Origin: Gammaproteobacteria bacterium
GTDB taxonomy: Bacteria; Pseudomonadota; Gammaproteobacteria; SZUA-140
NCBI GenBank assembly: GCA_015491865.1
Contig: WFVD01000015.1
Location: 225,430 to 289,429 of the forward strand
Direction of reading: 5' to 3'
Length of the DNA stretch: 64,000 nucleotides
The position numbers were made by a program, and so were the translations under genes. The notes beneath the pieces were generated by a model. It was not told the origin of the DNA. It saw nothing but the letters and a program-made list of their open reading frames with translations, and did not search any database. Below, one piece after another: positions 1-64,000 of the stretch. Numbering within the stretch: position 1 is the stretch's first letter; every line of letters starts with the position of its first letter.

Positions 1-1625
1 CGATGCAGTAACTTCCCAGCGATTATTTCTGCAGTATTTTTATGCGCCTTCGCAGCACGACTGTTTTTCTCTGCCCTTTTACCAATCTCCTGATGAACCT
101 GGTGAAAACCGGCATTATGCTCATCCATAAAGGCAGTCAAATCTGCCAGGCAGGTTTCAAAAAGTTCAACATCCCCCTGAAACTCATGCATCAGACACAT
201 CACAATCGATTCAATTTTTTTATAGACCAGATCACTGCTCTTTTCACCTTCTACTACAGCATTAACCGTCTGTCCGGCAATCGTTAGCTGGTTCAATAGC
301 ACCCTTGCAGGATGCTCTTTCTGGGAGAAAAATACGCGGTCAATGATCGCTACTTTCAATACGGGAATCTGTAACCGGCCAAGCAGCGCTTTCACATTAT
401 CGGGAAGGTGCTCATCACCCATCAAGTCATCAAATATCATATTGATAACATCAATGGTCTCATCATCAAGCTGGCTTATCCCATCTGAAGAGCCACCTTC
501 ACGCCCGCTAAGCTCTGTTTTGATGTGAGCCTTTAACGCCTCACCTGACATCTCAATGCCAGACTCAAACAGCTCGTTGGTCGCCTGTAAACCAGATAGC
601 GCCTCTATCAACTGTGGTGTGATCGGTGTTGAAACTAATGCCGCCTGCGGCACCGTCCCTGCAACAGCCTCACCAGTAAATAGCCCTGCCAGTTGCTGGA
701 TACCCTGAAAAGCGTGAGGCAAGGGCATCTCTCCTGCAGTTATTCCCGTTCCGGCACCTTCACTAACACTATTAGCCACTCCTTCAACAGGAGCCGTGTA
801 CGCTTGCGGCTGTTGAGTAACGCTGCCGGGTGCAGCTGCATGGGTATGATTGCTACTCCCATCCTGGGCGCTACCCTGCTGCGCTGCTCGTACAGTCGAA
901 GGGTGGTTGACATACTCCGGTGCGGGGCTTTTTTTTACTTTTCTTTTGATCTCAGGCATGACGCCAGCCTGGGCTAAAATATCATTTAGCTCATCGTAAA
1001 GGGAGCCAATAGATTCCAGCAGGCTTCTTTCAAGGGAGCGATAGATGGCCAGCTTGACCTTGATATCAAGCTCCAGTGGCTGCAGTATCTCTTCAAAGGC
1101 ACTGCAGATGGTGGCAGAACCAAAGGGCACTCTCCCTTCTTCCATGTCATGCTCAGGCAATAAGCAACTCAAACGCTGCTCCAGTGCATACAGCTCATCG
1201 CTACAGTGCTCAAATATTTTCGAGGTGATCTGCTCAACAACCAGCGACTCCTCTAATTGTGACTCTTCAACGAGAGTCAGCGCATCATCCAGATCCTCAA
1301 TGGAATCGCCATGACGATCACGTTGATTAAGTGCCTGATTAAGTAGCCTCGAATAGCTTAAATGAAACTGTCTGGCGAGGTTGTCGTGCTCACTGCGTAG
1401 CTGGCGCATTGCTTCGCTGTAGCGTTGCGCCTTGGTAAATTCATGAGTGGTCTCCATCAATTTAGTCAGATCATTTCTCACCTGCTTGGCCAGCAGTTCA
1501 AACACTCTATCGACGTAAGTTTCAGAAGATCTCTGGCACTGTTTTATGAGCGCACGCACCCGTGAGCGAGGCAGGGTAACTCCTTGCTCTTTTTCTTCGA
1601 GAAATGGTTTTTCCTCGTCACTCAT
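1..1625 (-). CDS. DUF1631-family protein (3' end runs off the window; absent from the ORF track)
   Basis: ATG at 1625. The parts translated by hand read MSDEEKPFLE..LTLVEESQLEESL..LYDELNDILAQAGVMPEI..IDVINMIFDDLIGDEHLPDNVKALLGRLQIPVLKVAIIDRVFFSQKEHPARVLLNQL, motifs typical of DUF1631. Confidence 0.8.
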   Translation of the reverse strand, partial: MSDEEKPFLEEKEQGVTLPRSRVRALIKQCQRSSETYVDRVFELLAKQVRNDLTKLMETTHEFTKAQRYSEAMRQLRSEHDNLARQFHLSYSRLLNQALNQRDRHGDSIEDLDDALTLVEESQLEESLVVEQITSKIFEHCSDELYALEQRLSCLLPEHDMEEGRVPFGSATICSAFEEILQPLELDIKVKLAIYRSLERSLLESIGSLYDELNDILAQAGVMPEIKRKVKKSPAPEYVNHPSTVRAAQQGSAQDGSSNHTHAAAPGSVTQQPQAYTAPVEGVANSVSEGAGTGITAGEMPLPHAFQGIQQLAGLFTGEAVAGTVPQAALVSTPITPQLIEALSGLQATNELFESGIEMSGEALKAHIKTELSGREGGSSDGISQLDDETIDVINMIFDDLMGDEHLPDNVKALLGRLQIPVLKVAIIDRVFFSQKEHPARVLLNQLTIAGQTVNAVVEGEKSSDLVYKKIESIVMCLMHEFQGDVELFETCLADLTAFMDEHNAGFHQVHQEIGKRAEKNSRAAKAHKNTAEIIAGKLLH

Positions 1626-1674
1626 TTACAGCCATTGCCTCGACGCCTGTTTTCATTGAATGATCTGTATAACC

Positions 1675-1701
1675 TTATCGGTTAACTTTAACTTAACTTT
1701 A
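1675..1701 (-). promoter_or_regulatory. sigma28 (FliA)-type promoter
   Basis: Minus strand reads TAAA-N15-ACCGATAA, about 50 nt upstream of the DUF1631 start. Confidence 0.75.
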
Positions 1702-1763
1702 ATAAAATCAATTACTAACAAAGTTATTTAGATGCCTTCCCTGGCGCTAAAACAACCGTCCTG

Positions 1764-2489
1764 TCACCCTCTGGCACTCCCTGCCATCAATGGGGCAGGG
1801 TGTGAGCGGCGGCTAACTGAAGAGTGCGCCGCCAACCACTTCACCAGAGGGAGCCATTGCGACAGTTCAAGCCGAACCGTTTGAGGGCTTAATTCATGTA
1901 CTCCCAGACCAGATTCAACGGCACGAATATAGTTATCAGTATCTGCTAATGCAGCGACAAACGGAATATGAAGTTCATCGAGAAAGTGCTTTAGTGGCCG
2001 GTAAAGTGCCTTTTTAGCGCGAATGCGGTTCGCCACCACGCCAATGACGGTATGATTTTGACGACATGCATTGATGATCAGTTTCAGCTCATAAATAAAC
2101 TCAGATGAGGCGTGGATGTCGATCGGAGATGGCACAACCGGTACGATAATCACATCCGCTTTTATCACCATCTCATTCAGTATCTTTTTGCACATACCAG
2201 CCGGCGCATCAATCACCACACGCTCAGTGTTATATGGAATGCTAAGCTGAAACGTCCGTGTGACACCAGTTTTAAAATGACTCGCGTCTACCATGTGAAT
2301 GGCAGGGGAATCGCTCTGTTCACGCAGATGGCTCCAATGGAGACTGGATCCCTGAGGGTCGTAGTCCATCAGTGCTGTTTTCAGGTGTGATGCTGCAAAG
2401 AGGCTCGCCAGGTTCGAAGCGATAGTCGTTTTACCGCTCCCGCCTTTCGAATTAATCACTAACACCGTCTGCATATCCGCCTGCTCCAT
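1764..2489 (-). CDS. ParA/MinD-family ATPase (no adjacent parB)
   Basis: Deviant Walker A KGGSGKTT, DYDPQGS, VIDAPAG, PVVPSPIDI. Confidence 0.9.
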   Translation of the reverse strand: MEQADMQTVLVINSKGGSGKTTIASNLASLFAASHLKTALMDYDPQGSSLHWSHLREQSDSPAIHMVDASHFKTGVTRTFQLSIPYNTERVVIDAPAGMCKKILNEMVIKADVIIVPVVPSPIDIHASSEFIYELKLIINACRQNHTVIGVVANRIRAKKALYRPLKHFLDELHIPFVAALADTDNYIRAVESGLGVHELSPQTVRLELSQWLPLVKWLAAHSSVSRRSHPAPLMAGSARG

Positions 2490-2659
2490 TTTCAGTCACA
2501 GGGGACGGCTCACATGTCAGACAAAGGCTCAGCGGCCAGCTACTAGCTAAGGAGTCATCCCCTTCATACTGATTGAGTCGGCACCAGCGCGGTATTTATT
2601 AAGCAAACCAGTGGCTATTGAGCCTGCAGGCTCAACAACTACTAACCGTAAGGCACGGC

Positions 2660-4063
2660 TCAATTATCTGTTTTTTCGTGAATGCCAGCTTTTTCTACGG
2701 GCTTGCTACAGCTCAGCAGCCATACATAACCGGCCACACCAGCAATAACTGACCCAGCCAAAACACCTGTTTTTGCCATTAGCAGATATTCAGCCTGACC
2801 AGCAAAGCCGAGTTCTGCAACAAAGATAGACATTGTAAAACCGATACCGCTCAGCAGCGCGACTCCACAGATCTGCGCAAAAGAGACCCCTTCTGGCAGG
2901 CGGCAGAGCCCCAGCTTCAGTGCCACCCAGCTGATGCCGGCAACTCCGATAAACTTACCGGCAATCAGGCCCGCAATCACACCGAGCGCTACCGGGTGGC
3001 TAAGTGTTTCACCGAGGGATAAGAAATCAATCGGAATGCCGGCATTGATAAAGGCAAACAGTGGAATAACCAGAAAAGCCACGGGCATGTGCATGCTGTG
3101 CTCCAGGCGTTGCAGTGGTGTTTCAACGGCGTGCACACCATCTTCCAGTGTCTGCACAATCGCCTTCTGCTCATCATTTTTCATAATGCTTTCACCGGGG
3201 CGATAACTTCTGTCAAAACGGGCGATCAGCTCTTTTACACGCTGGCTAAAGAGTACCGGATCATATTTTGGACGAGCCGGGATCATCAACGCTGTCAGGA
3301 CACCCGCCAACGTTGCATGAACACCTGATTTTAACAGTGCAAACCACAGCAATGTACCAATCAGAAAATAGGGCAGCGGTTTACGAATACCGACCACATT
3401 AAAAAAGACTAGTACCGCAAAAAGTAAACAGCCGATCAGCAACGGCTCCATCATCACCTGCTCGGTGTAAAAAATTGCAATGACGAGCACTGCGCCAAGA
3501 TCATCAACAATTGCCAGTGCAACAAGAAAAGTGATCAGCGCCTTTGGTACACGACTTCCCAGCAGTACGAGCGCACCAATCGCAAAAGCGATATCAGTCG
3601 CCATCGGAATCCCCCAGCCATGCGCTCCCGCTGTGCCTGCATTGATCGCGTAGTAGATTAACGCCGGAATCAACATCCCACCGATAGCTGCAAGAATAGG
3701 CAAAACAGCCTGTTTAGGCTCAGCCAGTTCGCCCACCAATATTTCGCGTTTTAGCTCCAGCCCGACGACAAAAAAGAAGAGTGCCATCAGCCCATCATTC
3801 ACCCAGTGGTGGAGTGTCTTTTCAATCTCCCAGCTGCCAACGGCTAGTCCGATTTTGGTGTGGACAAAATGCTGGTAAGCCTCTGCGTAGAGGCTGTTAG
3901 CGGCGACGAGCGCCAGCAGGGCGCAGGCCATCAATAAAAAGCCACTCGTGGTCTCGCGGTGAATAAACTCTTCAAAGGGGGTTACGACACGATCAAACGT
4001 CTTTTCCCAGGGGGCAAAATACTTACGCTGGCTCGATTGGTTGTCAGGCTGCTGCTGTTCCAT
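2660..4063 (-). CDS. nhaA: Na+/H+ antiporter NhaA
   Basis: WVNDGLMALFFFVVGLELKRE, GWGIPMATDIAFA, ALAIVDDLGA, GIGFTMSIF. Confidence 0.97.
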   Translation of the reverse strand: MEQQQPDNQSSQRKYFAPWEKTFDRVVTPFEEFIHRETTSGFLLMACALLALVAANSLYAEAYQHFVHTKIGLAVGSWEIEKTLHHWVNDGLMALFFFVVGLELKREILVGELAEPKQAVLPILAAIGGMLIPALIYYAINAGTAGAHGWGIPMATDIAFAIGALVLLGSRVPKALITFLVALAIVDDLGAVLVIAIFYTEQVMMEPLLIGCLLFAVLVFFNVVGIRKPLPYFLIGTLLWFALLKSGVHATLAGVLTALMIPARPKYDPVLFSQRVKELIARFDRSYRPGESIMKNDEQKAIVQTLEDGVHAVETPLQRLEHSMHMPVAFLVIPLFAFINAGIPIDFLSLGETLSHPVALGVIAGLIAGKFIGVAGISWVALKLGLCRLPEGVSFAQICGVALLSGIGFTMSIFVAELGFAGQAEYLLMAKTGVLAGSVIAGVAGYVWLLSCSKPVEKAGIHEKTDN

Positions 4064-4235
4064 TATATAACTTCTCTAATATCAACCTGGTTTACTACGC
4101 CAGGTAAGGGGGGAATTCATCCCCGAAATACCGCCCAATGACTACTGCCGGCTAAATTCCGAGAGCGGGATATTATACGCAGATATTACAGTGATGTCTC
4201 TCTAATTCAGCTGTGGAGACGCCTGAAAAGAGGCG

Positions 4236-4655
4236 CTAGCCTACCACTGTGGTAGCCACTTCTGGTGCCAGTAATGCACCAGTAAATATCATCATCGGGC
4301 GTGTGATCAAAATGCCTAGCCCCTGGGCTCTGTGGTCTTTTTTTAGTGCGATGACCCGCTCCGCCTCCTCTTTGCCCGAAACAATGGCTCGTGCAACCTG
4401 TACCTGCACGGCGTAAAGGACATAGAGCGTGATCACCAGCATAAAGTGAATCCAGACACCAAAAGTCAGAATATCACCCTGTGCGATTAGCTGGTTGTAC
4501 CAGTCTCGTGTCATAAAAAGATAAATTGGGAAAGTTAAATCAAAAATCAGTAGCGAAACCATCACGCTGATATGAAATGTACGAATATGGGCAAAGTAAA
4601 AAGCGGCAAACTGTAACAAACAGGTTGCAGATGCAAATATGATCGCGCCAGTCAT
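4236..4655 (-). CDS. 4-TM membrane protein, DUF420-like
   Basis: Four hydrophobic segments with His residues at or in the helices (FHISVM, IHFML, DHRAQG). Confidence 0.55.
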   Translation of the reverse strand: MTGAIIFASATCLLQFAAFYFAHIRTFHISVMVSLLIFDLTFPIYLFMTRDWYNQLIAQGDILTFGVWIHFMLVITLYVLYAVQVQVARAIVSGKEEAERVIALKKDHRAQGLGILITRPMMIFTGALLAPEVATTVVG

Positions 4656-4816
4656 GCTATATCATTACTCTCAATAATTTAGAGGATCAGTGAAAAACTC
4701 GTCAGGAACCACTTGGACAAAAGTGGATAGTAAGGTGATACTCACCATAACGCCAGCATCCGACAATAAATTGCGCCACCACCATTAACCCCATAAAATA
4801 GTACGGATTACGCTAT

Positions 4817-4944
4817 GGAACCTCTGACTAATTGCCTTATCTGTCATTGCGAGCAAAGCGCGGCAATCTCGACACTAGATGAGCCATTGAGTTAAGCGAT
4901 GACTTCGCCACTTCACTCCTCGTCATGACAATTAATCAGATTCC
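4817..4944. mobile_element. Degenerate MITE with IS5-like ends enclosing a REP-like palindrome
   Basis: Left end GGAACCTCTGACTAATTG; right end reverse complement GGAA--TCTGATTAATTG; flanks CTAT and CTAA; internal TGTCATTGCGAG...CTCGTCATGACA. Confidence 0.55.
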
Positions 4945-4998
4945 CTAACTTATTTTACTGGAAATTTTTTCGAAAAGAGATTATAAGTGTTTTTTGAG

Positions 4999-5044
4999 TC
5001 CGAGAAAATCGATTATTAAACATCAAAGTATCGACTAATACGAA
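4999..5044 (+). promoter_or_regulatory. Putative LysR (NhaR) binding boxes
   Basis: TCCGAGAAAATCGAT (4999-5013) and ATCGACTAATACGAA (5030-5044) are imperfect CG-N7-CG palindromes just upstream of nhaR. Confidence 0.45.
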
Positions 5045-5059
5045 CAATGGTATAGCACA

Positions 5060-5968
5060 ATGAATAGCATCAATTATAAACATCTCCACTATTTCTGGGT
5101 CGTTGCCAGAGAGGGAAGTATTGCGCGGGCGAGCGAGCAGCTCCACCTAACGCCACAGACAATTAGTGGCCAGTTAAGTCTGCTAGAGAAGTCTGTGGGT
5201 AAAAAACTCTTCTCCAGATCGGGTAGAAACCTGGTGCTTACCGAAGCGGGGCGCACCGCGCTCGAATATGCGGATGATATTTTTCTACTGGGGGCTGAAC
5301 TTCAAAATGTACTCTCAAACCGTGCGGTTGAAGGCAGCCCACTGCGATTATCAGTCGGCATCACAGATGTAATTCCAAAACTGATCGCTCACCGCTTACT
5401 TGAACCTGCACTGCAGATCGACGAGCCGGTCCGCATTATCTGCCATGAGGATAGCCTGGATAACCTGTTAACCGATATCGCCGCGCATAAACTGGATGTT
5501 GTGATATCCGATCGCCCCATTCGACCTTCGATGAATGTGCGCGCTTTCAATCACCATCTGGGGTCATGCGATATCACATTTTTTGCCGACGCTAAACTGA
5601 CTGAAAAATATAAGGGGGGGTTCCCCCACTCACTCGATCAGGCGCCGATGCTGCTGCCTGTTGCTGGCAATGCGATCCGGCGTGAGATTATGCAGTGGTT
5701 CGACAGCCTGGGCGTTCGCCCGATCATCGTTGGTGAGTTTGATGACAGCGCATTAATGAAGACCTTTGGGCAGGCGGGTGTGGGGATTTTTGCTGCGCCA
5801 ACCGTCATCACTAACGATATTGAACGACAGCACAATGTGTTTGCAATCGGTTCAACCGATAAAATTCATGAAGAGTTTTATGCCATCTCCCCGGAGCGCA
5901 AGTTAAAACACCCGGGTGTGATTGCCATCAATGACTCAGCCCACAAGAATGTCTTTCCTGAAATGTGA
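5060..5968 (+). CDS. nhaR: LysR-family transcriptional activator NhaR
   Basis: INYKHLHYFWVVAREGSIARASEQLHLTPQTISGQL; EFDDSALMKTFGQAG; divergent from nhaA. Confidence 0.93.
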   Translation: MNSINYKHLHYFWVVAREGSIARASEQLHLTPQTISGQLSLLEKSVGKKLFSRSGRNLVLTEAGRTALEYADDIFLLGAELQNVLSNRAVEGSPLRLSVGITDVIPKLIAHRLLEPALQIDEPVRIICHEDSLDNLLTDIAAHKLDVVISDRPIRPSMNVRAFNHHLGSCDITFFADAKLTEKYKGGFPHSLDQAPMLLPVAGNAIRREIMQWFDSLGVRPIIVGEFDDSALMKTFGQAGVGIFAAPTVITNDIERQHNVFAIGSTDKIHEEFYAISPERKLKHPGVIAINDSAHKNVFPEM

Positions 5969-6280
5969 TTAATCTTCTGCGGTCGCAATTGGGCGCCATG
6001 TTCCGCTAAGCTTTTCAAGCTCACAGTCACTCAAGCGCTCCTCTCCAGCCAGCAGATCACTGGCTATCTCAATCGGCTCACCGTTGTCATCCTGATACCC
6101 CCAGCCACCCTCACTGGTAAGATCAATTAACGTACTGGCGATATCATCGATCCGCATTGAATACTCTGCTGCCAGTTCACGTAGATCTGTCATCTGCAGA
6201 TTGGCCTGTTTTTCGTCGTACGCTTCGCGCAATAACGTGATTAAAAATGGTTTAAGGGAAAGCGGTCCGTGACGAGGCAT
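5969..6280 (-). CDS. Hypothetical protein, paralog of 6300-6644
   Basis: GGAGAG ribosome-binding site (RBS) before ATG 6280; shares EAY, RxDDI, GxWxY and GxWRP with its neighbour. Confidence 0.75.
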   Translation of the reverse strand: MPRHGPLSLKPFLITLLREAYDEKQANLQMTDLRELAAEYSMRIDDIASTLIDLTSEGGWGYQDDNGEPIEIASDLLAGEERLSDCELEKLSGTWRPIATAED

Positions 6281-6299
6281 TCTCAATCTCTCCGATCAT

Positions 6300-6644
6300 T
6301 TAAGCTGTCGCAACTGAATCACGTAATACGGGTCGCCATTCACCCGTAAAACCGCGCAGATCCTTTTCCTGAAGACGTGCATTCACATACAATTGATCCA
6401 GCGTCTCCCTGGTGATTTTGACTGGTGCCGAGTCTTTTATATATTGCCATTCACCATGAATACAGAGTTCAAACATCGTCACCATAATATCATCAAAGCG
6501 GATTTTGTTATCCACCGCGAGCCTATGGAAATCATCTATATTGAGCGCACCTCCCTTCATTCGATAAGCCTCTTTAGCCAGCCCCTCCAGCGCAATATCC
6601 CACTTTGGAACCTCGTCACCACCTACTATCATCGAATCACTCAC
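6300..6644 (-). CDS. Hypothetical protein, paralog of 5969-6280
   Basis: GAGGGG RBS before GTG 6644; same shared motifs. Confidence 0.8.
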   Translation of the reverse strand: MSDSMIVGGDEVPKWDIALEGLAKEAYRMKGGALNIDDFHRLAVDNKIRFDDIMVTMFELCIHGEWQYIKDSAPVKITRETLDQLYVNARLQEKDLRGFTGEWRPVLRDSVATA

Positions 6645-6715
6645 AAGCCACACCCCTCAATACTGGAATTTCACCCATACCAAACCGTAACCACCGGCGT
6701 TACTCCCTTGCGCCT

Positions 6716-6742
6716 CTATCGGCAGTTTTTTGAAAAACCTGA
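6716..6742 (-). promoter_or_regulatory. sigma28-type promoter
   Basis: Minus strand TCAG-N15-GCCGATAG upstream of the paralog pair. Confidence 0.6.
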
Positions 6743-6750
6743 AAAAACTA

Positions 6751-7035
6751 TCATAACTTACTATTTTCTATGTAATTTACCGTTTCATACTTTGGTGGCG
6801 TCTGCAAATAGAAGCCGCTTTCATGGAGTGCCTTCATCACCTCAGTCACATCTGCCTGAGCAAGCTTGCGCGCCTCCGACAGCTCTAGTTCCATCACGAA
6901 CTCAAGCTCCCCTAACAGGCTGGAAAGGGTTTCGGGAATAGAGGAGAGATCATCCTCCTGCCCGGCATCGCGTCTGAGATAGAGATAATAATCAGGTTTT
7001 CTTCCGCTTTTATAGACTGCACAATTTGCTCTCAT
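6751..7035 (-). CDS. ycgL: YcgL domain protein
   Basis: CAVYKSGRKPDYYLYL..RKLAQADVTEVMKALHESGFYLQTPP. Confidence 0.88.
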   Translation of the reverse strand: MRANCAVYKSGRKPDYYLYLRRDAGQEDDLSSIPETLSSLLGELEFVMELELSEARKLAQADVTEVMKALHESGFYLQTPPKYETVNYIENSKL

Positions 7036-7125
7036 TTCTCACCCGGACGTTTTGAATGTTGTTCAATTTTGAGGAAGAGGCATTCTAGTCCTCACATCCC
7101 AATCGAACAAGGAGATGGCTCATTT

Positions 7126-7154
7126 AAAAACAGAAAAGCGCCGCCAGGCGCTTT
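7126..7154 (-). terminator. Rho-independent terminator of the sRNA
   Basis: AAAGCGCC-TGGC-GGCGCTTTT-CTGTTTTT on the minus strand. Confidence 0.8.
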
Positions 7155-7420
7155 ATCAGTAGACTTTTAGATCTATTTTGCAGCATCCCTGCTGCTACAT
7201 TCTTCCCTGTGCTGCCCGCTTAAGGGGGAATAACAGACAGCGACAACTCCGTTTGCCTGTGCGATCCTGCGTTAATGACTGACATCCCTCTCACTCCATT
7301 TTGATCCATCCATTGATGCCAGTCCCTTTGGCCTTCTTCCTGGAATAGTCCTGGTTCGACAGACTACCCATTCATCCCATCAAATAACGACGACAGTGCT
7401 CAACACCTTATCGCTATGAC
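7126..7420 (-). ncRNA. CsrB/RsmZ-like CsrA-sequestering sRNA (5' end approximate)
   Basis: 12 GGA motifs on the minus strand in 7186-7377 versus 2 on plus; hairpins GCAGC-AGGGAU-GCUGC and GGCAA-ACGGAG-UUGUC; ends in an intrinsic terminator. Confidence 0.8.
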
Positions 7421-7589
7421 AGATATATAGCGGCCACAATTCCAGACTCATGAACTCGGATATCACAGTTTTATTAAATAAACCGGTCCTGAGGATCGTA
7501 CCTGGGGTAAAATAGGCGCTGGCATAATCAGCCTGATTTAAAATTATCTCCAGCGACTTCAATATGTTAAAAAAATTAGAAGTGATGTA

Positions 7590-8918
7590 ATGAGCCATTC
7601 TCCAGCTAAAATCGGTTTTGTCAGCCTCGGCTGCCCCAAAGCACTCGTCGACTCAGAACAGATCATCACCCGCCTGCGTGCCGAGGGATACGAAATCAGC
7701 GCCAGTTACGAACAGGCCGATATGGTCGTGGTGAACACCTGCGGCTTCATCGACGCAGCCATCGAAGAGTCACTGGATGCGATTGGCGAAGCAATCAACA
7801 AAAATGGCAAAGTCATCGTCACCGGCTGCCTCGGCGCTCACGGCAACACGATTCATGAGCAATTCCCCGATCTCCTTGCCGTAACAGGCCCACATGCCGC
7901 CCATGAGGTGATGACCGCCATCCATACACACCTGCCCCCGCTTCACGACCCTTACACCAGCCTGGTGCCGCCACAGGGCATCAAGCTCACCCCAAAACAT
8001 TACGCCTACCTGAAGATCTCTGAGGGTTGCAACCATCGCTGCACTTTTTGCATCATCCCCTCACTGCGCGGTGATCTGGTGAGCCGCCCGGTCGGTGAAG
8101 TGATGCAGGAGGCAGAAAACCTCGTCAATGCCGGTGTGCGTGAGCTTCTGGTGATATCACAGGACACCAGTGCCTATGGCGTTGATACCCGCTACAGGCT
8201 CGATTTCTGGAACGGCAAACCGATGAAGACCCAGTTTCTTCCCCTGGTCGAAGCACTCGGGGAGCTCGGTGTGTGGGTGCGCCTGCACTATGTCTACCCC
8301 TACCCACATGTCGATAATCTCATTCCACTGATGGCTGAAGGCAAGATACTCCCTTACCTCGACATCCCGCTTCAGCACGCTAGCCCTTCTATATTAAAGG
8401 CGATGAAACGCCCGGCACACAGTGAAAATACACTGGAACGCATCCGAAAATGGCGCTCAATCTGCCCCGATATCACACTACGCAGCACCTTTGTGGTCGG
8501 CTTTCCTGGTGAAACGGAATCTGATTTCAACTACCTGCTCGATTTTATGCAGGAGGCGCAGCTCGATCGCGTCGGTGCCTTCGCCTACTCCCCTGTTACC
8601 GGTGCGGCCGCCAATACGCTGCCCAACCCCGTACCTGAAGCGATTAAAGAGGAGCGCCTGGCAGAATTCATGGCACTTCAAGCCACTATCAGCGCTAATA
8701 AACGGCAGCAATTAATTGGCAGCGAAATGGTGGTGATTGTCGATGAGGTTAGCGAAACTGGCATCGTGGCACGCTCAGTGGCCGACGCACCGGAGGTCGA
8801 TGGGATCGTTCACATTCCGGAAATTGCAGAACTGGCTACAGGTGACTTTGTCGAGGTCAGAATCACTGGCGCAGATGAACATGATCTCTTTGCTTCGTTA
8901 ATGATTGATAAGCCGTAA
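7590..8918 (+). CDS. rimO: Ribosomal protein S12 methylthiotransferase RimO
   Basis: [12 protein letters not shown], radical-SAM CNHRCTFC, C-terminal TRAM (APEVDG). Confidence 0.97.
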
Positions 8919-9060
8919 CAGATTTACGAATCCCATTGTCCCCTATTACTATTGACCTCTCAATCGATACATGCGAAATTAGCCGCACTATTTTAGTCGA
9001 GATTAGCCACCAGCGTTGGGCCTCGACATTTTTCGGCACTGAGAATGGAGAAATCACAAC

Positions 9061-9180
9061 ATGAGCGTCAACCGCTATAAGCAGCTTAAATATAATACAA
9101 AAGATGTCATAACACTTCTGGTGGCTATTCCAGTCGTCATCACAATCGCCATTCTGATCGTTTCACAGGTCCCTGCATAG
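9061..9180 (+). CDS. Unannotated 39-aa single-pass membrane protein
   Basis: MSVNRYKQLKYNTKDVITLLVAIPVVITIAILIVSQVPA*; GGAG 10 nt upstream; terminator downstream. Confidence 0.65.
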   Translation: MSVNRYKQLKYNTKDVITLLVAIPVVITIAILIVSQVPA

Positions 9181-9220
9181 ATCTCGACCAGATCTGTTTT
9201 TTCTCTGAATCGAGATAAAA

Positions 9221-9250
9221 AAGAGGGAGCCAGTAGCTCCCTTTTTGTTT
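9221..9250 (+). terminator. Rho-independent terminator
   Basis: GGGAGC-CAGTA-GCTCCC followed by TTTTTGTTT. Confidence 0.75.
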
Positions 9251-9453
9251 GCCTGATCGCCGCAGAAAAAGCGTCAGTAGAGGTTTGCTCGTACCAGAAC
9301 AGGTCTGTTTTGCACAGGTGATTCAAAACACCGTATCGATAGCATCGGCATCGGTTCCAACCTTCTGGCGTAAAACAGCCCTGAAGCAACATAAGGGGAC
9401 CACTGTGTTAGTATCCACACTAAACAAACCTTGCCTGAGAGAATAGCTGCAGC

Positions 9454-10173
9454 ATGAATGATCCGATACGCCTCTCCAGACGCCTGATCGAACTGATCCA
9501 CTGCTCACGCCGAGAGGCGGAACAGTATATCGAAGGTGGCTGGGTACTGGTGGATGGGGTGATTATCGATCAGCCACAGTTCAAGGTACTCGACCAGAAA
9601 GTCTCGCTACACCCCGAAGCCACGCTCGCTCCCTGCCCGCCAGTGACGATGATCTTTCATCAACCAACCGGGTTTGATGCAGCCTCACCAACAGCCCCCC
9701 TTGCACTGATAACTGCGCAAAGCCACGCCTCGGATGATCAATCGGGTATTCGTCTTCTGAAGCGCCATTTTTCCCGGCTAAAAGCGACCGCACCACTGGA
9801 AGATGGCGCGACAGGACTCATCGCCTTTTCACAAGATCGGCGTGTGGTTCGCAGGCTGGTTGACGATGCCAATAAAAATGAGCAGGAGTACCTCGTCGAG
9901 GTGAGCGGCGAGATCGCCCCGGATGGCCTTGAGCAACTTAATCGCCCCATGAAGATGGCCAACTGGCCACTCCCTCTGGCCAAAGTGAGCTGGCAGAATG
10001 AGACCCGCCTGCGCTTTGCCCTCAAAAACGTGCGCCCCGGACAGATTAAATTCATGTGCCAGAGCGTTGGATTAACAGTAAACGCGATGAAACGACTTCG
10101 AATCGGCCGCGTCTCTTTATCAAAACTGCCACCCGGCCAGTGGCGCTACCTGCCCAATGGCACGCTATTTTAA
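9454..10173 (+). CDS. S4 domain + RsuA/RluF-like pseudouridine synthase homolog with degenerate catalytic motif
   Basis: S4 motif CSRREAEQYIEGGWVLVDG; GRLD motif reads APLE; EQEYLV; RLRIG..LPPGQWRYL. Confidence 0.85.
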   Translation: MNDPIRLSRRLIELIHCSRREAEQYIEGGWVLVDGVIIDQPQFKVLDQKVSLHPEATLAPCPPVTMIFHQPTGFDAASPTAPLALITAQSHASDDQSGIRLLKRHFSRLKATAPLEDGATGLIAFSQDRRVVRRLVDDANKNEQEYLVEVSGEIAPDGLEQLNRPMKMANWPLPLAKVSWQNETRLRFALKNVRPGQIKFMCQSVGLTVNAMKRLRIGRVSLSKLPPGQWRYLPNGTLF

Positions 10174-10386
10174 AAGAATTTAAGTATAAAAGGCGGTGGC
10201 TACTTATCTCATACAGGTTTATCGAGAATATCTCTCTGTTTTTGCAACAACGGGTTGTAATTCAGAATATCAGCTATAAAATCAATATAATAAGATAACC
10301 TCCAGCTCAAAACCAGTTATCCTGTCCGATAGCTGGTACGAACGGACTAAACTCTATGCTGGCACTACGCCACTGAAGGCTGCACC

Positions 10387-12495
10387 ATGATCGTAAAAAG
10401 CATCTCAATACTCGCCCTGCTCATCAGCGCCACATGGCAGCTCGCAGTTGCTGCTCCGCCTCTCTCACCCGCACCAGAACATAGCTACTCTGCGGTGCTT
10501 GTTGCCAAATTCATTACCCAGTTCCATTACAAAGAGAACAGGCTCGACGATGCACAATCCAGGGCGATACTGAAAGAGTATATCGATGCACTGGACCCTA
10601 ACCGCAACACCTTTACCCAGAAAGATATTGCGCTCATTAACCGCTACAGCACATCGCTCGACGACGCCATTCGCCGCGGCGACATGGCCCCCGCCTTTCT
10701 CATCTACCGAAAATTCAACCGCCGCCGCATTGAACGGGCCGAATATGCGCTGGCACGGCTAGAGCAACCCTTTGATTTCACCATCGATGAAACGTACCTG
10801 TTTGATCGTAGCAACGCTGACTGGCCTGAAGATACAGAGGCGCTGGATGAGATCTGGCGCAAGCGGGTAAAGAATGATGTGCTAAGCCTGATGCTTGCGC
10901 ATAAAAGCGAAGAAGAGCTGAAAAAGACACTACGAAAGCGCTACAAACGCTACATTACCCGCGCCGACCAAATGAAAGCGGAAGATGTTTATGAGGCGTT
11001 TATCAACGCCTACCTGACATCGATTGAACCTCACACCGCCTATTTCTCGCCGCGCACTTCAGAAAATTTTAATATCAACATGAAGCTTTCGCTGGAAGGG
11101 ATCGGAGCCGTACTGCAGACCGTCGGGGACTACACCGTCGTCAAGAAAACCATCCCTGGCGGCCCCGCTGAAAAGAGTGGCCAGTTCCAGCCCGAAGACC
11201 GCATCAGTGGCGTTGGCCAAGGGCATGATGGTGAGATAGAAGATGTGGTTGGCTGGCGCATCGATGATGTCGTTGCGTTGATCCGTGGCCCCAAAAACTC
11301 AGTCGTGCGACTACAGGTACTCCCCAAAGGTAAAGAGGGTGATGGCGTTGGGAAAATCATCACCATCACCCGTGACAAGATCCAACTGGAAGAGCAGCAC
11401 GCCCAGAAGAGGATCATTGAAGTACCCAATGGCGACCAGACGACTCGTATCGGCATCATCTCGATTCCCACCTTCTACATGGATTTTGAGGCTGCCAGGC
11501 GGGGCGATAAAGATTATGTCAGCACCACGCGTGACACCCGAAAACTACTTAACGAATTAAAAGCGGAAGGGGTTGATGGTGTTGTTATCGACCTGATTGG
11601 GAATGGTGGCGGCTCCCTGCCTGAAGCGATCTCCCTCACGGGCCTGTTTATCAAGTCTGGCCCGGTGGTGCAGGTTAAGGATAGTGCAAACAAACTGGAT
11701 ATCAATGAAGATACCGATAACGGTATCGCCTATGACGGTCCGGTCGCGGTTCTGGTCAATCGCTTTAGCGCCTCTGCCTCCGAGATCTTTGCCGGTGCCA
11801 TGCAGGATTACGGTCGCGCCACCATTCTCGGTGAAACCACCTACGGCAAGGGCACCGTACAGCAGATGCTAGACCTGAATCGCCATGCCCCCAGAGATAG
11901 CGCCACACTAGGCCAACTGAAACTTACTATGGCACAGTTCTTCCGCGTCAATGGAGACAGCACACAAAATCGCGGCGTAATCCCCGATATTATTTTCCCT
12001 ACCGCCGAACCCAGCTCAGAACTGGGCGAAAGTGCACTGGATAATGCACTCCCGTGGGCACGCATTGAGGCCGCCAACTATACGCCATTTAGTCGCGTCC
12101 ATATGGACCTAGCCGAGGTGATTGCTACCCACAAAAAACGGACACAATCTGATGACGGTTTTGAATATCTATTAGCCCAGACAGAAGCACGTAAAGCGGC
12201 TATGGCTAAGAAGTCTGTCACGCTACTTAAAACAGCACGCAAGGCAGAGAGAGAGAAGCAGGAACGTGAAGGGCTGGCGCGAATCAACCATTTCAGAACC
12301 TCGATTGGGCTGGAGCCGAACGATATCAGCGACCTTGAGAATGAGAGCGAAGTGGCCACCGCTGAAGATGAACGTTTTGCAGATGAAGTGAAAAATATTC
12401 AGCTCAAAGAAGCCGCCGCGATACTCACTGATATTATTGCCCTGTCGACAGATGATAAAATGATCCATCATCGCATGGCGAGCAGCTCACGCTGA
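10387..12495 (+). CDS. prc: Tail-specific (carboxy-terminal processing) protease Prc
   Basis: Signal peptide, PDZ (LEGIGAVL), SASASEIFAGAMQDYGR, TYGKGTVQ. Confidence 0.95.
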   Translation: MIVKSISILALLISATWQLAVAAPPLSPAPEHSYSAVLVAKFITQFHYKENRLDDAQSRAILKEYIDALDPNRNTFTQKDIALINRYSTSLDDAIRRGDMAPAFLIYRKFNRRRIERAEYALARLEQPFDFTIDETYLFDRSNADWPEDTEALDEIWRKRVKNDVLSLMLAHKSEEELKKTLRKRYKRYITRADQMKAEDVYEAFINAYLTSIEPHTAYFSPRTSENFNINMKLSLEGIGAVLQTVGDYTVVKKTIPGGPAEKSGQFQPEDRISGVGQGHDGEIEDVVGWRIDDVVALIRGPKNSVVRLQVLPKGKEGDGVGKIITITRDKIQLEEQHAQKRIIEVPNGDQTTRIGIISIPTFYMDFEAARRGDKDYVSTTRDTRKLLNELKAEGVDGVVIDLIGNGGGSLPEAISLTGLFIKSGPVVQVKDSANKLDINEDTDNGIAYDGPVAVLVNRFSASASEIFAGAMQDYGRATILGETTYGKGTVQQMLDLNRHAPRDSATLGQLKLTMAQFFRVNGDSTQNRGVIPDIIFPTAEPSSELGESALDNALPWARIEAANYTPFSRVHMDLAEVIATHKKRTQSDDGFEYLLAQTEARKAAMAKKSVTLLKTARKAEREKQEREGLARINHFRTSIGLEPNDISDLENESEVATAEDERFADEVKNIQLKEAAAILTDIIALSTDDKMIHHRMASSSR

Positions 12496-12565
12496 TGATC
12501 GAGAGGGCTGAATTTCGACCGCTTTTGCCTCGCCCCATACTCACCTGAGCGGTTTTAACAGTCTG

Positions 12566-15500
12566 CTAAACTGCTTCCACCATCTGTATCGCCTCCGCAA
12601 CATCGACAGCAACCAGGCGCGATACACCCGGCTCATGCATGGTCACGCCGACCAGCTGGTGCGAGATCTCCATCGTGATTTTGTTATGGGTGATGAAGAT
12701 AAACTGCACCCGGTCCGACATCTCTTTAACTAGCTGGCTAAAGCGGATGGTGTTGTTGTCATCGAGCGGCGCATCGACCTCATCAAGGATACAGAACGGC
12801 GCAGGGTTAAGCTCAAAGATTGCAAAGACCATCGCCACCGCGGTGAGCGCCTTTTCACCACCCGAGAGTAGATGGATACTGCTGTTACGCTTACCTGGCG
12901 GATGCGCCATGATGGTGACACCGGCATCCAGCACATCATCACTGGTCATCTCAAGACGCGCGCTACCGCCACCAAAGAGGCGTGGAAAAAGCTCCTGTAG
13001 CTTGTCATTAACCTTCTCAAAGGTGTCTTTAAAACGGGTGCGAGTTTCGTGGTCGATTTTACGGATAGCGCTCTCCAGCGTCTCCAGCGCCTCACCGAGG
13101 TCGGAGAGTTGTGAGTCGAGATAGCTCTTGCGCTCCGACTGCTCAGTGTACTCTTCAATCGCCGCGAGGTTGATTGCACCCAGGCGCTGAATGCGACGCT
13201 CCATCTCTTCCGCCTGATTCGCCCACGCCGCCTCACTGGCCCCTTCGGGCATCTCGGCAATCAACGCTTCCAGTCTGTATTGCGACTCGTCAATCTGCTC
13301 CTGCAATGTCTGGCGGCGCACCTTGATCTCCTGCCACGCCATCCGCATCTGCTCCAGCTCAGCGCGAATCACCAGCACCTGCTGCTCAGTTTCGCTGCGG
13401 CGACTACCGAGCTCGCGCAGCGTGTGATCACACAGCTCAACCTGACGGCGTACCTCTGCCAGCTCACCCTCAACCAGAAGACGTTTTTCAAGCAACGTTT
13501 CCAGCTCCATTCTGCTATTTTCGAGCGGCTCAACACCCTCTTCAAGCGCCTGCGTCAGCTCTTCGCGACGGCGTTCCAGATTACCCATCTGGCGCTGCAT
13601 CCGTTCTGTGTTGGTCGTCAGTGTGCCCAGCTGGGTGCGCATCGAATCAATTCTCAACATAAATTCACGTGCGATGTCGCGGTCGCGCTGCGCCTGCTGG
13701 CGACATTCAGCCAGCATCGCACTCAGCTCTTCACGCTGATCGCTAAGCGCGGCGCGCTGCTCCTGATGTTCGGCCATTTCAGCGATCATCAATTCAAGGC
13801 GTTCGCGAGCGACAATCAACTCTTCGCCACACTTCTCATTGTGGGCGCGGATCTCTTCAAGCTCCTCCTGCAGGCGACTCTTCCTCGCCTCCACCTGCTC
13901 CAGGCGCGCTTTTTTACTGCTTAGCAGTGAGCGCACCTCGGCATTATGATGGGCGATCTGATTGATATTACGCTGCAAGGTCTCGCGCTGCTCTTCCAGT
14001 GCAGCAAGCTTGACCTGCCCCTCCTCAAGCCGCTGTTCCAGTTGACAGAGATGCTCATCAGCCTCATCCAGACTCTTCGAAACGAGCTTAAGCTCTTGTT
14101 CACGTACAATAACCCCACCGTCTTCTTCACTACCACGCACCACCCGAAGCCAGTCCAGACCAAGCCAGACCCCATCACGAGTGACAACCGACTCCTGCGG
14201 CTGTAACTGAGCGCGCAACGCCAGCGCCTCTTCCACAGTATCAACCGCATAGACGCCAGAAAGCACGCCATCGAGTGGCCACTCAGAGTGAACCTTACCC
14301 AACAACGGCAGACCGACCGGTCTGAACGAGTCGCGCCGCTTCGCCTGCTGTGTATCAAAGAGGGTCAGCGACCCCTGCTGCAGTGACGCAAGATGATCTG
14401 TGACGGACCCGATACCCTCCACACAGAGCGCCTCGATATTCTGCCCCAGCACAATTTCAACGGCGCGCTCCCAGCCGTTTTCAACATTAAGGGTTTCAGC
14501 AAGACGCTGCTGCTCATCCAGTTGGTGCGTTTCCAGCCAGCTGGTGACAGCACCCGGCTGCTTGCCGAGCGCCGCCTTCTGCAACGCCTCTAACGAGGCG
14601 TGTTGTTTCTGCAGCTCGACTAGGTGACTGCGTGCATCAACCAGTTCACGGCTACTTGCCGCATTCGTTTCACGCTGCTGAGTAATCTCGCTAAGCAGCT
14701 GGTGCACCTCCTGCTGCAACCCTTCGAGCTGACTACTACTTTCGGCAGACTGCTCACTGAGGGTAGCCACCTCATCCCTGAGATCAGCCGCATCAAGGGA
14801 GCGATATTCTGCCTCCTGACGCTGCAGACGCTGCTGCTGGCGCGCCATATCTTCTTCGAGATGGATGATGCGGGTGCGTTCAACTTCAGACTGCTGTGTC
14901 TTGCTCGCAACCGTACTATTAAAAGACTCCCACGCCTCCTGCCAGCCCTGCTGACGCGCCTCGACCGCACGCAGCGCCTCGGTTGAGATCGTCGCCTGCG
15001 CCTCTGCGGCCTCAAACTGGGGATCACAAGCCTCCAGTGATGCATTAATCTCTTCGATCTGACGCTGATCATGCTCGATATGCACCCTACCTTCGGTTAA
15101 GGTCTGCAGTGCCTGCTCAAGCTCAAGCTGATTCTCTTCGCGTTTTTCCTGCATGTGTTGAATCGTCTGTTCAACACGTGCGATGTCCGCACCGATGCTA
15201 TAGAACTGCCCCTGCACCTGATTAAACTGCTCGTTCGCTTCACTATGTGCAAGACGCTGCTTTTCAATCTCTGTATCGGTGGCGCACTGCTCAGCCAGCT
15301 GACCTTCAAGCGCGGTCTCACGCCCCTGAATCGCCTGATCTTTCAGCTGCACCTCACCGTCAAGCCCCTGGTAACGCAGTGCCAACAGCTGCGCCTTAAT
15401 CAGGCGCTCTTCCTGCTTGAGAACTTTATACTTCTCAGCGGTCTTCGCCTGGCGCTGCAATGTCTGTAGTCGTTTATCAAGTTCACCCACCAGGTCTTCG

Positions 15501-16081
15501 ATTCGACTCATGTTTTCTTTTGTATGACGAATGCGCGTCTCGGTCTCACGACGACGTTCTTTATATTTTGAGATCCCCGCAGCCTCCTCCAGAAATGCGC
15601 GCAACTCTTCCGGCTTCGCCTCAATCAGGCGTGTAATCATCCCCTGCTCAATGATCGAATAACTGCGAGGCCCGAGACCGGTGCCAAGGAAGACATCGGT
15701 AATGTCACGACGACGACACCTGGTGCCATTCAAATAGTAGCTGGATTTTCCTTCGCGGTTGATCTGGCGCTTGACCGATAGCTCGCTGTATTTGGCATAT
15801 TCACCACCCAGTCGCCCCTGGGAGTTGTTAAATACCAGCTCAACCGTCGCTGCGCCAACCGGCTTACGCCCCGATGAGCCGTTAAAAATAACATCCGCGA
15901 GCGAGTCACCCCGCAGGTTTTTGGCCGAACTTTCGCCCATCACCCAGCGTACTGCGTCGATCACGTTTGATTTGCCACAACCATTCGGCCCGACAACACC
16001 GATCAGCTGGCCAGGCATCTCTAACGTAGTGGGGTCAACAAAGGATTTAAAACCGGCGAGTTTAATTTTCTGCAACTGCAT
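12566..16081 (-). CDS. smc: Chromosome segregation protein SMC
   Basis: IKLAGFKSF, GPNGCGKSN, coiled coils and hinge, LSGGEK, ILDEVDAPLD; start taken at ATG 16081. Confidence 0.97.
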   Translation of the reverse strand: MQLQKIKLAGFKSFVDPTTLEMPGQLIGVVGPNGCGKSNVIDAVRWVMGESSAKNLRGDSLADVIFNGSSGRKPVGAATVELVFNNSQGRLGGEYAKYSELSVKRQINREGKSSYYLNGTRCRRRDITDVFLGTGLGPRSYSIIEQGMITRLIEAKPEELRAFLEEAAGISKYKERRRETETRIRHTKENMSRIEDLVGELDKRLQTLQRQAKTAEKYKVLKQEERLIKAQLLALRYQGLDGEVQLKDQAIQGRETALEGQLAEQCATDTEIEKQRLAHSEANEQFNQVQGQFYSIGADIARVEQTIQHMQEKREENQLELEQALQTLTEGRVHIEHDQRQIEEINASLEACDPQFEAAEAQATISTEALRAVEARQQGWQEAWESFNSTVASKTQQSEVERTRIIHLEEDMARQQQRLQRQEAEYRSLDAADLRDEVATLSEQSAESSSQLEGLQQEVHQLLSEITQQRETNAASSRELVDARSHLVELQKQHASLEALQKAALGKQPGAVTSWLETHQLDEQQRLAETLNVENGWERAVEIVLGQNIEALCVEGIGSVTDHLASLQQGSLTLFDTQQAKRRDSFRPVGLPLLGKVHSEWPLDGVLSGVYAVDTVEEALALRAQLQPQESVVTRDGVWLGLDWLRVVRGSEEDGGVIVREQELKLVSKSLDEADEHLCQLEQRLEEGQVKLAALEEQRETLQRNINQIAHHNAEVRSLLSSKKARLEQVEARKSRLQEELEEIRAHNEKCGEELIVARERLELMIAEMAEHQEQRAALSDQREELSAMLAECRQQAQRDRDIAREFMLRIDSMRTQLGTLTTNTERMQRQMGNLERRREELTQALEEGVEPLENSRMELETLLEKRLLVEGELAEVRRQVELCDHTLRELGSRRSETEQQVLVIRAELEQMRMAWQEIKVRRQTLQEQIDESQYRLEALIAEMPEGASEAAWANQAEEMERRIQRLGAINLAAIEEYTEQSERKSYLDSQLSDLGEALETLESAIRKIDHETRTRFKDTFEKVNDKLQELFPRLFGGGSARLEMTSDDVLDAGVTIMAHPPGKRNSSIHLLSGGEKALTAVAMVFAIFELNPAPFCILDEVDAPLDDNNTIRFSQLVKEMSDRVQFIFITHNKITMEISHQLVGVTMHEPGVSRLVAVDVAEAIQMVEAV

Positions 16082-16336
16082 GGCAAGGGAAGATACATGA
16101 TAAAGAGCACACAAGACAAGCCTGGATATCCCCGGAGATTTCTATTGATACGCACTAAACGAGATCCGAGATTAATAATCTGTTATTTTACCCGCTCTGA
16201 TGATCTGATTTTAATTGAAGGAGTAATGTCGGGCATCGATCTCAGCCACTACAGATCGACAATTAACCTTTAGTAACAATAGGTTAATATAGATTTACAG
16301 AATTTACTGCAGATTGATTCACCGCTTATACAGTCC

Positions 16337-16726
16337 ATGGCAAGCACACCCAGTAAAACACTCGAAACCTTTGACAACCCAAACCAGGATCGCGACTACA
16401 CCATCCGCATCCGCATCCCGGAATTCACCTGCCTCTGCCCAAAGACCGGCCAGCCGGACTTCGCGACCATCAATATTGACTACGTGCCAGAACAGAGCTG
16501 CATCGAACTCAAGTCGCTGAAGATGTACATCTGGTCTTTCCGTGACGAAGGGGCATTCCATGAAAAGGTGACCAACCAGATGTTGAGCGATTTTGTCACC
16601 GCCTGCAACCCACGCTTCATGCGGGTCACCGCCGAATTCAACGTCCGCGGCGGGGTCTACACCAACGTGGTGGCCGAGCATCGCAACCCAGACTGGGTCG
16701 CTCCTGAACCCGTTCACCTCCCCTAA
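16337..16726 (+). CDS. queF: NADPH-dependent preQ0 reductase QueF (unimodular)
   Basis: [30 protein letters not shown]. Confidence 0.95.
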
Positions 16727-16752
16727 TCCAGATTTTTAAGCCAGACCAGCCA

Positions 16753-18039
16753 ATGGCGCGCCATCCCCTCTATCTGGGAATCGATGTAGGCACCAGCGGC
16801 TGCCGCGCCGTCGTCATCGATGAGCACGGCACACAGATCGCCACACACCACGTCACGATGGCCGCCCCCAATCAGGATGGCGCACGCATCGAGCAAAACG
16901 GCTGGATCTGGTGGAAGACGGTCTGCACACTGCTGGAAGAACTACGCGATACAGTACCCATGGGTGAAATCGCAGCGATTGCCGTTGATGGCACCTCCGG
17001 CACCCTGCTGATTACTGATGAGAAAGGCAATCCACTCTGTGATGCACTGATGTACAACGATGCCCGCAGCAGCAAAGAGGCTGAAAAAGTTGCCGCCGTC
17101 GCGCCGCCGAAAAGTGGCGCACATGGCGCCAGTTCAGCGCTCGCCAAACTGCTGTGGTTTCAAAAACAGGGCCTGCCTGAGAATGCCCAATACGCACTCC
17201 ATCAGGCCGACTGGATCGCAGGGCAACTGAGCGGCCGATTTGGCATCAGCGATGAAAATAACTGCCTCAAACTGGGTTACGATATTATCGAGCGCTGCTG
17301 GCCAGCATGGTTTGATCAATTAGATGTTGATCGTTCACTGCTACCCGAGGTCACGATTCCGGGAACCACCATCGATACCATTCGCGCTGATATAGCCACT
17401 CATCTGGGATTGTCACCACAAACCAGAATCGTCAGCGGCACCACCGACAGCATCGCAGCATTTCTCGCCACCGGCGCATCAGAGATTGGCGACGCGGTCA
17501 CCTCACTCGGTTCAACGCTGGCATTGAAAGTACTGTCTGACAAGCCCATCTTCGCCCCCGAGCAGGGTGTCTACAGCCATCGTCTGGGAGATAAATGGTT
17601 AGTCGGCGGCGCATCAAACTGCGGCGGCACAACATTATTGCAGTTCTTCAGCACAGAAGAGATGACCGCCATGACACCACACCTCAACCCGATCAAGCCT
17701 GCTGATTTAGACTACTACCCACTCCCATCAATAGGCGAGCGCTTTCCAGTCAATGACCCAACACTCGCACCACGTCTCGATCCGCGCCCAGAGAATGATT
17801 TACTGTTTTTTCAGGGGCTGCTTGAAGGGATCGCTGCGGTAGAAAAACAGGGCTACCAGCGGCTGGCGGATCTAGGCGCGCCCTACCCCACCCGAGTATT
17901 AACCATGGGCGGCGGAGCAAAGAATTACGCCTGGGGAGCAATCAGGCAACAGAGACTCAACACACCAGTCGAACTCTGCCACAAAGTACCAACCGCCCAG
18001 GGCCCTGCGCTGCAGGCATTAAACAGCAGGACGCAATAG
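16753..18039 (+). CDS. FGGY-family carbohydrate kinase (D-ribulose-kinase-like)
   Basis: GIDVGTSG, DGTSGT, SDENNCLKLGYD, GTTDSIAAFLA, GERFP, GGGAKN. Confidence 0.88.
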   Translation: MARHPLYLGIDVGTSGCRAVVIDEHGTQIATHHVTMAAPNQDGARIEQNGWIWWKTVCTLLEELRDTVPMGEIAAIAVDGTSGTLLITDEKGNPLCDALMYNDARSSKEAEKVAAVAPPKSGAHGASSALAKLLWFQKQGLPENAQYALHQADWIAGQLSGRFGISDENNCLKLGYDIIERCWPAWFDQLDVDRSLLPEVTIPGTTIDTIRADIATHLGLSPQTRIVSGTTDSIAAFLATGASEIGDAVTSLGSTLALKVLSDKPIFAPEQGVYSHRLGDKWLVGGASNCGGTTLLQFFSTEEMTAMTPHLNPIKPADLDYYPLPSIGERFPVNDPTLAPRLDPRPENDLLFFQGLLEGIAAVEKQGYQRLADLGAPYPTRVLTMGGGAKNYAWGAIRQQRLNTPVELCHKVPTAQGPALQALNSRTQ

Positions 18040-18164
18040 GGGCACTGCTGCTTTTCCCAGAGTCATAAATATGTTAAGTCAAGATTTGACTCCCTTACTT
18101 TCAATAACTGTCAAATGCTCCCGTAAAGGGCTCTAACCCCCTTATTCTTTAATTCTGCAAGAAA

Positions 18165-18257
18165 TGTCAGTATTCTTTACACTTTCACCTGCGATGATAA
18201 TGTGCGCGTGAATTTTTCATAATAAACAATGTGTTATTTGTTTGGCATAAATTATGC
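18165..18257 (+). promoter_or_regulatory. PEP-CTERM (PrsR-type) enhancer box, IHF-like site and sigma54 promoter
   Basis: TGTCAG-N5-TTTACA (18165-18181); AACAATGTGTTA near 18225; TGGCATAAATTATGC (GG-N10-GC, 18243-18257). Confidence 0.65.
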
Positions 18258-18383
18258 CCAATATTTATAGCTAGCCGACCAACAACGTACAAATAATGGG
18301 TTGGCTTGCAATGCAGAGGGGGATGCTTGGGGTTCACGAGTGTTCCAGTTTAATTGTATGTTAACTTTGAATAAGGAAAAGGA

Positions 18384-19166
18384 TTGATCATGAGCGGGCA
18401 AAAAATCTTATCTATATTTAAACAAAGTTTGATAGCGTTGCCATTAGTGGCTATTAGTGTTTCAGCATTCGCCGTTCCTATTCAGTGGACTGACTGGGAA
18501 ACGAGCAATAACGCAAATGGTTTTACGGCTTTAGGTAGTATTACGTCAGGCACCTCAACTGTTGAGGTCACATATAACAATCCTCAAGGCGTCGGGTTTT
18601 ACAATACAGGTGCTGGTGCTGATTATTGGACTGGTGGAACTGATGCCACTTCGCCCTATACAAGTTCCGTTGTAGATAACAGGCCGACTGGATCGGATAT
18701 CATCGCGCTACAATATGCTGGCCCGCAAACTTTAAGTTTTTCTGAAGTTATTGCTAACCCGGTTTTTTCCTATGTAAGCCTAAATGGAAATGGTTATGCA
18801 TTCGATCAGGATTTTGAGATCCTAAGTTTTGGTGATCTTTCTGATGGTAACGCCTGTGGATATTGGGGCTGCGGGACTTCATACAAAGAGGTAGTTGATT
18901 TAGGTGGAGGCAACTTTGAATATCGACTTTTAGGTACAGGAGAACCTCACGGTACGATACGGTTTTCAGGTGCTTTCAGTTCCGTTTCATGGACTAGCCT
19001 GACGAATGAGTTCTGGAATGGTTTCACCGTAGGCATTGAAGGAACTGCCGCACAGGTCTTTCCACCAACCACTAGTGTCCCGGAACCCGCTTCTATTGCC
19101 CTGTTAGGCTTAGGGCTTGTCGGCTTGGCTTTCTCTCGGCGATGTAACAAGGGAACTGCTGCTTAG
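18384..19166 (+). CDS. PEP-CTERM sorting domain protein
   Basis: Signal peptide ending AFA; Ser/Thr/Gly-rich body; C-terminal VPEPASIALLGLGLVGLAFSRR. Confidence 0.92.
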   Translation: MIMSGQKILSIFKQSLIALPLVAISVSAFAVPIQWTDWETSNNANGFTALGSITSGTSTVEVTYNNPQGVGFYNTGAGADYWTGGTDATSPYTSSVVDNRPTGSDIIALQYAGPQTLSFSEVIANPVFSYVSLNGNGYAFDQDFEILSFGDLSDGNACGYWGCGTSYKEVVDLGGGNFEYRLLGTGEPHGTIRFSGAFSSVSWTSLTNEFWNGFTVGIEGTAAQVFPPTTSVPEPASIALLGLGLVGLAFSRRCNKGTAA

Positions 19167-19208
19167 CTTCTCTGTAAATGCAGCTATTACCCACCGCGCG
19201 TAACCACT

Positions 19209-19239
19209 AAGAACCGCCTCTTGACCAGGGGCGGCTCTT
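19209..19239 (+). terminator. Probable terminator hairpin
   Basis: AAGAACCGCCTCT-TGACC-AGGGGCGGCTCTT. Confidence 0.5.
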
Positions 19240-19660
19240 AATCGCTAAAGGACTAAGAGGGCAGGGCCCTTTCAGGGGGCTGATAACCAACGGTGATAGG
19301 CGTCGTCTTCACAAAGCACCGGCTCACGACTTCGCCCGCGCTGCACGACATGCGCAGGTGCATCCGGAAAAAAGAATCCAGGCTTCCGCCTTTTTAAGTA
19401 CATGTACTTACATATTGCATGTTAAAATATTATACATAACCACCGCATGGTAGACAGGCCATGGCTCTCTTCCTTTCGTAAAAAAAACTTGAGTATAGAT
19501 CTTTTGAGGGGTTCTTCAATCAGAGGCAATCCAGCCTGACCCTGTTGCCACTATCCTTATGCGATAAACACTGGATTTTTATCTTCACACTGGCTAGTCT
19601 TGGGGGTTCTGAGGGGTAATAGTTCATTAAATTTTACTATAGAAAACAAGAGGCAGATTA

Positions 19661-20506
19661 ATGGAAATCAAGCGTATGACATTTTTGAAGGGCGTGGCGA
19701 TTGGGGGCATCGCCATGCTAACAGCTGCATGTTCGGATTCTGATGACCATCACGAATCGAAAGCGGCTGACCATGGGAAAGCGGCTCATGCTGAGAAAGC
19801 GAGCCATGCGGGTGCCGCTGGTCACCCCTCCCACTGGGCCTATGAAGGCAATGGTGCGCCGCACGCCTGGAGCGTCATCAAAGAGGAGTACGCCACCTGC
19901 GGTACCGGTAAGAGCCAGTCTCCGATCGATATTTCAACGGTCACCATTAGCGATCTCTCTGAAATCGAATTTAACTACAAATCGATTCCGCTGGAGCTGA
20001 CCAACAATGGTCACACCGCCCAGGTAAACTATCACAGTGGCAGCTACATCACCGTTGGTGGAAAACGTTACGACCTGCTTCAGTTCCATTTTCACGCCCC
20101 TTCTGAACATACCATCGGTGGCAAAGGTTACGACATGGTTGTGCATCTGGTTCACAAGGCGGCCGATGGCCAGCTGGGTGTCATTGGCGTGCTGTTCAAA
20201 GCAGGCAAAGATAAAAATAAGGTTATCGACAAACTGTGGGCTAACCTGCCAACAGAGAGCGGCCAGACTAATACGGTCAAAAACAGTCGCATCAATGCGA
20301 TTGATCTGTTGCCAGCAGATCTCACCTACTTCAACTACTCTGGCTCTTTGACCACACCACCATGTTCTGAGGGGGTTAACTGGATGGTCATGGCCACCCC
20401 GGCGCCCATCTCTGCGAAACAGGTTAAGCAGTTTACCGATCTGTTCCCGCTGAGTACCCGCCCGGTACAGCCACTGAATGGGCGCGTGGTACGCGTTAGC
20501 AACTAG
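19661..20506 (+). CDS. Alpha-class carbonic anhydrase, predicted lipoprotein
   Basis: LTAAC lipobox, HWAY, QSPIDI, NNGHT, QFHFHAPSEH, HLVH, GSLTTPPCSEGV. Confidence 0.95.
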   Translation: MEIKRMTFLKGVAIGGIAMLTAACSDSDDHHESKAADHGKAAHAEKASHAGAAGHPSHWAYEGNGAPHAWSVIKEEYATCGTGKSQSPIDISTVTISDLSEIEFNYKSIPLELTNNGHTAQVNYHSGSYITVGGKRYDLLQFHFHAPSEHTIGGKGYDMVVHLVHKAADGQLGVIGVLFKAGKDKNKVIDKLWANLPTESGQTNTVKNSRINAIDLLPADLTYFNYSGSLTTPPCSEGVNWMVMATPAPISAKQVKQFTDLFPLSTRPVQPLNGRVVRVSN

Positions 20507-20527
20507 TCTCAGGCTGTTGATAATGGT

Positions 20528-20559
20528 GGCGAGGATGTGACAGCGTCCTCGCCTTTTTT
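20528..20559 (+). terminator. Rho-independent terminator
   Basis: GGCGAGGATG-N6-CGTCCTCGCC-TTTTTT. Confidence 0.85.
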
Positions 20560-20676
20560 GTATCTAAAATTCAGGCATCGATGATGGCGTTTCGATGCGC
20601 TTGCTCTATTCTGTAACACTACGATGGTTTAGCAGTAGCGCATGTTGCGCTGCTCAACTACCCGCTTTCAGGCAAT

Positions 20677-20707
20677 AAAAAAGGGCGCCCACAACAGGCA
20701 CCCTTTT
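20677..20707 (-). terminator. Rho-independent terminator of htpX
   Basis: Minus strand AAAGGGTGCC-loop-GGCGCCCTTTTTT. Confidence 0.8.
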
Positions 20708-20726
20708 CATGAAAAGCAGCGCGTAA

Positions 20727-21614
20727 TTACTGATTCGCTTTTAGCGCGGCAATCCGCTCTTCCAGCGGAGGATGGCTCATAAAAAGCCTTTTAATACCAC
20801 TACCAATCCCACCCGCGATACCAAAAGCAGCCAGCTGATCTGGTAGCGGCTCTGTCGCACCACTTGCACGCTGCAGCGCTTCCAGTGCGGCAATCATCCT
20901 AGAACGATCAGAGAGCTGCGCACCACCTTCATCAGCACGAAATTCTCGTTTACGGCTGAACCACATCACGATAATAGCCGCCAGCACACCGAGGATTAAT
21001 TCCGCTACGATCATCGTGACATAATAGCCAATACCGTGGCCACGCTCATTTTTAAGGATCACTCGATCGACAAAATGGCCAATTACACGAGATAGGAACA
21101 TCACAAAGGTGTTTAGAACCCCCTGAATCAGGGCCAGGGTGATCATGTCGCCATTGGCTACATGAGCCACTTCATGCCCGAGTACCGCTTCAACTTCACC
21201 CCGACTCATGTTGTCAAGCAGCCCAGAGCTCACGGCGACTAGCGCCTTGTTGCGGCTCATTCCGGTCGCGAATGCATTGGGCGAGGCCGAAGGGAAGATC
21301 GCAACTTCCGGCATGCCAATACCAGCCTTTTCGGCCTGACGTTGAACGGTTGCAACCAACCAGCGCTCTGTTTCATTAGCAGGTGTCTCAATCACCTGAG
21401 CGCCAGTGGTGCGTTTGGCCATCCACTTGGAGATAGCGAGTGAGATAAAAGAGCCGCCCATACCGAAAACTGCACAGAACACCAGCAGCGCCGGAATATC
21501 CAGGTTTATCCCCTGTGCATCCATGTAGCCCTCAAAACCAAATAGACTGAGCGTAATACTCAGGACGATCATGATCGCGATGTTTGTCATCAGGAAAAGA
21601 AAAATACGCTTCAT
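20727..21614 (-). CDS. htpX: Membrane zinc metalloprotease HtpX
   Basis: [42 protein letters not shown]. Confidence 0.97.
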
Positions 21615-21676
21615 TCCAACACTCCGAATTTTCAGTATAAATTGATGTTAAGTTTGCTGATTTCGAATTATACGAT

Positions 21677-21703
21677 GTATGGGGCGTTTTGTCAGAGTTC
21701 AAG
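21677..21703 (-). promoter_or_regulatory. sigma32 heat-shock promoter of htpX
   Basis: Minus strand CTTGAA-N13-CCCCATAC. Confidence 0.85.
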
Positions 21704-21816
21704 TCCCCCTGGGGCTTTACACACCTCACCATCACTATAAAGGCTGCCTGAATTGAAACAACCCGTCCGCCTCGATAAGATGGCAGTCCCACAACATGAT
21801 AAAAAATCAGCCCCCA

Positions 21817-22631
21817 TGAAAAGACGCCTTCTTATCTCGCTCAGCCTGCTTCTCCTGATCGGCTGCGAGCAGTCAGGCCACGATAACCACGCCGCTGAAG
21901 GGCATAACCATACAGATGGTATGGAGCATGATCACAGCGGTGATAACGACCATATCGATCGTTCGCAGCATCTAGTCCATATCACCGATCAGAATGAGCT
22001 CTTTCTGCAGTACGAAACACTGGTCGCCAAGCGTGATTCTGTCTTCCTTGCCCACATAACAGACTTACGTGATTACACCCCAGTCCCGGGTGGGTTTATC
22101 ACCATCACCCTTTCAGGGGGCGATTTACCCGACGAGACCTTCAGTGGCAAACGCCCCGTTCGTGCGGGAATTCACATTGAGGTGGCGTTGCCACAATATG
22201 CTGGGGAACGTCAGTTGTCACTCAGCTTAACTTCCCCAACGATCACTACCACCCATGAACTCGGAGCAGTGACTGTCTATCCGGACAAGGCCAGCGCCAG
22301 AATCAGCCCGCCACCCATATTGCCAGATAATACGATCTATCTTGAAAAAGAGGCGCAGTGGCAAGCGGGGCTAACCATTTTACCCCCGGAAACTGATGCA
22401 CAGCTGCAGTTGATGCTCCCGGTATCAGCGATCCACCAGGATAATGAAGGGGAATTTATATATGTTATGCATGGCGCAGAGTTCTTTGAACGACGAAAGG
22501 TAGTCACGAAAAAGACAACCCAGGAGAAGGTCATCATCGTGCAAGGAGCAAATGCCAATGAACGTGTCATTATAGATGGCGGCAACATCTTGCATGACGA
22601 TAATGAAAAACACTCTCTCCATACCCACTAA
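21817..22631 (+). CDS. His-rich lipoprotein resembling a CzcB/CusB-type adaptor lacking the central core
   Basis: MKRR..LLIGC lipobox, His/Asp-rich tract, KEAQW, then directly LPVSAI..FERRKV..GANANERVIIDG. Confidence 0.65.
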
Positions 22632-22875
22632 CCACAACGCACTTCCGCGCGACATCAACCACCCTTTCTTGACAGGCGTGAATCAAATCGTTAACTTGAT
22701 TTTCATCTTCACATCAGGAAACCGCTGATTAACACCCTTTTAATCCATACAATATTGCATATTTACGTGCCAGCATTTGAGAAAACTACTACGTCATTTT
22801 AAAGGCATTCAGTAACAAAAGGAGATGTGATAGCGACTTAAATAGATTGGTTATCCAGTAACCAGGAGGTATTCA

Positions 22876-24363
22876 GTGAGCGATCGATCAACTAACACCA
22901 GCCAGTGGTCTCTTGTGGTGCAGCGTGTAACCTCAGAGAGTGTTGAAGTATGGGTGGGCACACTTTTCCCAACCCTGAAAAAACCAGATCTCGCGCGTGT
23001 TGAACTGATCCTGCCCGATGGTAGCAAGCGTACTAAGCGTATTACTAAAACGGACTGGCAGCGCCCGTTTGATAAAATGAAACAACGCTTTTACAAAGTC
23101 GTTAAATTCAATAAGCTCGAAGCGGGCAAACGTTACAAACTGAACTTCATCCGTCGCATTGAAGCAGTCGGTCGTCAGATCCCTCAATCGTGGCAACACC
23201 TTCGCAGCGGTACTTTCACCACACTGCCCAACAGGATACCGCTTAAAGGTAAAAAACCGTTTACCATCGCACTTGGGAGCTGTTTCTATAATCACCGTGA
23301 TGGTGGGCGTGCTGCGGCAGCCTATAAAGCACTCTACCAACACGGGTCAGAAAATGTCCGCCCTGATATCACATTTCTAACCGGCGACCAGGTCTACCTC
23401 GATATCGGTTTCGACTCACTCTCACTAATACCCAGTGAGATCCGCCAACGAGTTGCAGATGACTACGCCCTGCACTGGCAGGCAATGGGCAGTATTTTGA
23501 GCAGCGGTGGCACCTGGATGCTACCCGATGACCATGAGTTCTGGAATGATTATCCATTTTACAAATCGGCCATCCCGCAACTACAGGCACTGCGCCTGCG
23601 GCATGTGCGCAAGGCGTGGGATGCTGTCGCAACAGATGGTGTGCAGAATGTTCAATGCAGCGCAGGCTTTGAGACCTTTACCATCGGCAAGGATCTCTCT
23701 GTCTGTATCGCAGACTTTCGATCGTTCCGAGATGATCACGGCTTCACCACCCCGGCCATCCTCAATAAGATAAAAAAATGGGCGGGCGGACTGGCTTCGC
23801 CTGGGGTCTTTGTGGTATCGCAACCTTTGATTGTGGAAGAGAATAAGAGTGAGAAAAACCTGCTCAGCTATAAACAACAGTATGCAGAGCTGTTACAGGC
23901 CTTTTCGACAAGTGGTCATGACATCGTATTGATGAGTGGTGATGTTCACTTTGGGCGCATCTCCACCACGCAGCTGGGCAACAAAAAGAAAGGGCCGAGG
24001 CTGATTGAGATCATCGCTTCACCACTTTCAAATCTCACCTATTTAAATGGCATTGCAACCGACAAACCCAAATCGAAACCCGTTAAGTTTCCGGCACCCG
24101 AGGTGTGCAGACTCAACGGCTGGAAGCCTGTTAAAGTCACCTACAATAAGCTCTATCAGGTCAGCACCAAAAGGGGAAATATCTTTTCCCCCTATCCCCG
24201 TACTAAAACACGCGAACATTTTATGACGATCAGCTTTAGCCGCAACACAGCCACAGGCACCATTGATCTCAGCGCTAATGCGTGGCGGGTTCGCGAAACC
24301 CGAGGCATCAAACTGATTCCAGTTAAGGACTTTCAGCGCACTTTCACATTCAAACTCAAATAA
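22876..24363 (+). CDS. PhoD-like metallophosphoesterase without signal peptide
   Basis: AGGAGG RBS with GTG start; LGSCF, GDQVYLD, DDHEFWND, DFRSFR, SGDVH. Confidence 0.82.
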   Translation: MSDRSTNTSQWSLVVQRVTSESVEVWVGTLFPTLKKPDLARVELILPDGSKRTKRITKTDWQRPFDKMKQRFYKVVKFNKLEAGKRYKLNFIRRIEAVGRQIPQSWQHLRSGTFTTLPNRIPLKGKKPFTIALGSCFYNHRDGGRAAAAYKALYQHGSENVRPDITFLTGDQVYLDIGFDSLSLIPSEIRQRVADDYALHWQAMGSILSSGGTWMLPDDHEFWNDYPFYKSAIPQLQALRLRHVRKAWDAVATDGVQNVQCSAGFETFTIGKDLSVCIADFRSFRDDHGFTTPAILNKIKKWAGGLASPGVFVVSQPLIVEENKSEKNLLSYKQQYAELLQAFSTSGHDIVLMSGDVHFGRISTTQLGNKKKGPRLIEIIASPLSNLTYLNGIATDKPKSKPVKFPAPEVCRLNGWKPVKVTYNKLYQVSTKRGNIFSPYPRTKTREHFMTISFSRNTATGTIDLSANAWRVRETRGIKLIPVKDFQRTFTFKLK

Positions 24364-24396
24364 GGATCACACCACGCTATTACCAGGGAGAATCAC

Positions 24397-25317
24397 ATGA
24401 AGAGCGATACTCTGCCATCGGAACAGGAGCATATCACCAGCCTGACGGGTTTTTTAAAAAATGTTATGCGTCTTGCCGTCTACGCAGTAGAGAATGGAGT
24501 ATTGCCAGACAATATACAGATGGATGAGCTATACCGCATGTGGGAGACAAAGGTCGTACATAAAAAAGCGCTCTGCGATGAGGACATCCTCTATCTGCAA
24601 AACTGCTACGTACTGCTCAGCCGACAGCTCGCACCAATAACGGCCATCAGCCTGCGAGCAACAGAGTGTAAGCCGAATAGTATCAGCAAAGACCATATGG
24701 GTACCGATGCAGGAATCCACGTGCGCCACATGTGGTTTGCCTCCTTTACCGCCTTGGCGACCATTGTGTTAATGAACATCTACCAATATATGTTTGAACA
24801 AAATGCTGCCGTCTGGGCCACCAGTAACCCTGCCATGTTCAACAATGGAAATTACCTCTACGCACTGTTCACCACCCTGACCCCATTTATGTATGGCGCC
24901 TTTGGTGCCTCCGTTTTTCTCCTGCGCCAGGCAGAGACACAGCTGAGAGAGCGCACCTTTGACCCAAGACGGCTGCCCGAATTCCGTAACCGTCTCGTGC
25001 TGGGTACGCTGAGTGGCGGGGTGATCGTACTGCTCTATAGCAGCGGCGGGATTGCAGAGACCGATATCAAAATTACCGAAGCGGCACTCGGGTTTATCGG
25101 CGGCTACAGTATCGATCTACTCTTTTCGCTGCTCGACCGAATCGTCAACGCGCTTAAACCGACAGAGAAAACGACCACCTACCCCGCTGTCGCGCCTGCT
25201 ACCGTGATCACGCCACCAACAAAGCGAAAACGAAGCGTTAGCAGCAGAGAGGAGAAAGAGCTCCCCCCGCAGCTTAAACCGGTCACCAAAAAAGAGAGCG
25301 ACAGCGGCGTAGCCTAG
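24397..25317 (+). CDS. Hypothetical membrane protein (about 4 TM, soluble N-terminal domain)
   Basis: GAFGA..RLVLGTLSGG..ALGFIGGYSIDLLFSLLDRIV; starts 33 nt after the PhoD-like gene. Confidence 0.75.
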   Translation: MKSDTLPSEQEHITSLTGFLKNVMRLAVYAVENGVLPDNIQMDELYRMWETKVVHKKALCDEDILYLQNCYVLLSRQLAPITAISLRATECKPNSISKDHMGTDAGIHVRHMWFASFTALATIVLMNIYQYMFEQNAAVWATSNPAMFNNGNYLYALFTTLTPFMYGAFGASVFLLRQAETQLRERTFDPRRLPEFRNRLVLGTLSGGVIVLLYSSGGIAETDIKITEAALGFIGGYSIDLLFSLLDRIVNALKPTEKTTTYPAVAPATVITPPTKRKRSVSSREEKELPPQLKPVTKKESDSGVA

Positions 25318-25345
25318 CGGTCGCCCGGGGAGAGCAGAAAGTGCA

Positions 25346-26731
25346 TCAGATGCGTCGCCAGCGACTTCCTCCTGCACCATCTTCGACGATCACCCCTTGC
25401 GCCTGCAGTTCATCACGAATGCGGTCTGCCTCGCCCCACTGCTTCGTCTGTTTGGCCTCGATGCGCTGCTGAATCAATGTTTCGATCTGCTCATCACTCA
25501 ACCCATCATCACCGGCACTCCCCTTTAAAAAGGCCTCTGCATCCCCCTGCAGCAGGCCGATAACACCCGCCAGATAACGAAGATTGCCTGCCAGTTGCGA
25601 AGCCAGTGGCGCATCCTGATCGGCTCTGGCCCGATTGAGTGCCGTCACCATCTCAAACAAAACGGCCAGCGCCTCTGGCGTGTTGAAATCGTCATCCATC
25701 GCCGCACAAAACCGCTGCTGGTATTCACCACCATCACTCACTGCCGCAGCATCGATACCGCGTAGCGCAGTATAAAAACGTTCCAGCGCCAGTTTTGCGC
25801 CATCAAGGTTCTGGTCGGCATAATTCAGAGGGCTTCGATAATGGCTGGCAAGAATAAAGTACCGAATCACTTCTGGCGCATACGTTTTCAACACTTCACG
25901 CAGCGTAAAGAAATTGCCCAGCGATTTGGACATCTTCTCTTCATTGATCTGCACAAAACCGTTGTGAATCCAGTAATTGACAAACTGGCAACCAGTCGCC
26001 GCCTCACTCTGCGCGATCTCATTTTCGTGATGAGGGAACTGCAGGTCGAGACCACCGCCATGGATATCGAAATGGTCGCCGAGGCAATCGGTCGACATCG
26101 CTGAACATTCGATATGCCACCCCGGGCGGCCACTGCCCCACGGCGATGCCCAGCTCGGCTCGTCCGGTTTTGCTGACTTCCATAAAACAAAGTCGAGCGG
26201 ATCCGTTTTTGCGCTATTCACATCGACCCGCTCGCCAGCACGCAACGCCTCCGTGCGCTTGCCGGATAACTGGCCGTATGACGTAAAACGGCTGACATCA
26301 TAGTAAACATCCCCGTTATCGCCTGCATATGCGTAACCCTTTTCAACCAGAGTCTCGATCATCTGGATGATCTGTGCCATCGAGGTGGTGGCACACGGTT
26401 CCATATCGGGCGGCAACACCCCCAGTGCGGCCGCATCTTCGCGCATCGCCGCAATAAAGCGTGATGTCAGCTGCTCGATCGGCTCGCCATTTTCATGGGC
26501 TCTCGCGATGATTTTATCGTCAATATCGGTGATGTTACGCACATATGTCAGCTCATAGCCGCTTTCACGCAGGTAACGAGCAATCACATCAAACACGACC
26601 AGCACGCGCGCATGCCCCACATGACAGTAGTCGTAGACGGTCATCCCGCAGACATACATGCGAACCTTTCCTGGCTCTATCGGGATAAAGCACTCTTTTT
26701 TATTATTAAGCGTGTTGTAGATCTGCAACAT
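25346..26731 (-). CDS. cysS: Cysteine--tRNA ligase
   Basis: [37 protein letters not shown]. Confidence 0.98.
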
Positions 26732-27365
26732 AATTTCGTGGTTTTTCTTCTAGTTAGTTTAAGGGGCTATCAAGTGACAGGCGGCTTATTATACGCTTAT
26801 CAGTAGCCTCAGGCAGCACAGTGGCCTTACAAAATAGACGATCGGAACAGATCTTGCCTTCAGCTATTGAAGGGGTTATTACACCATGAATCTGACGAAT
26901 ACCTACAAGGTGCTCAATCTACAGGAAAAACCGCCAACCCAACCCTCATGAGTGCTAATCCAGATTGCCGCCTCCCACCTCTGAATGAATCCGTACAAAG
27001 AATATGGCTATATGCGCTCTCTGTTATTAACCCTCTAAATCTATTGATAAAAAATATTGAAGAAATCGCGCGAGCTTCCGATGCTATAAAACAAATGCCT
27101 ATTTTAGGTGAGCGCTAGCTTGTGTTATCAGCGGAAGATATCAAATTGCGGAAAAAAGGGATCAAGGCATGCTGGATGAAAAAGAAATGACCACAATACA
27201 ATCAGAAACCACCGCTCATCCATTGCAGCTAAACCGTGTTTCACTCATGGGTGCAGCTGCACCGCTGCCAAAGTTGGGTGATAAGGGGAGAATAGAGCAT
27301 GGAATTGATCGCACGGGAGGGGCCGCTCGCTTGCTCAGTGGTAAAGCACAGCGGAGCTCACACCA

Positions 27366-27392
27366 TCAAAAACACACGGTGCTGGCCGATAG
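27366..27392 (+). promoter_or_regulatory. sigma28-type promoter
   Basis: TCAA-N15-GCCGATAG, 60 nt upstream of the aer-like gene. Confidence 0.7.
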
Positions 27393-27452
27393 CATTCAGC
27401 AGCCCGTCAGCCCATTAAAGTCAACGGGGTTTCAAAACGAGGTACATGTAGC

Positions 27453-29021
27453 ATGAAGATGAATCTACCCATCACGGATCATGAAATCGATTACAGTAGC
27501 GACAGTGTCATCGTCTCTACAACCGACCTCAAGGGCGCACTTACCTACGCCAATGATGACTTCATTAAGATAAGCGGTTTTAGCAAGGAAGAGCTGATCG
27601 GTAAAAACCACAACCTGGTGCGCCACCCCGACGTTCCCCCAGCCGCCTTTGCTGACCTGTGGCAGACGCTCCATGATGGCAAGGCGTGGATGGGTATTGT
27701 AAAGAATCGCTGTAAAAATGGAGATTATTACTGGGTCGATGCCTATGTCACACCCATCTTTGAAGGTGAGACGATCGTGGGCTACCAGTCTGTTCGCGTC
27801 AAACCAGCGCGAGCAGATGTGGCGCGAGCAGAAAAACTCTACAAACAGCTCAGCGATGGGAAGACCCCCAGGTTAACACCGCTACTCTCAATGGCTAATC
27901 AGCTGCTGGCTGGCTTTGCACTTATCCTTACGGCTATTTATGGCGTGTTATTTTTTACTTCCGCACTCTCTCCGGCTTTATTGGCAGCCACTGCACTCCC
28001 CGCGCTGGGAGCCGCTTTTCTACTGACAAGGTTCATTACGCGACCACTGAGAAAACTACAGGAGACGGCGCACACTGTTGTCAATAACCCGGTGATGCAA
28101 GCTGTCTATAGTGGTGCCATTGATGAGACTGGCGCATCACAACTCGCAATGCGTATGCTTCAGGCGAGACTCCGCACCGTCATTGGCCGCATCACAGACT
28201 CTGCTGACAACCTGAATGAGCTCTCAATCCAGACTGCAACCACCGTCGAGCAGGCGGCCCAGGGAGTGAAGACTCAGCAGTCGGAGACTGACCAGGTCGC
28301 CACTGCCATGAATGAGATGGCAGCTACTGTGCATGAAGTTGCTCGAAATGCTGAAGAGGCGGCAAATGCCTCTCAACACGCCAAGGCGAAAGCGGACAAT
28401 GGGCATCAGGTGATGAGTGAGATCATCGATTCAATTAATACACTTGCCCGTGAGGTCGAATGTGCAGCCGAGGTCATTCAGGGGGTCGAAGGACAGAGCA
28501 ATCAGATTGGCGCCATCCTGCAGGTCATTAAAGACATTGCAGAGCAGACTAACCTGCTCGCGCTGAATGCTGCCATCGAAGCGGCACGTGCAGGCGACCA
28601 GGGAAGAGGGTTTGCCGTTGTGGCAGATGAGGTCCGCACCCTGGCTCAGCGTACTCAGCAATCGACTGAAGAGATTCACAACATGATCAGCCAGCTTCAG
28701 GAGGGAACCAAGAATGCTGTCGGTGTCATGGAAGCGGGCCGCGAGCAGGCCAACGTCAGCGTCACCAATGCGGCGCGTGGTGGCGAGTTACTTGACACCA
28801 TCACCGACTCAATCAATACCATTACCGATATGAATACTCAGATTGCGAGTGCAGCCGAAGAACAGAGCGCCGTAGCAGAAGAGATTAACCGTAACATTAT
28901 CAATATCAGCCAGGTGACTCAGGAGGCTGCACAGGGTGCCGAGATAACACTTAGCGCCAACAAAGAGCTCACTTCAATGATTAATGAGTTTGACAATATG
29001 AGTAAACAGTTTGGCCGCTAA
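27453..29021 (+). CDS. aer: Aer-type aerotaxis receptor (FAD-PAS + methyl-accepting signalling domain)
   Basis: [34 protein letters not shown]; TM hairpin; [20 protein letters not shown]. Confidence 0.88.
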
Positions 29022-29034
29022 CCGCATCGCACTG

Positions 29035-29421
29035 TCAGTTCAGGTCAACCGCGTATTGCCGTAATGTCTCCAGCGAGATCAGCGCTAGCGCTTTTTTATG
29101 GGTGCGCGTTAGAAACACCTTCGGGGCCATGCCATCTTCATGCGCCTCCAACCAGCGCGAGGCACACAGACACCAGTTATCCCCCGCCTTTAAACCGCTA
29201 AAACCGTGCTCGGGCATCGGTGTAGAGAGATCATTCCCCTTGAATCGAGAATACTCAAGAAACTCAACCGACATCTGTACACAGACGGTATGTGAGCCAA
29301 AATCCTCTTCACAGGTGTTACAACAGCCATCGCGGAAAAACCCTGTCACCGGGCTATCTCCACACAACAGCAGTGGTTCATCAAAAACATTTACCGAAGG
29401 CTCTATCGCTACTTCACTCAT
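29035..29421 (-). CDS. DUF2237 family protein
   Basis: PVTGFFRDGCC, GSHTVC, GNDLSTP, WCLCASRWLEA. Confidence 0.9.
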   Translation of the reverse strand: MSEVAIEPSVNVFDEPLLLCGDSPVTGFFRDGCCNTCEEDFGSHTVCVQMSVEFLEYSRFKGNDLSTPMPEHGFSGLKAGDNWCLCASRWLEAHEDGMAPKVFLTRTHKKALALISLETLRQYAVDLN

Positions 29422-29549
29422 TAACGCTTCCTAAAGTTGACAGTAAAAAGCGCATCATAACGGAGTTATGGGTGCAGGTTAAGCGGCAATCATATAGCCC
29501 TTAAAATCATAAGCGAGTACTATCTGCACAGATAAGTAGACCAAACAGC

Positions 29550-30041
29550 ATGAGAGAGAGCACGATGGATAAAAACAAACTGGCCCATTCAAACAGCAAA
29601 GGGTTACAACGGCTCAAAGAACTGTGGCCTGAGCTAACGCTATTCGAACGCTTTGAGTATGTAATCACACTGATTGTTAGCCTGGTACTTGCACTGATTA
29701 TTGTGGTTGCACTGTTAACCCTGCTCGAAAATATCTATCAAATGGTTATCGCGCAATTTGATGGCGGCGTTGACTACAAAATGTTTCAGATCACTTTTGG
29801 CATGCTGCTGACACTGCTGATCGCGCTTGAATTCCGCAATTCGATTGACGCGATCCTGGAGGGAAAAGGGTTACTGGTACAGGTTAAGATTGTGGTACTG
29901 ATCGCCATCATTGCACTCGCCAGGAAATTCCTGGTGATGGACCCCAAGGAGTTTGAGCCGATGATGATCGCCGCCTTTGCGCTCGTCACCCTCTCACTCG
30001 GTGTTGTCTACTGGCTACTCGCAAAAAAGCAAACGTTATAG
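29550..30041 (+). CDS. PsiE-like membrane protein
   Basis: Four TMs; FGMLLTLLIALEF; IAIIALARKFLV. Confidence 0.8.
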   Translation: MRESTMDKNKLAHSNSKGLQRLKELWPELTLFERFEYVITLIVSLVLALIIVVALLTLLENIYQMVIAQFDGGVDYKMFQITFGMLLTLLIALEFRNSIDAILEGKGLLVQVKIVVLIAIIALARKFLVMDPKEFEPMMIAAFALVTLSLGVVYWLLAKKQTL

Positions 30042-30047
30042 ATAGCC

Positions 30048-30887
30048 TCATAATACAGGAAGTAACTCATCTGCCAGAGTGTATCGGCGCTGCTGACCAC
30101 TCAGGGGACATTTAAAGGCGAGATAACAGGCGGTCAGTTGCAGCGCTTCTTTATCTCCGCCCGATCCATAAAGGCGATCCCCCACAACAGCGTGACCGCT
30201 CTCTGAGAGGTGACGCCTGATCTGGTGTTTTCGTCCCGTCTCAATCTGTACTGATAACAATGAGCGCTGTTGCAGTGGGTCAAAAGTGATGCGCGTCACA
30301 TGAGATGTTGCCTCCTTACCATCAATCTGACTGGAAAGCGTAAAGGGCGCTGCTGTTTCCGGGAACTCGCCATGCACCACCACCCGGTAGCACTTTTCAA
30401 TAGCACGAGACTGAAAAAGGCTCGACAAAGCTGCCGCTGCCCGCTTTGTGTGGCCCACCAGAATCAGGCCGGATGCGGCACGGTCAAGTCGATGGATAAT
30501 AAAACTCGAGCGCTGCGGGCTAAGGTGCTGCTCGGCCCAGCGGCTGACGGTACAGTGGTCGCCCCACTTACTGCCCTGCGATAACAGCCCACAGGGCTTG
30601 TACCATAGACTGTACGCCCCCTCATCAGCCAGCAGTGTCGGTGCAACAGGGGTACTCATCAAGACACGCTCATCGTAGTAAAAATCTATTTGATCTCCTG
30701 CCCGTAACACCTTTTTTACACGACGCAGACGCCGGCAAGAACCTCGGCTGGTTAACCATACCGCTCCCCGCTGCATCGCCATTTTGATGCGCTGCCGGGA
30801 TAATCCAGAGAGTTCTGCCAATACCGCCACCGTATTCACGGAGCTATCCTTCACATCGTAATGAAATTCGGAACGTGAACCATTCAT
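30048..30887 (-). CDS. RluA-family pseudouridine synthase
   Basis: KPCGL, intact HRLDRAASGL, TGRKHQIRRHL, VGDRLYG. Confidence 0.92.
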   Translation of the reverse strand: MNGSRSEFHYDVKDSSVNTVAVLAELSGLSRQRIKMAMQRGAVWLTSRGSCRRLRRVKKVLRAGDQIDFYYDERVLMSTPVAPTLLADEGAYSLWYKPCGLLSQGSKWGDHCTVSRWAEQHLSPQRSSFIIHRLDRAASGLILVGHTKRAAAALSSLFQSRAIEKCYRVVVHGEFPETAAPFTLSSQIDGKEATSHVTRITFDPLQQRSLLSVQIETGRKHQIRRHLSESGHAVVGDRLYGSGGDKEALQLTACYLAFKCPLSGQQRRYTLADELLPVL

Positions 30888-30964
30888 GGCAGCTACCAAG
30901 CCTGACCGCGATATTTAAAAAAGAGCATCATGAGTTATCCATAGCCCGGGTCGACCAGAAATGG

Positions 30965-32182
30965 TCAGACAAGGCGTGTATTTACATTAACCTCAGCGCG
31001 CAGCGTGCGATGTACCGGACACCTGTCGGCAATCTCCAGCAGTCGTTGACGCTGTTCACCATCAAGATCACCGAGCAGCTCTATTTCACGACTGATCAGA
31101 TCAATCTTCACTTTCGTCCCCTCGCACTCGGAACAATCCTGACCATGCACCTTGCGGTGTTTAAGTTGCACCTTAACCTCTTCCAGCGGCCATTGTTTTC
31201 GATCAGCGTACATACGCAGCGTCATTGCTGTGCATGCGCCCAGTGATGCCAGCAACAGATCATACGGCGATGAACCCAGGTCACCCCCACCTAATGAAAG
31301 CGGCTCATCGGCTAACAGCAGATGGCCACGAGCATCGATTTCGGTATAGTAATGCTCACGCCCAATACTGGCGGTTACGATCCCATCCCCCGCCGGTAAT
31401 GGCGGCGTTGACGGCTGCGCCCTGCAGAGATATTTTTCGGCCCATGAGGCGATCAACCCGCCGGCGTAACAGGCGTCCTGCTGGTGTGCTAACAGGTGTC
31501 CGGCATCATCGAGCGAGACAAAACTCTTTGGGTGCTGCGCCGCTTCAAAGATCCTGCCTGCATTATCCATCGTCACCGTCTCGTCATTCGAGGCGTGCAG
31601 CACCAGTAGCGCGCAACCCAGCTTTTTGATTGAATGACGTATCTTCACCCCCTGCACATCGTCCAGGAACTGCTGCTTCATTCGATATCGCTCCCCGCCA
31701 ATCACCACCTCAGCCTCGCCATATTGCTCGATCAGCGCCTGCTCTTTTTTAAAGTGATGCAATACATGGTGTGGCTCATAAGGTGACCCGATCGTCACAA
31801 CGCCCTTCACAGAAGAGATCTGGCTCGCGGCTGCCAATGCCGCGGTACCCCCCAGTGAATGACCGATCAGGATTCCTGCCGACTGATACTCCGTTTCGAG
31901 GTAATGCGCTGCCGAGAGTAGATCGTCCACATTTGAAGTAAAATTAGTTTCAGAAAAATCACCTTCACTCTCACCCAGCCCGGTAAAATCGAAACGCAAC
32001 ACAGCGATGTGGCGCTGCGTCAGGGCACGGCTGATGTAATGTATCGCCTTGATGTTTTTGGTACAGGTAAAACAGTGGGCAATGATTGCATAGCTCACCG
32101 GGTGGTTATCGAGCGGCATATCGAGCAGTGCCGCTAGCTGTTCGCCCGCGCGATTCCTGAAGAACACTTTTTTTGAACGCAT
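30965..32182 (-). CDS. Bifunctional alpha/beta hydrolase / OsmC-family protein
   Basis: AHCFTC, RFDFTGLGESEG, GHSLGG; C-terminal DEP..ASLGACT..RCPVHRTL. Confidence 0.92.
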   Translation of the reverse strand: MRSKKVFFRNRAGEQLAALLDMPLDNHPVSYAIIAHCFTCTKNIKAIHYISRALTQRHIAVLRFDFTGLGESEGDFSETNFTSNVDDLLSAAHYLETEYQSAGILIGHSLGGTAALAAASQISSVKGVVTIGSPYEPHHVLHHFKKEQALIEQYGEAEVVIGGERYRMKQQFLDDVQGVKIRHSIKKLGCALLVLHASNDETVTMDNAGRIFEAAQHPKSFVSLDDAGHLLAHQQDACYAGGLIASWAEKYLCRAQPSTPPLPAGDGIVTASIGREHYYTEIDARGHLLLADEPLSLGGGDLGSSPYDLLLASLGACTAMTLRMYADRKQWPLEEVKVQLKHRKVHGQDCSECEGTKVKIDLISREIELLGDLDGEQRQRLLEIADRCPVHRTLRAEVNVNTRLV

Positions 32183-32199
32183 CAGGCTAATCCTCTCCT

Positions 32200-33756
32200 C
32201 TAGTGCTCGTCCAGCGCTTTCCGTATTCTGGAGAACTTGCGAATCCACGGCTTATGTTTTCTTAATTCGGGCGGGAAAAATTCCACCATTTTCTGCGCCT
32301 GAGCCCGTGATTCAAAACTGCCGTGCAACACCACATACCAACTACTGCGGTTTTTACGCTCAAGCAGCACATAAGCCAGCTCACCCTCTAAAGAGCTACG
32401 GGTGATGTAGCGAATAATATTCTTCTCATCCGGTGAACCGGCGAGCTGAATGGTAAAGTTCTCTGCTGGCTGCGCCTTCAACCATGCAGCCCCGGGAATC
32501 GCACCGTCGCCTGTCACAACTGCGGGTGATGGCGTATCCACCTTTTTAGCCGCAGCCGCGCTGCTCACTGGCTCAGGCTTTGGTCGACTCGCAACCGCCT
32601 CCGGTTTTGCCTGCAACTCCACTCGGGGTGATTCCGGGACTGTAACGGGCTTCGCCTTTGCAATAACCAACGGCGCTTTCACCGCCGTTTTTTTCATCAC
32701 GGGTTCTGTTTCAGATTTTGCCTCAGCACTCTTAGCGACGGCGGCGTCTGTGGTTGCTGGAGCAGAACTGCTGACCGGCGTAGCGGTTGAAACGGCCCTC
32801 GATGCCTCAACCACACTCTTCGGCCCTGAACGGATAACAGCGAAAATAATCACCACCAGCAGCAGTGCTGCGGCCGCACCCGCGATGAAATAAGGTATTT
32901 TCTTCTGTCGCTTTAACATCTGTTGATGCTCAAGCCGCAGACGCTCATCTGAGATCGGCCGACCAAGTGCCAGCTCTGCATGATAGTTGATACAGGCGGG
33001 AATACCGCAACTACGACGATGGATGATCTGCAACTGCGAGGGGGTCAACAGCTCATCGCCCTCACCTCTAAAACGGGTCTGAAGATAGCTGGCTGTCTCC
33101 TCCGCGGTAAATCGCGGCAGCGCATGCAGTTCAATCCATTGCGCTTTAAATGGCGCCATGCTATGCGAAGCCAGTGCCCTGCGTAGCGCTGGCGTCGCAC
33201 AGAGAATAATATCGACATCCCCCCCCTGCGCAGTCACTGCCCGTTTAATATTGGCCAGTGTCTCCAGCGCGTAGAGCGAAATATTCTGTGCGTCGTCTAC
33301 GATCACCACCGGATCGGGTTCCTGGTGGCCATATGTAACAAGCCCCTGCACCAGTGACTCAAAATCGATCGCTTCCCGTGAAAAAAAGGTCTGGCCGAGC
33401 GCACTGATAATATGGTCAACGCCCAGGTGGTAGTCTGCATGGATATAGCACAGTAACCAGTGATCTTCCGCTTCCGTGATCAGCTGCCGAATCAGCGAAC
33501 TCTTGCCGCGCCCATGTTCAGCAATGATCACCTGCATCGGCCCACGCCCCGAGACAACCTGCTGTAGATGCGCTATCAGCGTCGCCAATCCATCTGTTTT
33601 GAGGTAGCCACCAGGTGAAGCGTTATGGATTGCGCCGGAATCATGTAAGAAAGGGGCGGGATGTTTCTGACCGTTAATGCAGCCCACCCGCTCATCTTCG
33701 GCGATCACCGCTGGCGGCTCAGCACCGCTGGTATTTTGCACTACATTATTCGACAT
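32200..33756 (-). CDS. ExeA-like AAA ATPase - TM - SPOR domain protein (DamX-like)
   Basis: AEHGRGKS, VIVDDAQ, one TM, Pro/Ala linker, SPOR FTIQL..WYVVLHGSFESRAQA..KPWIR. Confidence 0.8.
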   Translation of the reverse strand: MSNNVVQNTSGAEPPAVIAEDERVGCINGQKHPAPFLHDSGAIHNASPGGYLKTDGLATLIAHLQQVVSGRGPMQVIIAEHGRGKSSLIRQLITEAEDHWLLCYIHADYHLGVDHIISALGQTFFSREAIDFESLVQGLVTYGHQEPDPVVIVDDAQNISLYALETLANIKRAVTAQGGDVDIILCATPALRRALASHSMAPFKAQWIELHALPRFTAEETASYLQTRFRGEGDELLTPSQLQIIHRRSCGIPACINYHAELALGRPISDERLRLEHQQMLKRQKKIPYFIAGAAAALLLVVIIFAVIRSGPKSVVEASRAVSTATPVSSSAPATTDAAVAKSAEAKSETEPVMKKTAVKAPLVIAKAKPVTVPESPRVELQAKPEAVASRPKPEPVSSAAAAKKVDTPSPAVVTGDGAIPGAAWLKAQPAENFTIQLAGSPDEKNIIRYITRSSLEGELAYVLLERKNRSSWYVVLHGSFESRAQAQKMVEFFPPELRKHKPWIRKFSRIRKALDEH

Positions 33757-34033
33757 ATTCTCACTACAACGCGAAGGTTAAGGCCATCGTCATTCCTGCG
33801 GGATCGATATGATACCTGTTCCGACACCTCAGAAGAGGAAGCGACTCCCCGTCCCTCATTGAATGCCGATATCATACGTGATGGTGCTACTCGGTGCCAT
33901 TGTTTCACAAGGGGTTGAATGATACCTGAGCCGCACGATATGCCGTTATAACCGCCGTTCAACCAGCGGCGCTTCGACTTACGCCACCCCAGCGCGTATT
34001 ATGAGAGCCAGAAGCTGTTTAACGGAGCAGAAT

Positions 34034-35200
34034 ATGGTCTCTCGCCGTCACGTTATTATCATCACCGTAGTTCTCACTGCTGCAGCCGTTCTCTTGTTAA
34101 ATCGTGAAAAACCACTCGCTGTTATCACCCATGTTGTCGAACGCGGCGAGGTCACTGCCACCGTGACCAACACCCGCGCCGGTACAGTGAAAGCGTGCCG
34201 TCGTGCCCGCCTCGCCCCAACCATCGGTGGGCAGATCGCACGGCGTGCCGTCAGCGAAGGGGACAGGGTCACTACCCATCAACTACTCCTGGCGCTATGG
34301 AATGATGATCTCAAGGCTCAACTGGCGCTAACAGAGCGCGAGGCAGATGCAGCTGCTTCGCATCAGCAACAGAGTTGTTTGATGAGTGAACGCGCCAGAC
34401 GTGAAGCCGAACGCCAACAGGCCCTGCTGAGCAAAAAACTGGTGAGTGAAGAGACCGCCGACCAGGCGATAACCAATGCATTGGCACTGGAAGCAAACTG
34501 CAAGGCGGCGACCGCTAACCATGAGGTGAGTATGCGCCGCATTGATGTTGCACGGGCCAATCTCGAACGTACCCGCATCCGTGCGCCATTTGCCGGCACC
34601 GTCGCTAAAATCAATGGAGAGCTGGCCGAATTTGTCACACCCTCTCCGGTCGGGGTTTCAACCCCACCAGCAGTTGACCTGATCGATACCAGCTGCCTCT
34701 ATATCTCCGCTCCGATTGATGAAGTCGATGCCCCCCGTATACAGACCTTAATGGATGCGCGCATCTCTCTCGACGCCTTCCCCGAGCAGCAGTTTGACGG
34801 CATCGTGCAGCGTATCGCCCCTTATGTGCTGGCGGTTGAGAAACAGGCACGTACAGTTGAGGTCGAGACGGTCTTCTCCAATCCCGAGGATTTTAAGCAG
34901 ATGCTGCCCGGCTATAGTGCCGATGTTGAGATCACCCTCGCATCACGCCGTGACGTGATACGAATCCCAGGCGAGGCGATTCTGCGCGATAACATGACCG
35001 ATGAGCGCAAGCCCGCTGTATTGATCATCCATAACGATGGCCTGCTTGAGCGTCGCACCATTACCACCGGCATCGCTAACTGGCAGTTTACCGAAGTCAC
35101 CCGGGGCCTCAAGGCGGGTGAAACGGTTGTACTATCGGTCAATCGTGACGGCGTGGTCGATGGCGCCTATGCAGAGAGTGAACAGGCCAGCAGAAAATGA
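34034..35200 (+). CDS. MacA-like periplasmic adaptor of an ABC efflux system
   Basis: IGGQI..VSEGDRV, coiled hairpin, IRAPFAGTV, IDEVD, LPGYSADV. Confidence 0.9.
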   Translation: MVSRRHVIIITVVLTAAAVLLLNREKPLAVITHVVERGEVTATVTNTRAGTVKACRRARLAPTIGGQIARRAVSEGDRVTTHQLLLALWNDDLKAQLALTEREADAAASHQQQSCLMSERARREAERQQALLSKKLVSEETADQAITNALALEANCKAATANHEVSMRRIDVARANLERTRIRAPFAGTVAKINGELAEFVTPSPVGVSTPPAVDLIDTSCLYISAPIDEVDAPRIQTLMDARISLDAFPEQQFDGIVQRIAPYVLAVEKQARTVEVETVFSNPEDFKQMLPGYSADVEITLASRRDVIRIPGEAILRDNMTDERKPAVLIIHNDGLLERRTITTGIANWQFTEVTRGLKAGETVVLSVNRDGVVDGAYAESEQASRK

Positions 35201-35880
35201 TCCAGCTGCAACAGATTCACCGTATCTTTAAAGTTGGTGATCAGCAGGTTCATGCACTCAATGATCTCTCACTAACGATCAATGGTGGCGAATACCTTTC
35301 GATCATGGGCCCTTCGGGTTCGGGCAAGTCAACCCTGCTCAACCTGATTGGCCTGCTGGACCAGCCCACATCAGGTGAATATACCTTTAACAACCAGAAG
35401 GTCACCACACTCAGCGATGACCAGAAAGCGGTGCTGCGACGTGACCAGATCGGCTTTATCTTTCAGTTCTTTCACCTGGTACCGCGCCTGACAGCGATTG
35501 AAAACATCGAGCTACCGATGGTGCTGGCGGGCATTCCCTCAACTGAGCGCCGCACACGGGTTAGCAGGATCCTTGACGCCGTTGGCCTTGCTGAACGCGC
35601 CCACCATAAACCAGAACAGCTCTCCGGTGGACAACAACAGCGCGTCGCGATCGCACGCGCCACCATTATGCAACCCTCTGTTTTGCTCGCCGACGAACCA
35701 ACCGGAAATCTTGATAGCGCCTCAGGCAACGATGTGGTCGAGATACTTGAAGCGTTAAATCAGCAGGGGATCACGTTGATTATCGTTACCCATGACGCCG
35801 CACTCGGGGCGCGCGCCATGCGAGAAATAAAGATGATCGATGGCCGTATTATCGATGATGGTCACCAAAAGCCACGCTAG
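35197..35880 (+). CDS. ABC transporter ATP-binding protein (MacB/LolD-like)
   Basis: [33 protein letters not shown]. Confidence 0.95.
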
Positions 35881-35881
35881 G

Positions 35882-37093
35882 ATGCGCCTCAACGACACCC
35901 TCTCACTCACCTATGGCGCCCTTCGGGGCGCACCAACACGCACGGGATTAATGTTATTGGCAATGGCGATCGGCGTTGCTGCCGTAGTGGTACTGACCTC
36001 TCTGGGCGAAGGGGCCAGGCGCTACATCAGCGATGAATTCACCTCCCTCGGTACTAACCTGTTAATCGTGCTTCCGGGGCGCTCAGAGACCAGTGGCGAC
36101 ATGGCCACCCTGCTGATGAGTGATACGACCCGCGACCTGACGCTTGATGATGCTCGCGCCCTGATGCGCAGTCGTTACATTCGTCGCCTGTCGCCGATTA
36201 ATGTCGGTTCATCGCAGCTCTCATGGCGTGAACGTTCACGAGATATCTCTGTGTTTGGGGCCACCCATGATCTGCTCGCTATCCACCACTGGAAGATGGC
36301 ACAAGGGCGTTTCCTGCCCCTGGTCGAAATGGATCGTGCCACACCTGTCTGCGTGATAGGTGCCAGGTTAAGCAGCGAACTCTTTGGCAATCGCCCCCCT
36401 GTTGGAGAGTGGGTACGGCTGGGCGAGCGCCGTTTTCGTGTCATTGGGGTGCTGGCGACCAAGGGACGTACCGTTGGCATCGATGTAGAGGAGATTGTGG
36501 TGATTCCCGTCGCCTCCGCGCAGGCGCTGTTCAATGAAGCGTCGCTATTTCGCATCATTATCGAAGCCAGGGACAGAGATGCAATCAGGCATGCCAGTGC
36601 ATTTATCAAAACCACGCTCCGTAAGCGTCATCAGGGTGAAGAGGATATCACCCTCATCACACAGGACGCCGTACTCGCCACCTTTGATAAAATATTCCAG
36701 TCACTCACCTTTACTGTCGCCGGTATTGCAGCCATCAGCCTCGCAGTAGCAGGCATCCTGGTGATGAATGTGATGCTGGTTTCGGTATCGCAACGCACCG
36801 CTGAAATCGGGCTATTAAAAGCACTGGGCGCTTCACAGCGACAGATCGTCACCCTCTTTTTATGGGAGGCCGCGATGCTCTCATTTGCAGGTGCCTGCAT
36901 TGGACTACTCATTGGCCTGGGGGGTAGCTGGCTCATCGGCTACCTCTTTCCTGCCATCACCATGGGCGCCCCACTATGGGCCGTTGTGGCAGCCGTTGGC
37001 GTGGCACTGCTCACCGGCCTGCTGTTTGGTGTAATGCCTGCACGCCGTGCAGCAAGGCTCAACCCTGTGCTGGCGCTGGTGCACCACCGCTAA
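35882..37093 (+). CDS. MacB/FtsX-type ABC permease
   Basis: LAMAIGVAAVV, MNVMLVSVSQRTAEIGLLKALGA, PARRAARLNP. Confidence 0.92.
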   Translation: MRLNDTLSLTYGALRGAPTRTGLMLLAMAIGVAAVVVLTSLGEGARRYISDEFTSLGTNLLIVLPGRSETSGDMATLLMSDTTRDLTLDDARALMRSRYIRRLSPINVGSSQLSWRERSRDISVFGATHDLLAIHHWKMAQGRFLPLVEMDRATPVCVIGARLSSELFGNRPPVGEWVRLGERRFRVIGVLATKGRTVGIDVEEIVVIPVASAQALFNEASLFRIIIEARDRDAIRHASAFIKTTLRKRHQGEEDITLITQDAVLATFDKIFQSLTFTVAGIAAISLAVAGILVMNVMLVSVSQRTAEIGLLKALGASQRQIVTLFLWEAAMLSFAGACIGLLIGLGGSWLIGYLFPAITMGAPLWAVVAAVGVALLTGLLFGVMPARRAARLNPVLALVHHR

Positions 37094-37104
37094 CATCGCC
37101 TGAT

Positions 37105-38304
37105 ATGCTGATTAAGGATCTTATCAAACTCACCAGTTGTGCAGTCATCGCACAACGTATGCGCAGTTTCCTCACCTCACTGGGTATCGCCATCGGCGTT
37201 GCGGCAGTGGTGCTGCTCACATCGATTGGTGACGGCATGCAGCGCTTTGTGATGGCGGAGTTTACCCAGTTTGGCACCAATCTAATCGCCATCAACCCTG
37301 GCAAAACGACCACCCACGGCGCATCGATCGGAATCTATGGTACAGAACGACCATTAACGATTGATGATGCGGCAGCGCTTGAAAAATTGCGTGATGTTGA
37401 AGCCGTCGTACCGCTGGTTCAGGGCAATGCCGAAGTTGAATCAACTCACCGTCAGCGACGCACTACGGTATATGGCATCAGTGGTGACATGCCTCACGCC
37501 TACCGTGTTGAAGTAGCGCTGGGGCGCTATTTTATCAATGAAGACCCCAGTACACCGCGTGCAGTGGCGGTACTTGGCAGTAAACTCCGCAGCGAACTCT
37601 TTGGCAGCCGTAACCCGTTAGAGCAGCGTATTCGCATTGGCGGGGAGCGTTACCGCATCATCGGGGTCTTTGCACCAAAGGGGCAGATTCTCGGCGTTGA
37701 TCTCGACGATGCCGTCTATATTCCTGCTGCACGTGCGCAGGAGATGTTTAACCGCGATAGCCTGGTAGAGATTGACCTGCTCTACCGCGAGACAGCTGAT
37801 GTTGATGAGGTAGTGGCCAGCATCGCTCGCCTGCTAAGTGCTCGCCATGGGCGTGATGATGTTACGATCACGACCCAACAACAGATGCTCGATGTGCTCG
37901 GTTCAGTGCTCGCCATTCTCACCTTTGCAGTAGCAGCGCTCGGTAGTATTTCGCTGCTGGTCGGTAGCGTCGGCATCTTTACAATCATGACCATCGCCGT
38001 GAATGAGCGGACCAGTGAAATTGGCCTGCTGCGTGCGCTGGGTGGAAAGCGCCAACAGGTAATGGCTATCTTTCTTGGTGAAGCGATCATCCTCGCTACG
38101 CTCGGAGGGCTACTCGGCCTGGTTATTGGCGTGGGCGGTGCACAACTGCTCACGCTGCTTTTCCCTGCCCTACCTGTTCACATCTCATGGAACTACCTGA
38201 TTGCCGCTGAGACACTCGCCATCGTGATCGGCGTTATCGCTGGTGTCTGGCCGGCGCGACGTGCGGCAAAACTCAACCCAGTTGATGCATTGCGCAGTGA
38301 ATAA
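37105..38304 (+). CDS. MacB/FtsX-type ABC permease (second paralog)
   Basis: LGIAIGVAAVV, ERTSEIGLLRALG, PARRAAKLNPVDALRSE. Confidence 0.92.
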   Translation: MLIKDLIKLTSCAVIAQRMRSFLTSLGIAIGVAAVVLLTSIGDGMQRFVMAEFTQFGTNLIAINPGKTTTHGASIGIYGTERPLTIDDAAALEKLRDVEAVVPLVQGNAEVESTHRQRRTTVYGISGDMPHAYRVEVALGRYFINEDPSTPRAVAVLGSKLRSELFGSRNPLEQRIRIGGERYRIIGVFAPKGQILGVDLDDAVYIPAARAQEMFNRDSLVEIDLLYRETADVDEVVASIARLLSARHGRDDVTITTQQQMLDVLGSVLAILTFAVAALGSISLLVGSVGIFTIMTIAVNERTSEIGLLRALGGKRQQVMAIFLGEAIILATLGGLLGLVIGVGGAQLLTLLFPALPVHISWNYLIAAETLAIVIGVIAGVWPARRAAKLNPVDALRSE

Positions 38305-38388
38305 CAGACTGCATCGATAGGTTTTAAACGATTGTTTTAATTTAACAATCCCCTCTTCTCTCTTCTTCATAAATTCACCTTAGGCCTC

Positions 38389-38415
38389 TAAACTTTTATT
38401 TCCCTGCGTCGATAC
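38389..38415 (+). promoter_or_regulatory. sigma28-type promoter
   Basis: TAAA-N15-GTCGATAC upstream of the globin-PAS chemoreceptor. Confidence 0.65.
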
Positions 38416-38593
38416 CTGAAATAACGAGATAAAGGAAGCGCTCCCTGCCAGTTTCTGGCAAACAAGGCCATTGAATATCAATATCAGTTTTTTTAACCAT
38501 CACTGGCCAGCCACAAGTGACTTATTGGAATATAAAATCCAGTTCAATTAACAACTTAATAGTTTTACGACGATGTGTGTCAGGAGAAAAGCA

Positions 38594-41227
38594 ATGAAAG
38601 CAGCGGTAGCACCTTACGAAAGTTCTCTCGGTCTAAACGTTGAATTATTAGAGCAATCGTTCGAGGCCCTCGCGCCATCGGGTGAAAAGCTGGTCAAACG
38701 CTTTTATCAGGAGCTATTCAAACGCTACCCCGACATCAAGCCGCTGTTTGGCAAGAGCAGCATGGCTGCTCAACAGAAAAAGCTCCTCGCTGCACTCAAA
38801 CTGGTGGTTAATAATCTACGCAACCCGCAGGGATTAGAGGGGGCATTAATCGATCTTGGTGCCAAACATGAAGATTACGGTGCCATCGCAGAACATTACA
38901 GCGCAGTCGCCGAGACGATGCTTGATGTACTTGAAGAGTTCGCTGGAGATCTATGGACCCTGGAGGTGTGTGATGCCTGGAGCGACGCGCTCAACCTCGT
39001 CGCACAGACGATGCTAGAGGGTTATAACGGCGATCAAAGTACTACAGGCTCAGCCTCTCTGATGGGGGACCTTGAGACCATGAAGGATATTCTTGAGCAT
39101 GCACCCATCAATATTATGATGGCGGATGCAGATGAAAATGTGGTGTTCGTGAACCGTCAGGCACGTGAGATTCTGCAGGAAGTTGAAGATGAACTCGCGC
39201 TCTATATCCCAGGGTTCAAAGTCAGTGAAGTGATCGGCGGGAGTATCCACCGTTACCATAAAAACCCGGCGCTCATCAAAAAATTGCTAGCGCAGCTTAA
39301 GCCGGGCGAGTCGCATAAGGGCGAAATTAAGCCGGGCCATTTCATCTTCGAACATGAAACACGCCCCCTTTTCGATCAACAGGGAAACCGTACCGGATTT
39401 GTTGTGCAGTGGACTGATGTCACCGCAAGGCGCGCAAAAGAAGAGGAGGCATTCAGATTACAGCGCGCTATTGATGGTTCTCAAACCGCGATCATGACGA
39501 TTGACCGTGACCTGGTGGTGACCTATGCCAATGAGCAGACCATATCACTGATGAAAAATTACGCCGCTGAGCTAAGCGAACTATACCCGACACTAAACCT
39601 TGATGAGCTGGTCGGCAGCTCTATCGATGTATTCCATAAGAACCCGGAGATGCAGCGCCAGCTGCTCGCTGACCCCGCTAACCTGCCATATGAAACGGAC
39701 ATACAGGTTGGCCCCCTTACCTTTCATATTCATGTCACCGCTATTATGGATCTTAATAATAACTATATTGGCAACACATTGGAGTGGGCCGATGTGACAG
39801 AACTGCGTAAAAAAGAGGTTGAAGTGACTCGTCTCTCATCTGCGGTTAATGGTGCCGCCTCTAATCTAATGTTGTGTGATGAGAATATGATCATCACCTA
39901 TGCAAACCCGGCTGTCGTTAAGATGCTGGCATCTCGACAGGCAGCACTGCAAAACCGCTTTCCATCGCTTGATCCTCACAACCTTGTGGGACAGAGCATT
40001 GATCAGTTCCATGCGAATCCACAACACCAGCGAGCGCTACTCTCTAATGTCGATGCGCTACCCGCCAGGGCGCAACTTGAAATCGCCGGACTACACTTTG
40101 AGGTCAATGCCACTGCAATCGTCAGCCCAGAGGGCAAGTACATGGGCAACATGGTTGAATGGAAAGATATGACCGAACAGAAAGATGCTGAGATGCAGAT
40201 TAACCAGCTCGTCGAGGGCGCTATTGCCGGTAATATTGATAAGCGCATCGACACATCAGTGTATAGCGGCTATATGCGTAACCTTGGCGACGGTATCAAC
40301 AGCTTGCTTGAGGCCGTAGTAGAACCGTTAAAAGAGGGTATCGATGTCCTCTCCCACCTGGCTAATAGTGACCTGACGAAGACGATGGATGGTGAATATC
40401 AGGGTGAATTCGCTGTTTTTAGTGAATCGATCAATACCACTGTGGATAACATGGCAGAGATCGTCAATAAGATCATCATCTCATCACAGGAGATCAAAGG
40501 TGCTTCAGGCGAAATTTCACAAGGTAACACTGACCTCAGCCAGCGTACTGAAGAACAGGCATCATCACTGGAAGAGACCGCTTCTAGCATGGAAGAGCTG
40601 ACGGGTACTGTGAAACAGACGGCTGATAATGCACAGCAAGCGACCAGACTTTCTCAAGCTGCTCATGAAGAGGCGGAAAAAGGTGGTGAAGTTGTTGGTA
40701 AAACGATCGATGCGATGAGTGAAATCAATGCAGCGAGTAAAAAGATCGCCGACATTATTGGTGTTATCGATGAGATCGCCTTCCAGACCAACCTGCTGGC
40801 ACTCAACGCAGCGGTGGAGGCTGCACGTGCAGGTGAACAGGGGCGCGGCTTTGCCGTTGTTGCAGCAGAGGTTCGTAACCTCGCACAGCGCAGTGCGGGC
40901 GCAGCAAAAGAGATTAAAGGGCTGATTCATGACAGTGTCGAAAAGGTCAACCAGGGAACCGAGTTGGTCGATATTTCAGGAAAATCGCTTGAGAATATTG
41001 TTGCTTCCGTAAAGAAAGTGAATGATATTATCGCTGAGATTGCTGCCGCGAGCCAGGAACAGTCAGCCGGTATTGGCCAGATCAATAAAGCGATCTCTCA
41101 GATGGACGAAGTGACACAACAGAATGCCGCATTAGTCGAGGAGGCGGCAGCGGGTAGTGAATCGCTTAATGAACAGGCAATAAGCCTTAACGAGATGATG
41201 ACTGTTTTTAAATTAGGTAAAGGATAA
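38594..41227 (+). CDS. Soluble chemoreceptor: globin + 3 Aer2-type PAS + HAMP + signalling domain
   Basis: AGGAG RBS; globin [15 protein letters not shown]; three [FY]HxNP...[EQ]WxD repeats; [20 protein letters not shown]; no TM. Confidence 0.88.
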
Positions 41228-41300
41228 CGCTTCACCGAGGCTCGCACTATGCGCCCTGAAAGAAAAATAATGCCCTCAGGCCAGAGTTTTTCGCGACAGT

Positions 41301-43379
41301 TTATTCAAACTTAAAACTAATTTCACCATATACGCTTCTACCTGCCAACGGGTAATCAGCAGGGATGGTTGCCCCTTGCGAATGTCCGGGTGTATAGGTT
41401 GATGGCGCCCTGGCATCCTCATTAAAGAGGTTTCTAACAGAGAAGGTAAAATCCATATTGGGCAGTAGCTGGCGGCGCTTTATGGTTGCATCAACAATTG
41501 TATAATCATCTATTTCGCTTCTGGGATCACCTGCAGCACGTTTGCGATCTGCGATCCATTTCAGCTGCGTACCCAGAAACCACTGCGGCTGAAGCCCCCA
41601 ATGAGCACTTGCATAAAATTGCTGCCGGGGTGCATTGGGCACATCTGCACCTGTCACACTATCTTCTGCATTTTGAAAGGCGAAGAAGCTTCGTAGTTGT
41701 AGCCTGGAGCTAACATGCCAGTTGCCCTCAAGCTCAAAGCCACTTCCTCTCTGTTTACCTGTATTTGCCGCGGGTTCCCCAAATGTTCGGTCAATCAAGT
41801 CATCGATGCGGTAACTAAAGAGACTCAGCACCAGGTTCACCTCGCGGGCAGGGCGGTAGTCAATCACCGCTTCATATGTCTCAATCGTCTCTGCGGCCAG
41901 ATCTGGGTTACCAAGGATTGCCGGGTTGTTTTTATAATAAAGCTCACTAAATGTGGGCGCCCGAAAGGCCTGGCCATAGAGTAGCTTTGTCGTTAGATTG
42001 GGCCGCCCCATCCAGACGACTGCAATACGCGGATTGGTTGTATCCCCAAAGTCAGAATAGTTATCATAGCGAACACCCGCTGTCACTGCCCAGTCCTGAT
42101 TAATGGTCCACTCATCCTGAAGCAGGATATGGTTGACCGTTCTGGATTGCCGAGTCATATATGCAAATGGTGACCCCGTAACATCAACGGTTATACCAGC
42201 GGGAAGACCTGTCCCAAAGTTCTTCACTTCACGTGGGTCAACTTCGACCCACTCAGAACCGACCCCGAGCAGTATACTGTGGCTCGAAATCCCTGAATAA
42301 TTAGAGCGAACAGAGAGACTGCCCTTTCGCTGGGTCGCCCCTGGACGCCCGAACCTGTCCACAGTAACAGAACCAATGGGGGGGTATAAAACAAAATATG
42401 AATCCAGCTCACTCAGCTCGTAACTCAGGCGGGAACTAATATCCAGCGCCGGCAGGACATCTCGGTTTTCATGCTGCATATCCAATAAATATAGTTCAGA
42501 CTCGTCATAACCCTCTGGGTCTATAATCTGTGTAGCCCCCTGCCCAACCCCTGCTCTCTTCAGATCCCAGTTCCATAGTCTAAATGTCCACTCTTCATTA
42601 TTTAACGTCACCTCTGTATTAGTGTAGTCATAATAAGTCTCAAGCGGACCACTGCCTATGATGGGCGGTAATGATAACGGAGGTGGAACAAAGTCTTCAT
42701 TTCGATACTCGACAACGCGGCTGCTATCACCGTCGCTACTGCTCGTCTCAAGGCTAAATGCAAAATCCCACCCTGCCAGATCTGTTGCGTGACGCAACCA
42801 GACATCCTGTGTATTAAACGATCCCTGGCGCCAGCCAAAGTTTGTGCCGTCATTTTCTATCAGGTTTTTGGTAATGATATTGATGACTCCGCCAAAAGCG
42901 TCCGCACCATATAGTGCAGACCCCGGACTGCGCATCACCTCAATCCGAGCAATATTTGTAACTGGCATACGAAAACCTGCCGGCGTTGATCCTGTTGCAA
43001 CGCTCGTCACATCATGGCCATTCACAAGCATTAATATCTGGGAGTTGTCCGCGGTATGAATACCGCGAATTGAGAAGTGAGAGTCCAGCCTGCCAACAGG
43101 ATCCGGGTATACATTAACGCCAGGGATCATCTCAAGCACTTGCTCAAAAGAGGTAATACCCATCGCCTCAATTTCTGAGGCGGTAATAACATTTGCGACA
43201 GCTGGGGCTCGCGAAAGCTTTTGAGGCTTGCCTGTGACGATCTCAACCTCTATATTCAATAGATCATCCATAGAAAGCTCAAAGAGATCCTCCGCCACCG
43301 TATCACCCTGCACTAACGAAGGCATGACATAAAAGGCAAGCAAGCAGCCGATCACAATTGAGTTGTTAACGCTGTTCAT
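41301..43379 (-). CDS. TonB-dependent receptor (type usually linked to YfiR)
   Basis: Signal peptide, DLFELSMDDLLNIEV, RIEVMRSPGSALYGADAFGGVINIIT, RNLFN, aromatic C-terminus. Confidence 0.92.
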   Translation of the reverse strand: MNSVNNSIVIGCLLAFYVMPSLVQGDTVAEDLFELSMDDLLNIEVEIVTGKPQKLSRAPAVANVITASEIEAMGITSFEQVLEMIPGVNVYPDPVGRLDSHFSIRGIHTADNSQILMLVNGHDVTSVATGSTPAGFRMPVTNIARIEVMRSPGSALYGADAFGGVINIITKNLIENDGTNFGWRQGSFNTQDVWLRHATDLAGWDFAFSLETSSSDGDSSRVVEYRNEDFVPPPLSLPPIIGSGPLETYYDYTNTEVTLNNEEWTFRLWNWDLKRAGVGQGATQIIDPEGYDESELYLLDMQHENRDVLPALDISSRLSYELSELDSYFVLYPPIGSVTVDRFGRPGATQRKGSLSVRSNYSGISSHSILLGVGSEWVEVDPREVKNFGTGLPAGITVDVTGSPFAYMTRQSRTVNHILLQDEWTINQDWAVTAGVRYDNYSDFGDTTNPRIAVVWMGRPNLTTKLLYGQAFRAPTFSELYYKNNPAILGNPDLAAETIETYEAVIDYRPAREVNLVLSLFSYRIDDLIDRTFGEPAANTGKQRGSGFELEGNWHVSSRLQLRSFFAFQNAEDSVTGADVPNAPRQQFYASAHWGLQPQWFLGTQLKWIADRKRAAGDPRSEIDDYTIVDATIKRRQLLPNMDFTFSVRNLFNEDARAPSTYTPGHSQGATIPADYPLAGRSVYGEISFKFE

Positions 43380-43687
43380 CTTTTCGTCGCGGTTCCTCTA
43401 GCTGCATTCATGTCAGACAAGCAACCAGCGGCGACCATATTCTTACTGATTCTAGTCTTCCTAACTAAGCCTACATCCCTCTGCACCCAACTTCCCAGGC
43501 CATACAGAATATTATTAATACTCCTACAAATTTATGATTAATTCAACAAGGTTCCTACATGGTTATAACAATATCTATGACCTTACAAACAGAGTCAGCT
43601 ATGTACATCACTTAAGGACATAACCCCGGGAGCATTAGAAGTGCTGCTTAGTAGTACCCTGAAAAATCATGGAATGGTTACAACTAT

Positions 43688-44527
43688 TCACCCTCGAACC
43701 TCATCTTCCTGCTCGGGTAGCAACCTGTGCGGCTTCCCCTGGTAAAGCACATCATCACAACGAAGCGGTAAAAAGGTACCTGCCGGTCTGTTTCGCATAT
43801 CCACATAACAGGCTGTAACACCACTCGCGACCAGCGTTGAGCAGATAAGGTAAACTTCATCGGGTGAAAAACCCTGATCAGAGAGGAAGGCTGACATATA
43901 ACCATTAATGTTCATCCCTTCATTAAAGCGCTCATCAAGTACGCTTTCGATCTCATAAGCCAGTTTCAGATGCGCGCCGACCTGGAACCCAAGGTTTTTT
44001 GCGACCCGTTCCATTGCAGGAACCCGCTCATCACCTTTAGCTATCGGCCTCCCGTATCCCATAATAAAAGGCTTCCCGCCATGTTTGGCGCATTCGTTGG
44101 TTACGATGTCTGTTACCGAAACTCCGTTATTAAAAGCCAGCATTGCAGCCTGAATAAAAGAGAGCCCCGCCTTTAACGGCTTGATACCATATGAACGTGA
44201 GTCTGTTGCCAGAACCCCCGCAACCGTTGACGCAACAGATGAGGCTCTCATCGTGCCACCGAGTGCGCCGATATGGTTACACCAGATACGTGAATCGGGC
44301 CAGCTCAAGCAGATATGCGCCGCTTCAATGCACTCTGCGAGCCGTCGCTCCGGTAACCGGCCAGTTGCATTCAGAACCACTACCTGCATATAAGTGACCT
44401 TTCCGACCAGTTCATCCATCATTTCATAGCCGTGACAATAAACCCCGTCACCGATCAACCAGCCCCCTTTTTTGCTGATGATCTTATTGCGCTGCCGGTC
44501 CCAGAGAGTGGTATCTTGTTTAGTCAT
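43688..44527 (-). CDS. Citrate synthase / citryl-CoA lyase-fold protein B (altered active site)
   Basis: CHGYEMMDELVG, TGRLP, MGYGRP..GDERV, MNINGYMSAFLSDQGF, SGVTAC. Confidence 0.75.
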   Translation of the reverse strand: MTKQDTTLWDRQRNKIISKKGGWLIGDGVYCHGYEMMDELVGKVTYMQVVVLNATGRLPERRLAECIEAAHICLSWPDSRIWCNHIGALGGTMRASSVASTVAGVLATDSRSYGIKPLKAGLSFIQAAMLAFNNGVSVTDIVTNECAKHGGKPFIMGYGRPIAKGDERVPAMERVAKNLGFQVGAHLKLAYEIESVLDERFNEGMNINGYMSAFLSDQGFSPDEVYLICSTLVASGVTACYVDMRNRPAGTFLPLRCDDVLYQGKPHRLLPEQEDEVRG

Positions 44528-45365
44528 AGTCGATGGTATACGCCTTGTCGCTGATAAATGGCATCGCGGTTATTGGTTTATTGGCCTGCTCCATACCATG
44601 TGCCAGCAGGCCGGGGGCCGAGAGCAGCTGAAAGAGCCCCGCACCAGAACGGGGATGAAAACCAAGATCGGCAAAGACAGCGGCTGCGACGCCGACATTA
44701 AGCCACCCCATGTTGTGTTTCTCTAATGCGGATGAGAACTGGGCACCCCACTTCATGATATCACCACACCCGGGGAGCTCAAGAAGGAGAGTGACAAGTT
44801 TAGATGACATCAGGTCAACACCGCCAAAACAGCTACCAAAACCAGGTACGATGTGCCAGTCACCCTCTTCAGGCTGCCCCTCTCCCTGCGCCTTCAGCAG
44901 CTGCTCAACAAGCCGGACAGGATCTTCTCTGCGGTGCCTTCTCATAAAACGCATCGCGCCTTCAACCTCACCTGCGCCTAGATGTTCTCCCCCCATGATC
45001 GCCAAGCTAATCGGCAAAATATGCTGAGGATCCGTCTTGCCTATACCCGCATTCATCGCAGCACGTGTAGCAGGATGGCGTGGACCAGGGTTAATTAGCC
45101 CAATCATCAACTTCTCTAACAGCTGGCGTTCATCCGTCGATGGCATATCACCCCTGAATAGCAGGTAAAAAGTGTCGATATAACTCGCCCCTCGCATCAA
45201 ATCTATGAGGTCATAACCGTGGCAGCGGCTACTATCTGCAATATAAGGATTATCGCTGGATGCCAGCTCCTCCCAGATGCGCGTTGATGCCTTATCTGCA
45301 AAGGGTTCAGTCCGTGCGGTAACTTTCTGGTGGCGTTGTTGTTTCTCCATATCATTTCCACTCAC
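44520..45365 (-). CDS. Citrate synthase / citryl-CoA lyase-fold protein A (altered active site)
   Basis: CHGYDLIDLM, YLLFRGDMP, GGEHLGA, VPGFG, AAVFADLGF, PGLLAHGMEQ; 8-nt overlap with protein B. Confidence 0.78.
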   Translation of the reverse strand: MSGNDMEKQQRHQKVTARTEPFADKASTRIWEELASSDNPYIADSSRCHGYDLIDLMRGASYIDTFYLLFRGDMPSTDERQLLEKLMIGLINPGPRHPATRAAMNAGIGKTDPQHILPISLAIMGGEHLGAGEVEGAMRFMRRHRREDPVRLVEQLLKAQGEGQPEEGDWHIVPGFGSCFGGVDLMSSKLVTLLLELPGCGDIMKWGAQFSSALEKHNMGWLNVGVAAAVFADLGFHPRSGAGLFQLLSAPGLLAHGMEQANKPITAMPFISDKAYTIDYD

Positions 45366-46249
45366 ATCTTTAATTGATCAACTATCATCATCCTTACCCC
45401 CATAGGGGAAACATCATCTTCTCAATATAAACATCCTGCAAACAAAGGCTACCTGTTTGATAGAGCGACTCATCACTTACTCCCAGCATGCAATCAGACA
45501 TTTATTTTCGATCTTTTTACACCAACCGCGATGCCTGTTCTGTTAACGTACGCATGTATCACTGAGGTTTAACCACACTTAGCGTAACACTCTCACCACC
45601 CCCACTGCGACCGCGAAATTCAACACCAACGAAGTGACACAAGAATGAACAGTTCTCTACTTCATTCACAGCCGTATCGGCATACAATATAAGCGGTAAT
45701 TATCATGATATTGCTGTCTGCTCTATCACACCCTTTTCTATCAAATACTATAACAACCGGGATATTATTCAATGCTATGCATGAAGCTGGAACACTATCT
45801 GAGCAAAGGTTAAATAGATAACAGATAAACCTTTTACCCCCCGCTAAGCTGACTGGTTACTCGGTAAAAAGCATACTGGCTACTGTCTGGAGACTAAAGC
45901 CTGTTACTATCTGCTTTAAATTGTGTGTTAGCAGATCATGATGGTAATAGGCACTGTCGATTTACCACTTTCTAGCCAACATGTAGTATGTATGGCAATA
46001 CAGAAAAAGATACGTATAACCGATAACCACCATATACTTATGGAATAAAGGCATAATACGCTAACACTGTGTGGGTTTCTGTTAGCTACTGATAAGCTAT
46101 AAGCACTAACAACATATTAATATAGAGACGCATCTCGTGAAGTTTATTGATTACTGCCTTTACTACTCTCTTTCACCATCAGCACCCTCTCTCTCCGGCC
46201 TTTCTCTGCGAGCGGGATCTGCTCGTTCACGCCAAAGTTAGGTCATGTT

Positions 46250-46801
46250 ATGAAACAACTGTTTTCCTGCTTGTTTTTTCTTATAGGCATCGTGCTGCTA
46301 ACGCCTGCCAGCCACGCAGGTGATTTTGATGTTCGTGAATATAGCCTGAAAGCTGTTTTTCTAGAGCGTTTCACTCGTTTTATTGACTGGCCAGACAGAA
46401 GCCCTTCTGAAAACAGACTTAATCCTTTTATCATTAGCGTAATTGGAAACCGGAAATTTTCAGCCCTACTTAGAGAGATCTATCAGACTCAGAAAATTCA
46501 GGGGAAAAAAGTCATCATTCAGGATATCGATAACGGCGAAGGCGTAAAAAACGCTCATATACTTTTCATCTCTCACATGCCTGAAGAAGCGCTTGATAAA
46601 GTCCTGGCACAGGTGAAAAACACCCCGGTGCTTACTATTTCAGATTCTGATGGGTTTGCTGAGCAGGGGGTCATGATCAACTTCTTTATGTCAAAGAAAC
46701 AGAAGATCCGATTCGAAATTAATGAACTCGCAATAAAAGAGTCTGATCTATATATCAGCTATAAACTACTCTCCGTTGCAAAAATAGTCGGGAGGGAATA
46801 G
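46250..46801 (+). CDS. YfiR/HmsC (DUF4154) family periplasmic protein
   Basis: Signal peptide, EYSLKAVFLERFTRFIDWP, PVLTISD..FAEQGVMINF, IRFEIN, LLSVA. Confidence 0.9.
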   Translation: MKQLFSCLFFLIGIVLLTPASHAGDFDVREYSLKAVFLERFTRFIDWPDRSPSENRLNPFIISVIGNRKFSALLREIYQTQKIQGKKVIIQDIDNGEGVKNAHILFISHMPEEALDKVLAQVKNTPVLTISDSDGFAEQGVMINFFMSKKQKIRFEINELAIKESDLYISYKLLSVAKIVGRE

Positions 46802-46804
46802 CAA

Positions 46805-49207
46805 ATGAAGATGCTACGCAACCTCTCAATTAGGAAAAAGCTCATCGCGATTATCCTTATCGCCACCAGCACCGTTATGGCAATTGGCTTTAGCGTTATT
46901 ATTTATAATGACATCAATGACTTCAAACTGGATGTCAGTAACAATAGTGTTATTAATGCACGACTTGTTGGCGATGAAAGCGTTAGCCCGTTAGCATTCT
47001 CCGATCCCGAGGGTGCCCGCGAAATCCTGCAACGATTTAATGCAATCCCCTCCGTTATCAACGCCAGAATCTATGACCATAACGATAATATTTTTGCCTC
47101 CTACGACAGGGATGAGCAACTACCCTTGCCACAAACCCCTCTCGTTAAAGCAGCACTTGTTGAGTACGAAGGAAAATGGCTCCATGTATACCAGCCAATC
47201 ACCTATCGAGATGAGCTTTATGGTTACATCTATCTCCGTGTCTCCACGCAGGCGCTCGATAAAAAGATAAACACCTACCTTTTAACAATTTTTTACATCA
47301 TGCTGGGGTTAATTGCATTTTCATATTATCTTGCAAGCCGTTTGCAACACATCATCTCAGGCCCAATTATTAAGCTGACAGAAGCAACGCGTAAGATTGC
47401 ACAGGATGACAACTACACCTTCCGCGCTGAAAAACAGAGTAATGACGAAATTGGCGTACTGTATGATGATTTCAACAATATGATTGACAAGATTTCGCAA
47501 CGCAAGCAGGAGCGAGATAAAGCATTACGAGAACTATTCGAAGAGAAAGAGCGCGCTCAGGTGACACTTGAGTCGATCGGTGACGCTGTCATCACAACAG
47601 ACATTCACGGCAAAATAGACTACATCAACGCTGTCGCTGAAAATCTGACAGGATGGAGTCACGAAGAAGCAGCGGGGCAGCAGGTCGAGCATATCTTCCG
47701 CATCATTAATGAGATTACACGAGAGAAATCTGTCAATCCGGTCGAGCGCTGTATTAATGAAGGACGCATTGTTGAGCTAGCCAATCACACCGTTCTCATC
47801 TGTAAAGATGGCAGTGAAATCGCCATCGAAGATTCAGCGGCACCGATCAGAAATCAGGCGGGTGAGTTAATTGGAGTTGTGATGGTATTTCATGACGTCA
47901 CAGAGTCACGCAAACTTTCTCAACAGTTAATCTACCAGGCGCGTCACGATGCACTGACAGGGCTTATTAACAGGCGCGAATTTGAAGAGCGTCTTGAACA
48001 TGCCATTGAGCAGGCCCGAGTCAATCACTATGACCATGCCCTGCTATATATGGATCTTGATCAGTTTAAAGTGGTCAATGATACCTGTGGGCATGCCGCG
48101 GGCGATGAGCTGCTGCGGCAGATTACATCGTTATTACAGTCCCAGATGCGCAAGCACGACACCCTTGCAAGACTGGGAGGTGATGAGTTCGCCGTATTAC
48201 TCGAATATTGCGGCTCAGATGAGGCAAACAACGTTGCTGAAAGCCTCTGCGAAGCTGTTGAGTCTTACCGCTTTACCTGGGAGGGAAACAGCTTCGTGGT
48301 TGGCGTAAGCATCGGCCTGGTACCGATCAACAAGAACAGCGGTAGCCTTGGCGTGGTCATGAGCATTGCAGACAGCGCCTGCTACGCGGCTAAAGAAGCG
48401 GGAAGAAACCGCATCCATAGCTATGTGGAAGATGACACCACTGTCGCCCAGCGCCATGGTGAGATGCGCTGGGTTTCACGCATCACCCAGGGACTCGAAG
48501 AGAATAATTTCACCCTCTATCGGCAGGATATTCTGTCAATTGGAAAGCACACAACAAATGGAGACCACTACGAAGTTTTAATCAGAATGAAGGATGGAGA
48601 GGGGGCGTTAGCGATGCCCAACTCCTTCTTACCGGCAGCCGAACGCTATAACTTGATGCCCAAACTGGATCGCTGGGTTATCAGAACTATCTTTGAGTGG
48701 CTCAGCAACGCCACAGATGAGCTGGAAACACTTGCAATGTGCTCTATCAACCTCTCAGGCCACTCAGTTGGTGACGATAAATTTTTACAGTACACCATTA
48801 ACCTGTTTGAGAAATACCACATCCCACCTGGCAAAATCTGTTTTGAGATCACGGAAACGGCAACGATTGTCAATTTGACCAGTGCTACCCGCTTTATTCG
48901 CGCCCTCAAAAAGAAAGGATGTCGCTTCGCACTGGATGACTTTGGTTCCGGGATGTCTTCGTTCCTATACTTAAAAAATCTTCCCGTTGATTTCCTGAAA
49001 ATTGATGGTGGATTTGTGAAAGATATTACACATGACCCGATGGATCTGGCTCTGGTCCGCTCGATCAATGACATCGGCCATGTGGTTGGAATGAAAACAA
49101 TTGCTGAATTCGTGGAGAGCGAGGATGTGCTCAGAAAATTAAAAGTACTTGGGGTCGATTACGCCCAAGGCTACCATTTTGGGCAGCCCATGGAGTTGAT
49201 CCGTTAG
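46805..49207 (+). CDS. Membrane sensor (CHASE8-like)-HAMP-PAS-GGDEF-EAL protein
   Basis: Two TMs, PLAFSDPEGAREIL, HAMP DEIG, PAS SIGDAVITTD, RKHD + GGDEF, EVLIRM, DDFGSG, AEFVE, AQGY. Confidence 0.92.
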   Translation: MKMLRNLSIRKKLIAIILIATSTVMAIGFSVIIYNDINDFKLDVSNNSVINARLVGDESVSPLAFSDPEGAREILQRFNAIPSVINARIYDHNDNIFASYDRDEQLPLPQTPLVKAALVEYEGKWLHVYQPITYRDELYGYIYLRVSTQALDKKINTYLLTIFYIMLGLIAFSYYLASRLQHIISGPIIKLTEATRKIAQDDNYTFRAEKQSNDEIGVLYDDFNNMIDKISQRKQERDKALRELFEEKERAQVTLESIGDAVITTDIHGKIDYINAVAENLTGWSHEEAAGQQVEHIFRIINEITREKSVNPVERCINEGRIVELANHTVLICKDGSEIAIEDSAAPIRNQAGELIGVVMVFHDVTESRKLSQQLIYQARHDALTGLINRREFEERLEHAIEQARVNHYDHALLYMDLDQFKVVNDTCGHAAGDELLRQITSLLQSQMRKHDTLARLGGDEFAVLLEYCGSDEANNVAESLCEAVESYRFTWEGNSFVVGVSIGLVPINKNSGSLGVVMSIADSACYAAKEAGRNRIHSYVEDDTTVAQRHGEMRWVSRITQGLEENNFTLYRQDILSIGKHTTNGDHYEVLIRMKDGEGALAMPNSFLPAAERYNLMPKLDRWVIRTIFEWLSNATDELETLAMCSINLSGHSVGDDKFLQYTINLFEKYHIPPGKICFEITETATIVNLTSATRFIRALKKKGCRFALDDFGSGMSSFLYLKNLPVDFLKIDGGFVKDITHDPMDLALVRSINDIGHVVGMKTIAEFVESEDVLRKLKVLGVDYAQGYHFGQPMELIR

Positions 49208-49249
49208 CAGACTCAAATATACGAAGGGGCCATGCTATAGCAGCTAAAG

Positions 49250-49576
49250 CTAATCACCAGCAAGGCTGGTCAGCCCCTGCTTTGTATCATCAAGCTCATC
49301 AACAACCGCCTGCCCTTTAGCTTTCGTTTCGTCAAGCTTATTCTGCGTATTATCAACACTCTTATTTACCTTATCCAGCCCCTCAGTAACTGAATCGAGC
49401 GCTTCGTTTAGTTTATCAAAAAAACCTGCATTCGCATTCCCCGCAGTGAAAGCCACTCCTCCCAGCATTATAAGTGAAGCTAAGCCAATTTTTTTACTCA
49501 ATATTTTTTGTCTATTCACAATAACACACCTTTTAAGTAATAGTTTATGATGATGGGTGCGCCTCTTAGCACACAC
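49250..49576 (-). CDS. Small secreted hypothetical protein (start uncertain)
   Basis: Signal-like segment ending ANA, then amphipathic heptads GFFDKLNEALDSVTEGLDKVNKSV. Confidence 0.6.
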   Translation of the reverse strand: MCAKRRTHHHKLLLKRCVIVNRQKILSKKIGLASLIMLGGVAFTAGNANAGFFDKLNEALDSVTEGLDKVNKSVDNTQNKLDETKAKGQAVVDELDDTKQGLTSLAGD

Positions 49577-49666
49577 AGAGAGTTAAGAACCGCCCCCTTT
49601 CCCAGTTATCTTCAAAAGTCCCAGTCAACACATAACAGAAACAACATAACATATTCACTATAGGAT

Positions 49667-49716
49667 TTGACAGCCCCCACACAAAATACTATTATTCGAA
49701 AAATGTCGAATAATAG
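49667..49716 (+). promoter_or_regulatory. sigma70 promoter and ArsR operator palindrome
   Basis: TTGACA-N17-TATTAT; perfect inverted repeat CTATTATTCGA-N6-TCGAATAATAG (49689-49716). Confidence 0.8.
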
Positions 49717-50020
49717 CAAAGAAAGTCTACGCTTCCCGGCAGCATTTAAGGCGCTCAGCAACCCTCATCGGCTGGCACTTTTTTATCGATTGATGAATTG
49801 TTGCGAACCTGGGACTAAATGTAATGCGGCCTCAGCGGCTCGCTTTTGTGTCGGCGATCTTGGCGAAGGGCTCAATATCGCACCATCAACCCTCTCTCAC
49901 CATTTAAAAGAGTTAAACCGTGCCGGGCTAGTTGAAATGGAGCGCAGAGGTAAAAATGTTGAATGCTGGGTTGAACCAGAAAAATTAAAGTCGTTAAGTT
50001 CCTTCTTTCAGAACGACTAA
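49703..50020 (+). CDS. arsR: ArsR/SmtB-family repressor
   Basis: FKALSNPHRL, CC..C..CVGDL, STLSHHLKELNRAGLV; upstream of arsM. Confidence 0.85.
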   Translation: MSNNSKESLRFPAAFKALSNPHRLALFYRLMNCCEPGTKCNAASAARFCVGDLGEGLNIAPSTLSHHLKELNRAGLVEMERRGKNVECWVEPEKLKSLSSFFQND

Positions 50021-50061
50021 GCGAGTAACCATCCGCTTCCAGATACTTAAAGGACCCAAAC

Positions 50062-50937
50062 ATGTGTGATTCAAACTGCTGTGAACCCAATTCAAGCTGC
50101 TGCCCTTCTGAAGATGCCAATCATGCCGCTCAAGATGCACATCGCCAGGAGGTGCGCGACGCCTATGGCCAGGTGGCTCGCGCTGAAAATAATAGCGAAT
50201 CTTGCGGCATTGAGAGCAGTTGCTGCGGTGTCTCGGATGATAGCGCCATCAACAGACTCATTTCGACCCGCATTGGTTATAGTGAAGAAGATCTTGCCAG
50301 GGTACCCAGCGGGGCAGACATGGGGCTCGGCTGCGGCAATCCACGCGCAATTGCATCCCTGAAAGCGGGAGAGACGGTCGTTGATCTTGGTTCCGGCGGT
50401 GGCTTCGACTGTTTTCTTGCCGCTCATGAAGTGGGGGAAAAAGGTCACGTCATCGGCATTGACATGACCCCGGATATGCTTAGCAAAGCGCGTAATAATG
50501 CAGAAAAAGGAGAATTTAAAAATGTTGAATTTCGCCTCGGTGAAATTGAACATCTTCCAATAGCGGATGCCACTATTGATGTCATCATCTCTAACTGTGT
50601 TATCAATCTATCACCCAACAAGCCCCAGGTTTTTAGCGATGCATTTCGCGTTCTTAAACCGGGCGGTCGACTTGCGATCTCCGATGTCGTCGCAACGGTC
50701 GAGCTACCTGAAGAGATGCGCAGTGATCCGGCACTGATTGCCGGCTGCATGGGCAATGCCTCACTGATTGAGGATCTGGAAAAGATGATCAAGGCAGCGG
50801 GCTTCTGCGACGTAAAAATCGAACCAAAGGACGAATCAAAGACTTTTATTCGCGACTGGGCACCCGACCATAACGTGACTGACTATGTTGTCTCAGCCAC
50901 CATAGAGGGCACCAAACCTGGCGGTGGTTGCTGTTAA
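50062..50937 (+). CDS. arsM: Arsenite S-adenosylmethionine methyltransferase
   Basis: [33 protein letters not shown]; Cys-rich termini. Confidence 0.92.
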
Positions 50938-51279
50938 CAGCGCTGATATCATGCAGCCCTGCCTGCGTAGCCACCTCGCTGGACTGCCTGACCAGAGAAA
51001 TGAGAATACTGTCCCAGGCAGTTCATTGCCCAGCCTTCACGTGGCGCCTTGATGGCAGCATCCATATCAAAATGATGCTACCGCACATCTCTCATCCCTC
51101 CCGCTAGCCGCCTGGATAAGTGACAATAAATTTTGAACACGACCATTCTTGACTATTAGCTGAAATAGCGTTTAATCTTCTCAGGCTTGTGCATTATGTA
51201 AGAAAGCTTCAAAGAGATAGTGGACCAGGTGGCCAGCGTACTGGCTTGGCTCTTAAAGAAATAATCTGATGAAAAAATA

Positions 51280-51630
51280 ATGTACCAGTATAAAGGGATA
51301 CTTCAACGTGTTGTGGATGGCGACACCCTTGATGTCATTATTGATATGGGCTTTGCTATTACCACTCATCAGCGAATCCGGCTAGCGAAGGTTGATACTG
51401 CGGAGATCTTTCGGGTACCAAAATCTTCGGAATCCTATCGGGAAGGCATGAAAGCAAAGGAATATGTTGAAAAGCGTCTGCAGGAAAATCCAGATGGATT
51501 CATTATTGAGACGCTTAAACAACCTGGAAAGTATGGTCGCTATATCGGAGAGATATTTTTACCGGACTCTGATATTTCTCTTAACGATGAACTGCTTCAG
51601 AAAGGTCTGGCTAAAGAATGGCCACATTGA
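51280..51630 (+). CDS. Thermonuclease (SNase)-family protein without signal peptide
   Basis: RVVDGDT, RIRLAKVDTAE, GKYGRYIG, LNDELLQKGLA. Confidence 0.88.
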   Translation: MYQYKGILQRVVDGDTLDVIIDMGFAITTHQRIRLAKVDTAEIFRVPKSSESYREGMKAKEYVEKRLQENPDGFIIETLKQPGKYGRYIGEIFLPDSDISLNDELLQKGLAKEWPH

Positions 51631-51660
51631 TCTGATAGCTGATATAAAGAATATCAAATA

Positions 51661-53166
51661 ATGGCTATAAAAATTACTGAAATTGACGGCATTGGTCAAG
51701 GGTATGCTACACAGTTGGAAAAGGCGGGAGTCTCCACCGTTCAGGAGCTGCTAAATGCCGCTAGCTCAGCGGAAGGGAAAACACTCTTATCAGAAACCAC
51801 CGGTATTCCCCGGCGGAAAATTGTACGATGGTTCAGCATAGGAAACTTTTTACGTGTAGAGGGACTCAACAGTGATTACGGCGACCTGCTGTATCGTGCT
51901 GGAACCAGCACCTTAACCGCTCTGGCTGAAAAAGACCCTGCAACCATTCTAGCGGAAATCAATGCGTTATCCTCACTCAGGCTTCGAAAAGAGAACCCGG
52001 CCCCAGATCAGGAGATGATCACCACCTGGCAGCAAGCTGCTCGAAAACTGGTAGAGGAGTTCGATTTACCCGGAGAGTCTACCCCGGATTATTCGCTTCC
52101 AGGCAATTACAGAGCGCTGAAAGACCTTATTGAAGAATCTGTTGAAGCTTCAAACTATCCCAGGCTGCTTAATCTGAGCAGCATTTTACGGGGACAGGCC
52201 TGGAGCCACATGGCACTAAGTCGCTCTTCCTACCAACTTTGGTACAGCACCGGAATGGCGATCCTTTCTGGGATGATGCGCACTGTTGCCCGAGTACACC
52301 AGGAAAAAGCGCGACAGGCGTTACTGGAAGCCGAAACTGATCCTGATTTCTTGCTTTCCAGTGACCGCAATACCAGTTTCCGATTAAGCCTTCTTGCCGA
52401 GCGCCTGGAGGATGATGCAAAAGCGCTCCGCACACCAATGTTTTCTCGTGATCTCGATGAACTGGCTGCACTAGCCGGACAAATGATTTTTCAGTATGAC
52501 ATCTTGCTGGAGGAGGTTTTGCGCATTTTACGCAAAACCCTAAACCCAAGAACGACGTTAAGCCAGGGTTATCTGATCAACCGGATTCTGGGAGCGAAAA
52601 TACTGGAAACCATGCAGGTGCAGTACGGCTTCGCCTGGTACCTGTTGTTTGCGCTTAATAGCCGGGAGCCAGAGAAGGAGCTGAAAGATCACTTTGAACA
52701 GGCTCAACACCTACCAATTGGCACAGAAACTCCCTTCAGCGACAGCGTTACCGTAAAAGATATCCTAGACTCGACTGTAAAACCTTGTGATACCAAAGTT
52801 CAGATATTGGGGCGCTTTTACCGTTTCTGGGACACCCAGGCTCAAGCCTTCACCTATGCACTAGAGGATGCAAGCGGAAAAATAACTGTAAAATTTGATA
52901 TCGATCCTCAGATTCCAGATGCGTATCATCTTTCAGTCTCTATTCTTGAGGGTGTAGTAAACGCTGTGGACGGAGAAGTTTATCTGAAAGCGAGCGGACT
53001 AAAACCTGAACTGAAAAAGGAAGCACGCTCAGCAACGGACTGGAATGCTCATCTACAGCAGTTTTTTGCTAAATGGAATCAGCAGTATCTGCCAGTTAGT
53101 TTCCGCACGCTGGATTGTTACCTTCATGTCGATGAGGTAATCAAATATCATTTCCGTCACCTTTAA
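51661..53166 (+). CDS. DUF4332 (helix-hairpin-helix) domain + helical region + putative OB fold
   Basis: EIDGIGQGYATQLEKAGVSTVQELL..LRVEGL..DLLYRAG..WQQAARKL; C-terminal KVQILG..LEDASGKITV. Confidence 0.7.
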   Translation: MAIKITEIDGIGQGYATQLEKAGVSTVQELLNAASSAEGKTLLSETTGIPRRKIVRWFSIGNFLRVEGLNSDYGDLLYRAGTSTLTALAEKDPATILAEINALSSLRLRKENPAPDQEMITTWQQAARKLVEEFDLPGESTPDYSLPGNYRALKDLIEESVEASNYPRLLNLSSILRGQAWSHMALSRSSYQLWYSTGMAILSGMMRTVARVHQEKARQALLEAETDPDFLLSSDRNTSFRLSLLAERLEDDAKALRTPMFSRDLDELAALAGQMIFQYDILLEEVLRILRKTLNPRTTLSQGYLINRILGAKILETMQVQYGFAWYLLFALNSREPEKELKDHFEQAQHLPIGTETPFSDSVTVKDILDSTVKPCDTKVQILGRFYRFWDTQAQAFTYALEDASGKITVKFDIDPQIPDAYHLSVSILEGVVNAVDGEVYLKASGLKPELKKEARSATDWNAHLQQFFAKWNQQYLPVSFRTLDCYLHVDEVIKYHFRHL

Positions 53167-53186
53167 CAACCATAAAGAAGAGAATC

Positions 53187-53738
53187 ATGGCTGAAGAATG
53201 CACATGCGATAGCAAACTCGCAAAGGTGGAAGAAAAAACTGCCAAAGTTGAGGAGCTGGAAGAAAAAATTGCTGGCGCATCAGATGAGCTTTGGGATATC
53301 GAATATGAATATGAATCCGTCGAAGCTGATTATGAAGATTATCTGCTGGAAAAGGAAAAACCATCGCAGGGTGAAGAAGGAGAATTATGCCTGGTGGTAG
53401 AAAGAATTACCATTTGCTACCCACCGGATAAAGAGGATGATTTTCAGCAGCTAAAAGATAAGATTGAGAAATTTCAGAAAAAACTCGAGAAGCTGAAGAA
53501 AAAGATCGAAGAAAAAGAAGATAAAATAAGTGAACTATCAAGTAAACTGACAACGGCTCTGGATGACCTTAGTGAAGCCGAGTCCGAATTTTACGAATGT
53601 GAAGCCAAGTTGATCACCACCGATGATGGCGTATCAATGAAAAAAAAGTGTGCCACCAAATGCAAAGGCTGCGGTCGCTACTACTCCCCGGAAGCCTTCA
53701 GTGCCTCGATTGAAGCGTGGGAACTGCTTAATAAATAA
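53187..53738 (+). CDS. Acidic coiled-coil protein with Cys clusters
   Basis: Two E/K-rich heptad runs; CTC, C..C in the central loop, and C-terminal CATKCKGC. Confidence 0.7.
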   Translation: MAEECTCDSKLAKVEEKTAKVEELEEKIAGASDELWDIEYEYESVEADYEDYLLEKEKPSQGEEGELCLVVERITICYPPDKEDDFQQLKDKIEKFQKKLEKLKKKIEEKEDKISELSSKLTTALDDLSEAESEFYECEAKLITTDDGVSMKKKCATKCKGCGRYYSPEAFSASIEAWELLNK

Positions 53739-54030
53739 TGAGGAACGCACTTACCACTGGCTAGCCATATTAAGCGATCTATAAATCAATCGGGGCGAAA
53801 AACATTCTGATTAGATTGTATCAAAGGCATCCCTGAAACGATTGAAGCACCTTTCCCAATAGCAAAACACAGCACTGCATAATTCACCAGATTAATAACT
53901 CGGTGAAGTATATGCCGTCCAAAAATCAAAAGGCTTTTATGGAAAATCTAAAGTGTGTTTATAAACCGGCAACACATAATACAGTAGAAGATACGTCATC
54001 CTGCTAAGCTGTAGCAACCCAGCGATTTGA

Positions 54031-54510
54031 TTAATGTTGATGACCACCCACACCATGTGCGTGGCCGTGGGCGATCTCTTCATCGCTGGCATCACGAATA
54101 TCCACCACCTCAAGGTCAAAGGTCAGGGTTTTCCCCGCAAACGGGTGGTTACTATCCACCGTCACCATAAATTTCCCAATCTTAACGACGGTAACCTGGC
54201 GCTGCCCCTGCTCTGTCTGCACTGTTGCAACCATCCCCGGCTTCCATTTCTTTGCGCCCTGAAGATGTTTCACAGGCACTCGCTGCAGTGACCCCTCAAC
54301 GCGCTCACCATAGGCCTCTTCAGGCGTTAACGTCACACTCAATTTAGCGCCAACACATTTTCCCGAGAGTGCATTCTCCACCCCGGCCATCATATTATTG
54401 TAGCCGTGCAGGTAGGCAACCGGCTTCCCTTTCGTCGATTCAAGCAGTGCCTGCTGCTCATCTTTCAACTCGTAGAGAAACTGAACGACCTTATTATCTT
54501 CTACCTTCAT
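54031..54510 (-). CDS. slyD: FKBP-type peptidyl-prolyl isomerase SlyD
   Basis: YLHG, PEEAYG, DSNHPFAGKTLTF, C-terminal HGHAHGVGGHQH. Confidence 0.95.
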   Translation of the reverse strand: MKVEDNKVVQFLYELKDEQQALLESTKGKPVAYLHGYNNMMAGVENALSGKCVGAKLSVTLTPEEAYGERVEGSLQRVPVKHLQGAKKWKPGMVATVQTEQGQRQVTVVKIGKFMVTVDSNHPFAGKTLTFDLEVVDIRDASDEEIAHGHAHGVGGHQH

Positions 54511-54633
54511 GATCTGACCCCGGATAAAAGCGCGCTATTTTACATGCCAAATGCATCCGCCGCATAGCGGTAATGAGGATTGTCATCATCAATAGAGGGA
54601 AAAGCCACCCACCTGTTTAGCGGGCTGTTAAAG

Positions 54634-55842
54634 TTATGCGTAATAATCGACCGCTTGAGATGAGAGCACTATTTCACCCTGCTCTGTCTCTGCTAGTTCA
54701 TGAGCACTACCTTCACCGCCCCGCTTATCATCGGCACCGTGCTCACGCTCCTGCTCAAACGACTGCTGCTGAGCAAAGGAGTGATCAGAGACATCGACAT
54801 CAACCAGATTCATACCGTTCTCACCTAGCATTTCACGTAATCTTGGCATGGCCGTCTCCAACGCTTCACGTACAGCCCCGTTTTGAACGCTGAAATTTAT
54901 CGTTGTCTGATCATTCTGCATAGAAATCTTCACCTCAACGGGGCCAAGATGAGCGGGATTCATTTTCAGTTCTGCCGCCTGCACCTGGCTATTGACCATC
55001 CACTTAACGCGATTACCCATCTCCTCGCCCCAGCTCGCCTGCTGGGAAAAAGGGGTGTTGATCGCGGCCTGCATCAATGGTCTGGTTTCATTGCCACCTT
55101 TTGCTTCAGCAGATATTGCCGTCAGGTTTCCCATTGCGCTGGTAAAACTCTCTCCCGTTTTGCTTTCACCGCCGCCATTCGCAGATTGCTTAAACAGCAT
55201 CGCATCACGCAGCATATTTGAGAGCTGCGGCCCGTTATTCAACACTGGCGCACTCTCCACCTGGGGCAAAAAGCGCACGCCAGCCAGATCATCATCGACC
55301 ATCTCTGCAGGAGTGAGAGCCAACTGTTTCATCATCAACGCTTGCTGTTGCTTCAACTGCTCCTGAGCGGCAATCTGTGAAGCGGGCCCTCCCTGCTCTG
55401 CCTGCTGACCCGAAAGCATCTGCCCCCTTGCGCTACTACTCTCAACCACTGCTGCTGGCATCACGGCGAGCTGCTGTGCAACATTGGGGTTATCCGCTAA
55501 TTCACCGCCGCTTTCCAGTAGCGGCTGCTCTAACAGCCTCTTCTGTTCATCACTGTTTAGCAGGTTATTCGCATTGCGTGCGACACCCCCTTCTGTCACG
55601 CCTGGTGGCAATAATTGCCCATCAAGCGGCAACTCCTGCCCCCCAAAGGGGGTAACCAACTGGGGTTTAAACGGAGTCTGGTCGGACTGCTGCAATGATG
55701 AAAGTGTGTTTGAGAAGAGCGGGGAAAAGGGTGTCTGCTCAGACGAAACAGCGTTAGAGACGCTATTCAGGCTACTGGGGGCCTGTCTCGCTGCATCTGT
55801 GGCACTGACTGCCAGTATTAAATTGGTGGGCAAGCTCTGCAT
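54634..55842 (-). CDS. fliK: Flagellar hook-length control protein FliK
   Basis: Low-complexity N-terminus; C-terminal WGEEMGNRVKWMV..LKMNPAHLGPVEV..AMPRLREML; follows fliJ. Confidence 0.85.
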   Translation of the reverse strand: MQSLPTNLILAVSATDAARQAPSSLNSVSNAVSSEQTPFSPLFSNTLSSLQQSDQTPFKPQLVTPFGGQELPLDGQLLPPGVTEGGVARNANNLLNSDEQKRLLEQPLLESGGELADNPNVAQQLAVMPAAVVESSSARGQMLSGQQAEQGGPASQIAAQEQLKQQQALMMKQLALTPAEMVDDDLAGVRFLPQVESAPVLNNGPQLSNMLRDAMLFKQSANGGGESKTGESFTSAMGNLTAISAEAKGGNETRPLMQAAINTPFSQQASWGEEMGNRVKWMVNSQVQAAELKMNPAHLGPVEVKISMQNDQTTINFSVQNGAVREALETAMPRLREMLGENGMNLVDVDVSDHSFAQQQSFEQEREHGADDKRGGEGSAHELAETEQGEIVLSSQAVDYYA

Positions 55843-55900
55843 TATACGCTTCTCTTATCGCCTGTTGCGACCTGGTCAATATTAGTTACACAGAATACAG

Positions 55901-55916
55901 AGCAAAGGGTGTGCCA
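55901..55916 (-). promoter_or_regulatory. sigma54 promoter of fliK
   Basis: Minus strand TGGCAC-ACCCT-TTGCT, a consensus match. Confidence 0.85.
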
Positions 55917-55923
55917 ATCATGT

Positions 55924-56367
55924 TTAAAGTGGGAACCTGTTTCTCCCGATGTGCTGTGAACGTTCATCAGACTCCGCCTGTTCCTTTTTTTCGCGCGCTT
56001 CATCTTCCTGCTGCCGATAGCGCTCAGTCACCTTTCCCAGCGCCTGATGGCGGGCTCTCATCTCCAGCCATGCTCTATTTTTCTCCTCTAGTTGCACTTC
56101 GCATGCCACTAACTGAGCCTCTTGCTGCTCAACTGCCACCGACAGGCGTACGATAAAACTGCGGTAATCATTGATCTGCGCAATATTCATCCCGTTGCGC
56201 CCACCGTCGCGCAGACGCTGAAGGTATTCCGCCTGATATTGCCTTAACTCAATCAGCTTCGCCTCCTGCTGATCGATCACCTTTCGATATTCGCTCAATG
56301 CCAGAGCGGCATCCTCTTCACGCTCTTTCGCTATTTTGATCACAGGCTGTAGACGACGAGACTTCAA
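55924..56367 (-). CDS. fliJ: Flagellar export protein FliJ
   Basis: SRRLQPV, YRSFIVRL, KKEQAESDE; position after fliI. Confidence 0.9.
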   Translation of the reverse strand: MKSRRLQPVIKIAKEREEDAALALSEYRKVIDQQEAKLIELRQYQAEYLQRLRDGGRNGMNIAQINDYRSFIVRLSVAVEQQEAQLVACEVQLEEKNRAWLEMRARHQALGKVTERYRQQEDEAREKKEQAESDERSQHIGRNRFPL

Positions 56368-56396
56368 TACAACTCCTTATATCTGTTCACTAAACG

Positions 56397-57773
56397 TCAT
56401 TGTCCTGCCGGAACAACATTGGTTGCAGCCATTGGTCTGTTCACAAGTGCCGACAGCTGCTGCATGCCGCTCTGCAGGTTCACTGACTCTGAAATGTTCT
56501 GCTGCAGAAAGGCTCTAAGGTGTGGATAGAATTCAATCGCCTCATCCACCTCTGGATCACTGCCTCTGGTATAGGCACCGACGTTAATCAGATCACGGTT
56601 CTGCTGATAGCAGGAGTAGAGCTGCTTGAAACGGCTCACCTCTTTCTGGTGAGATTCGGTGGTGATCTCTGTCATCACACGGCTAATCGATGCCTCGATA
56701 TCGATCGCGGGATAGTGCCCGGCATCAGCCAGTTTACGTGACAACACAAAGTGGCCATCCAGAATGGCTCGCGCAGAATCGGCGATCGGGTCCTGCTGAT
56801 CGTCACCCTCAGTTAGCACTGTGTAGAAGGCGGTGATTGATCCACCATTTTCTGTGGTACCTGCACGCTCAGCCAGCTGTGGCAGTTTCGCAAAGACAGA
56901 GGGTGGATAGCCTTTGGTTGCGGGCGGTTCACCAATCGCGAGGGCGATTTCACGCTGTGCCTGTGCATAACGTGTCAATGAATCCATCAGCAGCAACACC
57001 CGCTTCCCCTGGTCACGAAAATACTCGGCGATGCTGGTGGCCATCATGGCACCATGCATCCGCATCAAGGGTGGATTGTCGGCAGGGGTTGCCACCACTA
57101 CTGCACGTGCCAGCCCCTGCGGCCCTAAAATGTTATCGGTAAACTCTTTCACCTCCCGGCCACGCTCGCCAATCAGACCAACGACGACGACGTCGGCATT
57201 GGTGTAGCGTGTCATCATCCCGAGCAATACACTTTTACCCACACCACTACCAGCAAACAGACCAAGACGCTGACCACGTCCAACCGTTAGCAGTGTATTG
57301 ATTGCACGCACACCGACATCCAGCGGTTCACGGATCGGTGGCCGTCGCAATGGGTTGAGCGGTTTGGCGCTCAACGGCATCGTACCTTCTGCAACCAACG
57401 GCCCTTTATCATCAAGCGGTTTACCAGCGCCATCGATCACACGTCCCAGCAGCTCTTTGCCAACGAGCGCCTCATAAGCTTGTGCTGAAGGGATGACCCT
57501 GGCATTCGGCACAATCCCCTGCACCTCTCCACTGGGCATCAGATAGGTTTTATCTCCAGCAAAACCGACCACCTCCGCTTCAATCGGCTGTGAATTGACG
57601 CTACTGATCAGGCAACGTCCACCGACAGCAACCTGGCAACCCACCGCTTCCAGCGTTAATCCAACCATCCGCGTTAACTTGCCTTCAACGACTAATGTCG
57701 GGGGCTCCCCCAACTTGTCACGGTAGCTCGCAATTCGCTCTTTCCAGAGGGCACTACGCCGGTGCATTTGCAT
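56397..57773 (-). CDS. fliI: Flagellar export ATPase FliI (start approximate)
   Basis: [32 protein letters not shown]. Confidence 0.96.
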
Positions 57774-58404
57774 GATCCCCTTCGCGCTCACCGCCCATCA
57801 ACTCAGCCACCACTGCGGCGAGGCGTGCTTCAATTGAGGCATCCAGTTCTGCATGCTCAGTCTCAAGACGACAGCCACCGCGCGTTAATGATGGATCGTC
57901 AATCAGCTCCCATCGACCCTGCTCCGATATCGATAATGACTCTTTAAGCAGCGCGGCATCTTCTGGATGAAGGTATACTTTTATTGTACGAGAGGTGGTT
58001 GGGAGTACAGCCACCGCTTCTCTCACCACTGCAACGATCTCTCCCGGGTTGGTTTTAATCTCTCGACGCACCATGTGCTTCGCTATCGTCATGGCCAGGG
58101 TGACAAGTTCATCGACCACTACATCATCCAGCTCTGCTAACGGCTGCGACAGCTGCCCAATCACCTCGGCAAGGTTACTGGCCTGTTGATTCAGGTTCGC
58201 CTCTCCTGCCGCAACACCTTCCTGTCTGCCTTTGGCAAAACCTTCGTCGTAACCTTGCTGGCGTCGCACCTCAATCTCTTTTTTTGTGAGTTCACTGACT
58301 ATCTGACGGGCAGGCGCATTACCGGCAGCCGTTAAGCCAACTTCAGGCAGCTTCCAGCGTGAGCAATCCTCAGAATCTTCAGAAAGAATAATACGGCTAG
58401 ACAT
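57754..58404 (-). CDS. fliH: Flagellar assembly protein FliH
   Basis: [13 protein letters not shown] repeats, [14 protein letters not shown]; start at ATG 58404 overlapping the fliG stop. Confidence 0.92.
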
Positions 58405-59407
58405 ATTCGTCTGACCCCTTGCCTCCGAGCTGTATGTCACCCGATTCGGCCATACGCCTTGTAATAGAGAGAATCTCCTTCTGTGCAGCTTCAACATCAC
58501 TGAGTTTGACAGGCCCTCGCGCTTCCAGGTCATCCTTCAACATTTCACCAGCACGCTTGGACATGTTGTCAAAGATTTTTGCCTGCAGGTCTGGTTCTGC
58601 TCCTTTCAGTGCCAGCACTAGCGTTTCAGAGGAGACCTCACGCAACAGCGCCTGAATACCACGGTCATCGATGTTCACCAGATCAGCAAAAACAAACATC
58701 AAATCCTGAATACTCTCACCCAGTTCGTTATCGAACTCAGCGATCTGTTCCATGATCACGCTCTCTTCAGCACTGTCCATAAAGTTCAGAATACTGGCTG
58801 CTGTTTTGATACCCCCAACTGTTGCAGATTTTACCGCTGTATTTCCCTTAAACTGTTTCTCAATCACGTTGTTCAGTTCTTCAAGTGCCGAGGGTTGCAA
58901 ACGATCAAGTGTCGCCACCCTCAGTAGCACATCGAGCCGCACCTTCTCAGGTAACAGACCAATCACTTCTGCCGCCTGCTCAGAATCAAGGTAGGAAAGA
59001 ACGACCGATATAATCTGAGGGTGCTCAAGGCGTATCACTTCCACAACTGCTCGCGGGTCCATCCATTTCAACTGCTCCAGACCTGACGAGCTAGTGCCCA
59101 TCAGGACCCGATCAATCACACTCCCCGCCTTGTCTTCGCCTAGCGCCTTGACCAGAACGCTCTTTAAATATTCATCGGAACCTACACCAAAGGCAGTTTC
59201 ATTATCGGCTGTCTTACAAAAGTCGCCCAGTACAGCATCCGCCTGTTCACGTGAGATGTTGCTCAGTTTTGTCATCGCCTCACTGACGCGATGTACTTCC
59301 TTTGGACCGATATATTTCAGGACTTCAGAAGCGCCCTGCTCTCCCAGGCTCATCAGCAGTATAGCCGCCCTATCAACCCCGGACAGCTCCTCTTTTTTAT
59401 CCACCAT
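58397..59407 (-). CDS. fliG: Flagellar motor switch protein FliG
   Basis: RAAILLMSLGE, EHPQ, MFVF, NMSKRA. Confidence 0.97.
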   Translation of the reverse strand: MVDKKEELSGVDRAAILLMSLGEQGASEVLKYIGPKEVHRVSEAMTKLSNISREQADAVLGDFCKTADNETAFGVGSDEYLKSVLVKALGEDKAGSVIDRVLMGTSSSGLEQLKWMDPRAVVEVIRLEHPQIISVVLSYLDSEQAAEVIGLLPEKVRLDVLLRVATLDRLQPSALEELNNVIEKQFKGNTAVKSATVGGIKTAASILNFMDSAEESVIMEQIAEFDNELGESIQDLMFVFADLVNIDDRGIQALLREVSSETLVLALKGAEPDLQAKIFDNMSKRAGEMLKDDLEARGPVKLSDVEAAQKEILSITRRMAESGDIQLGGKGSDEYV

Positions 59408-61010
59408 CAGCGGCTACCCAGTTGTTAACTACCTGTGCGACGCGCTTGGGATCCTGTGTGGCTAAGGCCCGAGCTGTATTTAAGTTATTCTCGCTGCTCT
59501 GCTGCGACTGATTATCTCCGGATAATGTTAATTGGTCGTTCTGTATTCCTGCGCCACTCTGATCTAATATCATCGGTTGAGCAGCCACCACCTCACCTTT
59601 GGCAGCCAACTCTCTCAGCACTGGACGTAGCACACCAAAGAGTAAGAAGAACACTACCGCGCCGGCTAACACCTGCTTCCCAATATCCCATATCTCTGGT
59701 TTCTCCATCAATGACGGCTCAGGCAGTGGCTCCATCTCGGCAGGAACTGTAAATGATTCGTTAATCACATTAACACTATCACCGCGCTGCCCATTAAAAC
59801 CGATCGCCTCTTTTACTAATCTTGTGATTCGTTGCACCTCTTCTTCTGTCAGGGCTGTTCTCACCGTCTCACCATCCTCGTTGAGAGACTGTTTATCATC
59901 GAGCAGAACAGCTACGGAGAGCCTTCTAATATCACCACCACTATTACTAATATGGCTGATGGTGCGATCCAGCTCATAATTACGAGTTGCACGTATCGTG
60001 GAGCTTACTGGCGGACGCTTTGCACCTTCTGATGCAGCATTGGCAGCGAGATTATCGGGTGGTTGATTAGAGAGACTTCCGGGTATACCGCTCAATCCCT
60101 GACTTCCAGTACGTCGCTCTTCAAGTGTCTGCTCACTCCGTATTGCAGGAAGATCGGGGTTAAAACTTTCCTGCGTCTGCTCCATCACGGTAAAATCGAT
60201 ATCTGCAGAGACTTGCGCACGCACCCCACCCGCTCCCATGATCGGGGTCAGGATACTTTCAATTCTTTTGATGTAGTAATCTTCAAGTCGTTTCCGGTAA
60301 TCAAACTGGGTTGAGCTGACACGCATATCCTCCGATGATTCTGATGAAGTCAGCAAACGCCCTTTTTGGTCGATAACAGTCACATCACTTGCCTCAAGGC
60401 TTGGGATACTCGCCGCCACCATGTGGCTGATTGCTGTTACCTGGCCATCTTTTAGTAGACGACCGGCAAATAGATCAACCGTCACCGACGCCTTTGGTTT
60501 CTTGCGCGCACGTGCAAATGCGGTCTGCTTTGGGATAGCTAAATGAACCCGCGCACTTCGAACATTATTTAACGACCCTATCGTTCGCGCCAGCTCCCCT
60601 TCTAATGCGCGCTGGTAACGTGCATTTTCCATAAATTGACTCACGCCAAACCCCTGATCTTTATCCAGCATCTCGAAGCCGACACCGCCACCACGAGGAA
60701 GGCCTTCTGAAGCCAGTTTAAGGCGAGCTTCATAGACACTTTTACCCGCGACAAGAATGGCGCCCGTTTGGCTATCAACTTTATAGGGGATCGCGGCTTG
60801 CTGAAGTGAGTTCGCAATATCACCAGAATCCTGCTCGGAGAGATTGCTGTATAACATGCGATAATTAGGGTCCTGCGACCACTGCACAATTGCGACACCT
60901 ATTGCGACACTAGCCGCCAGACCGATCATCAATCCCAGCTGTCGCATCAGCGATAAACCATTAAACCCTCTTGAGGAGAGCAGTACATCATCAGTTTTTA
61001 CCAGCGCCAT
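59397..61010 (-). CDS. fliF: Flagellar MS-ring protein FliF
   Basis: RALEGELARTI, ARVHLAIP, RNYELDRTI, RGDSVNV. Confidence 0.97.
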   Translation of the reverse strand: MALVKTDDVLLSSRGFNGLSLMRQLGLMIGLAASVAIGVAIVQWSQDPNYRMLYSNLSEQDSGDIANSLQQAAIPYKVDSQTGAILVAGKSVYEARLKLASEGLPRGGGVGFEMLDKDQGFGVSQFMENARYQRALEGELARTIGSLNNVRSARVHLAIPKQTAFARARKKPKASVTVDLFAGRLLKDGQVTAISHMVAASIPSLEASDVTVIDQKGRLLTSSESSEDMRVSSTQFDYRKRLEDYYIKRIESILTPIMGAGGVRAQVSADIDFTVMEQTQESFNPDLPAIRSEQTLEERRTGSQGLSGIPGSLSNQPPDNLAANAASEGAKRPPVSSTIRATRNYELDRTISHISNSGGDIRRLSVAVLLDDKQSLNEDGETVRTALTEEEVQRITRLVKEAIGFNGQRGDSVNVINESFTVPAEMEPLPEPSLMEKPEIWDIGKQVLAGAVVFFLLFGVLRPVLRELAAKGEVVAAQPMILDQSGAGIQNDQLTLSGDNQSQQSSENNLNTARALATQDPKRVAQVVNNWVAADGG

Positions 61011-61066
61011 AATCGTCTCTTTAAAATTGTAAACAGATCTACACTACCCATTGAAAACATAACCGC

Positions 61067-61387
61067 CTATATCGGCATACTCATCACATCCTGATAAGCA
61101 GAGATTAGTTTATTTCGCACCTGGACCATCGCCTGAAAAGAGACACTCGCCTTTTGCGAGGCAACCATCACATCAACCAGATCCACATTTTCATCTCCCA
61201 TCGTAAAAGACTTTTTCAATGAGCTAGACTCTTTCTGTACTGTATTCACCTGGTTGATGGCATCTTTTAACTGGGCTGAAAAGTCTAGCCCAGCCGAGCT
61301 TTTGCCAACATCAGGTTCAACACCTTTTGCTTCTAATGCACTACTGCGCAGTTGTGATAACAGGTAATTTACATCTATTTCACTCAT
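61067..61387 (-). CDS. fliE: Flagellar hook-basal body protein FliE
   Basis: DVMVASQKASVSF..QVRNKLISAYQDVMSMPI. Confidence 0.96.
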   Translation of the reverse strand: MSEIDVNYLLSQLRSSALEAKGVEPDVGKSSAGLDFSAQLKDAINQVNTVQKESSSLKKSFTMGDENVDLVDVMVASQKASVSFQAMVQVRNKLISAYQDVMSMPI

Positions 61388-61430
61388 GACTATTCCTCCT
61401 TACTACAACCTCTATACCTATTCTGGCCTA

Positions 61431-62798
61431 TTAACCGACACTTTGAATTTCTATTCCGGCATCCCGCATTTTTGCCAGTTTATAACGCAATGTGCGCTGA
61501 CTAATCCCCAGCTTCTCTGCTGTTGATTTTCTATTTCCACTCATCATACGTAGCGTTTCCAGAATCATGCTCTGCTCATGTGACTTAAGGCTCGCCTGGT
61601 GAGTCGGCGCAACGCCCGAACCCTTTCTATCTGTCTGTTCAATCTTATTTATAGCAACACTCGTTGATGGGCTATCTGATTCAAACTGCAAATCATCCAC
61701 TTCTATTGTTTGACCAACGTGAAGTATCAATGCGCGCTGTATGATGTTATCCAGCTCACGTACATTTCCGGGCCATGAGTGTGACATCAATTTTTTCTTT
61801 GCTGCTGAAGAGAGCTTAGGAGGTAAACAGCCCCCTTTCTTGGCATTATTCTCGATCAGGCGCTGAACAAGCGGCAGGATATCGGCAGGACGATCGCGCA
61901 GTGGCGCGAGGAAGAGAGGAAAAACATTTAAACGATAATAGAGGTCTTCACGAAAACGCTGTGCGGCAACCTCCTCCATCATCCTTCTGTTGGATGTCGC
62001 CAACACACGCACATCCAGTGATATCTGTTTTCTACCCCCCAGCCGTTCAACTTCTCTCTCCTGTAGCACTCGCAGTAACTTCGCTTGCAATCCAAGATCC
62101 ATTTCTGAAATTTCATCGAGCAATAGGGTACCGCCCTGTGCCTGCTCAAACTTTCCCGGTGATGCCTGGTATGCGCCAGTAAAAGCCCCCTTTTCATAAC
62201 CAAATAAAGTGGCCTCAAGCATATTTTCGGGAATAGCCGCGCAGTTTATTGCGATAAAAGGCTGATCTGCTCGATCAGAGTGCTGATGAATGTAGCGCGC
62301 CAACACCTCTTTTCCTACGCCACTCTCGCCACTAATCATCACCGTTGCATCGCTCTTTGCGACACGACTGGCCATCTCTATTAGTGCTTGGCTTTTTTCA
62401 TCCTGGGCAATAAATTCTTCTGATTCTGCATGTTGGTGTGAGAAATAACGGCTAACCATGTCGATCAATGCATTGGCGTCAAAAGGTTTCAGAAGATAAT
62501 CCGAGGCTCCCTCTCTCATTGCTTCAACGGCACTCTGTACGCTCCCATGGGCAGTCATCAATAACACTGGAAGCTCTGGATTGCTGGACTTAATTTTTTT
62601 GAGTAAGGCATTTCCACCCATAGGCTTCATCTGGACATCACTGATTACCAGGCCGATATTCTGTGATGACATCACATCCAGCGCGGCACGCCCATCTGCA
62701 GCCGTGGCGACATCGTAACCGGCAAGATCCAGGGTGTCACATAACGCTTCACGTAATGAGCTATCATCTTCAACGACTAGTACAGTGGAATAACGCAT
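61431..62798 (-). CDS. fleR: sigma54-dependent response regulator FleR/FlrC
   Basis: Receiver domain (VEDD, SDVQM), GESGVGKE, GAFTGA, C-terminal HTH; sits before fliE. Confidence 0.88.
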   Translation of the reverse strand: MRYSTVLVVEDDSSLREALCDTLDLAGYDVATAADGRAALDVMSSQNIGLVISDVQMKPMGGNALLKKIKSSNPELPVLLMTAHGSVQSAVEAMREGASDYLLKPFDANALIDMVSRYFSHQHAESEEFIAQDEKSQALIEMASRVAKSDATVMISGESGVGKEVLARYIHQHSDRADQPFIAINCAAIPENMLEATLFGYEKGAFTGAYQASPGKFEQAQGGTLLLDEISEMDLGLQAKLLRVLQEREVERLGGRKQISLDVRVLATSNRRMMEEVAAQRFREDLYYRLNVFPLFLAPLRDRPADILPLVQRLIENNAKKGGCLPPKLSSAAKKKLMSHSWPGNVRELDNIIQRALILHVGQTIEVDDLQFESDSPSTSVAINKIEQTDRKGSGVAPTHQASLKSHEQSMILETLRMMSGNRKSTAEKLGISQRTLRYKLAKMRDAGIEIQSVG

Positions 62799-62862
62799 AT
62801 AAACTCCTTCCTATAAAACTATAATGGTGATGAAAGGCTAACGAATGCCGGCATCACATCAT

Positions 62863-64000
62863 TTACTTATCAACATTTTCTTTTAGTAATGGCAGCCGAA
62901 CGACAAACGTTGTGCCACTCTGATTGCTTGTAGATGATGCTTCAATCCAGATCGCGCCATCGTGAGCATTCACAATGGCCTGAACTACAGCCAGCCCCAG
63001 GCCAGTACCCTGTGCTTTAGTAGTAAAAAAAGGCTCAAAGATCCGCTGCTGTATCTTTTCGGAAATACCGTGGCCGTTATCAGTAATATAGATATCAACT
63101 GTTTTGTCAGTTAAATTGCGGCTCTCAACTTTGACCTTACCGCCAGCATGACGGTTATCACCCGACTCATCGTCATGCTCACAGGCCTGAATAGCATTTG
63201 AGACAAGGTTCTGTAAAACAGCTGATAGCGCCTCGTAATGGCCTGAGATATGAACATCCGCGCTATTAACAATCTCAAGCTCGCACATGCCATCTTCGAG
63301 TAGCGGTAACATCATCTGCTGTAGCTCATCCATTAACATCGCGAGCCTCACCCGGTCTGCACTAAAATTCCCACCACGAGCAAACACCAGCATCTCATCG
63401 ACAAGGCGCTCCAGGTGTTTGAGGCGAGAGAGGATCTGTTCTGCGTAGCGGGCGCGTCTCCCCTGATCCAGGTCGTCACGTTTGAGATGTGAGGCATAAA
63501 GTAAACCGGATGCTAGCGGGGTGCGTATTTGATGTGCAATTGAGGCAACCATCTCACCCATTGCTGAAAGCCGTTGGTGCCGGTTCAACATTGCCTGCAT
63601 TGCGCGCGCTTCGGTGACATCGGTTAATAGAATGATTTGACCGGGAACATCTCCAACTGGGCGCGTTGCAATGTTAACGATGCGACCATCTTTCAGAGGA
63701 ACATCATCCCCTGGCACTGTGGATTCAAAGGCGCGCACAACAATATCACGCCACAACAGGCTTAACAGCGGCTCACCAACCAACTCAATCGCAGCACGAT
63801 TACACTGCTGCACATAGCCATCGCCATCAAGCACAATGACGGCCGCAGGAAGCGCATCAAGCAGCCCTTCAAAGCGGCGGATGGTCTGTTCGTTGTCGCT
63901 CTCACGAAAGAAACGGCGGCTACGCTCTAGCGCCAGTTCACCCGTTAACTGGCCAACACGATCTTCCAAAATGCGATAGCTGTCTGCTAGTTGATCCGAG
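62863..64000 (-). CDS. fleS: PAS sensor histidine kinase FleS/FlrB (5' end outside window)
   Basis: Frame open to the window end (SDQLADSYRILEDRV); AHQIRTPL, NLVSNA, DNGHG, FFTTK, GTGLGL. Confidence 0.87.
   Translation of the reverse strand, partial: SDQLADSYRILEDRVGQLTGELALERSRRFFRESDNEQTIRRFEGLLDALPAAVIVLDGDGYVQQCNRAAIELVGEPLLSLLWRDIVVRAFESTVPGDDVPLKDGRIVNIATRPVGDVPGQIILLTDVTEARAMQAMLNRHQRLSAMGEMVASIAHQIRTPLASGLLYASHLKRDDLDQGRRARYAEQILSRLKHLERLVDEMLVFARGGNFSADRVRLAMLMDELQQMMLPLLEDGMCELEIVNSADVHISGHYEALSAVLQNLVSNAIQACEHDDESGDNRHAGGKVKVESRNLTDKTVDIYITDNGHGISEKIQQRIFEPFFTTKAQGTGLGLAVVQAIVNAHDGAIWIEASSTSNQSGTTFVVRLPLLKENVDK

Follow-up and report, generated by a model that had tools for sequence, protein, structure and literature searches.

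Within the 64,000-nt stretch of DNA analysed here (the window), five genes lie in two divergent groups, one made up of a pair of citrate-synthase-like (CS-like) genes, CSA and CSB, together with a TonB-dependent receptor, and the other of a YfiR-like periplasmic protein and an inner-membrane sensor. Open reading frame positions and Pfam profiles place all five where an earlier note, made from the sequence alone, had put them (Table 1), and the absence of yfiB that it had reported is upheld, with no OmpA-domain (YfiB-like) gene on the 317-kb contig and all seven OmpA-domain genes of the genome on other contigs. The CSA and CSB genes overlap by 8 nt. The region between the two groups, which presumably houses both divergent promoters, contains no gene or known RNA (no Rfam match even at E ≤ 1) and no remnants of genes for a thiamine-diphosphate (ThDP) enzyme or an SDR, and it shows no excess of promoter-like sites over shuffled sequences; it is 84% identical to its counterpart in one relative (L001), and beyond that only a 43-nt patch is common with another (L005). 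Gene maps of same-clade relatives show an SDR gene in the spacer between CSB and the receptor, giving the order CS-CS-SDR-TBDR (L002-L005, L008); in the window this spacer has no Rfam match, and tblastn detected no SDR remnant in the window.

Table 1. Genes and non-coding segments of the locus (positions in the window)
Feature	Positions	Strand	Size	Remarks
TonB-dependent receptor	41301-43379	-	692 aa	Pfam Plug 78 bits, barrel 150 bits
Spacer between CSB and receptor	43380-43687		308 nt	
CSB, CS-like	43688-44527	-	279 aa	citryl-CoA-lyase/citrate-synthase fold
CSA, CS-like	44520-45365	-	281 aa	same fold as CSB, CSB paralog
Divergent intergenic region	45366-46249		884 nt	41% G+C
YfiR-like (DUF4154) periplasmic protein	46250-46801	+	183 aa	signal peptide; TOL_0243 family
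Inner-membrane CHASE8-HAMP-PAS-GGDEF-EAL sensor/output protein	46805-49207	+	800 aa	

CSA and CSB are 22% identical (E 2e-5), and the closest solved relative of both is citryl-CoA lyase 6hxp (E 1.4e-16 for CSA, 2e-10 for CSB); a Foldseek search with the CSB model matched only citryl-CoA lyase, ATP-citrate-lyase and citrate-synthase folds. In fold, length (about 270 aa), dimeric architecture and the possession of a PG[YF]G loop, the pair agrees with citrate synthase, citryl-CoA lyase and the CCL module of ATP-citrate lyase, but it scores far under the cut-offs of these families, and over 64 pairs none of the citrate-synthase His/His/Asp positions is conserved in either protein, the catalytic positions of CSB being replaced (GYxRP and N-I-N-G). 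Because neither protein keeps His/His/Asp, the acyl-CoA Claisen reaction implied when the earlier note gave the pair an acyl-CoA-derived product cannot be assumed, and since the requisite catalytic residues are missing no reaction can be named for these proteins. Unlike citryl-CoA lyase and citrate synthase, the pair is predicted to be an obligate-looking A/B heteromer, and it is found alongside a ThDP enzyme, an SDR and a receptor instead of in a carbon-fixation or TCA-cycle setting. The predicted CSA-CSB heterodimer reached an ipSAE of 0.73 (median run) against 0.00 for the best of three controls, past a mark that 58 of 80 solved complexes and 2 of 110 mismatched pairs attain, a pass that may reflect the solved homodimers of citrate synthase and citryl-CoA lyase; the partner pLDDT is at least 91, and the runs share at least 97% of contacts. 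Fusions found in nature join a ThDP enzyme to a CSA-like protein (P0360), CSA to CSB (P0257) and CSB to an SDR (P0241-P0243), and tie the ThDP, CS-like and SDR enzymes into one pathway.

Judged by these residues, the CS-like proteins could be non-catalytic, and in one reading, to our minds distinctly improbable, CSA-CSB carries out no pathway step; as a subunit that binds a metabolite or serves as a scaffold, it would instead regulate the ThDP enzyme or the PAS-GGDEF-EAL part in the cytoplasm. Such a role would fit the lost His/His/Asp positions, the fusion to a ThDP enzyme, as seen with some regulatory subunits, and the distribution of conservation: the most conserved segments fall within the predicted subunit interface, and the AF2 monomer model of CSB is poor (pLDDT < 50) at 75-109 and 234-279, exactly those segments. 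However, conservation over the 64 pairs reaches 95% or more at about 70 positions of each protein, polar clusters among them (RH..R in CSA; D.R..CN and KGDER in CSB), which exceeds the usual need of a scaffold. The conserved motifs are INPGPRH, PGFG and APGLxAHGxE in CSA and include SWPDxRIWCN, RPxAKGDER and FLPLRC in CSB. The pair also retains the PG[YF]G loop, as a PGFG/GY motif that we take to be CoA-adenine-loop-like, and the SDR fusion suggests a reaction sequence.

On the opposite strand, the YfiR-like protein matches Pfam DUF4154 (127 bits), and phmmer found no solved relative for it. It is not a bona fide YfiR, as the earlier note had taken it to be, scoring 31.3 against a cut-off of 85 for the YfiR equivalog NF053586 and having a single Cys, which falls in the signal-peptide region at the N-terminus (residue 7). 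The sensor runs, by Pfam and transmembrane (TM) prediction, from a TM segment through a periplasmic CHASE8 domain and a second TM segment to HAMP, PAS, GGDEF and EAL domains; as read from its residues, both catalytic motifs are intact, the GGDEF with an RxxD I-site and the EAL written EVL, with DDFGSG. The arrangement recalls YfiBNR (TpbB) of Pseudomonas aeruginosa and E. coli, where a DUF4154 periplasmic protein likewise adjoins an inner-membrane CHASE8-HAMP-GGDEF protein and an outer-membrane component is expected to capture the periplasmic protein, relieving or imposing control. According to PMC4887326, YfiR also binds the small molecules vitamin B6 and L-Trp. The window module differs from YfiBNR in that it lacks a YfiB/OmpA-type lipoprotein, its conserved outer-membrane partner being a TonB receptor, in that its DUF4154 protein fails the YfiR equivalog and has no Cys past residue 7, in that its sensor adds PAS and an intact EAL, and in that dedicated enzymes are attached; other lineages fuse the DUF4154 domain to a hybrid kinase or substitute an SBP-like protein. 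Another close system is the NCBIfam triad NF053590/1/2 (TOL_0244 receptor, TOL_0243 YfiR-like protein, sensor kinase), of which the YfiR-like protein passes its model (NF053591, 132.6 against 125), the N-terminal part of the sensor comes near to passing NF053592 ('HK near YfiR-like'; 179.8 against 194), and a TonB receptor is the third member. The window's receptor nevertheless falls outside the TOL_0244 family (137 against 645) and reaches no other NCBIfam family, output passes through GGDEF-EAL instead of a histidine kinase, and the enzyme genes are not part of the triad as named. A full-text literature search for receptor-YfiR-like systems, on terms other than the triad's NCBIfam name, returned no paper.

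The earlier note had staked its reading on enrichment of the pair's homologs near receptor and YfiR loci, and this enrichment was found. Among the best 80 of 176 public loci with a CSA homolog, which include related genomes and so are not all independent observations, CSB adjoins CSA in 80/80, and receptor homologs (37-97% identity; tblastn, within 10 kb) adjoin the pair in 79/80, the single miss being a pair at a contig end. ORF clustering over these loci (L065 was dropped, its pair having been missed in ORF picking) left 50 with at least 6 kb on each side; a receptor is present in all 50 of these well-flanked loci, a periplasmic partner in 46 (SBP-like PF04392 in 18, a DUF4154-kinase fusion in 21, a free YfiR-like protein in 7), and a PAS-GGDEF-EAL protein of the sensor's family in 42, while four lack signalling genes altogether. 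Even where identity to the window's pair falls to 33-35%, in other genera of the window's family, the association is retained, and one strand carries an operon of ThDP, O-methyltransferase, CS, CS, receptor, SBP and a 1504-aa kinase-Hpt-REC-REC-GGDEF-EAL protein. Among genomes sampled evenly across the phylum, six of the ten others that bear the pair have a receptor, an SBP and a GGDEF-EAL protein or kinase on one strand; three others, all of one family, have ThDP-CS-CS with a cytoplasmic Ser/Thr-kinase-GAF-histidine-kinase and a LuxR-type regulator, and no receptor within 15-20 kb around the pair, so the receptor link is frequent, not universal. It is hardly credible that only chance or local synteny has brought independent enzyme genes, receptor and YfiR-sensor pair together in the window: the two groups are indeed divergent across 884 nt, and the ThDP gene lies elsewhere in the genome, but this genome of 2.54 Mb has only three Plug-domain receptors and a single DUF4154 gene, and the arrangement recurs in several proteobacterial families, Desulfuromonadales and Desulfobulbaceae with varied gene orders, interleaved operons and sensor wirings, which together exclude a chance neighbourhood.

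The signalling parts also vary in step with one another. A GGDEF-EAL protein with two TM segments occurs in 7/7 loci with a free YfiR-like protein and in 9/9 SBP loci that lack a kinase, and where a kinase is present the GGDEF-EAL protein has a REC domain and no TM segment (22/22 and 10/12). In the receptor tree, 28/28 loci with a DUF4154-type partner fall on one side of a single branch (SH-like support 0.945), so that receptor lineage tracks periplasmic partner type. Searched against four genomes with 37-53 GGDEF/EAL matches each, the window sensor has a module-adjacent protein as its best match in three, and these proteins, searched back, return the window sensor.

Of the 50 well-flanked loci, 42 encode a ThDP acetolactate-synthase-like enzyme, and the pair normally works with such an enzyme and often with an SDR, which does not bear out the earlier view of CSA-CSB as a complete enzyme set. 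The nearest solved structures to the module's ThDP enzyme are BbmA and CsmA (PDB 8x3x, 8x3z; E 2e-81, 2e-77), and its NCBIfam scores for acetolactate synthase and ScyA-related carboligase families are about equal, all under their cut-offs; no gene for it lies in the window. The ThDP gene of this genome is unlinked, 220 kb away, and only 42% (median) identical to module copies, and no SDR ortholog was found in the genome, so the local module may make nothing alone. Variant loci carry a small-molecule-type O-methyltransferase, one has an ACP with an AMP-binding enzyme, and another lineage has an FkbH-like protein, additions that by their families lend a biosynthetic flavour.

Siderophore loci classically encode a receptor next to the enzymes that make its ligand, and the module's enzymes might build a small carboxylate or hydroxy-acid chelator whose metal complex the receptor imports, with the periplasmic partner and the GGDEF-EAL protein as a cell-surface-signalling branch that couples metal supply to c-di-GMP. 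The receptor's top family scores, all far under the cut-offs, are to B12, haem and siderophore receptors, and among the module's carriers are lineages whose labels mark them as iron oxidisers, metal reducers and cable bacteria. Even so we think a metallophore improbable, as no Fur-box-like 19-mer (at least 13/19 matches) occurs in the 884-nt region and no cobalamin or other riboswitch was found, the citrate-binding residues of the fold are lost in the pair, and the conserved neighbours include no NRPS, IucA/IucC-type synthetase, exporter, reductase, or periplasmic or inner-membrane uptake gene.

TonB receptors are importers by default, and the module may instead serve to take up and use a compound from outside, whether a nutrient, the precursor of a cofactor or a foreign signal. 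The periplasmic partner would report this compound to c-di-GMP, for example as a switch between attachment and motility, and in the cytoplasm the ThDP enzyme, SDR and CS-like heterodimer would break it down or salvage it. The ThDP superfamily in question includes lyases and decarboxylases, kinases that report substrates through periplasmic binding proteins are known (TorT/TorS), and four Cellvibrionaceae loci (L040, L045, L055, L057) encode an NMT1/TauA-like ABC importer, with its binding protein, permease and ATPase, upstream of the ThDP and GGDEF-EAL genes and on their strand, which fits uptake and consumption. Outside these four, however, no inner-membrane importer was found among widely shared clusters or annotated neighbours, and the tailoring enzymes of the variants are typical of biosynthesis. 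Many carriers are labelled as members of small-genome lineages that oxidise iron or sulfur (Gallionellaceae, Sideroxydans, Tenderia, Thiogranum), which we take to be autotrophs, so that organic catabolism is less expected, and modules of the receptor type put out c-di-GMP only, with no transcription factor to induce a catabolic operon. We regard uptake and use as possible, if rather unlikely.

The reading that we prefer, with confidence close to evenly divided, takes the five genes as this genome's pared-down version of a conserved multi-gene module, and the module as a receptor-coupled periplasmic sensing route to c-di-GMP whose enzymes make or tailor its ligand. A small molecule would be bound, and probably imported, by the TonB receptor, which would fill the place of the lipoprotein YfiB in YfiBNR; in the periplasm, the YfiR-like protein would read either the molecule or the ligand-loaded receptor and control the CHASE8 domain of the sensor, whose PAS-GGDEF-EAL part would then alter c-di-GMP. 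CSA-CSB, its citrate-synthase catalytic residues lost, would be a heterodimer of the cytoplasm that in most genomes acts together with a carboligase-type ThDP enzyme and with an SDR or O-methyltransferase, most likely to synthesise or tailor the cognate molecule. Of the possible cell-cell signalling circuit put forward in the earlier note, the association of receptor, periplasmic partner and c-di-GMP enzyme stands, the complete enzyme pair and the true YfiR do not, and the acyl-CoA chemistry cannot be taken for granted.

Periplasmic-binding-protein-dependent sensor kinases such as LuxP/LuxQ for AI-2 and TorT/TorS for TMAO follow the same logic of reporting a small molecule to a membrane sensor, and in most lineages of the module a PF04392 SBP-like gene stands beside a HAMP kinase leading to a REC-PAS-GGDEF-EAL protein; the module differs in its SBP family, its dedicated TonB receptor and its c-di-GMP output. 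TonB-dependent transducers (FecA-FecR-FecI) likewise pass the ligand state of an outer-membrane receptor to an inner-membrane signalling protein, but the window's receptor (22-strand-type, with signal peptide, short N-terminus, Plug at 55-165 and barrel at 286-651 by Pfam) has no STN signalling domain at its N-terminus, the module's output is c-di-GMP and not transcription, and no anti-sigma or ECF sigma genes are among its conserved neighbours. Literature searches found no description of this module, and its co-recurrence across distant bacteria points to an undescribed small-molecule signalling system.

The system described here, referred to as the module, is a deeply conserved unit in which a receptor and a periplasmic partner are joined to a c-di-GMP output protein and to an enzyme set comprising a thiamine-diphosphate acetolactate-synthase-like enzyme (ThDP) and two proteins of citrate-synthase fold. 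In the window, the gene arrangement claimed in the earlier note, with two overlapping citrate-synthase-like (CS-like) genes, CSA and CSB, placed upstream of a TonB-dependent receptor gene and divergent from genes for a YfiR-like protein and a sensor, matches our ORF listing and profile searches exactly.

Coordinates of the receptor, CS-like pair, YfiR-like protein and sensor in the window
Feature	Position	Strand	Remark
Receptor, 692 aa	41301-43379	(-)	TonB-dependent
CSB/receptor spacer, 308 nt	between 43379 and 43688		intergenic
CSB, 279 aa	43688-44527	(-)	8-nt overlap with CSA
CSA, 281 aa	44520-45365	(-)	overlaps CSB
Divergent gap, 884 nt	45366-46249		intergenic
DUF4154 (YfiR-like) protein, 183 aa	46250-46801	(+)	signal peptide
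TM-CHASE8-TM-HAMP-PAS-GGDEF-EAL protein (sensor), 800 aa	46805-49207	(+)	starts 3 nt after the DUF4154 gene

The genome (2.54 Mb, 99.99% complete) encodes only three Plug-domain receptors and a single DUF4154 protein. Rfam returned nothing at the gathering score across the whole window and nothing at E<=1 over 43300-46400, thus no riboswitch or known RNA was found in either intergenic region, and promoter and terminator scans gave site counts no higher than in shuffles. The divergent gap yielded no ORF, RNA family or gene remnant, and the only stretch of it common to the same-clade locus L005 is a 43-nt patch (~46138-46180, 86% identity), 70-112 nt upstream of the YfiR-like start, which may be an operator or 5' leader. 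Beyond the module, an 884-aa Aer2-like globin-PAS-HAMP-MCP chemoreceptor (38573-41227, +; NF041847 883 bits vs cut-off 1200) converges on the receptor gene, and is found beside the receptor elsewhere only in the 93%-identical locus L001. A MacAB-like efflux set (HlyD-family adaptor, ABC ATPase and MacB/FtsX permease; 34001-38304, +), located 3 kb past the receptor, is not kept beside the module in L001. The sensor gene is closely followed by one for a 117-aa regulator of ArsR type and by an arsenite-methyltransferase-like gene (49667-50937, +; NF008823 360 vs cut-off 263), and these genes (clusters c13/c14) also follow the sensor in five same-clade relatives (L002, L003, L005, L006 and L008).

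A pattern scan, using one genome per species, identified 176 loci with CSA relatives, of which the best 80 were kept and the other 96 left out. The proximity of pair homologs to receptor, YfiR and sensor genes, which the earlier note had proposed to score as a check, holds across this set: in 79/80 of the best loci (of 176) a full-length receptor homolog, 37-97% identical to that of the window, lies within 10 kb (tblastn), the exception being a pair at a contig end. ORFs from the 80 loci and the window were called and clustered, and representatives were annotated by Pfam and NCBIfam; the pair was called in 80 loci (L065, where the ORF picker missed it, was left out), 50 of which have flanks of 6 kb or more on either side. 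The neighbours that recur with the pair belong to six families: the receptor, a ThDP enzyme of ~615 aa (acetolactate-synthase superfamily), a periplasmic partner, a HAMP kinase, an SDR, and a PAS-GGDEF-EAL protein from the family to which the window's sensor belongs. The periplasmic partner is of three kinds, a free YfiR-like protein, a hybrid kinase with a fused DUF4154 domain, or an SBP-like protein of PF04392. Among the 50 well-flanked loci, the receptor is present in 50, ThDP in 42, the GGDEF-EAL protein in 42 and any periplasmic partner in 46, and four (L038, L042, L043 and L050) are without a signalling gene. Gene order varies by lineage, with enzyme and signalling genes interleaved within same-strand runs: Cellvibrionaceae carry DUF4154-kinase, receptor, CSA and CSB, converging on ThDP and then GGDEF-EAL, and Desulfuromonadales carry SBP, kinase, receptor, CSA and CSB. 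At four Cellvibrionaceae loci (L040, L045, L055 and L057), the genes of an ABC importer (NMT1/TauA-like binding protein, permease and ATPase) lie upstream of ThDP and REC-PAS-GGDEF-EAL on the same strand, e.g. directly upstream of the ThDP gene at L045 16451-19959 (-); no other inner-membrane importer was seen close to a module.

The copy of the module in this genome is a reduced one: the window contains receptor, CSA, CSB, YfiR-like partner and GGDEF-EAL protein, ThDP is unlinked, and no SDR ortholog was found, a search of the genome returning generic SDRs only. Same-clade relatives have SDR between CSB and the receptor, and L005 also has ThDP directly upstream of CSA; the window and L001 have neither gene at the locus, and tblastn detected no remnants of either within the window. 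The nearest ThDP relative in this genome, and its only close one, lies 220 kb from the module (C15:3690-5495, L085), and its median identity of 42% to module copies is inside the family's own range, at the low end. Its neighbours, near the start of the contig, are an AbiEi-like gene and a relaxase fragment, which suggests that the ThDP gene was relocated by a mobile element. The same contig encodes (11578-13380) a 600-aa protein that consists of little else than ankyrin repeats, an unusual feature in a free-living gammaproteobacterium.

The pair is present in 7/9 other genomes of the window's genus (the two without it are 74-78% complete) and in 0/25 genomes from other families of the class. 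Four genomes from other genera of the same family carry pairs that are only 33-35% identical, and the one of these loci annotated in full is a one-strand operon of ThDP, an O-methyltransferase (PF00891), CSA-like, CSB-like, receptor, SBP-like and a 1504-aa GGDEF-EAL protein (sCache-HAMP-kinase-Hpt-REC-REC-GGDEF-EAL). A second matches this order from ThDP to the long GGDEF-EAL protein, except that no O-methyltransferase ORF separates ThDP from CS. Of 400 other genomes sampled evenly from the phylum, 10 contained the pair. Five of these, from one family, share an operon of receptor, CS, CS, ThDP, SBP and GGDEF-EAL, and one has ThDP, CS, CS, two receptors, SBP and a long kinase. Three genomes from one other family carry a Ser/Thr-kinase-AAA-GAF-histidine-kinase (~1730 aa) and a REC-LuxR regulator, with no receptor within the 15-20 kb fetched (L101, L107 and L108, from G148, G172 and G208, respectively). 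In G148 and G208 the large kinase and REC-LuxR adjoin the ThDP and CS genes, which the ORF picker miscalled in G172, and a 597-aa ORF occurs in G148 and G172, being FkbH-like in G148, the only one annotated. This receptor-less variant may detect the same chemistry from within the cytoplasm. In the remaining genome (G212), a 9.9-kb contig (L100) carries ThDP, CS and CS, with an 83-aa carrier protein (PP-binding 24.1 vs 20.8) and an AMP-binding enzyme directly after CSB (7805-9571, +) up to the contig end, which hints at thioester chemistry in one lineage. Because of these variant contexts across lineages, we regard ThDP and the pair as an enzyme core, nearly always accompanied by a dedicated sensor; the receptor/c-di-GMP form is its commonest setting, but others exist.

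The earlier note had described CSA and CSB as citrate-synthase-like enzymes, a description that stands for the fold and fails for the catalytic residues. Both proteins miss curated models: CSA scores 23 vs 27 for citrate synthase PF00285 and CSB has no Pfam match, and the best NCBIfam scores, to PRK06224 subfamilies (CSA 83.6 vs 212, CSB 56.7 vs 245), are far under every curated cut-off. Nearly full-length phmmer matches to citryl-CoA lyase 6hxp (E 1.4e-16 for CSA, 2e-10 for CSB), the best or only solved relative of the two proteins, place both in the citrate-synthase fold. A low-confidence AF2 monomer model of CSB (mean pLDDT 60.5), which served for fold search only, retrieved 6hxp (Foldseek, E 2e-9), then ACLY and CS chains, and no other folds, and ESM Atlas matches were only to clusters named 'citrate synthase'. 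In two Caulobacter papers, 'citryl-CoA lyase' concerns CitE, a protein of different fold. The family is small: of 1.84 billion sequences, 401 representatives are matched at E<=1e-3, and the stricter E<=1e-30 leaves 111.

Citrate synthase catalysis depends on a His in an HGG motif, a His in a GYGHR motif and an Asp in an NVD motif. Aligned to 6hxp, the window's CSA reads GGEHLG at the first motif, with a His that is not conserved among homologs, GFGS in place of GYGH, and LNV-G at the NVD motif, with the Asp deleted; in CSB all three are replaced (SRSYG, GYGRP and NING). Across 64 cleanly called pairs, the catalytic residue is less than 80% conserved at each of the three positions in both proteins, and in each protein ~70 other positions reach 95% conservation or more. 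The 33-35% identical pairs are also without catalytic residues, and the alignments thus indicate that the citrate-synthase catalytic positions have been lost in CSA and CSB. Four Cys of CSB are likewise at least 95% conserved in the 64 pairs; an Fe-S or Zn site was considered and dropped, as only two of the four are kept in the 33-35% identical pairs.

Although CSA and CSB are distant paralogs (22% identity), their genes are adjacent in 80/80 loci (the best 80 of 176), and complex prediction supports a heterodimer (ipSAE 0.73 in the median run vs 0.00 for the best of three controls), with partner pLDDT of at least 91 and contacts agreeing at least 97% between runs. The mark used for this tool is reached by 58/80 solved complexes and 2/110 mismatched pairs; the prediction was run on our own alignments, and solved homodimers of this fold may raise the score. 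The most conserved CSA and CSB segments fall in the predicted interface, and the same CSB segments are disordered in the monomer model. Natural fusions join ThDP to a CSA-like protein (P0360, 885 aa), CSA to CSB (P0257) and CSB to SDR (P0241-P0243, 529-533 aa), all being predicted proteins from assemblies in which an occasional read-through artefact is possible. Together with the complex prediction, these fusions support the view that the enzymes are joined in a complex.

The signalling arm resembles known systems in part. The YfiR-like protein scores 127 for DUF4154 (cut-off 24.9) and belongs to the TOL_0243 family (NF053591, 132.6 vs cut-off 125); it does not reach the equivalog NF053586 sequest_YfiR (31.3 vs 85), and phmmer gave no match to solved YfiR chains. 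CHASE8, HAMP and an intact GGDEF, with an RxxD site five residues upstream, are present in the sensor, and its EAL domain reads EVL, with DDFGSG. It scores 222 vs 325 with the DgcN/YfiN model and narrowly misses the N-terminal model NF053592 (179.8 vs 194). In YfiBNR, an adjacent gene encodes the OmpA-like outer-membrane lipoprotein YfiB, bona fide YfiR reaches the equivalog, and YfiN is CHASE8-HAMP-GGDEF, whereas the window's DUF4154 protein falls below that equivalog and its sensor adds PAS and EAL. The absence of a yfiB gene was correctly called beforehand, as none of the seven OmpA-domain matches in the genome lies on the window's contig. A triad of receptor, YfiR-like protein and kinase is already named in NCBIfam, and the window's YfiR-like protein belongs to it; the window's receptor is not TOL_0244 (NF053590, 137 against a cut-off of 645), and the output is PAS-GGDEF-EAL, not a histidine kinase. 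TonB-dependent transducers carry an STN domain and neighbouring anti-sigma/ECF sigma genes, whereas the window's receptor has Plug and barrel only, with Plug from residue 55; short N-termini are the rule in an alignment of 74 receptors, and no sigma or anti-sigma families occur among the neighbour proteins annotated. Siderophore biosynthesis-uptake loci, in turn, combine an NRPS or IucA/IucC synthetase with a Fur box and periplasmic/inner-membrane uptake genes, but no such synthetase or uptake genes were found among conserved neighbours, and the window's intergenic region contains no 19-mer that matches the Fur consensus at 13/19 positions or more.

The build of the output protein follows the type of partner. 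The GGDEF-EAL protein has two TM segments in 7/7 cases with a free YfiR-like partner and 9/9 with an SBP without kinase, and is soluble with a REC domain in 22/22 cases with a DUF4154-kinase fusion and 10/12 with an SBP plus kinase. Wiring therefore matches partner type, giving four interchangeable routes by which one PAS-GGDEF-EAL output can receive a signal from the periplasm, a natural experiment in the exchange of periplasmic sensing modules. Of 52 members of this output family, 49 have an intact GGDEF, 43 an I-site and 50 EAL-type motifs. The window sensor's top genome-wide match, among 37-53 per genome, is the module-adjacent protein in three of four genomes (Cellvibrio, Tenderia and Geoalkalibacter; not Sideroxydans), and the reverse search puts the window's sensor first. 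At least 12 long GGDEF-EAL proteins are spread over several contigs of the window's genome, and two of its genes (C6:67392-69077 and C22:19859-21544) show 46-47% identity to other genomes' module output vs 49% for the window sensor.

Receptor lineage tracks the type of periplasmic partner: in the receptor tree, a single branch (support 0.945) has 28/28 of the loci whose partner is of DUF4154 type on the same side, as physical or functional receptor-partner coupling would predict. Distance correlations (Spearman) are 0.81 for CSA-CSB, 0.62 for receptor-GGDEF-EAL and 0.29 for receptor-CSA, and paralogous receptors in some loci may contribute to the last value. The receptor tree joins the window clade to the Cellvibrionaceae type and the CS trees separate them; module shuffling was considered, and since an AU test on CSA+CSB fails to reject the receptor-like grouping (p 0.41), no tree incongruence is claimed.

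The YfiBNR mechanism and the outer-membrane role of YfiB are described in PMC4887326. By analogy, the receptor would fill the role that YfiB holds, the periplasmic partner would read the ligand or the receptor state, and the enzymes would make or tailor the ligand of the receptor or partner. We favour synthesis of a small molecule by these enzymes over its consumption, given that tailoring enzymes are present in variants, that receptor-type modules are without a transcription factor, and that many host labels are those of chemolithoautotrophic lineages. Moreover, no inner-membrane importer occurs among widely shared clusters or annotated neighbours, except at the four Cellvibrionaceae loci. 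Uptake with consumption, and other readings alternative to synthesis, nevertheless keep some probability, given the importer at those four loci, the fact that TonB receptors import by default, and the catalytic residues missing from the CS-like proteins.

Building on synthesis, the module could represent a new class of signalling system, a reading we hold only tentatively and consider rather unlikely as a whole: a CS-fold heterodimer of new chemistry, with a ThDP carboligase and SDR/O-methyltransferase, would produce a secreted signal that enters through its own TonB-dependent receptor, is read in the periplasm by YfiR-like or SBP-like proteins and acts directly on c-di-GMP, the system having spread horizontally between lineages whose labels are those of iron/sulfur oxidisers, metal reducers, cable bacteria and polysaccharide degraders. 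Our full-text literature search, which left most subscription-journal papers and supplementary files outside, gave among the matches listed no paper on the enzyme-linked module or a receptor-YfiR-like system. We rate the system as one of a known kind, i.e. periplasmic-repressor and binding-protein-controlled c-di-GMP signalling, with an unusual, testable enzyme arm. We know of no ligands for YfiR-like proteins or for most c-di-GMP sensors; here, a short enzyme list and a receptor should define the ligand, which makes the question testable in culturable carriers (Cellvibrio, Teredinibacter and Hahella). If the new-class reading is true, it would mean a form of autoinducer-like sensing in which the outer-membrane gate is energised and of high affinity and the output is a second messenger, a TonB-dependent receptor whose signal feeds such a pathway in place of an ECF sigma factor, and a function for a citrate-synthase-fold family that discarded the citrate-synthase active site.
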